Positions 1 to 64,000 of a stretch of DNA of 64,000 nt are shown one piece after another. Positions within the stretch are counted from its first letter, which is position 1, and the number at the start of each line of letters is the position of its first letter. This stretch comes from Blepharisma stoltei ATCC 30299. Lineage: Eukaryota; Protista; Ciliophora. Below the pieces are notes generated by a model, which worked only from the letters and a program-made list of their open reading frames with translations, did not search any database and was not told the DNA's origin. The stretch is from assembly GCA_965603825.1 (NCBI GenBank), contig CBFDEM010000038.1:1-64000 (forward strand). Reading direction: 5' to 3'. A program made the position numbers and the translations under genes.

Positions 1-2617
1 ACACAGTGCGAGTATAACACCCATAACACCCTAACACCCTAACACCCTACCCCCTAACACCCACACACCCAACTCACCCTAACACCCTAACACCCTAACA
101 CCCTAACACCCTCACACCCTACCCCCTACCCACCCCTAACACCCTACCACCCTAACACCCTATACACCCTAACACCCTACACCCTCACACCCTAACACCC
201 TAACACCCTAACACCCTACACCCTAACACCCTAACACCCTAACACCCTAACACCCAAACACCCTAACACCCTACACCCTACCACCCTACCACCCTACCAA
301 CACCCTAACACCCTAACACCCTAACACCCTAACACCCTAACACCCTAACCACCCCTAACACCCTAACACCCAAACACCCTAACACCCTAACACCCTAACA
401 CCCTAACCACCCTAACACCCTAACACCCTAACACCCTAACACCCTAACACCCTAACACCCTAACACCCTAACACCCTAACACCCTAACACCCTAACACCC
501 TAACCCCTAACACCCTAACACCCTAACACCCTAACACCCTAACACCCTAACACCCTAACACCCCTAACACCCTAACACCTACACCTAACACCCTAACACC
601 CTAACACCCTAACACCCTAACACCCTAACACCCTAACACCCTAACACCCTAACACCCTAACACCCTAACACCCTAACACCCTAACACCCTAACACCCTAA
701 CACCCTAACACCCTAACACCCTAACACCCTAACACCTACACCCTAACACCCTAACACCCTAACACCCTAACACCCTAACACCTACCCAACACCCTAACAC
801 CCTAACACCCTAACACCCTAACACCCTAACACCCTAACACCCTAACACCCTAACACCCTAACACCCTAACACCCTAACACCTAACACCCTAACACCCAAC
901 ACCCTACCCTAACACCCTAACACCCTAACACCCTAACACCCTAACACCCTAACCACACCTAACACCCTAACACCCTAACCCCTAACACCCTAACACCCTA
1001 ACACCCTAACACCCTAACACCCTAACACCCTAACACCCTAACACCCTAACACCCTAACACCCTAACACCCTAACACCCTAACACCCTAACACCCTAACAC
1101 CCTAACACCCTAACACCCTAACACCCTAACACCCTAACACCCTAACACCCTAACACCCTAACACCCTAACACCCTAACACCCTAACACCCTAACACCCTA
1201 ACACCCTAACACCCTAACACCCTAACACCCTAACACCCTAACCCACCCTAACACCCTAACACCCTAACACCCTAACACCCTACACCCTAACACCCTAACA
1301 CCCTAACACCCTAACACCCTAACACCCTAACACCCTAACACCCTAACACCCTAACACCCTAACACCCTAACACCCTAACACCCTAACACCCTAACACCCT
1401 AACACCCTAACACCCTAACACCCTAACACCCTAACACCCTAACACCCAAACACCCTAACACCCTAACACCTAACACCCTAACACCCTAACACCCTAACAC
1501 CCTAACACCCTAACACCCTAACACCCTAACACCCTAAACACCCTAACACCCTAACACCCTAACACCCTAACACCCTAACACCCTAACACCCTAACACCCT
1601 AACACCCTAACACCCTAACACCCTAACACCCTAACAACCCTAACACCCTAACACCCTAACACCCTAACACCCTAACACCCTAACACCCTAACACCCTAAC
1701 ACCCTAACACCCTAACACCCTAACACCCTAACACCCTAACACCCTAACACCCTAACACCCTAACACCCTAACACCCTAACACCCTAACACCCTAACACCC
1801 TAACACCCTAACACCCTAACACCCTAACACCCTAACACCCTAACACCCTAACACCCTAACACCCTAACACCCTAACACCCTAACACCCTAACACCCTAAC
1901 ACCCTAACACCCTAACACCCTAACACCCTAACACCCTAACAACCCTAACACCCTAACACCCTAACCCTAACACCCTAACACCCTAACACCCTAACACCCT
2001 AACACCCTAACACCCTAACACCCTAACACCCTAACACCCTAACACCCTAACACCCTAACACCCTAACACCCTAACACCCTAACACCCTAACACCCTAACA
2101 CCCTAACACCCTAACACCCTAACACCCTAACACCCTAACACCCTAACACCCTAACACCTAACACCCTAACACCCTAACACCCTAACACCCTAACACCCTA
2201 ACACCCTAACACCCTAACACCCTAACACCCTAACACCCTAACACCCTAACACCCTAACACCCTAACACCCTAACACCCTAACACCCTAACACCCTAACAC
2301 CCTAACACCCTAACACCCTAACACCCTAACACCCTAACACCCTAACACCCTAACACCCTAACACCCTAACACCCTAACACCCTAACACCCTAACACCCTA
2401 ACACCCTAACACCCTAACACCCTAACACCCTAACACCCTAACACCCTAACACCCTAACACCCTAACACCCTAACACCCTAACACCCTAACACCCTAACAC
2501 CCTAACACCCTAACACCCTAACACCCTAACACCCTAACACCCTAACACCCTAACACCCTAACACCCTAACACCCTAACACCCTAACACCCTAACACCCTA
2601 ACCACACCCTAACACCC
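1..2617 (+). repeat. Telomeric tract (CCCTAACA)n, C-rich strand at the 5' end
   Basis: About 2.6 kb of tandem 8-mers ending at ...aacaccc|gttaag. CCCTAACA is the telomere unit known from the heterotrichs Stentor and Blepharisma. Confidence 0.98.
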
Positions 2618-2897
2618 GTTAAGTGTTCCTTTTCAGTTGTAAAAAGAGTGATTTTTTAATATAAGGTTAGTCAGCCTTGGAGATTGATAAATTCGTCCAT
2701 AAGTAATTGCATTTTGATTTCTATAAACTTTAATAATGGAACTAGACTTCAATCAATATTTATATGCTAAACCTTGCGCATGAGTATTTATTTTTCTAAT
2801 TCACAAAGGTGGTATCCTATTAATTTAAGCTAAAATATTCTTTATTTTAGAAATAAAAGAAAATTTGCATTATCCGAACAATTTAATAATGAATTTT

Positions 2898-4645
2898 TTA
2901 AGTCCTTGCTTTATTTAATAAATAAAAAAATAAATAGCTATTTCCTGCATCGTAGTTTTTATCACTTACTGATGAGTCGTTATACAATCTCCAAACATTC
3001 CCATCTTTAGTATAAGCTGTATAATGCCCATTATTTCCAGAGTCATAGTAGCATATAACACGATAGAGACTGAATTCATAATCTTCTACCTTCAATTTTT
3101 CCTCAATTTTGGCATTAGAAAAATTTGTATTACCTGCTAGATAAAAAATTAGCATGTCAGAGCACAAACTTTCTTAATCGTAATACTCATATGCCTCGGT
3201 GAATCACAAAATTAACAGTAAAGCATATTATCTCCTCTAAAGTGCTGGACCTTTGCTTTTAACTCTTTAAATGCGTGCTGATTTGAATTTTTTTATTATT
3301 TAGAATCGTAAAAAAGCTTTGATTTTCTTGATTTTGCATGGACTTTCTACACTTAATGCATAGAAATTCTTGAATCAGGGTGGTATTTGGCAAACTAACA
3401 CTGGAAAGCTCTTCTAATTTTGATAATAGGCAGATAAAAACTCTTTTAAATTTTGCTGGCCTAATGAATCAAGCTATATAGAGATTACGATAATTATTCT
3501 TGATTAACTTGATCTTTAAAACTCCTTAAAGCTTGCTCGATATTTCCTCCTTTTTCTCTCATAATATTAAAAACTCTGTATAAAAGAGTGACTGTTTATG
3601 CTCCTCACGAAGTTTACAAACCTATCACTGCTTGCTAAGGCTTGCAAAACACTATTAAAAAATTAGGTATTAATAAGATTTGGGAAACCTAACTTTCTTT
3701 GGTTAAAAATTGTGAAAGAACCATAGGGGCTGAAAGAGTCTTTTGGCAGCTTTGGAGATTCTTCTGACAGTTTTGGAAATTCTTCTGAAAGCTTTGGAGG
3801 TTTTTCTTGTTTTTTTAGTTTCTTCTTGAACATTTTTTATTTTCTGAATTATTTCATCTTTTTCTTTTTCTTCAAGGATTGATGCCATTTCTTTGTATTT
3901 ATCTTCGTTCCTTCCTGCTTTTTCTTTTTCTTTAATGAACTCTTCATTTTTCTCTTGGAGCTTTTCATTGATTTCTTATTTCTCTTCTTGCAAAACTTTA
4001 TTTTTTCCTTTTCTTTTTTAATCAATTCCTTGTGAGCCTGTATTTCTTTTCTTTGGCTGCGACTCTTTCCATATCATTGGCTTTTTGCAGGAGAATAATT
4101 TAAAGAGATTTTCTTTAGTGTACACTTATTTATATTTTTCGAGGATCCTTAAAATACCCTTCGTCTTCTTTAATTGTCTTAATCATTTTTTCTTGTCTTG
4201 AATTTTCTAGATGAATTTCGACTTCATTTTCCAAGTCGGCTTTTATAATATTGAGGCCTTCCTCTGAACTTTTAGATAAGTCAACTTGAACTCTTTGTTC
4301 TCAATCAATTTTGATTCAAAATCTTTAGAGATCAGAGACATCCATTTGCCATTTCCGTAGAAATAAGCCTCTTTTGAGAAATCTGAAAAGATTGAGATAT
4401 GCAAGTAATACCCCCACTGTAGGCATTACTTTAGATGGAAATAAGACTTCATTTCTGCAATTACAAAGTATTTTTGCAAAACTCCCCTAGCCTCTCACTG
4501 TTTATGCTGCTGAAAACCAAATTTCTGACTCTTTTAATTTCTCTTCCAAAATTTCATTGTTTTTGTAAAACATTAGGGTGTTAATCAAAGAAAGCGCTGC
4601 CTCAATATTTTAATCAGACTCCATGAAAATCAACTTTTCAGCCAT
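2898..4645 (-). pseudogene. Ubiquitin-specific protease (USP, peptidase C19) pseudogene with K/E-rich N-terminal region
   Basis: Cys box reads LGFPNLINT*FFNSVLQAL near 3640-3695, with TAA at the catalytic Cys position. His box YRVICYYDSGNNGHYTAY...WRLYNDSSV lies in 2898-3167. Several stops and frameshifts. Confidence 0.85.
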
Positions 4646-4688
4646 TTTTTATAATAGGATGTTTCCATAAATGTTTTATTTATTGACA

Positions 4689-5130
4689 TTATTTGCAAAA
4701 TTAGCTGTATATTGTCTTGCAATTCTTTCATAAGTTAATCTATCAGCTCTAATAACAGTGGATACGTCGTTACATCAGAGTAGGGCTCTCTTAGGAAAAC
4801 GCATATAGAATTCAAGATACAGCTTATTGATATATTTGGCATCCAAGTAAGGCTGAGAACTTGTATGCATGCTTTCCCATCGGAGTCCACATTTGGGTGG
4901 AAAATTCTTGTTTTAAAAAAATTCGGGAGGAGAAGCTGGGAAATTGGAAGGGAAAATTAGCTCGAAGCGAAATTTTCCACCTTCAAAAGGAGTTCCTGGA
5001 GGGCCGAAAACAGTCCATTCCAATGGAAAAACTCTTGTCCTATGTTAACTTCGATTCCTTGTATAGGAGTTTGTTTGAGCTTATTGAACTCTTCGATTAT
5101 CTTGATCATTTTATTATGGATATTTGCTTT
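4689..5130 (-). pseudogene. Ubiquitin-conjugating enzyme (E2/UBC) domain, frameshifted
   Basis: Across frameshifts it reads IIEEFNKLKQTPIQGIEV...HWNG / GPPGTPFEGGKFRFELIFPSNFPASPP...KTRIFHPNVDSDGKACIQVLSLTWMPNISISCIL / YERIARQYTANFAN*. The HPN motif and catalytic Cys are present. Confidence 0.88.
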
Positions 5131-5300
5131 TATGCATTCTACAATTAATTGTAGAAGGGTATTTAAATAGTAAGTATTCCCAACATTAGGAAATCCACGT
5201 TTATGAGATCTCATGCTGTCTGGCAGGGATGGTTGAATGGGAAATGCTAGCTTTTCAGGAACAATACTTAGAGTTAGTTTATAGGGCCTTGGAGATTCTA
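5131..5300 (-). pseudogene. USP Cys-box fragment joined in frame to the UBC domain
   Basis: RGFPNVGNTYYLNTLLQL matches the USP Cys box GxxNxGNTCYxNSxLQ, with Tyr in place of the catalytic Cys. Confidence 0.7.
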
Positions 5301-5599
5301 AAAGGATCTTATAATCTTACTAAGTAAAAGAAGCAAAAACACTCAAAAAGGGCCACAAAAATTAGCTCGAGTTGCTACAGCTCCTAAAAAGGCTCAACAA
5401 AACCAAAAATAGACAAAGAGAGTCTAAGCCTAAATAGAAATGAAATGCATCTAAGTAATTTAAATACTTTTCGCACAGATAGAGAAGAAACGAAAGAAAT
5501 TTATGAATTCGCTTATAATATCGCTAAAAGTAAAAGCCCAAATAATAGCAAAAGTCTGCATTTAACTTATTTTTAATACAACTAGAAAAGAGTCTGATA

Positions 5600-6040
5600 T
5601 GCAGAAGCCATGAGACAATTATAAAGAATGAAAATAGGTCGATTTTTATGGTGGATGCAAGTAAAACAAGAAGTATACAGAGTTATGTAGATGAATTAAA
5701 GAATTCTGAGTGCTTTAAAGGGGCAAATGCGCTTTACTCTGACAGATGTGGATGCTTGAGGGATATGATAATTGAAACAAAGCACATTGAGACCTCTGCT
5801 ACTTTAGTTTTTTATTTATTTCCATCAGTGTATTTTATTCCAGACTGTCAAATATACATAGAAAATAACGATTATATGCTTTATGGAGTCATCTGTCATA
5901 AATCTTCTGGGTGCTATTCTGCTTTTACTTATTGTGAATCTGGAAGTTCCTGAGTTGAGTATAGTTGGTCAAAGGTGGCACCTGTTGGTCTGCCTGATTT
6001 TAGATATGTTTGCATTCTTTTCTATAAAAATAAAATTTAA
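5600..6040 (+). pseudogene. USP C-terminal (fingers/His-box) fragment
   Basis: FKGANALYSDRCGCLRD...YMLYGVICHKSSGCYSAF resembles the USP finger and His-box region. No N-terminal half on this strand. Confidence 0.65.
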
Positions 6041-6229
6041 TTGGCCACTTTTAAACAAAATCTTAAATATTTTATTAAGGGTATTACTTCTGCAAATATA
6101 TTAATTCAAGATCCTAAATTTTGTAATTTAAAAATTTAGACCATAAGTGCCACCTTTATAAGTGAGATTAATGCTTGTATATACCCAAATACCTTTAAAT
6201 TTGCATACCCTCACACTTTTAGCAGACCC

Positions 6230-7085
6230 TAATATAATAACATCATAATCTTTATAGCAGAAAGCCATGGTTTTCAAAATTTGGTACTTCTAAAGGATAA
6301 AAAAAAGAGTCTTCTCAGCTCGAGCTTGGATCAATTTTTTCAGTTTTCATTGAATGGACATTTGCAAAATTTTTGCTAAATTGATAAGAAGCTGGCAGCA
6401 CATCAGGCGACTTATCAAAATCATTCCTAGCAACTTGGCTTCTTCTATTAGCTCTAACCTTGAATCAAATGCCAATCTTGAAGAATCAGTCTGATAAGAC
6501 CTTGATTTCTGCATCAAAGAGGACCTATTTTTAAAAGACCCAAAGTTTTCTGTTCTTCCAGGAAGGTTTTTTATCCCATACCTTCTAAATTGTTCAATCC
6601 CAGCCACTTTCTTTTAAACAATTTATTTGGGTCATTTTTTTTAACAGTTTTTGAAATTTTCTATTTTCTATAGTCAGATTTTCTTATAATAGAATTATAG
6701 TCCACAATATAAACATATCGTTTACAGTCTCTAGCAGTGTGCCCCATTTCTGAACAAAGATAACACCTAACACCGAGCGCACTTAAATCTTGTTCACATT
6801 GCTTTACTAATAACTTAGTGACCTCTTCTTCATTATATCTTACTATAATAAGATCATTGAATTTTGAATGTTTCAGCTCAAAAAGCTCAGTATAGCCTGT
6901 AGAGCTTATAGAAGCACATCTTTTTTGGCCTAGAAAAAAACCAATTTCTCCGAAATATTTACCTTTAAAAAGTTCTCTGAAAGTGGTCAAAGTTTTATAG
7001 TCGTAAATTTCTACCAACCCCTTGAAAATCCAAACATACTCCTTTCCAGTTGGTCTTCTTTTACAATTCTATCGTGAGGCCCACC
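6230..7085 (-). pseudogene. Cyclic-nucleotide-binding domain plus CCHC zinc knuckle; C-terminal fragment of a ciliate CNBD cation channel
   Basis: GKYFGEIGFFLGQKRCASISSTGYTELFEL (CNBD), followed by CYLCSEMGHTARDC. No transmembrane part is visible, and the frame is broken. Confidence 0.75.
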
Positions 7086-7099
7086 CAAACACCTGTAAA

Positions 7100-8480
7100 T
7101 CTAAAAATGGACCATATCTCTATAGTATTAAAAGACAAAGCTGAAAGCTCAGATATGAAGATTGGATATAAAAACTTTTGAGATTAACCGATAATTTCTT
7201 TGAACCTGTGAGCCACTTAGCAGAAGAGTATGCATAAATGAAATAAAGAACTTTGTTGCTATGGCAACGACAACCCTCGAACAGGATTTCATACATTATT
7301 GATCTAAAAACAATTACAGTAAAAAGAAGAGTTTTTGATGGAATTCCATGCTGTAATACAGTAGGCCTTTACTTCCAAAATTCAGTTTTCTTCCTGAGAG
7401 CAGCTTATGGGAAATACCCATGTACTCGCATGGATAAGTATGATTTAATTGAAGATAGATGGAAAAGTTGCTTAGTTTTCTGCAATGCAATGTTTAAATT
7501 ATGCTCCTGTACTGTCTTCAAAACTCTATCTTATTTCGTGCATTAAATTAAAAACTATTTATTAATTTGACATAAGTGTTAATAGCTGCTCCGAAATATT
7601 ACTTATCGAGGATTCAGTTAACCAATTTAAAATTTTATTTATTGTTTATTTAAGACTTATATAGCTGTAAAACAAATTGGCAAAATGTAGGGAAGCTTGA
7701 TTGTGATTCTGATCTGAATTATTGCCCATTTAAAAAATTTTTAAGGACTTTTACGTTCTGAGTTTTTCGATTATTTCAGCTTGAGTTGCAATAGGTTTGA
7801 CCTAATGAAAATTTTCTAAAACTCACTGATTTTTTCCAAATTTGGTTAAATTTTATCCAGGACTACTACAAGTGCCATATGAGGACTTCACAGTTATAGT
7901 AGAAAAGCTGACAAAGCTTGAAATTTATTCTGCTCAATCACGAAAAACGCAATTGAAAAGTTTTATCGAACAGCGGAAAGCCATTCAATATGCTAAAAAA
8001 TCTGCATTAAAGGTTCTATTTCTAGGACAAACTTTTTACTAAAATAAAACTCTGAAAATTCCAAAAATCACATTTATATGAGATGATATTTCAGCATTTT
8101 ACAAAGTTTGAAATCCAAAGATGACTTAATAAACTTAGAAAACCTGGCTAAATCTTGGAGGAGATCCGAATTATTAGCGATGTCTTGTTGATGATCCATC
8201 TTTTCAGCTAGCTCATCACGATTATATTAATACTTATCGCCTAAAAGCAACTCTTTATAATATTAAACAAGATAGCGATAGAATTAATTTTAATATCTAT
8301 GATATAGAAAATAAAAGTGAATAAATCAAGGAGGGAGACGTTCCTGAGCCTCTAGGCTATGAAACATGCATTTCTCAATTACCAAATGATAATTTATTTC
8401 CTATAGCTCTAATTCTGGGATTTTGTTGATAATGATGAGAATTATAGAGTTCTGCAGCTGCCATTGCCATTTCTCTTCAG
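7100..8480 (+). pseudogene. Two degraded fragments of the Kelch-like propeller family
   Basis: YFQNSVF...MDKYDLIEDRWKS (7253-7546). 8190-8460 aligns by eye to the linker and first blade of 9950-10220 (cctgagcctcta...tgcatttctcaattaccaaatg). Confidence 0.65.
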
Positions 8481-8669
8481 CTAAAAAGGGAAAGAGAATA
8501 TTGTTGACATTTATGATGGCAGTCACATTAGACGTCACTAGTTTAACTTGAAATAAAAATCATTAACCGCACTATCTTATTTAGTGGCTTAATAGATATC
8601 ATTTAATGCTCTTGTGTATTAACTATATAGCAGATTTTAGATAAAATTTAGCTAGCATTATAAAAATTA

Positions 8670-10763
8670 ATGGAGCTTATGCAATGTTTCGAGCAAGGGT
8701 GCAAGAACGAGGTTGAATACTCATGCCCATGCACATCTCCTGAAACTCTATCCTGCGTACAGCATATTGGGGAGCACATGAAACTTCCTAATAGAACTCA
8801 TGTTCCCAACTTCATTTTTGTAGAGCCATGCAAAGGGACAAAAGAAGAAATTCTTAAGTTTCTCACAAGAAAAAAATTAAAAAATAGCAAGCTGAAGGGA
8901 AAGATGCTAGCATCCTTTAGCAAGCGTTTGCTAGAATCAGAGGACGATATTGAAGAACTCTTAAAAAATTTGGATTCATATTCAGCTGAAATAAGTGATT
9001 ATTTGACAAAAATTTCTCAAGCTCAAAAATTATCAAAATCAGAGCAAGACCCGATTTTAGGATTATTGAATTTGCAACCTGATGAAGCTATTGAGAAATT
9101 AAAAAAAATTATTCCGACCAATCAAGAATGGTCCAAAAGTGCAAAGCTATTTTGTGCTCTCGGTGAAAAAATTGAAAAAACGATTGAGTGTATTATTGAA
9201 GACAAATTTGAAGCTTATTTAGATAAAAGACTGTCTAATGTAGAAAACACTCTTCAAGAGCACAGCAAAATTATTAAATCAGTCAATGAAGAGCATAAAA
9301 AGAGCATTGATTCAACGAACGATCAGATAGCAAACATCAAAGAATCTATTTCTAAACTAATAAATGAGAATGAAAAGAGCAAGAGAGACTTAAAAGACTG
9401 GAAAGAAGAAATAATGCTTAACACAAAAAATGAAATAGACCTGTCTAATTCTCAAATTATTAAAATAAATCAAGATAATGAAAAGAGCAAGAGAGACTTA
9501 AAAGACTGGAAAGAAGAAATAATGCTTAACACAAAAAATGAAATAGACCTGTCTAATTCTCAAATTATTAAAATAAATCAAGATAATGAAAAGAGCAAGA
9601 GAGACTTAAAAGACTGGAAAGAAGAAATAATGCTTAACACAAAAAATGAAATAGACCTGTTTAATTCTCAAATTATTAAAATAAATCAAGATAATGAAAA
9701 GAGCAAGAAAGACTTAAAAGACTGAAAAGAAGAAATAATACTTAACACAAAAAATGAAACAGACCTGCTTAATTCTCAAATTATTAAAATAAATCAAGAT
9801 CTCAGCAAAAGTTAATGAATTTCTAAAGTCTCAAAGCATTCAAGAGCTAAGAGAGAAGAGCTCTGAAATTTTAAATAGACCAAATGACCCAGAATTAGAG
9901 CAAGACTTTAGGAGAACCTGCTCAAAGTTCAGTAGCGATGTCTGTGTTGATCAGCAAGCTTATCAAGATTATACTAATGCTTATCGCCAAAAAACATCTC
10001 TTTATACAATTATAAAGAAAGACAACAGAACTAATTTGTTTATTTATGATACAGAGAATGATAGTAAAGAAGTAAGGATATTAGAGACTCCTGAACCACT
10101 GGATTGAAGCACTTGCATTGCTCAGCTTCCTAATGGTAATTTATTTTGCTTTGGCAATAACCAACCTTCTGGAGTTTCATTGATAATTGATGAGAATTAT
10201 AGAGTCCGGCAGCTGCCATCTGGAACTCCTTGTAGTGTTCATCAGCTATCTATTTCAATAATAGTCTTTATTGCTTTGGAGGATCAAAAGATTATAATAT
10301 TTTAACTCTATCAGAGAGATTTGATTTAAATGAAAACCGATGAATTAAATTAAAGCCACTGCCACAAGCTGATTACCTTTGCACTAGTGTAATATTTAAC
10401 GGGAATATTGTGATTTCTGGAAGGAATAATAAAAATCTTTTGAGGTATTCAATTGGTAGCAACACTTTCGCAACAATTCCTTATGATTTTCAAGCTAATA
10501 AATACAAGATTCTTATAAGTGCAGAGAGACTGTATTTAATTGAATGTGAAAATGGATCAATCTATGAAAGCGAATTGTCAAATGATACTGCCTGGAGACG
10601 AATTGGAGACTCAATAATAGATTATTTTTATCAAGTTTATTTGTCATATAATAAAGGAGGAATAAACATTGCAAACTATTATGATGTTAGTTATCCTATT
10701 CGTTACTTCAAGTTTAATTTAGAGACGAAAAGATTAACTAAGTTGGATGAAATAAGATTATAA
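8670..10763 (+). pseudogene. Zn-finger (B-box-like) - coiled coil - 36-aa repeats - Kelch-like propeller gene, two frameshifts
   Basis: N-terminus CFEQGC...YSCPC...LSCVQHIGEH, then coiled coil, then blades with YCFGG and RFDLNENRW (W = TGA). Frameshifts at ~9810 (+1) and ~10236 (-1) relative to paralogs. Confidence 0.85.
9369..9800 (+). repeat. Coding tandem repeat, 4 x 108 bp (36 aa, NEKSKRDLKDWKEEIMLNTKNEIDLSNSQIIKINQD)
   Basis: Units start at 9369, 9477, 9585 and 9693 and are near-identical. Unit 4 has TGA where units 1-3 have TGG. Confidence 0.95.
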
Positions 10764-10799
10764 TAAATAGGTCTCATTTAATAATCTTTTGCTATTAAC

Positions 10800-12864
10800 T
10801 CTTTCAATATCTTTTATTGATCAATCTGGCTTCTATTTTGTAGTGAAAATGTTTTTGTTAGGGATTTTTTTAAGCTGGTCAATTTATTTGACTCTTCAAA
10901 GTCTCTTTTAAAAGATATAAAAGTTTCTGAATAAACAATTTTGGGAGTCTATTGCATTATTTGCAAATTTTTTGACTTCATTTTTTCTCTTAATGAAATA
11001 GAGTTATAAAACTCATCAAGTCAGCTTGCACCGGTTTCATTAAGAATATCTAATTCCACTTTTAAATAAGAAGCAGTTTAAGGGGATTCAATAATTCTTT
11101 TATTTGCGTTATCTAAGATTGCATTAACGCAGTCTTTATGCTTACTCTTCAAACTTAAACTGAGGGGTCTTTGGTTTTGAATAGCAGCTGAAAATGGTCC
11201 ATCAGCTTTTAAACTTAGTGTCAAATGCTCTGCCAAATCTCTGTCAGCATAGAAAAGTAGAATATTTATATCGTATTTTGCTAGAAAAAAGTTATCCATC
11301 TCTACATCATGCTCTGGAGGGCCAGCTGTAAGCTGAGTAAATGCATTTTATCAATTTTCTTATTTTGCTTCGTTCCCCAAATATTAAAATTTTTTTAGTC
11401 GAAACAGGATTACCTAAAACAATTATTTTCTTGCTAGCTGCAACCACAAGGATAGAGTTGCTTGGCAAAGTAACGACAGGGCTGCATTTTTCATCAAAAT
11501 TCAAGCTTAAACAAAGAGAAAAATCCGATATATTTCATATTTAAACTTTTTCATCAAATGAAGACGCCATAAAATACTTGTCATTAATTAGCAAACTTGC
11601 AACTCTTTCTTGATGGTAAGAAATCTGCTTTAATTTTGCAAGGTTAAGTTCGTTATAGCCAAAGCTGGAGTTTTTACTCCATATCAGCACCAAACAGCCA
11701 TCTGAGCAAGAAATAAGCAGGGAGCAGTGCTTGGTGACCCTCAAGTCATTTATATATTTGGAATGAGCTTTCGCATATCAGTTTGGTCTATTCTGTACCC
11801 TATCATAGTGCACTTCCCACCCGAAAATAAAATATTAGTATGTCTAGGCTTGACTTCTAAGGAGGATTTCTCCACAAACTCAGCCAGTGCAATACATCTC
11901 ACACGAGAAGTATGAGCTTTAGTCTTTGCATTGGAGTCCTTAATTATTTATTTTCCATTGCCGAATCCAATGCCCTTTATGCTATGTGACTCATAACTTT
12001 CTCCATTATCTTCAAAGAATCATTGAGATCACTGCATCTTCATTTGAATTTCTTCAACTACTCTACTAGCACGCAAATCTGTTTTTATTAGCTTCCCACT
12101 TCTTGCAGCAATTGTAATTTCAGGATTGATGCCATTAGAAGAGAAATTTATTGACTTGAAGTGTTTTTATTCCCCTTTTCGAGAAAAATTGTGGAGATAT
12201 GTCTCTTTCATGCGGTCTTTATGGATTTTTTAACGCTTAATTGTTGCATCTCTGCTTGCAGTTACTGAAAGGGTTTGGAATGATAAACCTCAGACATTGT
12301 CATGCACCTTAAATAATGGCTTTATTATTTCAGCTTCAGTTACGTCATCTATACTGACTAATTCATTGTCATCGCCAGCTATTATATACAAGTTCTTGGT
12401 ATTTGTATAGGCTAATTTTTTGATTTTATCTAAAACTGGCGAGCCAACTTCAACCCTATCCTCCTTTATTTTGATTAAGCTGCTTTTTAGTTCAAATATA
12501 GTTATGGCGTTAATTCCAGAACAGCAAATTATATAAACATTGGTCTTTATCTTGCCTTATCATCATGAAATCTACTCTCATGTCAAGCGAGCAAGGCGTT
12601 ATTGCTGATTTTGAATGATAGACGGACTTATAATGTTTGTAATTCTGACTATTTCTTTACTTCTTGCAAACTCAGCTGTCCAAAATCGTTCTTCGGCATT
12701 TGCTATCACATATAGAAAATCCTTATAAGTTGTAAAACACAGATATTTTCCATCTGGGCTGAAAGCACTAGAATTCAAGAGCTCACCTATAGTGAATTTT
12801 CAGCCCAGGTGTTTTAGATCCATTTGGCATACCTTTCATCTCTAGGTTCTCTTGCTAAATCCAT
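10800..12864 (-). pseudogene. WD40-repeat protein pseudogene
   Basis: Fragments SAFSPDGKYLCF, VTASRDATIK, LISCSDGCLVLIW and SYHQERVASLLINDKYFMASSFDEKV in shifting frames. Confidence 0.65.
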
Positions 12865-13447
12865 AACTTCTATCTAATTATTGGCTATTTCTATGATTGC
12901 TTATTATATGAAGTTCAGCAGAATTTAAAATAAAAGTGGAATTTGTGCTCCTTCAAAATTAAATTTAGTTTTTGGAGCTCAAGATCTAGAAGGTAGTTTT
13001 CTGGAGTCGAAATTTTAAGGAGGTTTTGGCTTTGAGATTAATGTCTCTCATATAAGGCCAATACAAATTATAACTAAGTCTTAGAAGCATCAAGTCTGCA
13101 AATTTTTGGAAGCCTCGACTGTATTTTTCTTTAATGGTGATGTCTGGAATAAAAGAGGTTGGATTAAAAGACTTCAATGAAGCTGCCGTTCAAATTATTT
13201 TCCCCAATGACAGGGTTTCTTTTTTCTCAATAGGAATTTCAACTTTAAGGCATAAATTGACATCTTCAAAATTTTCAATGCTTGAGTCTTCTCAGTTATT
13301 TTTTCAAATTCCAGTAATTTGTTTGTGCTGCTATATATCAATAAATGCTTTACTTCTAAAAAATTTCCAATTTTTCACACGCCATTAAGGCTAAGAGGCT
13401 TAAAAAACTCATTTAATGCTCTCAGGTAATTAACTATATAGTAGCTT

Positions 13448-14448
13448 ATGCAATGCTTCGAGCAAGGGTGCAAGAATGAGATTGAATACTCGTGCCCATG
13501 CACCTCTCCTGAAACTCTATCCTGTGAACTGCATGCATTAAAGCATATGAAAATCCCTAACAGAGCTCATGCTTGCAACTCGATTTTTATAGAGCCATAC
13601 CAAGGGACAAAAGAAGAAATTCTTAAGTTTCTTACAAGAGAAAGCTCAAAAAATAGCAAACTAAAGGGAAAGGTCATAGCATCCTTTAGCCAGCGTGTGC
13701 TAGAATCAGAAAGCGATATTGAAGAACTCTTAAAAAATTTGGATTCAGGCTCAGCTGAAATGAGCAATTATTATACAAAAATTTCTCAAGTTCAAAAATT
13801 ATCAAAATCAGAGTAAGACCCCATTTTAGGACTATTGATTTTACAGCCTGATGAAGCTATTGAGAAATTAAAAAAAAATATTCTAAACAATCAAGAATTG
13901 TCCAAAAGTGCAAAGCTATTTTGTGCTCTCGGTGAAAAAATTGAAAAGATGATTGAGAGTTTAATTGGAGACAAATTTGAAGATTATTTAGATAAAAGAC
14001 TGGCTAATATAGAAAAAACTCTTCAAGAGCAAATAAAGTTATTAAATCAGCCATAGAAGAGCATAAAAAACTCATTGATTCGACGAATGATCAGCTAGCA
14101 AAGGTCAAAGAATCTGTTTTTAAACTGATAAATGAGAACAGAAAAAGTGAGAGAGACCTCAAAGACTGGAAAGAAGAAATAATTCTTAGCACAAAAAATG
14201 AAATGGATCTACTTAATTCTCAAATTATCAAAATAAATCAAGACCTCAGCAAAATTAATGAAGCTCAAAAAATCCTTAAAGAGCTAAGGGAGAACAGACC
14301 TGAAATTTTAAATAGAGGAAATGACCCAGATTTAGAGCAAGACGTTAGGAGAATCCTCTCAGGTTCTGATGAGGAAGAAGAAACTAAAATTGACGATCGG
14401 CCAGGACTTGCAATTACTCAGCCTATCCCAGATGAGAAAAAAAAATGA
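13448..14448 (+). pseudogene. Second Zn-finger - coiled coil copy (one 36-aa unit) running into a START domain
   Basis: Highly similar in DNA to 8679-9915. In-frame TAA at 13814 and a frameshift at ~14030. Homology ends at ...LEQDVRRILS (~14362). Confidence 0.85.
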
Positions 14449-15050
14449 TTTTACAGCTAAGTAATGAAGCTGTCAAAGCTATGTTAGAAGCAGAAAAACT
14501 AGCAGCTGATAGTGAAGGCTGGGAAGAAATAAAATTAAAAGTCAAAACTGTTAAAGCTTCAAGAAGAAAAGCTGCAGGTGACCTTTACATTGTAAGAGTT
14601 GAAGGAGATATGAATAGGCCAGCCATTGAAATAATGAAATATATTAAAGATATCAACCGCAAAGGAGAATATGATGACATTTTTGAATCAGGCTACATCA
14701 TTGACATATTAACTGATGAAATGGAAATTGCATACCAAAAATATAAACAAACTGGCCCAGTATCATCTCGAGATCTATGCTTTATTCAAAGAAGGTTCAA
14801 CTTAGAAGGCGGCAAAATAGTTGCCATTGCAATGTCAACAACCCATCCGAACTGCCCAGAAACCAATTTTGTAAGAGCTCATCTTTATTTAGGCTGTTTT
14901 ATGCTAATACCAGTATCTCCTAGAGTAGCGCATATGGTTTACATGATAAATATTGACTTCAAAGGATCAATCCCTAAGTTCATTCTAAACTCTATCCGAT
15001 CTGATCAAGCTTTGGTCGTCGAAAAGATCAGAAAGAACTTATCAGCTTAA
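14445..15050 (+). CDS. START (StAR-related lipid transfer) domain ORF, possibly the C-terminus of the upstream chimeric gene
   Basis: Open 201-aa ORF with GWEE, RKGEYD, GPVSSRDLCF, FVRAHL and IDFKGSIPKFILN motifs. It is separated from the upstream frame only by a slip in an A-run at 14436-14445. Confidence 0.85.
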   Translation: MILQLSNEAVKAMLEAEKLAADSEGWEEIKLKVKTVKASRRKAAGDLYIVRVEGDMNRPAIEIMKYIKDINRKGEYDDIFESGYIIDILTDEMEIAYQKYKQTGPVSSRDLCFIQRRFNLEGGKIVAIAMSTTHPNCPETNFVRAHLYLGCFMLIPVSPRVAHMVYMINIDFKGSIPKFILNSIRSDQALVVEKIRKNLSA

Positions 15051-15399
15051 TTTACTATTTCCTTCATATTAATATAATTGAATTAAAAATAGAATATATC
15101 AAAATTATCTATTTGAAATATTAAAAATTATCCCCAAATAACTAAATTCTTAAAATCTTCCAAAAGAGATTGAGGATCAAGAATCTGAGCTTCAATTGCT
15201 TTGATTGCTTCTTACTTATTATCTTTAAGTTAACGTATATTTTCACCCACACTGCATAATGGGCATATCTTCCGAGCTAGAATTAATAAATATTGCCATT
15301 ATTTATAAGAATTACATACAAATTAACCAAATCTCTACAGCCTTTCCTTTAAATTTTATTCTTGCACTATAAAAATATGTCCGCCGGGTTTGAATTTCT

Positions 15400-17172
15400 A
15401 ACTTATGGCCGATGCGTCAACCCATCGCCAGACTTAGACTTTGGCTTCATGTTTCGGCACCCTGACTAAAAAATTGGCTGTGTGGCACCTCAAAAAATTA
15501 TTTATGAACAAAAATTCGAGGATTTTTTAAAAACCAAGCTGCAAGCCCAAATAGAGAAAAAACGGCATCAATTGAAAAGTGGGGAAAATGAAATACCTGA
15601 TATAATAAAGTTCCTAAAAGAAGAGTTTTTAAGGCTGACTCGAAAAACAGCTTCGAGACTGGAAAAAGGCGTTTTTATAGCTGAGCTCAAGAAAAATCCT
15701 CTTTTGGCTGAAGTTTTTGGGTTTGATGAAAATAGTAAAGAAAAGGAAATTGAGGAACAAGTGGAAAATATTGGGACTGAAGAAGGAATTAATATGGACG
15801 AGTTCCTGCTGTTTTACCAAGTTTCCAAGAACAACTTGCTGAACCGATTCATTCAAAAGCAGAGACCCAGTCAAGTGCGACTAATGATTCCTTTATGGAG
15901 CAGAACAAACAGAGAACTGACGATATGAGCAGGATTATTGAAGGCTGCAAGCTAAAAATCAAAAAATCAAGCCAAGCCTAAAGGAACAAAATACGCAATA
16001 ACGGTTCCTGAGCCTTTTAAATTTGACAGAAGAGAAAAAAGAAAAGGAATGTCTATAAAGGAAAGAAGGCTAAAAGAGATGCTTGAGCAAAAAGAAAAAG
16101 AAATCAAAGAATCCATAAAAATCACCTATAAAGCGACACCAGTGCCTCCTGAAGTAAAAATTCCGCTTTATGAACAGATTATGAAAGAACAAGAGGACGC
16201 AGGTAAAGCAAAATTCAATTGCAATTACAAAAGCTAATGAAAAGTCGTTAATTTTTATTATGGGGATTTGACTAAAACAAAGCCAGAGCCAGCAGAAATG
16301 CCGAAACACGTTTTTACAGCGAATTCAGTGCCGTGGACTATATCGGTCCCACTGTATAATAAAATTGTAAGCGAAAGAGAACTGGCTAGAAAAGAAAGAA
16401 TCAGCAAAGCTGCAATCGAGTCATTAAACCTAGCCATGATGCCTCCCAGAATGGAATTATACTAAAGACAGCTGCAAAAAGCTTCAAAAATTCCTAAACC
16501 AAAGCCGAAAACCAAAAAGTTCAAAGCCAAAGCAGTCCCAGACTTCCGCAGACTCCAAGCTGATTTCCAAAGCACCTTAGACGCCTGCAAGCAGTCTTTC
16601 AACCCTACAAAGCCTGAGCCTTTTGCGTTTAACGAAACCAGTCTTCTTTCGACTACCTCAAACTCCTTGACAAAGAATCTGACGCCAATAAAAAATGGGG
16701 CCAGCCTTCCAAGGCAAAAAGATCTAAGTCCTTATCAATCCTAAACAAAACCCAAAATAATCCCTAGTAAAACTGAAAAAACCAAGGCTATGATTGAATA
16801 CAAGCTTGCCCAGAAAAGAGAAGCCAAGATGAAAGAAGCCCTCAAAATGCAAGAAGAAGAGCGACGGATAAAGCATGAAATGATGAGAGGGGTCGTGCAG
16901 AATTGTTCCCTCATAAAAGACAATACTGCTGAGTTTAAAAGAAGAAGAGAAGAGTCCATTAAACAGAGACGAGAAGAGCTGGAAGAAAAAAAAGAGAATG
17001 CTATGAGCAAAAAGCTGAAATATACGAAAGAGTCAGCAAAAGACCTTTATTAGTAGAACAAATAGCAATGAAAACTAGCTTAGGATTTAGAACAGCTAGG
17101 ACCTGTAAGAGAACTGCTGAGCCAGGAGGAAAGCAACGAGTATTCTCAAGACATGCTGAACCAAAGCTATTA
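15400..17172 (+). pseudogene. FAM161-like centriolar/ciliary protein with an EF-hand-like N-terminal part, frameshifted
   Basis: ITVPEPFKFDRRE, YKATPVPPEVKIPLYEQIM, FKAKAVPDFRRLQADF and PTKPEPFAF match FAM161 motifs. Several stops and frameshifts. Confidence 0.7.
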
Positions 17173-17369
17173 ATATTTAAGGGGTTAATTTAAATGGCTA
17201 TATAATTGTAAAATGGTCTATAAGAAATCTTCAGATATTACCTATGAATTGTTTCAAGAAAGCAATAAGGAGAGGAAAAGAATAATGAAATAAAATTCAA
17301 TTTCTTCAGCCAAAAAAATCAAATATTCAGTCAGGAAATAGAGCTAATACTAGCCCAAGCTCTTCTGTT

Positions 17370-20300
17370 GATGAATTTGGTGGAAATGAAAATCAAATGA
17401 TTGTAGCACAACTTCTCAGGAATTAGGATTGACGAAAATTGGGATTCTTGAATTTCAGAGTATCCTATCGAAGGAACTATTTGCTTAGCTTCAAAAAGTT
17501 GTCTCTGCAACTCTGGATACACCTTATCAAATAGCAAATGTGTGATCTGCAAAAAGTATTTAGCTTCTACAGATGTTGTGTCAGCATCATACAGCTCATC
17601 ATATGTATATGTCTTAATATCATTTAAATACCAATAGATAAAACAGTTGTCCTTCATGCAGCAAGGTTTTGACATATGACACACTTCAATTGATGGGAAC
17701 GGCTCAGTGTGTTCTTGGTCTGACGCTAAGACTCTCAAAATTGCTTTGGGTACCCAATTTAGCCTCAGAGATTCTACAATTAATCTAGATGGCACTTGGA
17801 TCCTTAAAGACACTGAAGATCCATGCACCATTAATTACCAGCCGCTAAGCGTATCAATTAACATGGCAGCAAGTCCAAGTCCAGTCGCCGTGATATCAGG
17901 ACCACAGACTGTTTCACTTGGATGCAATAATGACGCAGTTGTTTACTCTGCTGATAAGTCGACTGGCAACTATGGAGCTTCTTTGACATACAAATGGAGC
18001 TCCACACCGACAGATTTGAGTTCACAGGCAACAGGATTCTCTATTTCAATTCCTAAATCAAGCTTATCCTCTTTAACATCCTTAAGCTGTTACAAATACC
18101 TTTATGCTCACTAGTTCTGCATCTATGACAACAACAGTTTCTCCTCAAGAAACTTTAACTGTTTCATTTGACTCTGGAAACACTATTTCTATGAAATCTT
18201 CAGAATCAAAGACCGTAAAAGCATTGGTCGCAGCCATTTGTGGAAGCTCTTGCAACATCAATATCTTGGCAATGGGCTTATACATCAGGTCCATCCAGTA
18301 CTGCAGCCACTAATCTTGCTTCTTCGACAACTACACAAAAACTGTCTATTTCAAGCAATTTGCTTGCTGCAGGAGGTCCATATGTTTTCACTGCAACAGC
18401 TACTCAGAATACTAATAGTTCCCCTATAACTGGAAGCGCCAGCGTATCTATTACAGTGACTTCATCACCTCTTGTTATTCAGCTATCCAAAGGTAGTGGA
18501 GACATCAATAAAAAAATAGATTTTACTGTAGATGCAAGCAATTCTAAAGACCCAGATACTAATTCAGCAGATGGCCTTGCCTATGCATGGACCTGCAGCA
18601 ATCATTTAGATGGAACAGCTTGCTCCATAGCATCATACCTTTCAAGCCAAAGCAGTAGCGCCTTGACAATTCCTAAAGCAAGCTTAGTTGCAAATCAATG
18701 GGATTTAACTTGCACAATTTCTAAAGATTCAAGAAAAGCAAGCTATACAATAACTCTCAATATCATAGATATTTCAGCAACTATCACTATTGCAATTCCA
18801 ACAATTAGCGTAAAAGCTAACTATCAAAAGTTAAATAGATTCTCAGCCAGTGTCTCTGGAGGCGATGGAACCTCAATCCTATGGTCTCAATCATCTGGAA
18901 CTAAAATAAAAATATCGCCAAATAACCTTTCTTATCTTTCCTTGAATGCAAACTCACTTGCTGAAGATATGTCATATGTATTTTCTTTGACTATTACATC
19001 TGGAAGTTCAAGCTTTAGCGTCGACTTAGCCTTGAATGTTAACTTAGGAGCAGCTTGCTCAGACACAGTCCCTTCAGTTAATCCAAGTTCAGAAACAGCT
19101 TTGACAACTTCATTTTCAATATCAATTTCTAATTGTTATGACCGTGATGGTGAGGATTATCCAATTCTATACACCTTTGAATATTCTATGGATAGTGGAA
19201 CAACATAAAGGTTTATTGGATCGACTACAGAACAGTCCCAAATTTCCTATTGCCTGCCTGCAGGCACCATCACTATTTTAGCACATGTTTGCAACCAGCT
19301 CAATACTTGTATGGACTATACGACAAAATCATCTATATCTGTCAGCAAGCACAAAAGCAGCAGACGATTGCAGTCAGATGCTTTAAGAACTTCTTATTCA
19401 ACGCTGACTCTTGATCCAGACAACATACCATAAACCATTACTTTGTTCTGCAGCAGCACTTCAATTGACAGTTCACTGTTCGCCACAATTTGGAGTGATC
19501 TGAAATCCTATGTCTCTAGTCAAACTACTATGACAAATACTCTTTTGGGCAGTGTTCTAGGCGCAGTTTATTCTTTGTCAACCCAAAGAGGATTAATGAC
19601 CCTCGATGCCTTCGAAGAGTTCATTGTGTGGGTAGATAAATTTTTGACGACCTACTCATCCTTAGTACCAACTGCAGATAATTTAGACGCTATAGTGGAA
19701 ATAGGTGAAAGCTATTTGAATTATGGCATCAATACTACCTTCTCTGAGCAAAGCTTTGAAAAGTACGTTCTCTATGTGAATAACTTTTATACAACCTGGG
19801 CAATTGCAGCTACCACGAATGACTTAGTTACCCAGTCATCAATTAATAATGCTGTAAACACCGCTAAAACTCATATTTATAAAGACAGAAACTTCCCAGA
19901 AGATATGCAAAATACTACTCGTTACTATTCTGAAGTTGCAAATCTTACTTATCCAGGCACTTTGGATTTCTAATACAAATATATGGAATATGAGAGCTAA
20001 TTTCTATCATGGGTTTATTGATGACTTTTCAGCTATTGCAATCTTTAGTCTTGCAAACTCAGGAACATATAAGGATTATTCAATTATTCAAACAGCTGAA
20101 ACTTATGTCCCATTCTCAGATTACCCATTCCTTATTGATCTGCCTTATAGCAAAAACATTGGTGAAGGCATGGTCTGGGGCTGTGTGTATTACAATGAGA
20201 CAAGCTCTAATTGGACTGAGTCGAACTGCAAGATAGTAAGTATCAACAATTCCACCTCAAACGTCACATTTAATGTATACCACTTCTCAATGTGCAAGCT

Positions 20301-21236
20301 TGCTGAGGTGAATCCTAGTGTCAACTCACCGCCTTATGTTCCAATACCAGAGAACTCATGTAACGATAATTATGCTCCTCTCTACATCCTTGTGGTAGTT
20401 CTGTTTATTGGCTTGCTATTAGCTCCAACGATGGTTATAATAGACAAATTAGTCCTTCTACATCTACTCAAGCCCCTAAGAATGCACCTCCCAAGACCCC
20501 AGCATCTCATTCTCCTAGACCAACTCTAAGAGGACTCATGCGTCCTGACATAAGTGTTCATGCATCTCAAGGTGAAGAATCCATTGAAGATGACTGATTT
20601 TGAGAGCTCAGACGAAGAAGGTATTTAGTCCAAAGATATCGATCTCACTGAAAATTCCGTTGTCGAACAAATCGAAGCACCTATTGAAAAACCAGACCCT
20701 GAAATCAAATATGAGCTGCAAGAATTAATTGAAGGACACTTGGCATTTGGACTTATCTATCACAGACCTATTTTCTCAAGAGTCGCAAGAGTATTCACCT
20801 TAATCGTTGCTATCGTCTTTGAGGTATTATTAGAAGGCTTATTGTATTATGGTTCAGAAGACATTAACTCAGGAAGCGAAACTGCAACTCAGACGCTGTT
20901 TGATAATTATGAAGGAAAATACTTTGGGTATATGATTTTGGCTTTGGCGATCACGATTCCTGTTGAAGTATTTATGATAGTTACATTTAGCATTAATAGA
21001 AAGAAAGCGCCAATCTGGCCAGCATTGGAGTTATTGTGGGTCTGGCGGTACTGATTGGGTCCATTGTAGGGGTTGTTATGCTGAGCTATGACTTCTGCCA
21101 CGAGTGGAGTGGGTATTGGGCTGTCAGCTTCTTGTGGGGAATTTTGATTGAGATCTTTATTATGGAAACCATTTACATGATTGTTAGATACTTTCTCATA
21201 CAAGCTTGCCCAAGCAATGAAGCCATTAAGTCTTAA
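17370..21236 (+). pseudogene. PKD1/REJ-like surface protein (Cys-rich remnant, REJ, GPS, TM helices), 5'-truncated
   Basis: VDASNSKDPD...YAWTC and PSSETALTTSFSIS...DRDGEDYPILYTF (REJ); CVYYNETSSNWTESNC...YHFS (GPS); FSRVARV followed by hydrophobic helices. Many frameshifts and stops. Confidence 0.8.
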
Positions 21237-22099
21237 ATAATCTTCATCCTTAATTTTGTGTGAATAATTTAATATCTTTATTAATTTTTTAATTTATGCT
21301 ACAAAAATTTACTTAAAGTTGCAATAGTTGACCCTGATAAAGAAATAATATAGTCACCTCTGAGATATTAATGCGATAAGGAGTACTCATATTAGGCCAA
21401 AATTGATAAAAATCGAATGAAAAAGGACGAAAATCCAAGCTGTCATTGTGCTGCTGAAGCTTTTCAGTAAAAATAAGTTAAGTTGGTGAGTTGAAAATAA
21501 TATTTTTGCAGACAGCTATAGCTGGGTCAGAGCCCTTCAACGTTATATGCTTAAAATTCCAGCTTACGCAAACCTAATTCAAAATGCAAGACGATTTTCT
21601 AGCCTCAAGAATTGCATATTGTTATATAAAATTTCTAAAATTAATACCAATACTTAATGGTGACTTAAAGTTTATTTTATGAAAGCCAAATTTCCAATAT
21701 ATATTTTATTTCTTATCAGCTTGATTATTTTATAGGTTTATTAACTGGACAATTTTGGTTATCTGAATCCTAATTCATCTTATTTATATATGCTGGTTAC
21801 CTGCCAAAGCGCATTTATTCAAATTCTCGTTTATTATATAATACATAAGAACAAGCTATTAATAAATTTAGTTAAAATTAAAAAATTTAGCAAAATTTGC
21901 TCACTTTTTATAAATTTTTTAAATAAAATGCGTAATCTAGCCGCTTACGTGATTCTTAATATTAAATTATAGCGCAATTTAAAGATCTTAAGGCGGCTAT
22001 TTAAATTTGTTTTGGTTTGGGATTGTTAGTGTTTTAAAGAATGATAACCCTTGAAGATATTTTCTGCTGCATTTATAAGAGAATTTATGCTTAAGTATT

Positions 22100-23305
22100 G
22101 AATGATTTTTCTTTTTCTTTCGTTTTATTAAGCTTTTATTTTATCCTGCTATTGAATCACAGTGATCTTTGATTTTCTTATACAACACATCTTGCACTTC
22201 TTTAATATTTTTCACTTGGCTATTGATGGTATCACTTTTTAATTTATTCATCTCATACCTCTTAAAAGCAATCATTTTTGTTCAAATTTTGATTCTTCAA
22301 ATAAATTATTGATTAATTCTTCATGTGAATTTTCAGATGCTTTAATTTTTCAAGAATAATAAGTTGATCATCAAGATCGTCATGATACAGTCCCACAGCG
22401 GGGTCAAACTCATTTAACACTAATGGGATTGTTGAGCGGTATCAAAATTATAATAATTCTCTGCGATATTTAATCTCAAACCATATTCAAGATCTATCAT
22501 TTTCTGCTCTCTGTCCCTGAGGATCCTCGCCTTTTTCGAGCTTTGTCAGACGAAATTTTTTTTATTGCCACCTTAATGGAAGGCCAGCCAAATTTCAACC
22601 GGCAGATAAACCTTTATAGGTTTTCAACAGCAACCCATAGAAAGCTAGAACTACAAGAACACATTGGAAAGACCTGGTGCGTCGAAAAGAACTGAAGCCC
22701 ACTCATAATTGATAACGTGCATTTATATTTTTTATATAAGTATGAGGACACGCAAGTAATAGACTGCACTGAGGAGCACCTCCCTTGTAAAAGACAATTC
22801 GGCTCTGACAAAGGATCTAGTCGCACCTTTGGCTCAAGCCCTCTACATTAGATTTTTAAATACAAATTATTTCGTATCTTTTGCCCAGGCAAAGTATGAC
22901 TTCATAAAGCCTCATCATAGGCCTGCTTTATCTATTATAGAAGCCTTAGAAGGAGGAGACTTCAAAATAATTTACACGAGCGAGCCTTTAAATTTCCCTT
23001 CTACCCTGCTTGCAAATCCGAAATGGATTAATACAAAATTTTCGAAAAATGACATAAGGAGGATTATGATGGTCACAAGTATAGCTAATTGGGATTTCCA
23101 AAGTGGCATCGCTGACCTGACGGTGAGTCTTGACGACGAAATTGCGGTGGCGGTTAAAGTGGATGGGCTGAGGGATTTTGTGCACTATATGATTAATGTT
23201 TATGAGTATGGGAGATTGCCTGATGAGAATAACTGTGCTGATAAGCTTTGGGAGGAATATTTTAGAAGTCTGCCACAGGGGGGTTTTATTGATAATAATT
23301 CTTAA
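22100..23305 (+). pseudogene. Five-bladed propeller glycosyltransferase/phosphorylase-like gene (GT91/GH130-like), frameshifted
   Basis: PEDPRLF (~22516), EKNWSP (W = TGA, 22684), GSSP, and C-terminal LTVSLDD. The 5' boundary is approximate. Confidence 0.5.
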
Positions 23306-24599
23306 TTATTTATTAGATATTGGGTGATTTTTATAAATTATATGGTAAATTGGCTTTTTATTGAGGATATAAATTTAATTTTGATGCCTTAATTCCTTAT
23401 TTTTTAGTCAAAATTTATAAACTTCTCGAATAATGCTCATTTTCTTATTTTTATATATTGTGAAGCAGGCAAGCGTCATTTTCTTTGAGTTATCAATCTA
23501 AATAAAATTATACACTGCTGAAATATTAATGGCTTTATGTCAACACTACTAAATAATTTAATAAAGGCCTCAACGACTACAAAAACGCACTTCCATCAGG
23601 GCTTCTTATGCTACATTTTACGATCCCAATGCTCATCATGATTTAGGAAAAGCAAAAGGATTTCGAATTAACACAAGTAAAAAATGGAATAGCGAAAGAA
23701 GTTCGCAAAAATATATCTTTATCGCTTTTAATGAGGTCCAACTAGCAGGATAATCCATTATTAATACAGTCTTAAAGGATAATCCTAATAGAACAGCACC
23801 TATAATTCGAAGAGTTCATAATAGAATTAGTTACCGTTGATCTTGATAAGTTAAACGAAATCTGAATAATCCAATGCCTGCTTTCTCAGAGTAAAAGCTC
23901 TGAATTCAGGATTTTTAAAATTAGCAGCTGTCTTAAACTTTGAAATCCAATAGTCATTACTTTAAAGCAGTAATCTTCAAATCTTTAACGGCTTGAGAGC
24001 TACTCATTATTTGTCTTGATTACAATTCTATTTTATTTAATTAAAAGGCCAGCTATTTTTAAGTAATCCATTATAAATGCTAAACTGCAAATAATTAGTT
24101 GCTTTTTTTGCTATATTTAACTGAGAGCTTTCCTTGAAATTAAAAATTACAGATAATATAGTCTCTTTAGTTTAAAACTTGGTGCTTTATTTATAAGTCT
24201 CTCAATTAAAATCAGGCCAAAATTATGGGCCAAGTTTACTTTCGAGATAATTAATTAATTTTTGATTCAATATGAACTATTCCTCTACACTAATTATATC
24301 AAAATTTCAAAAAAAAGTGCTTGATACAATATGTTAGCAGCTTAGAAATTCTGAAGAACTTGGCTTGCAATTCTACATGTTTGGCTGATACAAGAAGTGA
24401 AAGAGAAATGATCGCCCAATAGCTGATAAAATTGCTGGACCAAAACTTTGATGTTTTTCTAGAGAAAGGCTTGGATCATAAGCATAAGAATTATCAAGAA
24501 AGAATAAAATAAGTGAATTGTCCGAAGAAGAATGTAATAATAAATCTGTAGAACTGAGAAGATGTGAAAATAATTTGCAGAGCAGTTCTATAGTAGATA

Positions 24600-25130
24600 G
24601 GAGACTTAGGACCCCACCATAATTCTTTTTTCATTTTCCCTAAGCGTAATTATGCTGGGCACCTGGGTTTTACCCTACAAAGTCAGTATTTCTGACTTCA
24701 TTTCAGTCAGAATCAAAAAAGGTTACATATGCATAGCTATATGAGTCTAAGATAGAAACCCTAACAGCGGCTAAACAAAGCTGTTTTGCAGATAGCCAAA
24801 GGGCAGAAGGGAAAAATATACGAGTTTCCTCTTTGCCTGATGGGGCGAAGCTCATTGAACCTAGCTTTTTCTTCATCAAAAATATTAGGAGGCAATAGGG
24901 TGTAGATATTTACTTTGTTTATAATTTTGAAAATTTCCAGGCTATTGACTGTACTGATGAAAGTCCTTGCACCAGGGTTTCGGGGAAATTTCAAAGAGCG
25001 CCAGGGATTTTAAGAGGTGGGACAGCTTTTCAGCAATATAAAAGCACTGATTATTATTTTTCCTTTGGCTTTACCCATTTAGAATACACGAAAAATGGAG
25101 GAAACTTTTAAGTTGTTTTTGGTTTCTTCA
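24600..25130 (+). pseudogene. Second degraded GT91/GH130-like fragment
   Basis: AIDCTDESPCTRVSG...LRGGTAFQQYKSTDYYFSFG aligns to VIDCTEEHLPCKR...GSSP...NTNYFVSFA of the 22100-23305 copy. Confidence 0.45.
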
Positions 25131-26320
25131 AGCTCTTTGCAAGTTCCCTCAAAATCTAAAAGCCTATCTTTGACTTGGCCTGCAATTGTGTACAAATTAT
25201 CCGTTAAGTAATGCAATGCTTCTGCTGTCTTTATCACTTTCTATAAAGAATTCATTCCAGTTTAAGAGGAATAGTCAATGATTTCTGTGTCCACTAGTAC
25301 TTGCCTTTGACTGCATTATATCGCGCTATAAGAATTTCGCCGGCATTTCTCATTTGCTGAGAGTCTTCATCTCATGAGAGTTCCAGCAGCTTACAAGTTA
25401 TATTATTGAATTTGTTTATAAGATCTTTATAGTCGATTGCAGCAGAAATTGAGTCATCTAGCCCGTAAATCTGAATTAAGTTATGAATTGCAACTGTAAT
25501 GAGGAAAGTTCCTCTCGCCAAAGATATTCTTAATGGATTTAAAGATATATATTGAGCCCTAAAATGATGGGTTGCTTCTAAAGACAAAATGTATGGCTCT
25601 TTAGAAATTGATGGAGATAAGCCTCATTCTTTTATTAATTTTTATTGATTAGCTGATTGATAGAACTTGCACCCATTCAATATGTTTCGTTAATTCATTC
25701 AGCGGGATTTTTTTTAAATGCTCTTCGATTAAGCTAGATCTATTGCAATCCCTACAGTTCAAAGACAATTATGATATCAAGCGAATTAAAGGTCTTTCAT
25801 TAGGCACATCTAATGTTTCATTAATGAGCTCAGAAACAAGTAAAGTTCCTTTTGATTTCACGGACATCAGCACTGAGAATTTTTCGAAAGTTGCAAGACC
25901 CATTGACTCTAAAATGCTGTCAGGAATTGCTTTAAGTAATTTTTCTGCTTCGAGTTTTCATGGCTCAATTTCATCTTTTAGAGCTTTGCTCTCTCTTTTA
26001 GCTCTTCAATTTCTTTTTGTATGATTTGTATTTACTTGATTCAGATGATATCAGAATTTTTCTTGTTCTTGTCTTCTACATCTTCTTTCTTTTTGAGCTG
26101 TTCTTTTGCTTTATTCTCAGCAATTTGCTTTTTTTCTAGGATTTTGCTTTAGCTTTTTCTCTTATTAGTTTTAATGCTGAGTCTTCGACTTCTTCAGTTT
26201 TTTCTTCTGCTTCTTCGTCAGGATTCTTTTTGGTTTTTCGAATTCCATTTCCGATAAAGCAGTCACAGCTCTTTTGCTCTCTTTTTCTTCTTCTTTATGG
26301 GTTTTACTTGATTTATTCGT
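25130..26320 (-). pseudogene. K/E-rich protein fragment, possibly TFIIS-central/SPOC-type
   Basis: K/E-rich coding-like DNA on the minus strand followed by globular fragments (ORF 25372-25587). The family call is tentative. Confidence 0.3.
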
Positions 26321-26331
26321 AAAAAACTACC

Positions 26332-26639
26332 ATGCTTGAGGTTGGCTTCAAAATATTTAACTCCATTAACACCCGAATCAGGAAAAGAAACAAAAACGAA
26401 AAGAATGGGGAAGAGCAAGAGTTTCAGAGAAATCAAGCTCTTGAAGATATGGGGATTACCACTGATGAAAGAGAAATGGAAAGAAGAAAGAAATTCTCAA
26501 GAAGGAGACCTTATTATAAAGATATGGGCATCAGCTTTATGAATAAAAGGAATAGAGTTTACAATGTGAAGCTCCAAAGACATTTCAAAGACCATGCCCG
26601 GAGCTGAAAGGAAATTTGAAAATAGGAACAGCTTTATAA
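26332..26639 (+). pseudogene. SYF2: SYF2 splicing factor C-terminal fragment
   Basis: RRKKFSRRR...ISFMNKRNRVYNVKLQRHF, then after a frameshift ELKGNLKIGTAL*. This matches the SYF2 terminus (INERN..FNKKL..LERGTAL). Confidence 0.75.
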
Positions 26640-26821
26640 TGCTTATTATAGCCTTTCAAACGCAATTTTGCCTATAAGGACAATTTTTCTGATCGTTCTT
26701 AATCAAAAGCAATCATCCTTTTAATCTAATTGATAAATAATTAATTTCAAAGCTAAATATTGATTTCAAAATTGTGGTCTTTAATGGAATATAGTAATTT
26801 CGATCGATAATCATATTAGCG

Positions 26822-29240
26822 ATGGAGATTTTTCCTGAAGAGTTAACAAAAGTTTTTACAGTTAAGGATCACTTGAATGGTGGATCTTATGGAACGATCT
26901 ATAAAGCCATAAAGAAAAGTAATTTTTATTTCAGGCAATGGAAAAATGTATGCAATAAAGGCTGTAGCCAGAGCTAACACAGAGCCAAGCTGGAATGGCA
27001 TTGAAGTTGATGTGCAACCGTCAAGCTGGAAGGATATTGAAACTGAGATGCAAGTGCTCTCATGGGCCAATCCATATAAGCTTCAACTAGACTCCTTTTT
27101 TGTTAAAGGCGACACTTTCTTCATGGTCATGGATTATTGCCGAAATGGCGACCTTCTTAAAGCCATAGTTGATAAGATTCATGCCCATGAAATGTTTGAA
27201 GAAGACGAAATCTGAAAATATTTTATCCAGATCAGCTTTGGGCTCGAGTCTTTGCACTATAACGGATTTATCCATCGAGATCTTCATCTACAAAATATCC
27301 TTTTAGATGAAAATAGAGATATTAAAATAGCTGATTTTGGCATTTCTCGCTATTTACAGTCAAATGCAAATAATGGAGTTAAGGCTTACTGGTCTCCTAG
27401 GACTCATAGTGGAGGTCTTCAGGCTAAAGAAAGCGATGTTTGGGCAGTCGGCTGCATTTTATATTATCTCTGCAACCTTGAGCATCCTTTTGGCAAAAAT
27501 AAGAATAAAATAAAATATGAGCCTCATAAGCCGATAAGAAGTGAATACTCGAATGATTTGAGGTATTTCGTTGATCGGTGCCTACAAAAGCAGCGAGAAG
27601 ATAGGCCAACAATAGTTGATATCTTAACTCATGAGTTTATAGTCAACAAAACACTAAGCTTAGGCATTACAATTCCACAAACATCTGCTATGAATGAAGC
27701 TATTCATAAAAAGGAAATTGAGTCGCTTAGAGCAGAAAATGCTCGCTTAAAGGTAATAAATGAAAATAAAAAGAGCGAGAAAGACCTCAAAGACAGGAAT
27801 GACGACCTGCTTAATTCTCAAAGAAATAAGATTCCTCAAGATCATATCAAAAATAATGAAGCAGAAAAAGCCCAAAAGATCCAAGAGCTAAGAGAGAAGA
27901 GATCTGAAATTTTAAATAGACCAAATGACCCAGAATTAGAGCAAGACTTTAGGAGAATCTGCTCAAAGTTCAGTACTGATATCTATGCTGATGACCCAAC
28001 TCTTCAGCAAGCTTACCAAGATTATACTAATGCTTATCGCCAAAAAACATCTCTTTATAAAATTATAAAGGATTATGAGAATAGGACTAATTTGATTATT
28101 TATGATACAGAAAATGATAGTGAGGAAGTCAGAATAGTAGAGACTCCGGAACCACTAGATTTTGGCACTTGTATTGCTCAGCTTCCTAATGGTAATTTAT
28201 TTTGCTTTGGTAATAGCCAACATTCTGGAGTTTCATTGATAATTGATGAGAATTATAAAGTTCGGGAGCTGCCATCTGGAACTCCTTGCGTTAACTCATC
28301 AGCTATCTATTTCAATAATAGTGTTTATTGCTTTGGAGGAAATTATAATTATGAAGATTTAACTCTATCAGAGAGATTTGATTTAAATGAAAACCGATGA
28401 ATTAAATTAGAGCCACTGCCAGAAGCTGATGAGAATTGCACTAGTGTAATATTTAACGGGAATATTGTGATTTCTGGATTTAATGAAAATCTTTTGAGGT
28501 ATTCAATTGGTAACAACACTTTCGCAGCAATTCCTTATGATTTTGAAGCTTATGTAGGCAAGATTCTTATAAGTACAGAGAGACTGTATTTAATTGAATA
28601 TGGTGGATCAATCTATGAAAGTGAATTGTCAAATGAAACTGTCTGGAGACGAATTGGAGACTCAATAATAGTTCTTTTTAATCAAGTTTATTTGTCACAT
28701 AGTAAAGGAAAAATAAACATCTCATTTTTTTCTATAAATGGTAGAGAATATTATTGTTTTGATTTAGATCAAAAAAACATTATTGATATCGCATTCTGTA
28801 GTGAGCATGTCTCGCTTAGAAGAGTAGGTAAAAAGATTGAAGCAAATAAATGAAATAGCCAGAATTTTAAGCTCGATTCTTCGTATCTGGATGAATGAAA
28901 TTTAAAAGGCAATACTCTGATCGATTTAGGAAAAAATCTAGAAGAAATTGAAAGATCTATCGAAGAATTAAAACTCTATCCAAACAATTATGATTCATAT
29001 CATAAAAAAGGTGACGCTTTTTATAATTTAGAAAGATATCTAGAAGCAATCGAATGCTATGACGAAGCAATCAAACTATATCCAAGTTATGCTTATTTTT
29101 ACATTGATAAAGGCAAAGCTTTTAAAAAATTAAAAAGATATCTAGAAGCAATCGAATGCTATGAGGAAGCAATCAAAGTCGATCCAGATGATGCTGATTT
29201 TTATTATACTTTATTCAAGCGATGCTGATTCTTACTATAA
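26822..29240 (+). CDS. NEK-like protein kinase - coiled coil - Kelch-like propeller - TPR fusion (further TPRs continue out of frame to 29649)
   Basis: ATG 26822 and a 16-nt intron at 26919-26934, then one frame with TGA=Trp. Motifs GGSYG, YAIK, EIWKYFIQI, HRDLHLQN, DFG and SDVWAVGC, then Kelch blades and TPRs. TAA at 29238 follows a TPR-unit deletion near 29208. Confidence 0.88.
26919..26934 (+). other. 16-nt spliceosomal intron GTAATTTTTATTTCAG
   Basis: Removal joins ...YKAIKK-S-NGKMYAIK in frame across kinase subdomains I-II. Introns of 15-16 nt are characteristic of heterotrichs. Confidence 0.92.
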
Positions 29241-29500
29241 TAAAGGGGATGCTTTAAATAAATTAGGAAGATACCAAGAAGCAGTAGAAAGCTATGATGA
29301 AGCAATCAGATGCAATCGATATAATTCCAAGTTATATAATGGTAAAGGCAATACTCTTTATGCTTTAGAGAGATATCAAGAAGCAATGAAATGCTATGAC
29401 GAGGCAATCGAACTTCAACCCAATAATCCTTTGTATTTCTGCAACCGGGCTAGAGTATTTAATAATCTCAGACAAGAAGAAGCAGCTTTGCAGGACTTTA
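28980..29500 (+). repeat. TPR-coding tandem repeat, 102-bp period
   Basis: aaagatatctagaagcaatcgaatgctatga(c/g)gaagcaatcaaa occurs at 29032 and 29134. Further diverged units run to ~29500. Confidence 0.85.
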
Positions 29501-29689
29501 ATAGGGCTTATAATTGGAATCAAGAATTATATAGTCGTGGTTTCACTGAGGATAAATGGGAAAGGTTGCTTTCTAAAAAAGAGATCAAATTTATTAACGA
29601 AGTATTAGGCCGAGACCGTATTGAACTACACCAAAAAATGCAGATTTAGAATAAAATTAGGTTTTAATAAGCCGTCATTATAATAATTA

Positions 29690-30110
29690 TATATGTATGC
29701 CGGTGCACTTCTCCTTTAACTTTATGCTGTGAACTACACTTCGGGAGACATTTAAGCTTACTGGTAAGGCTCATGCCATTGAGAGAATTTTGTAGAGCCG
29801 TTTAAAGGGACAAAAGAAGCACTTCCTAGATTTTTTACTAAAGAGTAGTCAAAAAATAATAAGACGAAGGGAAAAATATCAAGTTTCAAATTGAGCTAAT
29901 CCTCTATTTCAGTAATAGTCTGGACATTTTGGCTGATTTTAATTGCATTGCTATAATATTTTAGTGCTTCTCCATATCCCTTTTCCTTTAAAAGATATTT
30001 CCTATATCATTGTATGCATTAGATTGCTCTATTGGCTTCTTTAGATTTGAATTGATCCTAATTTCAATGTTCAAATATTCTACTGCTTTTTCATATCTCT
30101 CTATAATCAA
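29690..30110. pseudogene. Degraded Zn-finger N-terminus (+, 29690-29880) abutting an inverted TPR fragment (-, 29880-30110)
   Basis: tgcacttctcct...tgctgtgaact...aaagggacaaaagaag matches 13499-13616. The minus strand reads RYEKAVEY...NAYNDIGNI. Confidence 0.6.
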
Positions 30111-30126
30111 TTTTCACAATTAATAA

Positions 30127-31209
30127 ATGGAACTTAAAAATTGAGATCAAGCCATCTTACTTAAATCAGCTAGGGAAGATCTCGATAACGAAACAAAAAT
30201 TGGCAATGCCAAGTCCAATCAAGATGCTAATCAATTAAATCCTCAAGAGTTAAATGGTAAATTTTCAAAGATCTTAAGCGGTGTCAATAATACAGAAATC
30301 GAACAAGATTTTAGGAAAACTTGCTCACTATATGAGAAACAAAATTATGAATCTGATATATTACTAAACAGGGCTTATCATGATTTTATCAGCTCTTATC
30401 ATCATATCTCATCCCTTTATCTCGTTCAAAGGGGAGATGATATCGATACTGATTTGATCATTTATGACACTGAAACTGAAACTGAGAAAACGATAGTCTT
30501 GGATTCTCCAAATCAACTAACAGCGAATGTATGCCTCATTCAACTTCCGAATGGCGAATTATTCTGTTTGAGTAATCTTTATTTAGCCCCTAGTAGTGCT
30601 CTGATAATTGGCATGACTTTTAAAACTCGAGTGTTGCCATCTGGAGCATTCAGGTATTATTCATCAGCTATATATTTCAATGGAAGTGTCTACTGCTTTG
30701 GAGGATATGATAATGTCAAAATTTTAAACTTTTCTTGCAGATTTTGCTTAGATGAAAACCGGTGAATTAAAATAACCCCAATGCTGATAGCTGATGCATG
30801 GTGCCATAGCGCTATATATAAAGGGAATATTTTGATTTCTGGATATAGATTTACACATATTTTAATATACTCACCTGAAATTGATTCTTTCTCTATAATT
30901 CCTTATGATTTTAAAGAATATAAGCGCAAGATCTTGATAAATTCAGAGAGACTATATTTAATTGAAGACAGAGACTGAGAAAGTTATGGATTTATTTATG
31001 AAAGTGAGATTGGAGATGAGTATACCTGGAAATGAGTAGGAGAATCAGTAGTTAGATATGCATATGATCAGGTATATTGCTCATATAATAAAGGAAGTAT
31101 TTATATTGGTTGCTTGGAGGCTGGGAATCCTGAAAAATTCTACTATAAATTTAATTTAAAAGAAAAAGTAATGATTGAGCTTAAAGAGGCTCAGGCTGAT
31201 GCTACTTAA
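30127..31209 (+). CDS. Intact stand-alone Kelch-like propeller protein (360 aa)
   Basis: ATG 30127 to TAA 31209 is open with TGA=Trp. It has the linker EIEQDFRKTC and blades QLPNGELFC, YCFGG and RLYLIE. Confidence 0.85.
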
Positions 31210-31329
31210 AGATTTGATTAAAGTCGTCGCAATAAAATTCTCACAAATTTTGATTAAATAATTTTAAGTCCATAAATTTCTGCCAATTATAATCCCTAAT
31301 TCTCATATTACTTAATATTCAATGATTTC

Positions 31330-32220
31330 TCTTAGCCAAGATCCTGCAAATAAAATATTTTTTCAAGATCTTTCAGCAAAAAGTATCTGCAATTTGAAGC
31401 AGAGCTAATGACCCAGAAACAGAGAAAGATTTCAGAAAAACTTGCTTATGATATGAAAGCCAAAGGTCTACTTCTAATCTTTCATTAAAACAAGCTTATG
31501 AAGAATATCTTAGTGCTTATCATCAAATCACTTCTATTTACAATATTTGAAATGATACCAGCAGAACTTATTTGTTTATTTACGACTCAGAAAGCGAAAG
31601 AAAAAGCACAAAAGCACAAAATCACTGGATTCATCAATTTCATTAGACCACGGTAGCTGCATTGCTCTACTTCCAAATGGAAAATTATTCTGTTTTGGTA
31701 GGCATCATCTGCATTCAGGGATCACTTTTATAATTGATAAAAATTATAAAGCTAAACGATTACAATCTGTAGCACCTTGCTGCTTCTTATCAGCTATTTG
31801 TTTCGACAAAAATATTTATTGCTTTGGAGGATTAGATATTAATAGCATCAGTATGGCTCTATCTTATAGATTCGATCTAAGTGTCAATCGATGAATTGAG
31901 CTAGTCAAAATGCCTCAAGCTGACTGTCATACCAAAATATTTAATAGGAATATTTTGATTTCTGGGTATTATAATCAGCACATTCTTATGTACTTGATTC
32001 CTTTTTAGTAATCCCATATGAATTTTCGTTTTGTAAAACAAAGATCATTATAAATGCAGAGAGATTGTATTTGTTTGAGGGCGGAATAGAAGGGAAAATC
32101 TATGAGAGTGAAATAGAAGATGAATATAATTGAAATCTGGTAAAAAAATTATTGAAATGCTGGTTTTAGTGATGCCTAAATTTATTATTTATATAATAAA
32201 GGTTGAATATATATATTAAA
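31330..32220 (+). pseudogene. Kelch-like propeller family pseudogene
   Basis: aatgacccagaa...gatttcagaaaaacttgc linker, LPNGKLFCFG, YCFGG and RFDLSVNRW, with frameshifts. Confidence 0.8.
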
Positions 32221-33479
32221 ATAAAATACGTTATTGTCAAGCTATTTTTTAAAATTTTACACAACATTAAAGTTATCTTTTATTTTTTAATCTTACATAA
32301 TATTTTTACTTTTTGAAATGAATATTTTAATAAAATTTCCGAATTTTTTATATTTTCAGTCAAAAAAATTCAAAATTTAGCAAACTCCAAGTCCTTGGCA
32401 AGGGAGTTGAAAAATCGCAAAACCACCTATTTCAAATTTAGTTTAAATCAAAAGGTTCTTCTAAGGCTAATATAATTTAAATTAAGTTTCTATTACTCTA
32501 CTCTTACTATAAATTATTGCTGAATTCTTTATAAATTATCAGATTTCCTCTGACAGGAATTCCCTTTTATTTGAGCTAAAAGAAGCTCGATAAATTATCT
32601 ATATAAAATAAAGGCAAAATATATAAAGCAATGAGTCTTGAGCTTATCTTCATAGAAGAAATTTGATGGGATCATTAAGTATTGATTTTCAAAATGATCA
32701 AAATACGAATTCCATTAATTTCTAAAATATCAAGACTTATAAAAATTTTATTTTTCAGCTGCATTTTCCATTAATCAGGGTATTTGCTCATATTTTTTCC
32801 TTCCTTTATAAATAATATGTAAATATTAATGTAATTTTACATTTTGAATATTTAAGCAAATTATCAAATTAATAATAGAATAAATTAATACTTTAAAATA
32901 ATCAGCAGAGATTTGACGATTTTCAATTTTTTCTTTTTAACGAAAATTGATAATAGCCAAATTAATCGTTCCCTTTTGCATTAGAATTTTCAATTACCCC
33001 AAAAAATAACGAGTTTTTATGATAGTGTGGCAATAAGCATTAAAGTACTTAAAAATGCTCCCTGAAATTTTACCCCAAAAATACTCATCATTAGCTCCAC
33101 TTTCTTAAATGCACCCTTCAACTGGTTAAATTAAATAAACTCTTGAATTCCGGCAAGTAATATTTTTACACAATGTATATGAGATCAATAGGAATTGCTA
33201 ACAAAAAACAGCTCACCTTTAGGTGGCTGGCCTAAACATGATCTGTGAGAAAAATGCTCTCGTTTATTTATGAGTTTTCTTGTTTTAAATTTAGAATTTA
33301 CATTCAAAGTGGCCAGTGCTGTTTATTTTCAATATGCCCATTTCTTGTATGCAGATTGCAGCTTTCTATGATAGCTTTTTCAGACAAAACTTCCCTTCAA
33401 TTTTCATTATGTTTAATATTATTTTATACTCTTAAATTCTGTGAAATAGAAATTTATTCTTTAACTAATTCTAGACAAT

Positions 33480-35240
33480 CCTGATATGTCTTCCAAAATG
33501 GAATTTTTTCTTCAAGCTGCTTCATCACATTTAAGCATAATTCTTCTCGATAAGGCGGTGCCATAACTTGGACACAAAGAGGCAGTCCTTTGCTGTCCTG
33601 CATGTTCTTATTCATAACTTTGGTCCAGTGTTCTTCAGTTTCTGGGTAAAATTCTTCATTTTCATTGACTACCCCTACAGGGACATTTCCTGCTGGACAT
33701 CTAATAGATTGAAAAATGCAGAGTATATAAAGCCTGAGTATAATTCTTGGAAAGAGCCATGAAGTATCGCTGGGACTGGGTATGGGCCTATAATTACGTC
33801 AATTCCAAGGTCTATCCATTTCTTTATAAATTCATTTTTTATTTGATAAGATTTTTAACATAGTCATACGCAGATTTCAAACAGCTTCCTTTAGCGTAAA
33901 ATGTCTCTTTATTTTTGGTGAAATTCTTTTTCAGCTGTGCAAGCCAAGATTTTCCAGCTTGGAATTTTTGTTTAAAGAGATCTGGCTCTCCTATTTCTTT
34001 TGAATCTGAATTTTCAATATACTGACTAAGAGCTCATTACAAGTATTCAAATCAAGGAGGTCGATTTTGATAAGCTCATGGTCTTCCAAGGCATTCTTTG
34101 CTAAGATCATAGCCCTTTGCATGCAAGATGGTAGCGGCCAATATTCATTGCTTTCTATATATCCAATCTTAAGCTTTCTTTTTCTCTGTATTTTTCCTCA
34201 TTCCAAAATATAGGTGGAGTCAAAAGATCTTTTTTGAAAACATATTCGCTACAAAGCACCTGGAAAAATAACGCTAAATCTTCAGTGGATTTCGCCATTG
34301 GTCCATATGCGCCAGACAGTACTGGAAAAGGGTTCAAAGATTGATTTGGACAAAACTTAGAAATTCTTCCTGCAGTCGGCTTAATACCAGATAGCCCACA
34401 AAATGCTGAAGGAATTCTTATACTCCCATACAGCTCAGAGCCAATCCCTAATGCACAGCATCCACTAGCAATCAAGCCTACATCTCCACCACTAGACCCA
34501 CCTGGTGTCCTATAAGACCTCAATGGATTTTCAGCTTGTCCTGTAGCCCAATTATTAGTTTCAAAAGTTCCTAGCCCTTAAGGTACAGTTCCAGTCACAT
34601 AAAATACTGCCCCTCCTCTCCGTAGTGCGTCAATTATTAAGTAGTCTTCGTTTTGTAAATTATAACTGAGCATTGTAAAGCCTCTTGTAGCTGGGAAATT
34701 TTTGACCTGAATCATATCTTTTACACTAATGGGGATCCCATGGAATGGTCCTCGCTTATGGCCTGACTTAAGCTCTTCATCTAAAGCCCTTGCACAAGCT
34801 AAAGCTTCATCAATATTGACTGCATTCATTAGATTTCTTGAAATTGCATGAGTTTTTAGACGATTAAGGTAGGTGATTAATAATTCTTCGCAGGAAAAAT
34901 CGCCATTGTAGAGACTTTCACGTAATTAGTGGATATTTGAGGAGAGAATTTTTGAGACTTTTTCTCTGAGACTTTTGGCAGCTTTGAGATAGAGGATAGG
35001 GCAGCTTTCGTGGAGTTGTATTTATTCTGGGCCTTCTTGATTTGTGAAGGGTTGTTGCAAGAAAGCTTTCGGTGCTTAATGTGAGAGGCTGGGAAAAGGG
35101 TTATTGCGGCAATTACGGAAAGAAGCAGAGCTTTTTGCTTTGGGGAAATTTCTTGATTAAGCAATTTTTTAACTAAGCCAATGATATTCTTTGTAATATT
35201 AAAGAAAAAGGAAATTTGTAAGTTAGAAAAATAAATCATA
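33480..35240 (-). pseudogene. Amidase-signature (FAAH-like) enzyme pseudogene
   Basis: GPFHGIPISVKD, RTPGGSSGG, GSIRIPSAFCGLSGIKPT and GLPLCVQV. In-frame TAA at 34578-34580 plus frameshifts. Confidence 0.9.
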
Positions 35241-35599
35241 AAAGCTAAATTGCTGTTTTTGTTTACAAAGTATAAGTTTTATATTTTAATTTTAATTTTA
35301 ATTAGTTAAAAAGCCTTATGATAAATTTCTTTATAATTTTTGAGATTTTTATATAATTCATATGCCATCTCATATTCCGCTATTTTAATAAAATCCAAAA
35401 ATCACAGAAATCTGATAGACGATCGTGCTAATTGTAAGCGGATTTATACACCCAGCCGTGAATTGATTTTTGATCTTCAAATTTAAAATAATTGAAATCA
35501 AGCAAATGCCCTTTAACTGATCGACAAAATTCTAAAAAATCAGTCCGGTCTCAATGCTTATCTATGTATTGTTGTGCTTTTTCCTTTGGTTGAGTTAAA

Positions 35600-35958
35600 A
35601 AATAATCATAAGGACTTAAAAAGAGCTTCATCTCAACAAATGGTTTTCTAAAATAGCGCATTAAGATACTATTGCAGCCATCCAAAGCTTAACTTGTTAA
35701 TTTTAGTTCCTCCTGGTATTTTTTATTATCCTCATTTTGTATGCTTTCTTTAATTAATATATCAATTCGGGCAATAAATTCCTTCTTTAATGTGCAGACA
35801 AAACTGAATAAGATCTCTTTGGATTCTTCGTTGATTGGTGGCTTTCTTCGTTTTACCTGATGCCCTTGAGCTTTATGCTTTGGGCATGCTTTAAACTGAC
35901 CACAATCAGATATAAAGATTGCGTCTAAGAGGCAATATGAGCAGCAAATTATTGACAT
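35600..35958 (-). pseudogene. Short Cys/His Zn-finger (B-box-like) plus coiled-coil fragment
   Basis: MSIICCSYCLLDAIFISDCGQFKACPKH followed by a helical segment that breaks off. Confidence 0.35.
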
Positions 35959-36049
35959 GCCTTTAATTTATTTTTATATCTTTCTATCAATAAATTATGA
36001 CATTGCGGACGAATTTACCTAGAAGCAGTTGAATAAATTACTAAAAGCA

Positions 36050-39000
36050 TAGAAATCAGCCAGCTAAGTCCTTATGAATTTGCCTTGGTGTTAGGTAGAG
36101 CTACGCAGGATCAGAAAGGATGATAATAGAATTAGGAGGCATATCGGAGGTAAAAACAAAAATTAACAGCTCGTGTGAGATATCCTGACGATTGCTTATG
36201 GCTATATAAGCGCTGATAAAAAATATTTCTGAAGATTTTTATAACAAAAACTCAACTGGACGGAAGAAGTATAGGATAGGCTCCAATCATGATGAGATGA
36301 ACGGAATATAGAGCTTTTGGACAGAAGAAATTAACTCCTGCAAATTTTGGGTGAGGGAAGGAAATTGGAGAGACCTTTGAAGTGAGTGATAAGAAACTAA
36401 GAAGAAGCTAGAATAGCGGACAATTTAATAAAGGTTTTGCATAACCAAATCAATTTGGAAGGGTTGTCATATAAGCATGAGGTCTAAAACTTTGGTTTTA
36501 TCTAAACCCCTGTCTTGAGTGCCATGCAGTTTGACCAAAGTGATTTCGTTTAAACTTCTAGAGCTCCCGAGAAAAATATTGACACTATCAATGACTGTAC
36601 TAGAATCCGACAAGCTTGTGCCTTTTATAGAGTTGTTCATCCATTTATCTAGTGCATCAAAAGAGTTAGATATGCTGGAATTTATTTCTTCTTCATCATT
36701 AGTCGTATTCGATATATAAAGGCCTGCAGCAGTTATTGAAGAAACGAACAGACTTGAGTCCATAGTCTCAGTCCTATTAGCCACCAAATTTTCAGTGAAG
36801 TTCTTAATAGAAATGCTGCCTGTGTTATTTAGATAAACTATTAATTCCACTTCAATAAAAGCCCCATAGGAGTCATAGACCCTGCCAAGCAAAGTTGCTT
36901 CCCCTATAATGCCAAGCTTTATTGTGAATTTATTTTCTGTTGTTTTCGATATTAACGCTCTGGTGCTGTTTTCCAATTTTATGAAGATTTGATAGGATGA
37001 AGGCTCAATGCCTTCAGGGTCGCTCCATCCTGAAAATAATATCCCAAGTTTAGTTTCTAAAGTAATTCCTTCAGAATTGTTATCAATTTCGAAAGTTCCT
37101 CTATTTGGCGGGCAGTTAACATATCGTTTTAGAGACAGTTTTGTTTTTACATAAGTTTCTTTATCAATTACTGTCACTCTAAATTCATATTCTCTTCCAG
37201 GAGTTAAACTGAACTGTTTGATTGTAATCCCAGCTTGATCTGTGGGTGTTGTAGGAGTAAAGTCAGATTATTGGCTTCTCCTCAAGAGATAATTGTGCTC
37301 ATTTCGTTTTCTACATGAGCAAGAATTCTCAAAGGAGATGATCAGTCCAAAAATGGATATTTTGCTATGATATGAACTTTCGGGGCAATCCCTGGCGAAA
37401 CAAACACCCATGATTTTCAGTGACTGATGGATAATCAGTCAAACTAATAGTAAAATTGCAAATAAAGTAAGAATTCTTATTTCTTATTTCCAAATTAAAA
37501 GAATTTCCAGCGATTTCAACAAATTTGTCATAAATGCAACTTTTTTCAGTAAATTTTACAGATCCCTTCTCTAAAGGATATATTTCATCGCTTCCGTAAG
37601 TTGCAGTTAAATTAACAGTAACATAAGAATAAGAATAGGCCGTCGTGTCTGCACCTAAAACCATCAGATTAGGAGGTGGCGGAGTAGCAACAACTTTTAC
37701 ACTAGCAGAGCGAGTATAAGTGCCACGATTGAATAGTACGTTTACAGCCACAACTTATTCACCGAGTTTTGAAAATAAATAAGTAAACTCAATACCTGTC
37801 GTGCTGTAATATGTATCTTCAGACAACATTCTATTACTTTTTGCAACGCTTCAAGAAATTGAAGGATTTGCATCTAAGTCTATAAGAGTGCTTTTTTGAC
37901 ATTGGAATTTTAACTTTAATGGCCAGTCGGTACCGACATTGATGGTTTCTTTATTAGCTATAGAAATGGCTACTTCATCATATATCATGTTTACTGAAGT
38001 GGTAGATGAATCAGATTGGCCGAACTTGTCAGTTGTGGTCAAAGTTACCTCAAAGTAATTATGATCTTTTGCGCTCTCGCAACTTTCTAAGGTAATATTG
38101 GAAATTATTTGTTTTATATCACCAGAATAGCTCAAGAACTTGCTTAAATATCATATAGATGTAATATTTCCCATTCCCGTTGATCGAAATCTGTCAAGAG
38201 TCAATTCGCAAGAGCAGCAGATCGAGCCAATTTGAGAGACACTAGCTTTCGGCTTAGGGGATTTTTCCTCCTTGATGCTCATAGTTATATATGCAATATT
38301 AGTTTCATTAGTATTTAAGTCAGCAAAAACTTTTCAATGTATGTCAAGTATTCTGCACTGTCTTGAATATGGCCTCGGTAAATTTCCAATTCATTTTTAG
38401 ATATTTTGAAGCAAGAAGCGCTTTTTCCTAGGGAGATTATTGAATCTTTTGACAATATTTTGTCGCATTGAGCACTTCTCATTAGTGCAATATTCCTCTG
38501 TGAGAACTAATTGATTATATAATTTAATTTTGAGATAACTTATCTCAAAATAATATTTTATGCTTATCAATTCTTGATGAATCATCATATACTTTAAAAA
38601 ATCATCATAAAAAGCGTTAAAAGATATAGGATATAAATATCCTCGATACTTAACTTGAACAATTGAAGGTTTGTTACTAATCCTGTAGCTTGGATCAATA
38701 GAAAACGTAAATGAGCATGCGAAATTTTCATTGAAAGTGTTAAATGAGCATTCATTAGTGCTTAGCAAAAAATCTGTGCTATTTAATAATTCAATACTCT
38801 CAATAAAACCATGAATGGTGTTGATAATAAATTCTCCGCTTCAGTTTCCGACAATTACATTTTCTTGAGGTATAGAATGAAACCAATATAGCTCAGGGCT
38901 GTTCTCATAAGGAGTTCTAATACATTTAAGTTTATCTAAAGATAAGCAATGATTCTCAGCAAAAATACATTTTTCAATTCCTGAAGCTTGAGGAATGCAT

Positions 39001-42000
39001 TGAATACAATTTGTTTTTCCAAAATTGGGGCATATAGCACATAAAGGATCTTGGCAAATGTTACAAGTATCGTCTCTTATAATCCTTTATTGCAAGAAAT
39101 GGGACAACTTTTGCATTTATCATGCTCAACTGAATAAAATTCATTTATCTTGCACGGAGATAAGCAATCTCCTAAAGAAAATTCACAAGTTTCAAGGTTT
39201 TCCGGATCTTCAAGTTTATTTCCGCTATTCTTTCATATTTGAAGCTTATATAAAAACCCTTTAAAATGCGACTTTGAGCTTCTTCCTATAAAAAGAGTCG
39301 AATTCACCATATCTCTAAGTAGTAAATCTGGGAATCCTCGTGTTATTATTTCTCTGTTATTTGCATACGCTCATAAAGATTTTATAGAACTTTCGTACGA
39401 AACTGCGTAAGAGAGGTAAGTTCAGCCTCCAAAACTAATTCCTGATGCTTGAAAAGTAAAATTCTGAGAAAATCTGTCTTGCTGAGTTATTGACAAAGCT
39501 CCATTACTAACAAAAGTCTGTCTCCCTGCTCAAGAATGTCCCCATTTCCTTGGTTTCAAATTCACATCAAAAGCGAAAAAGTGTAAGAAAAATAATAAGA
39601 CTGCTCGATTTGGAGGAATTTCCATCAAAAAAGAAACCTCTGTCCTTTGCTAGCACTGGGTCTTCATTTTCAGGTGAATTAAAAGGGTTATATGAAGCCT
39701 TATTAGCCCCTGCAATAAACTTTCTATAAGTTTCGTTGAAATTATCCTTTGAATTTATTTCAGCAATTATGCATAGCTCTTTACCAATGCATTCTTCAAA
39801 CCCAGTTGGGTATTGGCCTAAACAGATATTATCTATTAATTTCCCTTTCACGCATTCTAAGCAAGGGAAGTATCCTTGGTCCATACAAGTTGAGCAGTAG
39901 TCCAAGTCACAATACTCACAAAAGACTTCAGAGCCATCTGTGATTAAAATAGCATTAGCGTCACAGGCACAATTTTTGTCGTTTAAATTATGAGCTCTAT
40001 CTATGCATTTGTAGCAATTTGAAGTATCAGAAAACCCTGAGAATCCTTGACAGAGTTGGCCATTACACGATTTGCAAAATGGAAATCTCACACAGGTAGT
40101 TTCGCATGATGAATTGCATTGCTTGCAGGCTGAGTCTTCTCAGTATTCAAATAGTTCGCAAGATCATAAACAATTATCGTCTTTATCAGGTTGGCAAACA
40201 CTTATTTCTTAATAACTGATAAAATCATGAACAGCACCTATATAAAGCTTAAAATTATATATGAATCCAGCGAAGCCTGGGTCTTCAATGACTAATTCGC
40301 TTGGAATACCTCAGAAATTGCTTTTATATTGAGATATTGAATTATGCTTTATATTATTTAATTAGCTAGAAATTGTTGTAGCTCCACTTGAATAAGACAC
40401 TGAAAATGATATATGCATCCAACTACTGTCAAAAGCTTCATGGGTAATCACTTATATATTTGCATCCAAAGGATCTTTTAAAGTAATATTCATAATGTGA
40501 CTGCTCGAAAACGTAAATTTACCCTCTTTTCTAATTATTATGTCTAATATTTTGCATGAACCCAAGTCGCTATAGAAAAAGAATGAGAAAGGTAAATGAT
40601 TTCTTCTGTTTTTACAAATCGATTGTTTCAAAATATAGTCCTCTCCCTTAGTTGCTGAGATTGGATCAAAATTCAGTTCTGGATCCTTGAAAAAATAATA
40701 CTGACTTCTATTGTTACCAGTTTTAAAAATATCATACTCTGCAAACTCTTTAGAAAATTCGGCAACTGCATATGCGTCTTCTTTATCATTTATATAGCTA
40801 TATGGATATTCATCAAGGTAGGCTAAGCCAACTAAAACCCCTCCTTTACAGTCAAACCATTTACCAGTGCTACAGATATCGCAATATAAAGCATCATATT
40901 ACTCGCATTTATGATCATATATAGTTTCCACAAAAATAGCATTCGTATCACATTCGCTTTACTGCCCCATGGGCTCTTTCTGTGCATTGCTCACAATACG
41001 ATGAATCGCTGAACCCTAAACAGTTTATGAATAATTGGTCTACACATATATTGAATGATGGAGCTCTTACACAGTTTAAGGTTCAAGAACTGCTGCAGGA
41101 TTTACAGTTACTGTCAAAGTACTCAGGCAGTTTGCAAAGGCTATACAATTTTTATCATCTCTTGATATACAGAAGATGCTGTCTAAGTCTGCACCTATAC
41201 CTTCAATTTGCCCATATATTGTTTAAAGTTAATTACAAAACTTGTAAAGCCAGAATCTGTGCCTTTCCCAATAAATAAGTGGCTTGGCTTGTCCCTAAAC
41301 AAATACTGTGAATAAGTATTGAGAGAATACTGCATGCCATTCATATAGGTTGAAATGGTTGTTGAGCCATTAAAATAACTGACGATAAGAGTGAATAAAT
41401 TTGAATCAGCTGAAGAAATGGTGCTAGATTCTGATAATAAAACTGACTGAAATGGATTAATCAGTAAGGCCTGGGCTGAAAAAAATTGGTAGGCAAAACT
41501 ATTCGGTTTTCTTTTTCTATAATATTTCAAGCTTCATAACTATTTATTCACAAAGCAATTGAAAATGTATGCGAGAAATAGAGAGGGGTATCAGAAACTA
41601 AGAATTGGCTGGAATTAAAGTGAAGTCCTCTTCCTTTAATTGGAACAGGGTCGCACTCTTCAGGATTTTCCAATAATTAAATGAGCTTGAGCTGCCTCAA
41701 GTTTTAAATACGTCATAAATTTCACTAAATTCCGCTTCAAATTCTGCATTGATTACCAAACAGGCCGAATCAAAATACTCATTCTCTTCAAAGCCATGAG
41801 GAATTTCGTCTAAACAAATCCCATTTTAAATAGCCACTTTCGCACTCCTTGCTATCGAAATAAGTTGCTTCACGCTTGTTCCAGGCTTTTCAGTAGCCGC
41901 TATCACATTTTTCACAAGCCCAGTCTATTTCATTTTTTACAAGAATTGAGTCAGGATTATAGATACAAACTAAACCTTGAAGACTGGCTACACATTCATT

Positions 42001-42654
42001 GCAAGAACTGTCACTGAAACTTGGGCACTTTATGGAAAGTCTATAAGAGTAAATATTGCAAAACTTGGGTCTTACAAATCAGCTTCAGCATGAATCGTTG
42101 CAAGTAGTGCAGTTATCGTCATAAAGCTAAAAACCTCAAGGTGATAGATAAGGCCTTTGTCTGTCAACTGCACAAATTGATTCGTCATTGTAAAGTGATA
42201 GATCGTTTATAGTACCAATAAATAGCTTAAAATCATAGATAAAGCCTTAAAATTAAAATTAGTTCCCCCATTTCCGATTATTAAATAATTTGAAATATCT
42301 CTGTTAAATATGCAGTCTCTAAGAGCTTTCTTGCTTGATTACCATTCAAAAACATAGCTATCGTTTTCATTCCGTTTAAAAAGCTTAATGATAATTAAAA
42401 TTGGCATCAACCACTTATAATAGATTGATTAATTGGTTCAACAATAACTCCATAAGTGGGACTGATCACAGTGATTGAAGAATAATCATTTCGTATCATA
42501 ATTCTATTATTTTTTGGAAAACAACTCTTCATCCATAGCTATCAATTCAGGAACTAATAGAAAATGAATGTGAAAATAAAGCGAGTCACAAATCAAAAAT
42601 TGGTTTCCATAAAAGTAAGGTCTTCTATCCTTTGCTGGGATTGGATCACATTCC
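36050..42654 (-). pseudogene. Giant Cys-rich (furin/EGF-like) + LamG-like repeat + REJ surface-protein pseudogene, 5'-truncated at the inverted-repeat element
   Basis: CxxC-rich blocks alternate with repeated (N)PExxDP(V/I)xAKxRGxxF modules (39640-39690, 41620-41670, 42610-42654). REJ motif NCPPNRGTF...GITLET...WSDPEG. Dozens of lesions. Confidence 0.75.
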
Positions 42655-42684
42655 TTAGATTATTACGTTTAGTAATACTAGTAT

Positions 42685-42909
42685 CACTAGCACCACTAGC
42701 ATCACTAGCAACACTAGCACCACTAGCAACACTAGCAACACTAACAACACTAGCACCACTAGCATCACTAGCAACACTAGCAACACTAGCAACACTAGTA
42801 CCACTAGCAACACTAGTACCACTAGCACCACTAGCACTACTAGCAACACTAGCACCACTAGCATCACTAGCAACACTAGCAACACTAGTACCACTAGCAA
42901 CATCAGCAA
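42685..42909 (+). repeat. Left arm (CACTAGCAA)n, about 25 units with variants
   Basis: Read directly from the sequence. Confidence 0.95.
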
Positions 42910-43057
42910 AGTAGTGTTAGAATTTACCAAAAGAGTAGAAAGAAGAAAATAGCATTTAAATTTCATATGAAATATATTTTAGATTTATAGAGATCTAACA
43001 TTACATAAACTCACTTTTGTTGATTGTTTTAACACGCTTTACACCTATTTCGTGTAT

Positions 43058-43309
43058 TTAAGTTGATTTTCTTTTCAAATTATCAGATTCCATAAGTGCT
43101 TTGATTTCCGCATAGTTCAGATTGTAATTTTGAGGTAAGAGCCATCTTTTAAAGTTTATTGATATTACGACATAAAATACGTCTACACCTGCAAAAACTG
43201 TGGGATTGCGTGATGCAATGTCAGGCAGCTTCTCTGTGAGCTCTTTATCTGATGGAGCAAGAAAAGAAAATCCCGCACTTTTAAATAGCTTCTCAATATA
43301 GTCAGCCAT
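43058..43309 (-). CDS. Orphan 83-aa ORF in the loop of the inverted-repeat element
   Basis: AAAATG start context, TAA stop, ordinary globular composition, AT-rich flanks. No family recognised. Confidence 0.55.
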   Translation of the reverse strand: MADYIEKLFKSAGFSFLAPSDKELTEKLPDIASRNPTVFAGVDVFYVVISINFKRWLLPQNYNLNYAEIKALMESDNLKRKST

Positions 43310-43419
43310 TTTAAATTATATTGTATTAAGTATATGACTAAATGTGCTGTTTATTTTCTAATCTATTATATTATTATTTTGGCACACAAAATAGTGTCAG
43401 TATTAAATGTCGCAAAAGA

Positions 43420-43755
43420 TTGTTGGTAGTGCTGCTAGTGTTGCTAGTGTTGCTAGTGTTGCTAGTGTTGCTAGTGTTGCTAGTGTTGCTAGTGTTGCTA
43501 GTGTTGCTAGTGTTGCTAGTGGTGCTAGTGGTGCTAGTGTTGCTAGTAGTGCTAGTGGTGCTAGTGGTACTAGTGTTGCTAGTGGTACTTGTGTTGCTAG
43601 TGTTGCTAGTGTTGCTAGTGATGCTAGTGGTGCTAGTGTTGTTAGTGCTGCTAGTGTTGGTAGTGTTGCTAGTGTTGCTAGTGTTGCTAGTGTTGCTAGT
43701 GTTGCTAGTGTTGCTAGTGGTGCTAGTGTTGCTAGTGATGCTAGTGGTGCTAGTG
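43420..43755 (+). repeat. Right arm (TTGCTAGTG)n, about 37 units with variants
   Basis: Read directly from the sequence. The order of variant units is shared with the left arm. Confidence 0.95.
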
Positions 43756-43798
43756 ATACTAGTATTACTAAACGTAATAATCTAACAGATATGCTGTA

Positions 43799-46700
43799 TT
43801 AAGCATTTTGGAATCCATAAGCCACTTATAAGACTTATTGAATCATCCTTCAATAAAGCCAATCTTGAAATACAAATTGGGACATTTTTTGACAAGATTT
43901 GGATACCTTTCTACGTTCCAAGCAAAAAGACAGCTTTATGGCCAGTGGCAAATTCGATTCTTTTATATCAATCAAATAAAGTAAGAGGAGAATTTTGTAT
44001 GTACCGTAACCAAATTCTTGGAAAGATAAAGGATTTAAAAATCCTTAGTGAAGAAGAGGCAAATAAAATAGATATTCAGCAATTCATAAATATTTAATAT
44101 CAGTTTAGAAATATCTATATTTAATTATTTCTTAGCTGATCAGTGACTTTTGATGGCATAGCGGCATTTGCAATACTATTTTATTTCTTTCTTGCCTTCA
44201 TCACTTATTCTTCCTAATAAATTGATTTTCTTTCACTCAAAATTTTATTCTATTTCATCTTTTGCTTGTCTGAAAAGGGGTGAAGTTGAACTTATACTGA
44301 TAGGGGTGTTTTCTATCAATTTTTTACATATAATTTTAAAGGAAAATTTTTGAGTTTTCAAGAAAAAGAGGAATCACTCCATAATTGCTATAAATTTGCT
44401 TATTTTCTTTGAACCAAGTGTATATTTCTATAGTCAATTATGAAATTATTATTGTAAAGATTCAATTTTTTTAATCTATTAAAGAAGTACTTATAATTTA
44501 CTATAAATCTAAGAACTTATCACTTATGAATGAATTGATTATTTCCAATTACATCTTTTTCTCCTATTATGAGGGTTCTATTTTGTTATCTCGAATTAAT
44601 GACAACATTGACAGTCTATCCAAAATAAATTATTTTAATTACAGAGCAAGATTTGAGTTGAAATAGTAAACCTATATCATAAACTGCAATCATATAGTAG
44701 ATTATTTCGCACTAAAATATCTAATAAGAGAGAATTGGATAAGCTGCATTCTGTTTAAAGTGATTGGAAAAAAGCCATTATTTTTTACTAATCTTAGATT
44801 TGATCTCCATCACTTGATAAGGATGGGTCTTGTTTCTATGTTTCTGTAAATTTAGGCATAGGATTTGTTTAATAGTCTATAATAATACCTAGACTTTCAT
44901 GTTTTGATAGAAAAGAATTATTCCTTTTCATTTTGCAACTCAAATTCATTGGATTATCTTAATTGCTTCACCAAAGCATTCTAAAGACTCATAAGCCTTT
45001 CCAATTTCATAATTTTTATTCCTTGCTTAGTTGCTTACCCAATAATATGAATACAAATTAAATATCTCAAAATACCTACTTGCCTTTAAAATTAATATAA
45101 TTTTTAATTGATGGAAGAAAGCTTCAGAAATATACAGAACATCAACGATCCAACCAATCAAGAAAATATCCCAATCGCTTCTGCTATTTCTAATGATAAT
45201 ATTCAAGCCCCTAATATTCAAAGTCAAAACCCAGCAGCTCCTGCCAACCTAGCAGGCGCATCTCACACTGATATCCAAATTGAAGACCAACAAATCTTAG
45301 CTGCTGCTAACAAAATCCGCTCAAATAACTCAGTGCTCCAATTTGAAGGTTTACAGTTTCTCAGACAATCCCTATCTAAACTTGATAACCCCACCTAGAG
45401 ACGATGTCATCAAAACAGGGATTTGCCAACATATCATTTCCTTGGCATACGAAAAAGATGACGATAAATTTTTATTTGAAGCTACATGACTATTTACAAA
45501 TATTTTGTCAGGAAGCTCAGAGCAGTGCTCTTATTTGCTAAATCTTGGTGTGCTGCCTTTTTTGTTTACTGTTTTTAAGAAAAATAATTATGATATTAAA
45601 GAGCAGGTGATATGGGCTTTTGGAAATGTCGCTGGAGACTCAGCTGAATTCAGAGATACAATTTTAAGCCACGAAAAATTCAATTATGTTTATGAGTTTT
45701 TGGCTGGAGTCGACTTTTATAAGCCGAGTTTGATAAAGATGCTGTCATGAGCAGTATCAAATTTCATTTTGGGAAAGCCTCAACCCAAACCTGACAAGGT
45801 GTTACCCTTATTTTCATTTCTAGAAAGAGTCATCTTGGTGATTCATGATGTAGACGCTCTTACAGATGCAACCTGGGGATGTTCCTGTCTTACAGATATA
45901 GATGGAAGTTTACCAATTTTCCAAAATGAATTATTTTTAGAAAAAATAATTCAGCAGCTCTCCAGTTATAATGCTTCTTTACAAATTTCTTCCCTCCAGA
46001 CACTTGGCAGTATTTCATCAGACTTGGATTTTTAGAAAAAATTGGCGAATTAATTTAAGTCCCAACATAAAGGTAAGAAGAGAAATCTGCTGAATGCTGT
46101 CAAATATTTGTACAGAAAAAAAAGAAGCTGTTGAAGGGCTATTAGAAAGAAAAGTTTATGAGAAATTATTGAAGGTATTAAAAGAAGATAGTGAAGATGT
46201 TAAAAAGGAAGCTATATGGGCAATCGGAAATACAGCTACAGTTTGTGATGTAGAGCAAGCTAGAAGGGTCGCCCAAATAGGGTTGATTGGAGAAATGATA
46301 AGTTTGCTAGATAAAATGAAAGCGTCACAGAAAGTTGCACTTGAAGGGCTGACTGAATATTTTGAAAAAGATAAAAATATTGTGGGGAGTGAGGAAAGAA
46401 GTAGGCTGATTGGGATGTTGGATAGAATGATTGAGGAAGGTGAAAATTCTGCAAAGGCAGTGAGCTTGAGGTTAATGCTGATTGATATCAATAATAGTGA
46501 GGGGAATAATTAATACATTTAATCAGATGTTAGCTTGGAACAATTATTAGCTGCACGAAACATAGAAAGTAGATTAAATACAAAAAGAGCTTAATTTATT
46601 ATGAATATCTTTAATATAATCAAATCTTAACCCTTTATTTGGTATCTTCGTCAATCAATTCTAACTTTTCCTCTGAAAATTGATAATAAAAACTCGATTT

Positions 46701-47143
46701 ATTTCAAATTTTCAAGTCGAAAACCTGCTTTTAAAAACAGCAGAGCTTTTACAGCATCTGCTTTTAAAATCTAATTTAATATAGATATCCAAAATATATT
46801 GTTTAATAGCTGAGCTTATATTAATAATAATTTAATAACCAGAATTAAATGCATTTTAAATGCAAAGGAGCTCTATTCAAGAATTCATCAGTAGGGAATT
46901 AATAGTGATTATTACATTAGACTCAGCTAAAACAGTAAAGCAATTTTTCCTATATAAAAATGGAGAGCAGAAAGAATTTAAAAGAACTTGAAAACATAAA
47001 AATAGAAAACAAGTGAGACTTGCTTCTTTTTCAAATCATCACTATTACTAGTGATATCAATAGCAAACTCAAAGAAATAGAAAGCAGTTTAAACATTATA
47101 AATATCTTAATAGATGAGATAGCTGAGATTTTGAGTAGACCAA
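43799..47143 (+). repeat. Segmental duplication, copy 1 (partner 50821-54722): RAP-like 3' end, TPR remnant, importin-alpha, start of Kelch-family gene
   Basis: Colinear DNA similarity from ttaagcattttggaatccat to gctgagattttgag(t/c)agaccaa, including intergenic DNA. Confidence 0.92.
45111..46513 (+). pseudogene. Importin-alpha-like ARM repeat gene, copy 1, frameshifted
   Basis: FEATWLFTNILSG, KEQVIWAFGNVAGDS, DATWGCSCLTD and KKEAIWAIGN. Frameshifts at ~45395 and ~46020-46065. Confidence 0.85.
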
Positions 47144-47329
47144 GCGGTCCCTTCAAACCACGCCTCTTTCAATAGTGACTTTATTTTTACTTATTATTTT
47201 TTGCATTATTTTTTTCCTATTTTTTCACATATCTGTTTTTGTCCTACTCTAAAGAAAATTATAAATTGGAATATTTATTTAAAAAATATTATTAAAATAC
47301 ACTAATTTTTTTCTCGCGGAGAGAGGAGC

Positions 47330-47480
47330 AAGCACATTTTACTTGAGAATCATTTTAGATTAATCCAGATTACAAAGGAGTTATGATTCTCAATCAAGAA
47401 ACTCAGAGATATTGGCAGGATTTTGACTATTTTATACATTTTGGAATAGAAAAGACACTTATCAACCATATTGAATAATG
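47330..47480 (+). pseudogene. Third fragment of the RAP-like gene 3' region
   Basis: ttttacttgagaatca...ccagattacaaaggagt...tattggcaggattttgactatttt matches ~50720-50865. Confidence 0.85.
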
Positions 47481-47960
47481 ATTCGGCTCTTTTATATCAC
47501 TCAAATCTTTTAAAGGGAGAATTTCTAATGCACCGAAATCAAATTTTTAGAAAGGTAAATGATTTGAGAACAGCTAGTAAGGAAGATACGAATAAGATAG
47601 GAAAATAGATATAAAGCAATTTCTTAGTAGGGATGGACTGCCATATAGAGTCAATAGGTCCGAACTCTCTTGTAGAGCTGGCAGAGCCATGCAGATCTAG
47701 CTTATTTTGGTCAACACACATACCCATTTTATATGAAATTCAGTGACAAAAATCAGCTTTCTAAACATACTTGACTTATAACATGATTTAAAGTTTTATT
47801 CATAAAATAATTAGTGAACATTATTTTCTCCAATCCTACTGGTTAATTGAATGCTGCAATAATAATTTAGCTGCAAATCATTAATTATTATAGTCATTCT
47901 TAAATCCTTTGTGTCTATGGTTGATAATTTTTTCAATATTCTCAATTATCTGGTATATAA

Positions 47961-50900
47961 ATGCTGAGGCTAAGGTTTTTTGCCAAAGGATTCTCTCGCT
48001 CGTTTTCAGAATTTCCAAATCACTACAAAGCAGAAAAAGCTCAGATAGATCTAAAACTTGCAAGTGCTAAAACTTTAGATTCATTTATAAACGATATAGA
48101 CTTGTCCAAAACTTCTCATTCAATGCTTGCATACACACTTGCAAAAGTTTATAAGGAAAATCAAAAAATCGACCCAGAAGCATTAAGAAAGCTTTTCAAA
48201 ATTAGAGATGAAGTTAAAGAGAACATTGCAAAACTTGATTTTCAAGGCATCGCCAATTTTTGTGATTGATATAGTAGTTTAACCACAAAAATATTTCTAG
48301 CAAAAGAGACGAAGAAATTATTAATTGATCGCATAAATAAGTATTTAATTAGTCACTCTTTTGACCGGAAACAAATTTTATCAATCTATGAAAATTTAAC
48401 ACCTGAAGGGTTTAGAATAGAAGAACTAGATAGAGAGATTAAAAAAATTGCGATGAGCAAATTAAATTTGGAAGAAATTTCAAAAATTTTGACCGGATGT
48501 GGAAGATTTATCTATACTTCAAACATAAGTTTATTTTTTGCTTGCATGGAAAGATTATTTCAACTAAATAAAGAAGAGCTTGATGGAAAACACTTAGCCA
48601 AAATTTTAGATGCTTTAGCTATTAAACAGCCTGCAAAAATACATCATTATTTATCAGATTTTGTAAAATTTATTGAAGAAAGCTTATCTAGATGAGAAGA
48701 AAATGACTTATTATCAGTAATCAGGTTCTATAAGTATTACAATTCTGGCTATAGGATTCCATACCAAATCGCACTAAAAAGACTGAATATCTTGCTTAGT
48801 AATGATCAATCCATAGAATTTATAATTGAATTGGCTAGTCTTTTAAAAAATCACCCAATTATTTATTTTATTGCTGATAACATAGCTTTAAAAGGTTTAC
48901 AAATAATTAAGGAAAAACTTTCAAAAGAATCAATAGACTTAGAAAATATAAAAAAAATACTTAGGCTTATAGGCCCGAATATTGATTATCAGACTGCACT
49001 TGCATTAGCAGACCAAATAAATAGTAAAACCCTTTATTTTGAACAAGGCATGGAAATGATTGAAAAAGCATCATGATTATGTGTTAATAAAGAAGGGAAG
49101 CTTTTCCCTTTGGCAAATTTAATTTCAAATGAAATAAACTATAAAAGAATTAAAGATCTTGAGTTTCGTTACAAAATAGATGCATTATTCAGCATTATTC
49201 ATATAAATAATTTTGAGCTATATGGCCTGCAAAAACTAAAAGATTTCCTTATAGATGAACTAAAAGAGTGAATTGCTTTAAGCGGTGACAATATTAAGCT
49301 TTTTATAAATCTTGTTTACGATAAAGAATATAGTTCAAAGTTTTGTAGAGCAATAAAGCCTTTACAAGCCATAGCTTTTTGCTCAATAAAAAAATTATCT
49401 AAGGAATTTGATTGATTACATTATTCGATTATGCTTTATGAGTCTGATCCTGAAAAATGAAAAGACTTTGTGATTGAAAATAAAAATAGCTTTTCATATG
49501 AAGATATATTAAGAGCAATAAGATATTATAAAGGACCTTTTGCGGCAATTATATTTTTGTTGCAAACATATAAAAATAAGTTATTTCCGCAATGGATAGG
49601 TGCAGCCATGGATAGAATTCCTGAAAAGGAAAATGCTCAAGTTCTAAATGATTTTGCTCGTATTCTAAACAAAATAGACCCTCATTATTTAGTATATGAA
49701 GATAGTATCATCACTAGAATGGATAATTTTGGTTATTTTTTTAGGAATTCCGACTTTAGTTTACTGCCAGATTTATTTGATGACGCATATAAATTGATAA
49801 AGGACCTGCCTATTGATTCTGTCTTTAACAATTGAAATATCAAAATACTCAGCCATGTGTCACGGCTTGGCAAGTTAGAACCGGAAATGGCTGATTCTGT
49901 TGTATCTAACTATGCTTATATGAAGGAGCTTGATCAATTACCCATGCTGACTATTGCTTCAAAATGCACTGATTTGGAGCTGAGAAAAAATATAATCAAT
50001 AAAGTTTTCAATGGGAAACACATTCATTTTTTACTTCCTCTCATTATTAAGGCATACTGATGTCATCCAAAAACAGAAGAAGTTGATAATTATATTATCG
50101 ATATATTAAAAAAAATTGTTCCACTTTTAGGAAAAAGTTGTCTCTCAATTCTGGGAAATGTAATTGCCAAACTTCACCAAAAGAATATAAATGAACATTT
50201 AGAGCTATATAATGCAATATCATCCTTATTAAAAGAATTTGTTTTAAATAATGTAGAAAAATTATCATTCGGAGATCTTAATGTATTGCTGCATTTAGCT
50301 CTGATAAATATGCCCATGGATCTTAATTTTGCTCAAATAATATGGCAGAATAGTAAGAATAATAAATTGCCTAGTAATGAGTACAAAAGAGTAGACATTA
50401 TTGAAAAAATAAAAGCAATAGGATTATCTGACAAAAATGCAGTTTTAGCAATTTGTAATAAGCAATATAACTTTAGAGCAGCTTATTTAGCAGAAACTAT
50501 TTCATGTTTGGCAGAATTAAGATTTGAAAATGAGAGTTGGGCTAAGAAAATGGCTAACGGATTAATGGATTATGTGGAAGATAAAAAGATTTCCTTTGAA
50601 AATGATAAAGAGCACATCAACTGGATATATGGGCTTGTTGCTTTTAAAGCAAATAAGTCAGAAATTATGAGACATTTAGAAAACTGTAAATTTTTTGATT
50701 GTGAATTGCCAACTTTTAAGCACTTTTTACTTGAGAATCACTTCAGCATGGACCCAGATTACAAAGGAGTGAGATTTCTCAATCAAGAGATACAAAAATA
50801 TTGGCAGGATTTTGACTATTTTAAGCATTTTGGAATCCATCCGTCACTTATCAGACTTATTGAATCGTCGTTCAATAAGGCCAATCTTGAAATACAAATT

Positions 50901-51119
50901 GGAACATTTTTTGACAAGATTTGGATACCTTTCTACGTTCCAAGCAAAAAGACAGCTTTATGGCCAGTGACAAATTCGGTTCTTTTATATCAATCAAATA
51001 AACTAAGAGGAGAATGTTTTATGTACCGTAACCAAATTCTTAGAAAAGTAAGCAATTTGAAAATGCTTAGTGAAGAAGAGGCGAATAAAATAGATATTCA
51101 GCAATTCCTTAATATTTAA
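47961..51119 (+). CDS. Intact 1052-aa helical protein with putative mitochondrial presequence and C-terminal RAP-like domain
   Basis: Six track ORFs share one frame and join through 8 TGA codons with no TAA/TAG. N-terminus MLRLRFFAKGFSRSFS. The C-terminus IWIPFYVPSKKTALWP...KLRGECFMYRNQIL resembles RAP. The product call is inference; the ORF itself is solid. Confidence 0.85.
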
Positions 51120-52096
51120 TATCAGTTTAGCAATATCTATATTTAATTATTTTCTTAACTGATCAGTGACTTTTGATGACATAGCGGGCATTTGTAATAT
51201 TACTTTATTTCTTTCCAGCCTCATCATTTATTCTTTTCCTTATAATTTCATTTTCTTTCACTCAAAATTTTATTCTATTTCATCTTTTGCTTATCTGAAA
51301 AGGAATTATACTGATAGGGGTGTTTTTCAAATATAATTTTAAAGGAAAGTTTTGAGTTTCAAGAAAAAGAGTAATCGCTCCATAATTGCTATAAATTTGC
51401 TTTATTTTCTTTGAACAAAGTGTATATTTCTATAGTCAATTATGAAATTATTATTGTAAGATTCAATTTTTTAATCTATTAAAGAAATGCTTATAATTTA
51501 CTATAAATCTAAGAACTTATCACTTATGAATGAATTGATTATTTCCAATTACATCTTTTTCTCTTATTATGAGGGTTCTATTTTGTTTTTTTGAATTAAT
51601 GACAACTTTGGTAGTCTATCCAAAATGAATTATTTTAATTTCAGAGCAAGATTTGAGTTGAAATAGTAAACCTATATCATAAAACTGCAATCATATAGTA
51701 GAATATTTTGCACTAAAATATCTAATAAGAGAGAATTGGATAAGCTGTACTCTGTTTAAAGTAGTTGTAAAGCTATTTTTTTTTACTAATCTTAAATTTG
51801 ATAAGCATCACTTAATAAGGACGGATCTTGCTTCTATGTTTCCGAAATTTAGGAAGAGGATTTGATTAATAGTCTATGATAATGCCTAGCTTTTCCATAT
51901 TTGATAGAAAAGAATTATTCCATTTCCATTTTGTAACTCAGAATTCATTGGATCAATCTTAATTGCTTCACCAAAGCATTCTAAAGACTCACAAGCCTTT
52001 CCAATTTCATAATTTTTATTCCTTTGGCTAGTTGCTTACCTAATAATATGAATACAATTAAATTACTTACCATTAAAATTAATATGATTTTTAATA

Positions 52097-53593
52097 ATGG
52101 AAGAAAGCTCAGAAATATGCAGAATGCAACGGTCCAACCCCTCAAGTAAATAGCTCAATCGCTTCTACTATTTCTAATGATAAAATTCAAGCCCCTAATA
52201 GTCAAAGCCCAACTCAAGCAGCTCCTGCCAACTCAGCAGATGCATTTCACACTGATATCCAAATTGAACACCAACAAAACTTAGCTGCCGTTAGCAAAAT
52301 CAGCTCAAATAACTCAGTGCTCCAATTTGATGGTTTACAGTTTCTCAGAATATTACTATCTAAAGTTGATAGCATCTCACTTAGAGACGATGCCATCAAA
52401 ACAGGGATTTGTCAGCATATCATTTCCTTGGGATACCAAAAAGATGACGATAAATTTTTATATGAAGCTACATGACTATTTATAAATATTTTGTCAAGAA
52501 CTTTAGTGCAGAGCTCTTATTTGCTAAAAATTGGTGTGCTACCTTTTTTATTTACAATTTTTGAGAAAAATAATCATCAAATTAAAGAGCAGGTGATTTG
52601 GGCTTTGGGAAACGCTGCTGGAGACTCTGCTGAATGCAAGGATACAATTTAAACCATGAAAAATTCTGGAGTGGAGTTTCATAAGCCTAGCTTGATAAGG
52701 ATGTTGTCATGAGCAGTATCAAATTTCATAAGAAGACAACATCGGCCCGAAGCCAGCAAGGTGGTACCTTTATTTTAATTTCTACAAAGAGTCATTTTGG
52801 AGATTGATGATGTAGAAGCCCTTACAGATACAACCTGGGGATGCTCAGTTCTTACAGAAATAGACAGAAATTTACAAATGTTCCAAAATGAATTACTCTT
52901 CCTAAATTAACTTATTTTTAGCTACGTCATTATAGTGGCTTATTTCATTAAAAAATATAAAGCACTCTATATATCTCTGAATAGTATATTTTTATAGAAA
53001 TTAATTCAGCATCTCCCAGTAATAATGGTTCTTTGCAAAAGCTTTCTCTCCGAACACTTGGCAATATTTATCACCATTGCCAAGTTTATACGAAATTATG
53101 GTCGGACTTGGATTTTTAGAAAAAATTAGCGAATTAATTCTAAGTCCAAAAAACTGTAATAAGAGAAATCTTGTGAATACTGTCAAATATTTGTACAGTA
53201 AATAGAAGCCGTTAAACTGCTATTAGAAATAAAAGTTTATGAGAAATTATTGAAGGCATTAAAAGAAGACCGTAAAGATGCTAAAATTGAAGCATTATGG
53301 CTAATAAGAAATACAACCACAATTTGTGATGAAGATCAAGCTGAGAGTGTTGCCCAAATAGGCTTAATTGGAGAATGATAAGTTTGGTAGATAAAATGAA
53401 AGCGTCACAGAAAATTATGTTAGAAGGGCTGACTGAATATTTCGAAAAAGATGAAAATAATGTAGGAAGTGAGGAAAGAAGTAGGTTGATTGGGGTGTTG
53501 GATAGAATGATTGAGGAAAGTGAAAATTCTGATAAGGTAGTGAGCTTGAGGTCAATGCTGCTTGATATCGATAATAGTGATGAAGATTATTAA
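52097..53593 (+). pseudogene. Importin-alpha-like ARM repeat gene, copy 2, degraded
   Basis: KEQVIWALGNAAGDS and DTTWGCS. Many frameshifts and a TA-bounded insert. Confidence 0.85.
52894..52988. other. TA-bounded IES-like insert (91-93 bp)
   Basis: Absent from the paralog (gaatTAttttta at ~45928). AT-rich. Ends TACTCTTC...GAATAGTA form a 7/8 inverted repeat. Confidence 0.65.
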
Positions 53594-54643
53594 TATATTT
53601 AATCAGATATTAGTTTGGAATAACTATAATAATATCAGCAATGTAAACAATAGGGATCATATTTACAATTATTAAATATGGTTAAAAAAAGATATTGCAA
53701 GCTATTTAATATAACGCAGAGCACTTATACTTAATTTGATGAAAAATTATTATGCATTGCTTTAACTTATTGCTAAATCTATGACTCACCTCATTATCTC
53801 ACGTTTATAATTAATACCTTTGCCTATCTAAATATTAATTTCTTTATAAATTATAGCTCATATTTATTAATTTATACTGATTGAAACGAAAAATTGAAAG
53901 GATTTTGGAAATGGATTTTTCAAATAATTCGTAGAATGAATAAAACTTCTAAGCGAATTAGAAGTTACTTTTAATTAGCTGCTTTAAAAAATTAGCAGGT
54001 TCAAATATTAATAGTTTGATTTAATTTTTAAATATCATCTTGACTTACTTAAATTGTGGAGTTAGCTGCACGAAATGTAGAAATTTGATTAAAATACAAA
54101 AAGAGCTCAATTTATTATGAATATCTTTAATATAATCAAATCTTAACCCTTTATTTGGTGCATCTTCAGGCGTATATTGAATTTAACTATTTTAAATTCA
54201 GTTTTCAGTGCAGCTCATTGCAATAAGTTTATCTTCGGCAATCAGTACTAACTTTTCTCTAAAAATTGGTAATAATAATAAAATCGATTTATATCGAAAT
54301 TTGATAGTCGAAAAATGCTTTAAATAAACGGTAGAGCTTCTAGATCATCTGCTTTTAAAATATAATTTAATTTAGATCACCAAAATATATTGTTTAATAG
54401 CTGAACCTACCTTAATAATAATTTTAAAACCTAGGATTAAATGCATTTTAAATACAAAGGAACTCTTATTCAGTAGGAAATCAAGTAATTATTGCACTAG
54501 ACTCAGCTAATGAAGTAAAAAAAATTTTCCTTGATAATAATGGAGAGCAGCAAGAGTTTAAAAGAGCTTAAAAATATAACAATAGAAAGTGAGTCAAACT
54601 TTCTTAATTCTCAAATGAGCACCATTACTAATGATCTCGATAA

Positions 54644-55579
54644 AAACTCAAAGAAATAGAAAGCAGTTTAAAAATTATAAATACCTTAAGAATTAAGACA
54701 GCTGAGATTTTGAGCAGACCAAACAATCCAGAGTTAGAGATGGATTTCAGAACAACTTATTCAGCATATCAGAACAATTCTAATATCGATGATCAATCGC
54801 TAATTCAAGCTTACCAAGATTATCATAATGCTTATCAGCAAAAGACATGCCTTTATAATATTATACGAGAACACAAGAGATCTATTTTAATTATTTATAA
54901 CACTGAAACTGAAACCCAAGAAATAAAAATCTTGAAGACTTCGCAACCAATAGACCAATGAACTTGCGTAGCTCAACTTCCAAATGGTAAGCTATTCTGT
55001 TTTGATCATCGTCGAGTTTCTGGAATTGCAGTGCTAATTGATATGAATGGCGAAGTCAAAGTGTTGCCATCTGGAACTTCTTGCAAATACTCATCATGCA
55101 TCTATTTCAACAACAGCGTCTATTGCTTTGGAGGATTTTCTAATCGTTTTTTAACTCTATCTAGTAGATTTGATTTATATCAAAATCGATGAATTCAGTT
55201 AGCTCCAATGCCAAAAGCTGATGAAACGTGTAATAGTGTAATATTTAATGGGAATATTTTGATTTCTGGATATAGAAGCAAAAATCTTTTTTTATATTCA
55301 ATCGATATTAACTCTTTCTCGACGATTACTTATGAATTTGGAGCAATCACAAGAAAGGTTCTGATAAGTGCAGAGAGACTGTACTTGATTGAATTCGGTG
55401 GATCAATCTATGAAAGCGAAATTGGAAGTTACATGAATTGGAGACGACTAGTAGACTTAACAATCATAAATCCCAGTCAAGTGTATTGTGTATATAATAA
55501 AGGAGGAATATACGCTGGATTAGACAGAGACCATTACTTCAAGTTTGATTTGAATGAGAAGAAATTGATTGCTTTATAA
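54644..55579 (+). CDS. Kelch-like propeller ORF; domain intact, upstream coiled-coil region degraded
   Basis: Open frame 54644-55579 with TGA=Trp; first ATG at 54740. Linker RPNNPELEMDFR and all blades present. Confidence 0.75.
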
Positions 55580-55847
55580 TAGTCATAAAATGGTTTACTT
55601 AAAATCAATATTTTAATGCTTTAAGTTATTCAGTTTTTATTAACTAAAAGCTATGCCATTATATAAAGTAATATACTCCTAATGTTTTTTCACTCCTTAA
55701 TAAATGCTAATTAAATTTAGTTTTTAAACTACCAATGCTAAATTATTCAGATACATTTCTAATTATATTCAGTTATATGTTTTAGTTCCTTAAATTTGAT
55801 TATCACTGGAATCTAACTATAAATATTTTTTTAGCTTTGCTAAATAA

Positions 55848-58800
55848 ATGATGGTTGCATTTTCTCTGCAATTCTTCTGTGCTCATTTACTGATTTTTAT
55901 TCTTTTTATCAAGCTTTGCAATCCTCTCGAAGTCGTATTGGCCCGTTTTGAATCTTCAAAGAGCAGCCTCAACGCACTTAATGATGCAAGTATTAAAGAA
56001 ATTTATCAATCCTTTTCATCAATTGAGTGACACGAATGCAATATATCTGTGCTAACCAATTGCATTTTGGCTTATCCCAAAAGTTCGATTTTATTAGATA
56101 TTTCGAAGGTTGTTGACATACAATTCAAAATTTCAAAAATTTGCAGCGAACTGTCTTTGGTACACTTGGTCTACCAGGATAAATTTTACTATGAAGATGA
56201 GTGGACTTTCTCTCTTATCCCTCAAAAAAATAAACAATTAGATGCACTTTTGGCGCTTTTAAGCTACTTCAATTGGGCGCAAGGAATTTTTATCTGTGAC
56301 CAGGGCAAGTCTGAGTGAAGAGAAAAAATTTTAGGGTTTTCTTCAGAGTTTGAATGGCTTACAGTTGAATCAGAGAGTAGCATCGAGGATTTAGTTAATG
56401 GAGTTATTTTTCAACTGGGCTCTACGCTTTATTATATTTTAACAGGAACTTCAAAATCAACTCAGATTCTAAACTCTTTAAGTGATAAAAAACTTTTGGA
56501 TACTGGGAATGGAATTGTATTTCTACAAGAAGGCGGTTATAGATGCAATTATGAAGGAGCTTTAATCATAACAGAGGTTGGCCAGGAACTTGCACTTTCT
56601 ATAGAAGAATATTTCAAAAACTCTGCCATAAGAGTTATTGATATTTTAATAAGAAACGAGTTTAGTGATTTCAAAAAACTTCTAAATTCAAATCTCAATG
56701 ATTACCACAATAAAAGCCGACTTTCTATAGTTAATATCCAAGATGGGTTAAGAAAAACAGTCGGGTCGATTCAGAATGGCAATGTAACTATTTTTGGAGA
56801 CTTGATTTTCCCTGGGCATTCGAATTCGACGCCAAAGTCAATCAAAAAGATTTTGCAGTTAAGCATAAGCGCTGGTACAACAAATCCTGGCACACCAGCA
56901 ATTCCAAACGCAGCAGTATATCAAATTGAGAGATTAACTCCATCCCATAATTCCTTTTGCATGCGAAAGTTTAGATTCTTTGGCTATTATTGTTAGAAAA
57001 AATTTAAGAATAAAAAGCAAAGAGTCAATATCATAATCAATAATAGGTGCTCTTGGCAGTTTTGCCGTTAGAGATTTAATCAACGAAGGAAATGACATTT
57101 TATCGCACTTTAATCTAAAGTTTTTTAACTTTGATTGTGGAGTCACTGTATTCAGTGCTTCTTTTGCAGAATCTTGCTTCAGCAGGAACATAGATCAGAT
57201 AGGATTATCTCATATTTCTGCTTTTGGCTCGATTATGACTATCGGATCTATTCAAATATTCAAAAAATTAAATATAACCATTCCAGTTATTGGAGCCACA
57301 AATGCTGACGATTCATTGAGCTCTATAGTAAACTTTCCTACTTATACAAGAGTCCAAATGACTTATTCTTATGTCTGCCCAAAATTTTTAGTCGTGATCA
57401 AGGGATTTGGATGAACATCAGCTGCTGTTTGGAGCATCTTTTTTTGCAAAATAATTTTTTAAAAGCGTTTATAAGTATAGAATAAAAATTAAGCAAACTG
57501 AAATTAAATAGAAATTCTGTGAAAATCTTTATTGCCTAAAATGGTGACAAAATTATTGGAAAATCCTGTATTTTGGGAAAACTAAATAATCTGAGAGAGA
57601 GGTCAAAATTTGTTTATAAAAGATTTTCATATGAATGGCTTTAATAATAAACAAGAAACTTCTAGATAATCTAGCAAATTTAGATAGATTAACTCTGAAG
57701 CGCAAATTTATGAATAATTTAATTTTATTATCTTTAAGTAAAATATTTATTCTTCAAGGGGTAGATAATTTACTATTTTCTATATTTTAGTTGGGTTGCA
57801 CTAATTTTTAAATACCTTACTTATATATATTTAAATCTAGTGTCTTAAAATCTGCATTTATAGACTAAGGCTCTTGATGTAATGTAGCCTAATACTATTA
57901 GCATGAATACATGTGTGAAAGTTTGTTTTTATTTTTGCTGTTTCGCATTTATTTCTATAAGTTTTTCCAAGTATTAACTATTACTATCAAACCTATTTTG
58001 AAATAATTATTTTTTTTAATTTTGCAGTTACCAATTTTCTACCACCAAAATATATTCTCCCGCAGTTTTATATCAAAAGGACTCCTGGGGCTTTACGACA
58101 TACTCCTTAATTAAACAAAATTCAGAAACTAAAGGGTTTAGGCTAGTGAATCCCGAAAAATTTAGACCCATTCCAGCAGGCATAACTAAAATTGGTCTTA
58201 AAAATTATACAAACTCTCTTCAAGAAATTATTGACTCACAAATACGTTTATTATTTTTAGTGACACAATATCCTTTAGGAAACTATATTATGGAAGAATT
58301 ATATGATCTCGGAGTAAGAAAAGGGGATTTAGTTATTGGTGGCTGGTACCAAGACTTGCCTAGTTTCATGCTAATAAATGATACTAATTTGTATAAAAGA
58401 TTGGAAGTTGGAATTCCAATATTTACTCTTGTGGGTGAATTTTGATCGGGAAATCTAGGTCAAGATGCCTTACGCAGAATACTCTCTGATTATCACTCAG
58501 AGCCAAGCGCTTTTTCTTGCTTCTATTCCGATGCTGCTTATCTAGTTGCTAGTGCTTTGGATTATATGATAAATAGAGGGCATGATTATAATGATCCACA
58601 AAAACTAATGGCAGCTATAAGAACTACTCAATTTTACGGTTGCACTGGTAGTGTGAGCATTGAGAAAGGAACTAACGACAGAATTGTAGATAGAATGATT
58701 ATTGAAGGTCTTAAACTCAATTTAGATGGAACTGCTTCAATTTATACAATTGACAATTTTAGACCTTTCAGCTCTCAAGTAATCTCTATTATAAATCCTA

Positions 58801-60038
58801 TAATATATGCCGATGGTTCCACTGAAAAGCCTAGTGAATATAGAGATATAAACAATAGATGCCCATTTCCTAGCAAAAAAATGAAAACTTTTCAGAAAGG
58901 AAGAGGGCTTTTATTTGGAATTTGTTTCGCTTCAGCTTTAATTATGATTGCTATTACATTCTATATTTGGAGGAAATGATGAAATATCTCTGTTGAGCCA
59001 CTACACCAAAAAGAAGAAATATCAATTCAAGACGCCATTATCGCTGCCAGTATTGGAATTGAGTTCTTTCAGTATGCGTCGATGGGGCCAGACTTTAAGC
59101 TGATAAGCCCTTTGCTTTCAGAGCTCAGCGGATTAGTTTCATTGAACTTGGAAGATGTAATAAAGCTGGAAAACGGAGTCTTTTGGGTTGTAGTAGATGT
59201 AGTGTATGGAGGAATAGGACTCTGAATTTTACTTTGTCTTGTTATTCTGCTGCAGCTAGATGAGAAATTTCCATATATTTCGTTGTTCAGATTCTTGAGA
59301 TGGGTTTCGGATTTTTTGATGCCTATTTTAGGAAATCTTTGCTTTATTCCGTTTATTTCAATTTGCTTAGATATTTTTCAATGCGATACATCTATAGGTG
59401 AGAATTTTACTGATAGTATCCTCGCAAAAGATTGCTATTATTTCTGTTGGAAAGGTGAGCATTTAGTATATGCAATTATCTCATTTTTTGCATTATTATT
59501 TTATGAGCCTCTTGCTATTTTTTGTAGGCCGCTTTGACAAGAATTGCAGCCTACATTGCATGTAAAAACTGTGCCGTTGTTTCTGATGGTTAAAACAGTA
59601 GTACAAACCACATTAATTGTCTTAAATGAAACAGTAAAAAGATCTAGCGATATCGCTCATGGACTGATATTTATAATATTTATGATTTTTTATGCAGTAT
59701 TTACTTTCAAATTCAAGCCTTACAATTATTCAAGATTTAGCTGATGGCAAGGTTTAAGCATAATTGGAGTTATTTGACTCGCCATGATATCAATGTCTGG
59801 GTACATTAAAAATGATCAGAATTTATATATTTCATTGTTTGCAGTCCTGCTTTCTGGCTGGTGTGCTATTATAATTATCGGCTTATATATCCAAGCTAAA
59901 AAGTATCCCAGCTTGCTTTTTAGGAAAAAAGGATACGATCCAAGCACTTTATTTAAATTTGCTTTTACCTTTGGCAAAAGCTCAAGAATATCTCTAGAAA
60001 AATTGCAGCAAGCAAGCGGTAAAAGTATCACTTTTTAA
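55848..60038 (+). CDS. Venus-flytrap (ANF-receptor-like) multi-pass membrane receptor, about 1141 aa after removing two inserts
   Basis: Signal-like N-terminus; YFNW, LSSIVNFPTYTRV, GWTSAAV/LYQKDSWG, YSDAAY and FYGCTGSVSI motifs; many TM helices. With TGA=Trp and the two inserts removed there is no other stop or frameshift. Confidence 0.85.
56917..57045. other. TA-bounded IES-like insert (127 bp, or 124 bp using the TA at 57041)
   Basis: TA-to-TA removal restores NAAV-(I)-GALGS in frame. Both ends read TAT inward. A GT-AG splice would frameshift. A homologous insert is at ~61447-61576. Confidence 0.75.
57427..58068. mobile_element. 638-bp non-TA insert (IES- or MITE-like) bounded by a GTTT direct repeat with imperfect GGAG...CTCC inverted ends
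   Basis: Keeping one GTTT restores AAV-LYQKDSWG in frame. The interior is AT-rich and non-coding. GGAGCATCTTTTTT matches the reverse complement GGAGAATATATTTT at 11/14. Confidence 0.7.
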
Positions 60039-60429
60039 AATCATATTTAATTTAATTACGACATTATTTTAAGTTTTCAGGCTTAGTCATCAAGAATTAG
60101 GAAAAATTCTTATTCAGGATGCACGTCTGATGATTTAAGCAGTAATAGAATAAATTGAGTATTGTTCATATGATTTAGTATAGATTTTCTGATAGATATA
60201 TTTAGAAAACAAATTATTTTTTTGCCATGAAAGCATCAAAAACTTTAATTAATTCTTAGAAGAATGTTTAAATTCATAAAATAAATGGTCTCATAAATAT
60301 AGCAAAACATTTTATAATGGTAAACTTTATTTTCATATAGCCCAAATGCATGAGTGCATTTAAACTACAAGGGCAATAGGGGTTTAAGAAGGGAATAAAT
60401 TCAATTGCTAGCCAGAATCAAATTTTCAA

Positions 60430-63400
60430 TGATAATATTCTTTATTTTTATAAAAATTATTTCTTTGCTTTCTTTTTATCAAGCTGCGCCATCCTCTAGA
60501 AATCATATTGGCTCGCTATGGTTCTTCTAAAAGCAGCCTGAATGCACTTGATGATAAAAGTATTCAAGAAATATAAATGGCATGAATGCAATATATCTAC
60601 GATAAAAAATTGCATTTCGGCTTATCCTGATAGCTCAGTTTTACTAGATATTTCAAAGGTATTTGATACACAATTTTAAATTTCACAAATTTGTAGCGAG
60701 CTGTCTTTACTGCATTTAGTCTACCAAGATAAATTTTACTATGAAGATGAGTGGACTTTCTCTCTTATCCCTCAAAAAAATAAACAATTAGATGCACTTT
60801 TGGCGCTTTTAAGCTACTTCAATTGGGGAGAAGGAATTGCTATCTGTGACCAGACTAAGTCTGAATGAAAAGAAAAAATTATAGGATTTTCTCCAAAATT
60901 TGAATGGCTTACAGTTAGGTCAGAGACTATGTCGAAGATTTAGTTAATGGAGTTATTTTTCAACTGGGCTCTACACTTTATTATATTTTAGCAGGAACTT
61001 CAGAATCAACTCAGATTCTAAACTCTTTAAGTGATAAAAAGGTTTTATGAGCTGGGAATGGAATTGTATTTCTTCAAGAAGGCGGCTATAGATGCAATTA
61101 TTAAGGAGCTTTAATCATAACAGAATATTTGAAAAACTCTGCCATAAGAGTTATTGATATTTTAATAAGAAACGAGTTTAGTGATTTCAGAAACCTTCTA
61201 AATTCAAATCTCAATGATTATCACAATAAGAGCCAGTTTTCTATAGTTAATATCCAAGATGGGTTAAGAAAAACAATCGGGTCGATTCAGAATGGCAATG
61301 TAACTATTTTTGGAGACTTGATTTTTCCTGGGCATTCGAATTCGGCACCAAAGTCAATGAAAAAGATTTTGCGTTAAGCATAAGCGCTGGCACAACAAAT
61401 CCTGGCACAACAAATCCTGGCACGCCAGCAATTCCAAATTCAGCAGTATATTAAATTGAGGGATTAACTCCATCCTATGATTCCTTAATTTTTTTGCATG
61501 CGAAAAGTCTAGCTATTATTGCTAAAATAAAATTAAAAAATGAAAAGGAGGAGAGTCAATCTCATAATCAATAATAGGTGCCCTTGGCACTTTTCTTATT
61601 AGAGATTTAATCAATGAAGGAAACGACATCCTATCACACTTTAATCTGAACTTTTTTAGCTTTGATTGTGGAGTTATTGCATTTAACGCTTCTTTTGCAG
61701 AACCTTGCTTCAGCAGAAACATAGATCAGCTGGGATTATCTCACATTGCTGCTTTCAGTTCAGCTATGACTTTTGGATCTTTTCAAATATTCAAAAAATT
61801 AAATATAAAAATACCAGTTGTTGGAGCTGCAAGTGCTGACGATTCATTAAGCTCTATAGTAAACTTTCCTACTTAGTGAATCCCGAAAAATTTAGACCCA
61901 TTCCGGCAGGCATAAGCAAAATTGGTCTTAAAAATTATACAAATGCTCTTCAAGAAATTATTGATCCAAAAATAAGATTATTATTTTTGGTGGCACAGTA
62001 CCCTCAAGGAAACTATATTCTTGAAGAATTATATGATCTTGGGGTGAAAAAGGAGATTTAGTTATTGGCTGCTGGTATCAAGACTTGCCTAGTTTCATGC
62101 TGATAAATGATACCAACTTATATAAAAGATTGGAAGTTGGAATTCCAATATTTACTCTTATTGGTGAATTCTGATCCGGAAATTTAGGTCATGATATCTT
62201 ACAAAGAATATGCTCTGATTATCACTCAGAGCCGAGCTCTTTTTCTTGTTTCTATGCTGACGCTGCTTATCTGATTACTAGTGCCTTGAATTATATTATA
62301 AATAGAGGGCATGATTATAATGATCCATATAAACTTATGGCAGCTATAAGAACTACTCAGTTTCACGGCTGCGCTGGAAGTGTGAGCATTGAGAAAGGAA
62401 GTAACGATAGGATCGTTGATAAAATGATTATTGAAGGTGCTAAACGTAATGCAGATGGAAGTGCTTCAATCTATACAATTGGAAATTACCGACCTTTCAG
62501 CTCATAGGTAATCTCTATTATAAACCCAATCATATATGCTGATGGTTCTACACGAAAACCGAGCGAATATAGAGATATAAACAATAGATGCCCAGTTCCT
62601 AAAGAACAAATAAAGACTTTTAAGAAAGGAAGAGGGCTTTTATTTGAAATTTGTTTCATATCAGCGTTAATTATGATTGCTATTATATTCTATATTTGGA
62701 AGAAATGGTGAAATATCTCTGTTGATCCACTAAAACAAAAAGAAGAAATATCAATTCAAGATGCCATTCTCGCTGCCAGTATTGGAAATGAGTTCTTTCA
62801 GTATGTGCCAATGGGACCAGACTTTAAGCTGATAAGCCCTTTGCTTTCAGAGCTCAGTGGGTTGTTTTCATTGAACTTGGAAGAAGCAATAAAGCTGGAA
62901 AACGGAGTCTTTTGGATCGTTGTTAAGTTCGAATATGGAGGAATAGGACTTTGAATTTTACTTTGTCTTGTTATTCTGCTGCAGTTTGATGATAGATTTC
63001 CACATTTTTCACTGTTCAGACTTTTGAGATGGATTTCTGATTTTTTGATGCCTATTTTGGGAAATCTTTGCTTTATTCCGTTTATTTCAATTTGCTTATT
63101 CCTCCATTTAATAGCAGTACCCTTTTAATGATTGATAATTGAAGGATATACATAAAATTGTAAAAATAAATTTATATCCTTTTAAATATTTTTCTAATCT
63201 TTTGATTTAACGCAATTTTGGCTGGGGAGTCGTTTAAGTTGATTCATGCTGGCGAAACCAAACCTCAAATGATAACACCACTTACTTTGAGTTTCTGAAA
63301 TATAGAAAGTTGGCTTGTCCAACTTAAATTAATTGAACTAATTTTTTTCCCTAGAGAAAGATTGGGAGTTCGAGCCAAAATCGTTCTCGAGGCTATATAG

Positions 63401-64000
63401 GATTTCATAGATCATAGCAAGTCTAATATAAGCCAAATTAATTATAGAATGCAGGGTTAAAATAAAGGTATATATAAATTTTTTGGGTTCTTTTTGCTTT
63501 TTGAATCTTATGGATATTTTATAATAGTTTCAAACTATTAGCGATTATAAAAATTGCTAAACTTTCAAATTTTAGCACAGATATATAAGGATTTTAAGAT
63601 AATTAAGTTGATAAAATCAAGAAAACTAGATTTTTTACTGTAGTTTGATACACAGGCTGGGTATCGGGTTCCATGCATGGGAATTATTCGAAGTGTGGAG
63701 CCAAACTCCACACATGCAGCCTCATAACTCGAATGACTCCGTACACGAAATTTGGCCCCACTTGTAGAATTTTTCTCTATATGAGAAAATTTTAAGCGTG
63801 TGGAGCCGAAACACAATAGGCCTTAAATATATATTTAAAAACTATAGGTATAGCCGAGTGGCATTGTTAGCTTGTTGAGTTGGACATTTTTCAATGCGAT
63901 ATATCAATAGGGGACAGCTTTACTGATAGCATTCTCGCAAAAGATTGTTATTATTTCTGCTGGAAAGGTAAACATTTAATATATGCAATTATCTCATTTT
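60430..64000 (+). pseudogene. Tandem paralog of the Venus-flytrap receptor, pseudogenised, runs off the window
   Basis: Colinear with 55870-59490. In-frame TAA/TAG, frameshifts, deletions and a 784-bp insert. Confidence 0.9.
63098..63881. mobile_element. About 784-bp insert in the receptor paralog, with a hairpin-rich core
   Basis: Splits ISICL / LDIFQCD, which is contiguous at 59358-59387 in the intact copy. Only a TT microrepeat at the ends. Confidence 0.55.

Follow-up and report, generated by a model that had tools for sequence, protein, structure and literature searches.

A Kelch propeller family of Blepharisma stoltei with hypervariable loops on a near-invariant scaffold and varied partner modules

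Introduction

Variable C-terminal recognition domains are found in TRIM5alpha, whose SPRY domain carries the loops v1-v4, and in the fish finTRIM expansion. In the fungal NLRs HET-E, HET-D, and HET-R, recombination and selection act on a near-identical DNA framework that holds a few selected hypervariable positions on the binding face. Thomas is said to have described in 2006 that the F-box and MATH-BTB adaptors of ubiquitin ligases in nematodes and plants expanded under positive selection. To our knowledge, little is known about the intracellular recognition of microbes, symbionts, and viruses by free-living ciliates. The pocket of Keap1 for Nrf2 is built from the D-A and B-C loops of its Kelch propeller (PMC12314335). 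Fungal NLRs contain WD40, TPR, or ANK repeats with high internal conservation (PMC11761791), and Kelch-F-box families have been described in plants (PMC13262408).

The window analysed in this study is a whole stretch of 64,000 nucleotides (positions 1 to 64,000 of the forward strand of contig CBFDEM010000038.1, assembly GCA_965603825.1) from Blepharisma stoltei ATCC 30299; it is a chromosome end of the somatic genome, carries the telomere CCCTAACA, and is read with TGA as tryptophan. A prediction made from the letters of this window alone proposed a Kelch-like family with hypervariable loops on a near-identical framework, and regarded it as undescribed; in the published literature searched, no description of the family was found.

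Results

Family members in the window and architecture of gene B

Four essentially full-length propellers, one degraded copy, and two short fragments were counted in the window (Table 1), so that the about ten copies of the original prediction were too many. The frame of copy A is shifted by a 1-nt deletion near 10238. Gene B was read from the sequence and matched against its paralog P0001: ATG at 26822, a 16-nt GT..AG intron at 26919-26934, and a stop codon at 29238-29240. Profile and structure searches used stop-free pieces and public protein ids, and Pkinase was matched with an E value of 4e-30 on the piece 27216-28397 and weakly, in the N-lobe, on 26913-27212. In the AF2 model the helices of the linker extended over residues 11-27 and 32-49, and their sequence was kept across 30 members. 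The propeller of gene B, mapped from the paralog model, consisted of an N-terminal three-strand blade and five four-strand blades, for which HVSLRRVG is, judged by its conservation, a possible closure strand. The imperfect 31-nt duplication causes a frameshift that cuts the TPR array short; the region behind it was 86-89% identical to TPR-type paralogs.

Table 1. Positions of family members and of the features of gene B in the window.
Feature	Position	Strand	Remark
Two short family fragments (7268-7522 and 8187-8399)	7268..8399	+	
Copy A: Cys/His finger, putative coiled coil (internal tandem repeats), linker, propeller	8670..10760	+	Frame broken
Gene B: kinase, coiled coil, helical linker, Kelch propeller, three TPRs	26822..29240	+	Code-4 ORF
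Gene B Ser/Thr protein kinase domain	26858..27641	+	Pfam Pkinase
Conserved two-helix linker (RSEILNRPNDPELEQDFR...QAYQDYTNAYRQKT), before the propeller in all family members	27900..28049	+	AF2 model, alignment
Six-bladed Kelch propeller of gene B	28050..28829	+	Mapped from P0001:372-670 model
B-C-type loop, N-terminal blade (IK.YEN)	28065..28082	+	Entropy in both subfamilies
D-A loop end before blade 1 strand A (FG)	28161..28166	+	Hypervariable patch
Blade 1 B-C loop (NSQH)	28212..28223	+	Hypervariable patch
D-A loop before blade 2 (VN)	28290..28295	+	Hypervariable patch
Blade 2 B-C loop, right after GG doublet (YNYEDLT)	28344..28364	+	Length differs among copies
D-A loop before blade 3 (EN)	28431..28436	+	Hypervariable patch
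Blade 3 B-C loop (FNE)	28479..28487	+	Hypervariable patch
D-A loop before blade 4 (EAYVG)	28545..28559	+	Hypervariable patch
Blade 4 B-C loop (YG)	28599..28604	+	1-3 more residues in other copies
D-A loop before blade 5 (IIVLFN)	28665..28682	+	Hypervariable patch
Blade 5 B-C loop (FFSINGRE)	28725..28748	+	Hypervariable patch
Three in-frame TPR repeats	28899..29225	+	Pfam TPR_1, TPR_11 and related, E 1e-15 to 1e-18
Imperfect tandem duplication, 31 nt	29190..29220	+	Read from sequence
Out-of-frame rest of TPR array and C-terminal tail	29221..29646	+	Pfam TPR_1, E 1e-22
Copy C: short N-terminus, linker, propeller	30127..31206	+	Intact ORF, 360 aa
Degraded propeller copy, three frames	31389..32148	+	
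Copy E: linker, propeller	54644..55576	+	ORF, 311 aa

Hypervariable patches on a near-invariant framework

Copy A (10081-10670) and copy B (28138-28720) were 88.9% identical at the DNA level, and the 68 differences over 28138-28720 were clustered: the variance/mean ratio per 12-nt bin was 2.17, against a maximum of 1.76 in 20,000 permutations. All nine peptide pairs listed in the original prediction were recovered (WS/FG, NQP/SQH, frameshift/VN, SKDYNI/NYNYED, YL/EN, RNNK/FNE, NKY/YVG, CEN/YG, and DYFY/VLFN), together with the further variants at 30127 and 54644 (YDNVKI, AW, and YKR, and FSNRF, ET, and ITR, respectively). The long identical runs between the two copies were also present, the longest being 53 nt, but such a run alone was not unusual (p about 0.10). 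In a genome-wide DNA alignment of 15 copies, the same patches were replaced in every copy, often with indels, and the framework between them was near-invariant, including third codon positions; the variable columns agreed between the two subfamilies (Spearman 0.61). The fixed framework with hypervariable patches was thereby confirmed.

Fold of the propeller and position of the patches

The AF2 model of P0001:372-670 (pLDDT 94.2, pTM 0.90) contained 23 strands forming one three-strand and five four-strand blades; across the linker and the first blades, this paralog shares about 79% identity with copy B. The nearest solved folds found by Foldseek were the six-bladed Kelch domains of KLHL20, Keap1, and KLHL3 (TM 0.67-0.71). 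The same region exceeded the cut-offs of two Pfam families of clan CL0186 (Kelch_6, 28.6 vs 25.3; Kelch_1, 21.1 vs 20.1), and Kelch_6 was matched at E <= 1e-4 in 63 of 105 family proteins. The pieces from the window itself remained below the Kelch threshold because an in-frame TGA splits the motif. A GG doublet with an aromatic residue and Trp was clear in blade 2 (YCFGG...NRW) and degenerate in the other blades (FCFGN, ISG, IE.G). Pfam on the uninterrupted protein and the modelled fold agreed on the propeller identity proposed earlier.

The patches corresponded exactly to two kinds of loop, those leading into strand A and those following strand B (GG motif), as had been proposed. Among the propeller columns with an entropy of 2 bits or more, 34 of 46 were located in D-A/B-C loops, 2 in A-B/C-D turns, and 10 in strands, several of the last being strand ends adjoining D-A/B-C loops. 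Since the patches are D-A and B-C loops, all are predicted to share one face of the propeller, judged by strand order and propeller topology; by analogy, this face would be the counterpart of the Keap1 face binding Nrf2.

Selection on loops and framework

Hypervariable sites were called in one subfamily and tested in the other, and structure-defined partitions were also used. By the Nei-Gojobori method with these cross-validated site sets, dN/dS was 2.0-2.8 at hypervariable sites and 0.5-0.74 in the framework, and the hypervariable dN (0.62-1.2) lay far above the framework dS (about 0.18), so that the loop divergence exceeded the neutral rate with which it was to be compared. For subfamily 1, the maximum-likelihood estimates (GY94) of omega at hypervariable sites were 2.16 (p 0.02) and 4.01 (p 3e-8); for subfamily 2 the estimate was 1.5 (p 0.10 and 0.03), above 1 only marginally. 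The cross-validated range of 1.5-4.0 agreed with the dN/dS above 1 set beforehand as a test. The framework omega was high (0.5-0.65), and the hypervariable tree length was 5-9 times that of the framework. When all top-loop columns were pooled, omega was 0.96, compared with 0.51 for the A-B/C-D turns. Because the loops contain indels, some of the compared codons may be non-homologous, which would inflate dN and dS alike; columns that were free of gaps and had gap-free neighbours gave a dN of 0.51-0.71 against a dS of 0.18-0.24.

Synonymous divergence was uniform along the gene (pS 0.14-0.18), and the framework pS was 0.13-0.14 beside hypervariable codons and 0.16-0.19 far away. The six fixed-length D-A codons were near saturation in dN and dS (pS 0.55-0.58); since the Nei-Gojobori pS is unreliable at saturated loop codons, codons for the same amino acid were compared, and the fraction of pairs that differed was 0.10/0.16 at hypervariable sites and 0.09/0.13 in the framework. 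In the youngest pair (L010/L011), the loop changes comprised 10 nonsynonymous and 2 synonymous ones. Of the four regions compared, the propeller had the highest pN/pS ratio (1.01); the linker gave 0.56, the coiled coil 0.63, and the kinase 0.39 (kinase-type paralogs). The combination of a 5-9-fold longer loop tree with an equal synonymous rate points to selection rather than hypermutation as the source of loop diversity.

Size, location, and partner modules of the family

The family comprised at least 135 copies (135 matches scored among 642 candidates), 21% of which lay no more than 15 kb from a contig start, where 2.3% would be expected (p 9e-20), an approximately ninefold enrichment. A protein search at E <= 1e-30 gave 132 clusters at 50% identity; 18 of the 20 sampled were from B. 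stoltei. Annotation labels were generic, such as "unnamed protein product", "Uncharacterized protein", and "Kelch motif family protein". The search for relatives also returned two Logan-derived proteins, one of which (P0115, contig of run SRR24908292) was a more distant Kelch protein without the linker.

Partner modules were Pkinase, U-box (E 2e-19; carried by two sampled members, P0020 and P0032), the Cys/His finger with its putative coiled coil, and TPR arrays. Genes A and B both had chimeric best-match profiles: the best-match subfamily of copy A switched near the linker, and gene B changed from kinase-type to TPR-type relatives at its blade 5 B-C loop. These kinase, U-box, and TPR matches and recombinant profiles upheld the swappable partner domains of the original prediction, and the modules appear to be shuffled by recombination.

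TPR units within one gene had a mean DNA identity of 77% (maximum 97%) and varied at helix-A positions 1, 2, 5, 6, 9, 12, and 13, helix B being fixed; positions 31, 33, and 34 were also listed as variable. The finger motif C-x4-C-x7-C-x-C-x7-C-x2-H-x3-H was conserved, and the finger/coiled-coil module was predicted to form long helices at low confidence (pLDDT 44, an unreliable model), its sequence being heptad-like and rich in K and E. The label "B-box-like/TRIM" was discarded for this module: neither zf-B_box nor RING was matched in the first 60 residues at Pfam E values up to 10. Pfam gave no BTB match (BTB/BACK) to the window genes or to eight N-terminal regions, and BTB was absent from the 25 commonest families of 105 members; the Pfam tables for the window genes and sampled family members contained no NACHT/NB-ARC.

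Discussion

Proposed explanation and its alternatives

We consider it probable (roughly 0.7) that this is a large, lineage-specific, and subtelomere-enriched family, in which loops have been rewritten by diversifying selection on a fixed Kelch scaffold. The constant core would be the two-helix linker followed by the six-bladed propeller. The scaffold (beta strands, A-B/C-D turns, and linker) is probably young, with a synonymous divergence of about 0.15-0.2, and under mild purifying selection, and the tips of the D-A/B-C loops would have been swapped repeatedly through point substitutions that change the amino acid and through small indels, both under diversifying selection. As the tips are replaced on a fixed scaffold, each paralog would present a different binding surface. 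Ectopic recombination at the linker and last loop may then couple this recognition module to varied partners, i.e. a Ser/Thr kinase, a U-box ubiquitin ligase, a Cys/His finger with coiled coil, or TPR arrays. On the other hand, several truncated or frameshifted copies, the loss of most of the TPR array in gene B, and the high framework omega suggest that part of the family may be decaying.

The young appearance of the framework might instead be due to subtelomeric gene conversion, with old loops kept distinct by selection (concerted evolution). Recombination was indicated by PHI (p 0.0015 with 10 informative sites per window, p 0.04 with 5), by the incompatibility of 51% of informative site pairs, by the recombinant genes A and B, and by an identical last-loop segment (28668-28718) in L009 and L013 (per-pair p 0.002); furthermore, loop divergence leapt from 0.09 at a framework pS of 0.05 to about 0.4 at a pS of 0.07. 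However, PHI was non-significant with a window of 20, and the best shared fragment of a GENECONV-like scan was lost after correction for 91 pairs, leaving weak evidence for the patchwise gene conversion originally proposed. Old loops are also difficult to reconcile with same-amino-acid loop codons that differ synonymously as the framework does and with the absence of a rise in pS beside the loops, and conversion tracts would have to end at identical codons throughout the copies, with inter-loop spans of just 40-70 nt. We regard this explanation as unlikely, and slightly more so one without any adaptive process, in which unconstrained, indel-prone loops on a recently duplicated scaffold yield misaligned codons that feign divergence. 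Loop lengths do vary, loop codons are high in both pS and pN, and the pooled top-loop omega is close to 1; nevertheless, a neutral loop cannot outpace framework silent sites, and the hypervariable dN was about 3.5-6.6 times the framework dS. This excess persisted in gap-free columns, the cross-validated maximum-likelihood omega values argue against neutrality, and the A-B/C-D turns, which are equally exposed, were conserved.

Programmed or targeted diversification, by a mutator, template cassettes, or developmental rewriting at the formation of the somatic nucleus, is very improbable. Ciliates edit their own genomes extensively (PMC9942806), patch edges are very sharp, and loop codons are near saturation, but the variation lies between fixed paralogous loci of one assembly. 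The loops showed neither a raised synonymous rate nor a mutation gradient, and the youngest pair differed by single-nucleotide steps, giving no support to the targeted rewriting of the original prediction, and no donor cassettes came to light. The loops of copy B were matched without alternative letters or indels, and with no sign of somatic change, in four runs from three studies. All available runs consist of short assembled contigs, two of them tentatively labelled as RNA, that drop rare variants and are blind to expression level and strand; as these are fragmented at the repeated framework, they are taken to show that the copy B loops recur unchanged. Diversifying selection on a fixed scaffold is the reading that we prefer.

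Possible function and significance

The propeller (and TPRs, if present) would pick a target, which the attached effector may phosphorylate, ubiquitinate, or scaffold. Targets would be numerous or fast-evolving, e.g. microbial, symbiont, or viral proteins, or cues of self and non-self, and the family may have a receptor, non-self recognition, or substrate-adaptor role. Tentatively, it could represent a cytosolic, germline-encoded repertoire of hundreds of sensor-effectors, on a par with receptor families of innate immunity or allorecognition, in which the Kelch face and TPR grooves sense proteins of bacteria, symbionts, viruses, or conspecifics and the fused kinase or U-box acts on them. Taken as a whole, the original interpretation was partly supported.

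In a genome of 41 Mb, more than 130 genes share one scaffold with a putative ligand-binding face rewritten by selection; they are joined to kinase and ubiquitin-ligase modules and sited at fast-evolving chromosome ends, a genomic signature known also from the NLRs of plants and fungi, from TRIMs, and from the F-box or MATH-BTB families of nematodes. The family is a candidate system, amenable to testing, for immune-like or self/non-self functions in an early-branching ciliate, and offers a natural library of putative Kelch binders on a constant, confidently modelled scaffold. A recognition repertoire, if true, would have no described precedent among ciliates.

Comparison with known systems

The Keap1/KLHL adaptors of cullin-3 ligases have the same six-bladed Kelch propeller and bind through D-A/B-C loops (PMC12314335). 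They differ in their N-terminal BTB/BACK, in place of which a kinase, a U-box, a Cys/His finger with coiled coil, or TPRs were found here; furthermore, their sequence identity to the family was 11-17%, and they are conserved orthologs, in contrast to more than 130 lineage-specific paralogs with hypervariable loops. TRIM proteins, with a ligase/zinc module, a coiled coil, and positively selected C-terminal loops, resemble the family in the order of modules (the coiled coil here being putative) and in multigene expansion, but consist of RING, B-box, and SPRY, whereas neither RING nor B-box was detected here, Kelch replaces SPRY, and many members carry a kinase.

Fungal NLRs of the HET-E/D/R type resemble the family in a near-identical DNA framework whose few hypervariable, positively selected positions occupy the binding face of a propeller or TPR solenoid, and in diversity through recombination and selection. 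Their within-gene repeat conservation with hypervariable positions was observed here only in the TPR arrays: the propeller is conserved between paralogous genes, and the blades within one propeller are dissimilar. Fungal NLRs also contain NACHT/NB-ARC, which the Pfam tables of this family lacked. The fixed scaffold with variable binding loops resembles that of lamprey VLRs and antibody CDRs; however, these are assembled or mutated somatically, and each variant here is a separate germline-type paralog. The F-box and MATH-BTB families share lineage-specific birth-and-death, selection in the substrate-binding domain, and a proposed immune role, with a similar expansion here. The difference lies in effector coupling, since the U-box or kinase is in the same chain, in the restriction to ciliates, and in a much sharper contrast between scaffold and loops.

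Fixed framework and variable patches among the propeller copies

Alignment of 9850-10800 with 27897-28860, which contain copies A and B of the propeller, gave long identical tracts interrupted by short substituted patches, reproducing the pattern that the original prediction had drawn from these two copies; all nine of its quoted peptide pairs, and the variants quoted for copies C and E, were correct. Over 28138-28720 copies A and B shared 88.9% identity, and the 68 differences were over-dispersed (variance/mean of 2.17 per 12-nt bin vs ≤1.76 in 20,000 permutations). A whole-genome DNA search returned 42 matches among 171 candidates, and 14 of these matches had 84-90% identity to copy B. When 15 copies were aligned as DNA, approximately 11 patches recurred at the same places, with sequence private to each copy and frequent indels, and the DNA between them was nearly invariant, third positions included. 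Multiple copies were indeed present in the window, but fewer than the "about ten" proposed: four near-complete propellers (A, which is frameshifted, B, C, and E) together with a degraded copy and two fragments.

Positions of the telomere repeat, genes, and propeller copies in the window
Feature	Position	Detail
Telomere repeats	1 to at least 2400	CCCTAACA; >2.4 kb
Gene A	8664-10760	finger, coiled coil, linker, propeller
Cys/His finger motif	8670-8850	C-x4-C-x7-C-x-C-x7-C-x2-H-x3-H
Coiled-coil repeat, copy A	~9369-9915	~3 tandem copies of a ~36-residue unit (NEKSKRDLKDWKEEIMLNTKNEIDLSNSQIIKINQD)
Change of nearest relatives, gene A	~9714	coiled-coil/linker border
Copy A, propeller region	10081-10670	
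Gene B	26822-29650	kinase, coiled coil, linker, propeller, three TPRs
Gene B, start ATG	26822	
Gene B, intron	26919-26934	16 nt, GT..AG, in kinase N-lobe
Gene B, linker	from 27900	
Gene B, propeller (copy B)	28050-28829	
Change of nearest relatives, gene B	~28720	last propeller loop
TPR array	28899-29646	
Imperfect tandem duplication	29190-29220	31 nt (GATGCTGATTTTTATTATA... / GATGCTGATTCTTACTATA...)
Gene B, ORF stop	29238-29240	
Copy C	30127-31206	
Copy E	54644-55576	

The same assembly and telomere repeat were described in the B. stoltei genome paper (PMC9942806), and protein relatives of the window genes are annotated as Blepharisma stoltei. The telomere run is unusually long, with imperfect units scattered towards its outer end. 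Since in-frame TGA matched Trp in public proteins (NRwI in the translated copy, NRWI in the public protein), code 4 (TGA = Trp) was used for translation. The genome searched comprised 41.46 Mb in 64 contigs (the window is from contig 38), and the queries were stop-free pieces or public proteins.

Kelch fold and location of the variable loops

Pfam Kelch matches of stop-free window pieces were all below threshold; the uninterrupted paralog P0001, a public protein 79% identical to copy B across the linker and first blades, scored above the Kelch_6 and Kelch_1 cut-offs. The AlphaFold2 model of P0001:372-670 (pLDDT 94.2, pTM 0.90), obtained with a 30-sequence family alignment as input, consisted of two linker helices and six blades, the N-terminal one with three strands and the other five with four, and its best solved Foldseek matches were the six-bladed Kelch domains of KLHL20, Keap1, KLHL3, and KLHL12 (TM 0.67-0.71, 11-17% identity). 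These results showed that the domain is a Kelch propeller scaffold.

When the strands of this model were transferred onto the family alignment, every hypervariable patch fell either between strand D and strand A of the next blade (D-A) or after strand B (B-C), rather than being scattered over the structure; the A-B and C-D turns were conserved (PNG, DENY, NN, NENR, NG, and others). Since alternate loops of a four-stranded antiparallel blade exit on the same face, all patches are predicted to lie on one face of the propeller, as judged from strand order and topology, not geometry. Entropy was at least 2 bits in 46 propeller columns: 34 in D-A or B-C loops, 10 in strands (several at strand ends adjoining these loops), and just 2 in A-B or C-D loops. 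Topologically, the model thus limits hypervariability to a single face. In Keap1, Nrf2 motifs are held in a pocket made by the D-A and B-C loops (PMC12314335).

Selection on the loops

Because sites picked by their own variability would make the measurement circular, hypervariable columns were defined in one subfamily (eight kinase-type or close copies) and measured in the other (twelve copies at greater distance, most of them TPR-type), and vice versa. The cross-validated Nei-Gojobori dN/dS was 2.0-2.8 in hypervariable columns, some codons of which may be misaligned owing to indels, against 0.5-0.74 in the framework. In the GY94 model, omega in subfamily 1 was 2.16 with 30 hypervariable columns (LRT vs omega = 1, p 0.02; framework 0.65) and 4.01 with 57 (p 3e-8; framework 0.48); in subfamily 2 it was 1.5, with marginal support for a value above 1 (p 0.10 and 0.03; framework 0.53-0.61). 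GY94 tree length for the hypervariable columns was 5-9 times that of the framework. When columns were partitioned purely by structure, the top loops taken together had an omega of 0.96, and values were lower in the bottom loops (0.51), strands (0.62), and linker (0.50). At the six D-A codons of fixed length, pS and pN were both saturated.

The neutral rate failed to explain the loop divergence, since hypervariable dN was 0.62-1.2 vs a framework dS of ~0.18. The pS of framework codons was 0.13-0.14 directly beside hypervariable codons and 0.16-0.19 at a distance of at least 6 codons, and codon mismatch in pairs sharing an amino acid was 0.10/0.16 in hypervariable columns vs 0.09/0.13 in the framework. 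In the youngest pair of loci, L010/L011 (framework pS 0.05), the loops had 10 nonsynonymous and 2 synonymous changes, which appeared in the DNA alignment as scattered one- or two-base differences. Over full-length kinase-type genes pS was flat (0.14-0.18), and pN/pS ranged from 0.39 in the kinase to 1.01 in the propeller, with the linker (0.56) and coiled coil (0.63) between them. The excess loop divergence is specific to nonsynonymous changes, with omega above 1, and the rest of the gene is under purifying selection.

Patchwise gene conversion, also proposed in the original prediction, found weak support: the PHI test was significant with short windows of 5 (p 0.04) or 10 (p 0.0015) informative sites and non-significant with 20, and a scan of 91 pairs for shared fragments gave nothing significant after correction, including the best fragment (loci L009/L013, 28668-28718, with an identical RSDLD loop; per-pair p 0.002). 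Conversion may contribute, although it is neither required nor the main signal. As for variation within a locus, assembled contigs of four runs from three studies listed neither variant letters nor indels in the loops of copy B, which weakly disfavours it. Short-read assemblies broke at the shared framework and branched into loops of other paralogs (loose ends at 28341 and 28360); as these breaks lie at borders of hypervariable loops, such assemblies will fragment or collapse this Kelch family.

Chimeric genes and TPR arrays

Upstream of its change point, gene B resembled kinase-type relatives (86-93% identity over most of the stretch), and downstream TPR-type relatives (mostly 78-89%). The finger and coiled-coil part of gene A was nearest to L004, L002, L007, and L013, and the remainder to kinase-type L005 (94%). 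Recombination at this larger scale is clear, and both genes are chimeras. Because they switch relatives along their length, partner domains have been swapped around a common propeller, as predicted, and effector modules have been shuffled by recombination. The coiled-coil repeat of copy A is lacking in its relatives.

Removal of the gene B intron restored the reading AIKKSNGKMYAIKAV, matching P0001; the L009 paralog has a 15-nt version at this site that keeps the frame open and encodes NFYSG. The tandem duplication shifts the frame and thereby causes the ORF stop, leaving most of the TPR array out of frame, with downstream TPRs still recognisable. TPR arrays (in the window and L019-L030) consist of near-identical 34-residue units, which share up to 97% DNA identity inside a single gene. 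Helix B (RYLEAIECYDEAIKL) stays fixed, and most variation falls at helix-A positions 1, 2, 5, 6, 9, 12, and 13, through which TPR grooves usually contact their ligands, and at loop positions 31, 33, and 34. The array is a second module of fixed framework and variable contacts in the same proteins.

Family size and comparison with known systems

A profile search of the genome found at least 135 matches out of 642 candidates, many in tandem clusters; 29 of the 135 lay no more than 15 kb from a contig start (2.3% expected, p 9e-20). At E ≤1e-30 the family matched 132 clusters of a library holding 1.84 billion representatives, and 18 of 20 sampled single-domain matches were from B. stoltei. The family is large, subtelomere-enriched, and so far essentially confined to B. 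stoltei. One of the two other samples, P0115, was traced to a Logan contig of run SRR24908292, from a gene-dense eukaryotic assembly; the 437-residue Kelch protein encoded there (L031:6001-7314; propeller profile E 4e-37) lacks the family linker and is possibly a relative in another organism.

Some members consisted solely of linker and propeller; in others the propeller followed a coiled coil headed by a kinase, a U-box, or a Cys/His finger, and the finger type occurred both with and without a TPR array. Several copies were frameshifted or truncated, consistent with birth-and-death turnover. The finger motif also heads P0007, P0009, P0012, P0013, and P0024; it matched no Pfam zinc finger, and its model was unreliable (pLDDT 44). 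The motif may represent a zinc-binding module that has yet to be described.

No description of this Kelch family was found in Blepharisma genome papers or full-text literature searches, and no BTB, RING, B-box, or NACHT domain was found by Pfam in the window gene pieces and the family members searched. We infer that the propeller would be a variable module that recognises targets for the kinase, U-box, or scaffold modules joined to it, with a diverse or fast-evolving ligand set as the probable selective agent. Although the family belongs to none of them, the closest analogues in working would include TRIM proteins with variable SPRY loops (no RING or B-box found here), the repeat domains of fungal NLRs (no NACHT found), KLHL and Keap1 adaptors (no BTB found), and the expanded F-box and MATH-BTB adaptors.

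Follow-up and report, generated by a model that had tools for sequence, protein, structure and literature searches.

Palindromic duplications with gene conversion from arm to arm are familiar from the human Y chromosome and from the inverted repeats of plastids. The arms of Y-type palindromes are more alike within a palindrome than between palindromes and enclose a unique spacer with genes; such palindromes arise by inverted duplication and promote rearrangement. Among ciliates, the Tlr elements of Tetrahymena are large, Maverick-like, gene-rich and limited to the germline, and their inverted repeat consists partly of tandem 19-mers. The title of Wells et al. (1994), as cited in PMC5182062, presents Tlr as a small family of ciliate elements that have long inverted repeats and lie close to DNA rearrangement sites. 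Foldback transposons follow a scheme of outer unique, tandem-repeat and middle domains, with few complete copies, duplications of 8–10 bp and an involvement in rearrangements (PMC4079207). The somatic (MAC) genome of Blepharisma stoltei ATCC 30299 comprises 41 Mbp at 66% AT, has CCCTAACA telomeres with many alternative telomere-addition sites and many alternative minichromosome forms, reads UGA as Trp, contains introns of 15–16 bp and is largely, although not completely, without mobile or junk DNA (PMC9942806). Bogo/BogoMITE, BstTc1 and the palindromic families rnd-1_family-87/160 of this species are all germline-limited; BogoMITE measures ~389 bp and has TAA/TTA duplications, while BstTc1 encodes a DDE transposase and carries a 10-bp GGGAAGGACT array of 5–42 copies that does not lie in inverted arms (PMC9942856).

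The palindrome described here lies in a window of 64,000 nucleotides with a GC content of 33% (positions 1 to 64,000 of contig CBFDEM010000038.1, assembly GCA_965603825.1; C38 in what follows), which was translated with UGA as Trp and UAA and UAG as stops. Its inverted arms occupy 42655–42909 and 43421–43785 (~254 and 365 bp; Table 1), and the repeat finder reported their complementarity as 254 nt at 91% and 240 nt at 94%. TRF resolved the arrays within them into 9-bp periods of 25.1 copies on the left and 38.1 on the right. Folded as single-stranded DNA, the element gives −355 kcal/mol, with a stem of ~250 bp.

A sequence-only reading of the window had described a foldback-like architecture, and most of its description stands: there is a unique outer terminus, the tandem-repeat arms are unequal, the loop given as ~510 bp measures 511 bp (42910–43420) and holds an 83-aa ORF, and no transposase domain was found in the palindrome with Pfam. 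A second copy exists elsewhere, and the flanks vary from locus to locus, as is expected of a discrete unit. The claim that the arms share the order of their variant units at different copy numbers was borne out by a unit-by-unit layout, in which the order is common to both arms over 13 + 8 units, with 25 units on the left against 38 on the right, where six units are added mid-arm and the loop-proximal run is longer; the arms also differ at 6% of positions. Two details had to be corrected. The terminal inverted sequence, reported as unique and 30 bp long, is indeed an exact inverted pair, but of 28 nt, and it occurs a third time in the genome, on contig C49 with three mismatches. The TA reported at both ends is present, but each is part of the inverted repeat itself and not a duplication.

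Table 1. Features of the C38 palindrome and its flanks, in window coordinates.
Feature	Position	Strand	Remarks
Left flank: 6.2-kb 5'-truncated fragment of a REJ-domain, Cys-rich receptor-type gene	36431–42658	−	C36 paralogs
Left unique terminal inverted sequence	42655–42682		28 nt, exact reverse complement of 43758–43785
Left 9-bp array, 25 units, CACTAGCAA on +	42677–42902	−	Inverted copy of right-arm ORF, (Ala-Ser-Val)n, without start codon
Loop, left part, downstream of 83-aa ORF	42910–43060	−
83-aa ORF, stop 43058–43060	43061–43309	−	Publicly annotated orphan, probably a truncated remnant
97-bp spacer between divergent ATGs	43310–43406
Right-arm ORF, 131 aa	43407–43802	+	MSQKIVGSAAS-(ASV/ASG/ASD)n-DTSITKRNNLTDMLY, then stop
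Right 9-bp array, 38 units, TTGCTAGTG	43421–43763	+
Right unique terminal inverted sequence	43758–43785
CAGATAT, 7 nt past the inverted repeat	43786–43792	+	Common to the C49 copy
Right flank: last ~100 codons of a paralog of the 1052-aa gene at 47961–51116	43799–44094	+	First, truncated unit of a ~7-kb repeated block

The locus resembles Drosophila FB, Tetris, Galileo and the sea urchin TU elements in its long inverted arms, each composed of a unique outer domain and tandem repeats further in, in arms that are unequal and vary by copy, in a middle domain without transposase, in the small number of complete copies and in its association with breakpoints. It differs from elements of the FB type in that it has no target duplication of 8–10 bp, does not carry the terminus at all ends and is built from a coding 9-bp minisatellite instead of non-coding repeats of 10–220 bp; moreover, only two palindromic somatic copies exist, and the mobility of the palindrome is putative. 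With Tetrahymena Tlr it shares, as far as the title of that report goes, long inverted repeats in a ciliate near rearrangement sites, but at 1.1 kb, in the somatic genome and without Tlr-type genes it is a different structure. The Blepharisma germline elements have the host in common with it, together with the short-unit array of BstTc1 and the small palindromic IES families. No sequence relationship to Bogo/BogoMITE, BstTc1 or rnd-1_family-87/160 was seen, and the repeat units, duplications and germline limitation differ, in agreement with the earlier statement that the locus does not resemble the termini of Bogo or BstTc1. As in the palindromes of the Y chromosome and plastids, similarity between arms is higher within a copy and the unique spacer carries genes; unlike those palindromes, which span kilobases to megabases, the C38 arms are 0.25 kb of minisatellite whose unit number drifts.

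The 9-bp unit corresponds to three codons, and four of the six array frames are open. The right arm constitutes a complete, ATG-initiated (Ala-Ser-Val)n ORF on the + strand, which stands head-to-head with the 83-aa ORF. The left arm, read on the minus strand, reproduces this ORF from about codon 5 to ...DTSITKRNNL; it is placed downstream of the loop ORF and ends five codons short of the right-arm stop. The two arms are thus one ORF and its inverted duplicate, a relationship that the sequence-only reading had missed; the inverted repeat spans most of an ORF and is not a transposon end. A single site of the 9-mer accounts for nearly all variation in the arrays (13 of 36 and 13 of 24 units), and variation so concentrated does not identify the reading frame. 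In the diverged relatives on contigs C23 and C34 no array frame has stayed open, each array ORF having several frameshifts, and no differently encoded (ASV)n relatives were found in the 41.5-Mb somatic genome. Ala-Ser-Val might nevertheless be the coding frame, as the start codons and a shared ...I(T/L)KRN... tail with different Arg codons hint. The 131-aa ORF is intact on C49 too and has no entry in public protein sets, whereas the 83-aa ORF has one; both window ORFs have A-rich start contexts.

The 83-aa ORF had been called an orphan gene. An exhaustive HMMER search returned no relative other than the ORF itself among 1.84 billion representative proteins, and an exact-protein contig look-up gave no match. 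Between C38 and C49, the ORF differs by seven nonsynonymous codon changes and one synonymous change, and its level of substitution (4.0%) is similar to that of the non-coding loop (2.7–3.8%); the C49 ORF also carries a frameshifting 1-bp deletion at codon 47. The best-conserved part between these copies is the 97-bp spacer, with three substitutions in 111 columns. Compared with C34, C38 differs at 10/44, 9/44 and 14/45 sites in codon positions 1–3 and at 45/150 sites in the adjoining 'UTR', a divergence that is level across the three codon positions and the neighbouring non-coding sequence. The C23 and C34 frame extends ~19 codons past the C38 stop to a shared stop, and positions 43004–43057 of C38, which keep this frame beyond its TAA, correspond to the C-terminal residues of C23 and C34 (…GVKRVKTINKSEFM, stop); the 83-aa ORF was thus truncated from a longer ancestral ORF. 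Of the other copies, that on C23 has lost the N-terminal half and is interrupted by an in-frame TAA, and that on C34 is in two pieces and carries a frameshift. The 83-aa ORF is probably a decaying orphan with no sign of purifying selection: the lack of relatives is real, but the ORF is unconstrained, truncated and broken in every other copy.

Structure prediction, suggested earlier as a check on the 83-aa ORF, produced only poor models (AlphaFold pLDDT 48.6; ESM Atlas 0.52). The ESM Atlas contained no family for it, and its helix-turn-helix-like neighbours reached only a TM of ~0.5 with that poor model. Two candidate identities were discarded: a tandem-repeat protein proved to be a spurious summed HMMER match, and the Pfam match to CCDC32 was sub-threshold, the ORF belonging to no Pfam family. 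On the C23 minus strand (192921–193310), the Thr-Ser-Asn frame of the array is continuous with the frame that encodes the C-terminal half of the 83-aa homolog (…TSNTTKLTALVSQASLALTAGVDIFNVII, stop), which may reflect a former fusion ORF or chance.

The loop, arms, terminus and 9-mer were searched against the 41.46-Mb somatic assembly of 64 contigs. The sequence-only reading had proposed separate searches with terminus and loop to look for other copies, target duplications and longer autonomous versions; further copies were indeed obtained, but neither a target duplication nor a longer autonomous version. Four loci exist in total, two palindromic (C38 and C49) and two diverged with a single array (C23 and C34), and no transposase is linked to any of them. 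The palindromic copy at C49:66742–67499 has a loop 96% identical to that of C38 and short arms of ~10 and 13 units (98 nt at 92%), and it sits 115 bp from a telomere; its left arm ends 22 bp short of the terminus, where it is joined to a local 117-bp duplication. At C23:192671–193365, which is intergenic, one array is fused directly to the left part of the loop. The C34 module is split, with the left loop part at 75406–75704 and, at 78623–79290, a degenerate array head-to-head with the first codons of an 83-aa homolog, the ATGs ~21 bp apart; this second piece is centred in a 2.5-kb inverted duplication of the 3' end of a channel-like gene. C23 and C34 share the module only (91% and 77%), their flanks being unrelated. 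Scans of metagenomes with the terminus or the conserved loop core revealed no copies outside this genome.

Arm identity is 94.1% within the C38 copy and 94.5% within the C49 copy, compared with 88–91% between copies, and some variant units are copy-specific, occurring in both arms of one copy and being absent from the other. The palindrome would thus predate the split between C38 and C49, its arms having since been homogenised at each locus. The shared order of variants and the excess of within-copy over between-copy identity are features of palindromic segmental duplications.

The fragments on either side of the palindrome have paralogs that document where each was cut. The REJ domain of the left flank (E = 8.6e-17) belongs to a region 84–92% identical to two places on C36, where the paralogous gene has ~2.4 kb (~790 codons) more beyond the junction, up to an ATG followed by a signal-peptide-like sequence; the C38 frame meets stops at the element edge. 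From 43799 the right flank is 84–89% identical to several C38 blocks, including the window from 50821 onwards, in which the 1052-aa-type gene is followed by an armadillo-repeat gene to complete the ~7-kb block. Flank homology stops 0–14 bp from the unit ends, each flank paralog running on at the junction into its own upstream sequence, and the 20 kb after the C36 paralog contain nothing similar to the right block. On each side of the unit at the REARRANGEMENT junction there is therefore a 5'-truncated gene fragment that points away from it, and the two genes are unrelated. On C49, the neighbour on one side is a Kelch-family fragment that contains an in-frame stop and breaks off at C49:66738, four bases before the unit, and on the other side stands a 117-bp direct copy (96%) of C49:65985–66101 with the telomere added directly after it. 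Junction microhomologies of 2–4 nt are compatible with breakage or template switching, of which they are no more than a hint in DNA this rich in AT.

Several other duplications were recorded in the course of these comparisons. The two 117-bp copies on C49 (65985–66101 and 67499–67615) bracket the Kelch fragment and the palindrome, and the second ends exactly at the telomere-addition site. The ~2.5-kb inverted duplication on C34 comprises the 3' end of a cation-channel-like gene, with 532-nt arms (77686–78217 and 79621–80152) at 94% and more degenerate inner parts. The REJ-type region occurs twice on C36 (13206–19489 and 77934–80963), ~58 kb apart and in opposite orientations; both match the left flank at 88% identity and score equally, which points to a large inverted duplication within that contig. 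The ~7-kb block with the 1052-aa and armadillo-repeat genes is repeated in tandem at window 43799–53627 and recurs 90–110 kb further on, in both orientations, at C38:133000–156000; the complete 1052-aa gene straddles the junction between units of this block.

The explanation that we favour, and to which we would give about an even chance of being correct, is that the palindrome is a small, decaying two-gene cassette that underwent an inverted duplication and now lies at a rearrangement junction. The starting point would have been an ancestral head-to-head pair of small genes, one of which carried a coding 9-bp minisatellite. Inverted duplication of the minisatellite ORF would have created the palindrome before the C38 and C49 copies arose; conversion between arms would then have kept them alike while slippage let their unit numbers drift. 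On single-stranded DNA, the ~250-bp stem could stall replication or provoke a break at its base, to which end-joining or template-switch repair would bring ectopic sequence. This replication-stalling and template-switch step is one that we infer. The DNA around the hairpin-prone palindrome is telomere-proximal and rich in duplications, and the cassette would end up there as a discrete block among pieced-together gene fragments, without transposition; its coding content is probably no longer needed.

This explanation draws on the head-to-head pairing of the ORFs, which recurs in the diverged C34 relative, and on the inverted duplications at related loci, namely the 532-nt, 94% palindrome round the C34 array and the C36 paralog pair in opposite orientations. 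Set against it, a mobile element would likewise give a unit of ~0.7–1.1 kb that recurs at four unlinked loci, fairly sharply bounded and each time between unrelated flanks. Many further copies, or an autonomous partner, could reside in the germline genome, and the two intact window ORFs could be expressed.

Among the alternatives to a decaying cassette, a non-autonomous foldback-type element, as the sequence-only reading had proposed, is possible but unlikely. A transposase whose gene lies elsewhere, probably in germline-limited DNA, would recognise its termini, the tandem-repeat arms would lengthen and shorten, and ectopic recombination between copies would have made the chimeric flanks. The outer unique, tandem-repeat and middle domains and the few complete copies fit the published scheme, and FB-like elements are known at rearrangement breakpoints (PMC4079207); arm length differs by copy (25/38 against ~10/13 units), the four loci have unrelated flanks, and a low somatic copy number is to be expected where the somatic genome is depleted of mobile DNA. 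Tandem-repeat inverted arms are a foldback hallmark found here; a terminus at all ends, a target duplication and an empty site are not. The flanks at C38 (...CACATTCC and CAGATATG...) have no common direct repeat, C49 likewise shows no target-site duplication, and no empty site exists in the paralogs of either window flank, of the C49 flank or of the C23 locus. The left end of C49 lacks the terminus. CAGATAT follows the right inverted repeat in both palindromic copies, and on that side the unit thus reaches further than the repeat; termini running into shared flanks at other loci had been named beforehand as an observation that would speak against an element, and over these 7 nt this is, on a small scale, what was found. 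Furthermore, the arms are an ORF and its inverted copy instead of non-coding repeats, the diverged relatives have a single array and other distal ends, and searches of the somatic genome found neither a related transposase nor further termini.

These negatives do not settle the matter, since target duplications and empty sites would both be lost if copies of an element recombined with each other. With no duplication, no empty site, two palindromic copies only and one C49 end without the terminus, the proposal of a new mobile element was nevertheless not upheld. We consider unlikely the fuller version in which a foldback-type family has its main population and autonomous partner in the germline-limited genome, with its palindromes driving ectopic recombination, truncation and perhaps telomere-proximal breakage; in a variant of this version, the arms would also yield hairpin RNA for small-RNA pathways. 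If such a germline-limited family exists, it would be, to our knowledge, the first foldback transposon described in a ciliate, and one met at breakpoints of the somatic genome.

The same stem and ORFs might instead be functional, with ~250 bp of double-stranded RNA processed to small RNAs, or with the ORFs expressed as a regulated pair and the arm acting as a regulatory or terminator structure. The long, near-perfect stem, the two intact divergent ORFs with A-rich starts and a well-conserved 97-bp spacer, the public annotation of the 83-aa ORF and the 22-nt and 24-nt small-RNA classes of B. stoltei (PMC9942856) would all suit such a locus. We think it improbable, however, since the loop ORF is unconstrained and none of its other copies is intact, Rfam has no match for the locus, and only two such loci exist, one of them degenerate. 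A non-coding RNA family was also considered as such and rejected, Rfam giving only far-sub-threshold, miRNA-like matches on the repeats.

A retained, inefficiently excised palindromic IES has a very small probability. The TA dinucleotide at both ends, the palindromic repeat families among Blepharisma IESs (PMC9942856) and a somatic genome that is not wholly free of mobile DNA (PMC9942806) make it worth considering; yet excision would fuse two truncated, unrelated gene fragments and restore nothing, the consensus somatic assembly contains the sequence at two loci, and the known palindromic IES families are ~150 bp long and unrelated in their sequence features (PMC9942856).

Palindromes are a known class of assembly artefact, and the C49 copy lies at a contig end, which could point to a fold-back chimeric read or to two chromosome ends collapsed via a shared element. 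An artefact is extremely improbable given arms that differ in unit number and at 6% of positions, and an independent locus on C49 with the same architecture and 96% loop identity; an element of 1.1 kb should also be spannable by HiFi reads.

The window has a telomere of its own: 325 copies of the 8-bp TAACACCC, a permutation of the species telomere unit, form a 2.6-kb tract at 15–2617 with 95% matches. Variant units are scattered through the first ~200 bases of this tract, which is long for a somatic ciliate telomere as assembled. Beside it, window 2616–3225 is 77% identical to C49:65000–65686, ~2 kb inside the C49 telomere and in the same orientation to the chromosome end; these subtelomeric blocks appear to be paralogous, with different telomere-addition points. 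Elsewhere in the window there is a 108-bp tandem repeat of four copies at 98% (9369–9800), and TPR-like repeats of 102 bp lie at 28924–29203.

A telomere relationship of the 9-mer of the arms was tried and rejected, for 43% of shuffled 9-mers align to a CCCTAACA array as well as CACTAGCAA does and the true 8-bp telomere is in the same window. It had been pointed out that the C/A-rich strand is 5' at both ends of the palindrome; this is true (the left arm is 39% A and 35% C), but any skewed inverted repeat shows such polarity automatically, and it is uninformative. The proposal of telomeric arms or an integrated linear mini-replicon, with degenerate telomeric repeats pointing outwards, accordingly falls away: although that polarity and a C49 copy only 115 bp from a real telomere would accord with it, its probability is practically negligible with a 9-mer that is not telomere-like, arrays that are capped by 28–39 nt of unique sequence and are open reading frames, and a real telomere in the window that is built from a different unit.

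A low-copy palindrome that lies between broken genes on C38 and beside a telomere on C49 offers a place to study how rearrangements originate in this lineage, and it bears on whether inverted repeats are fragile sites in a germline–soma system. If the palindrome is mobile, it would add a new type of transposon to the ciliate repertoire. If it is not, a coding minisatellite combined with an inverted duplication mimics a foldback transposon, which calls for caution in repeat annotation.
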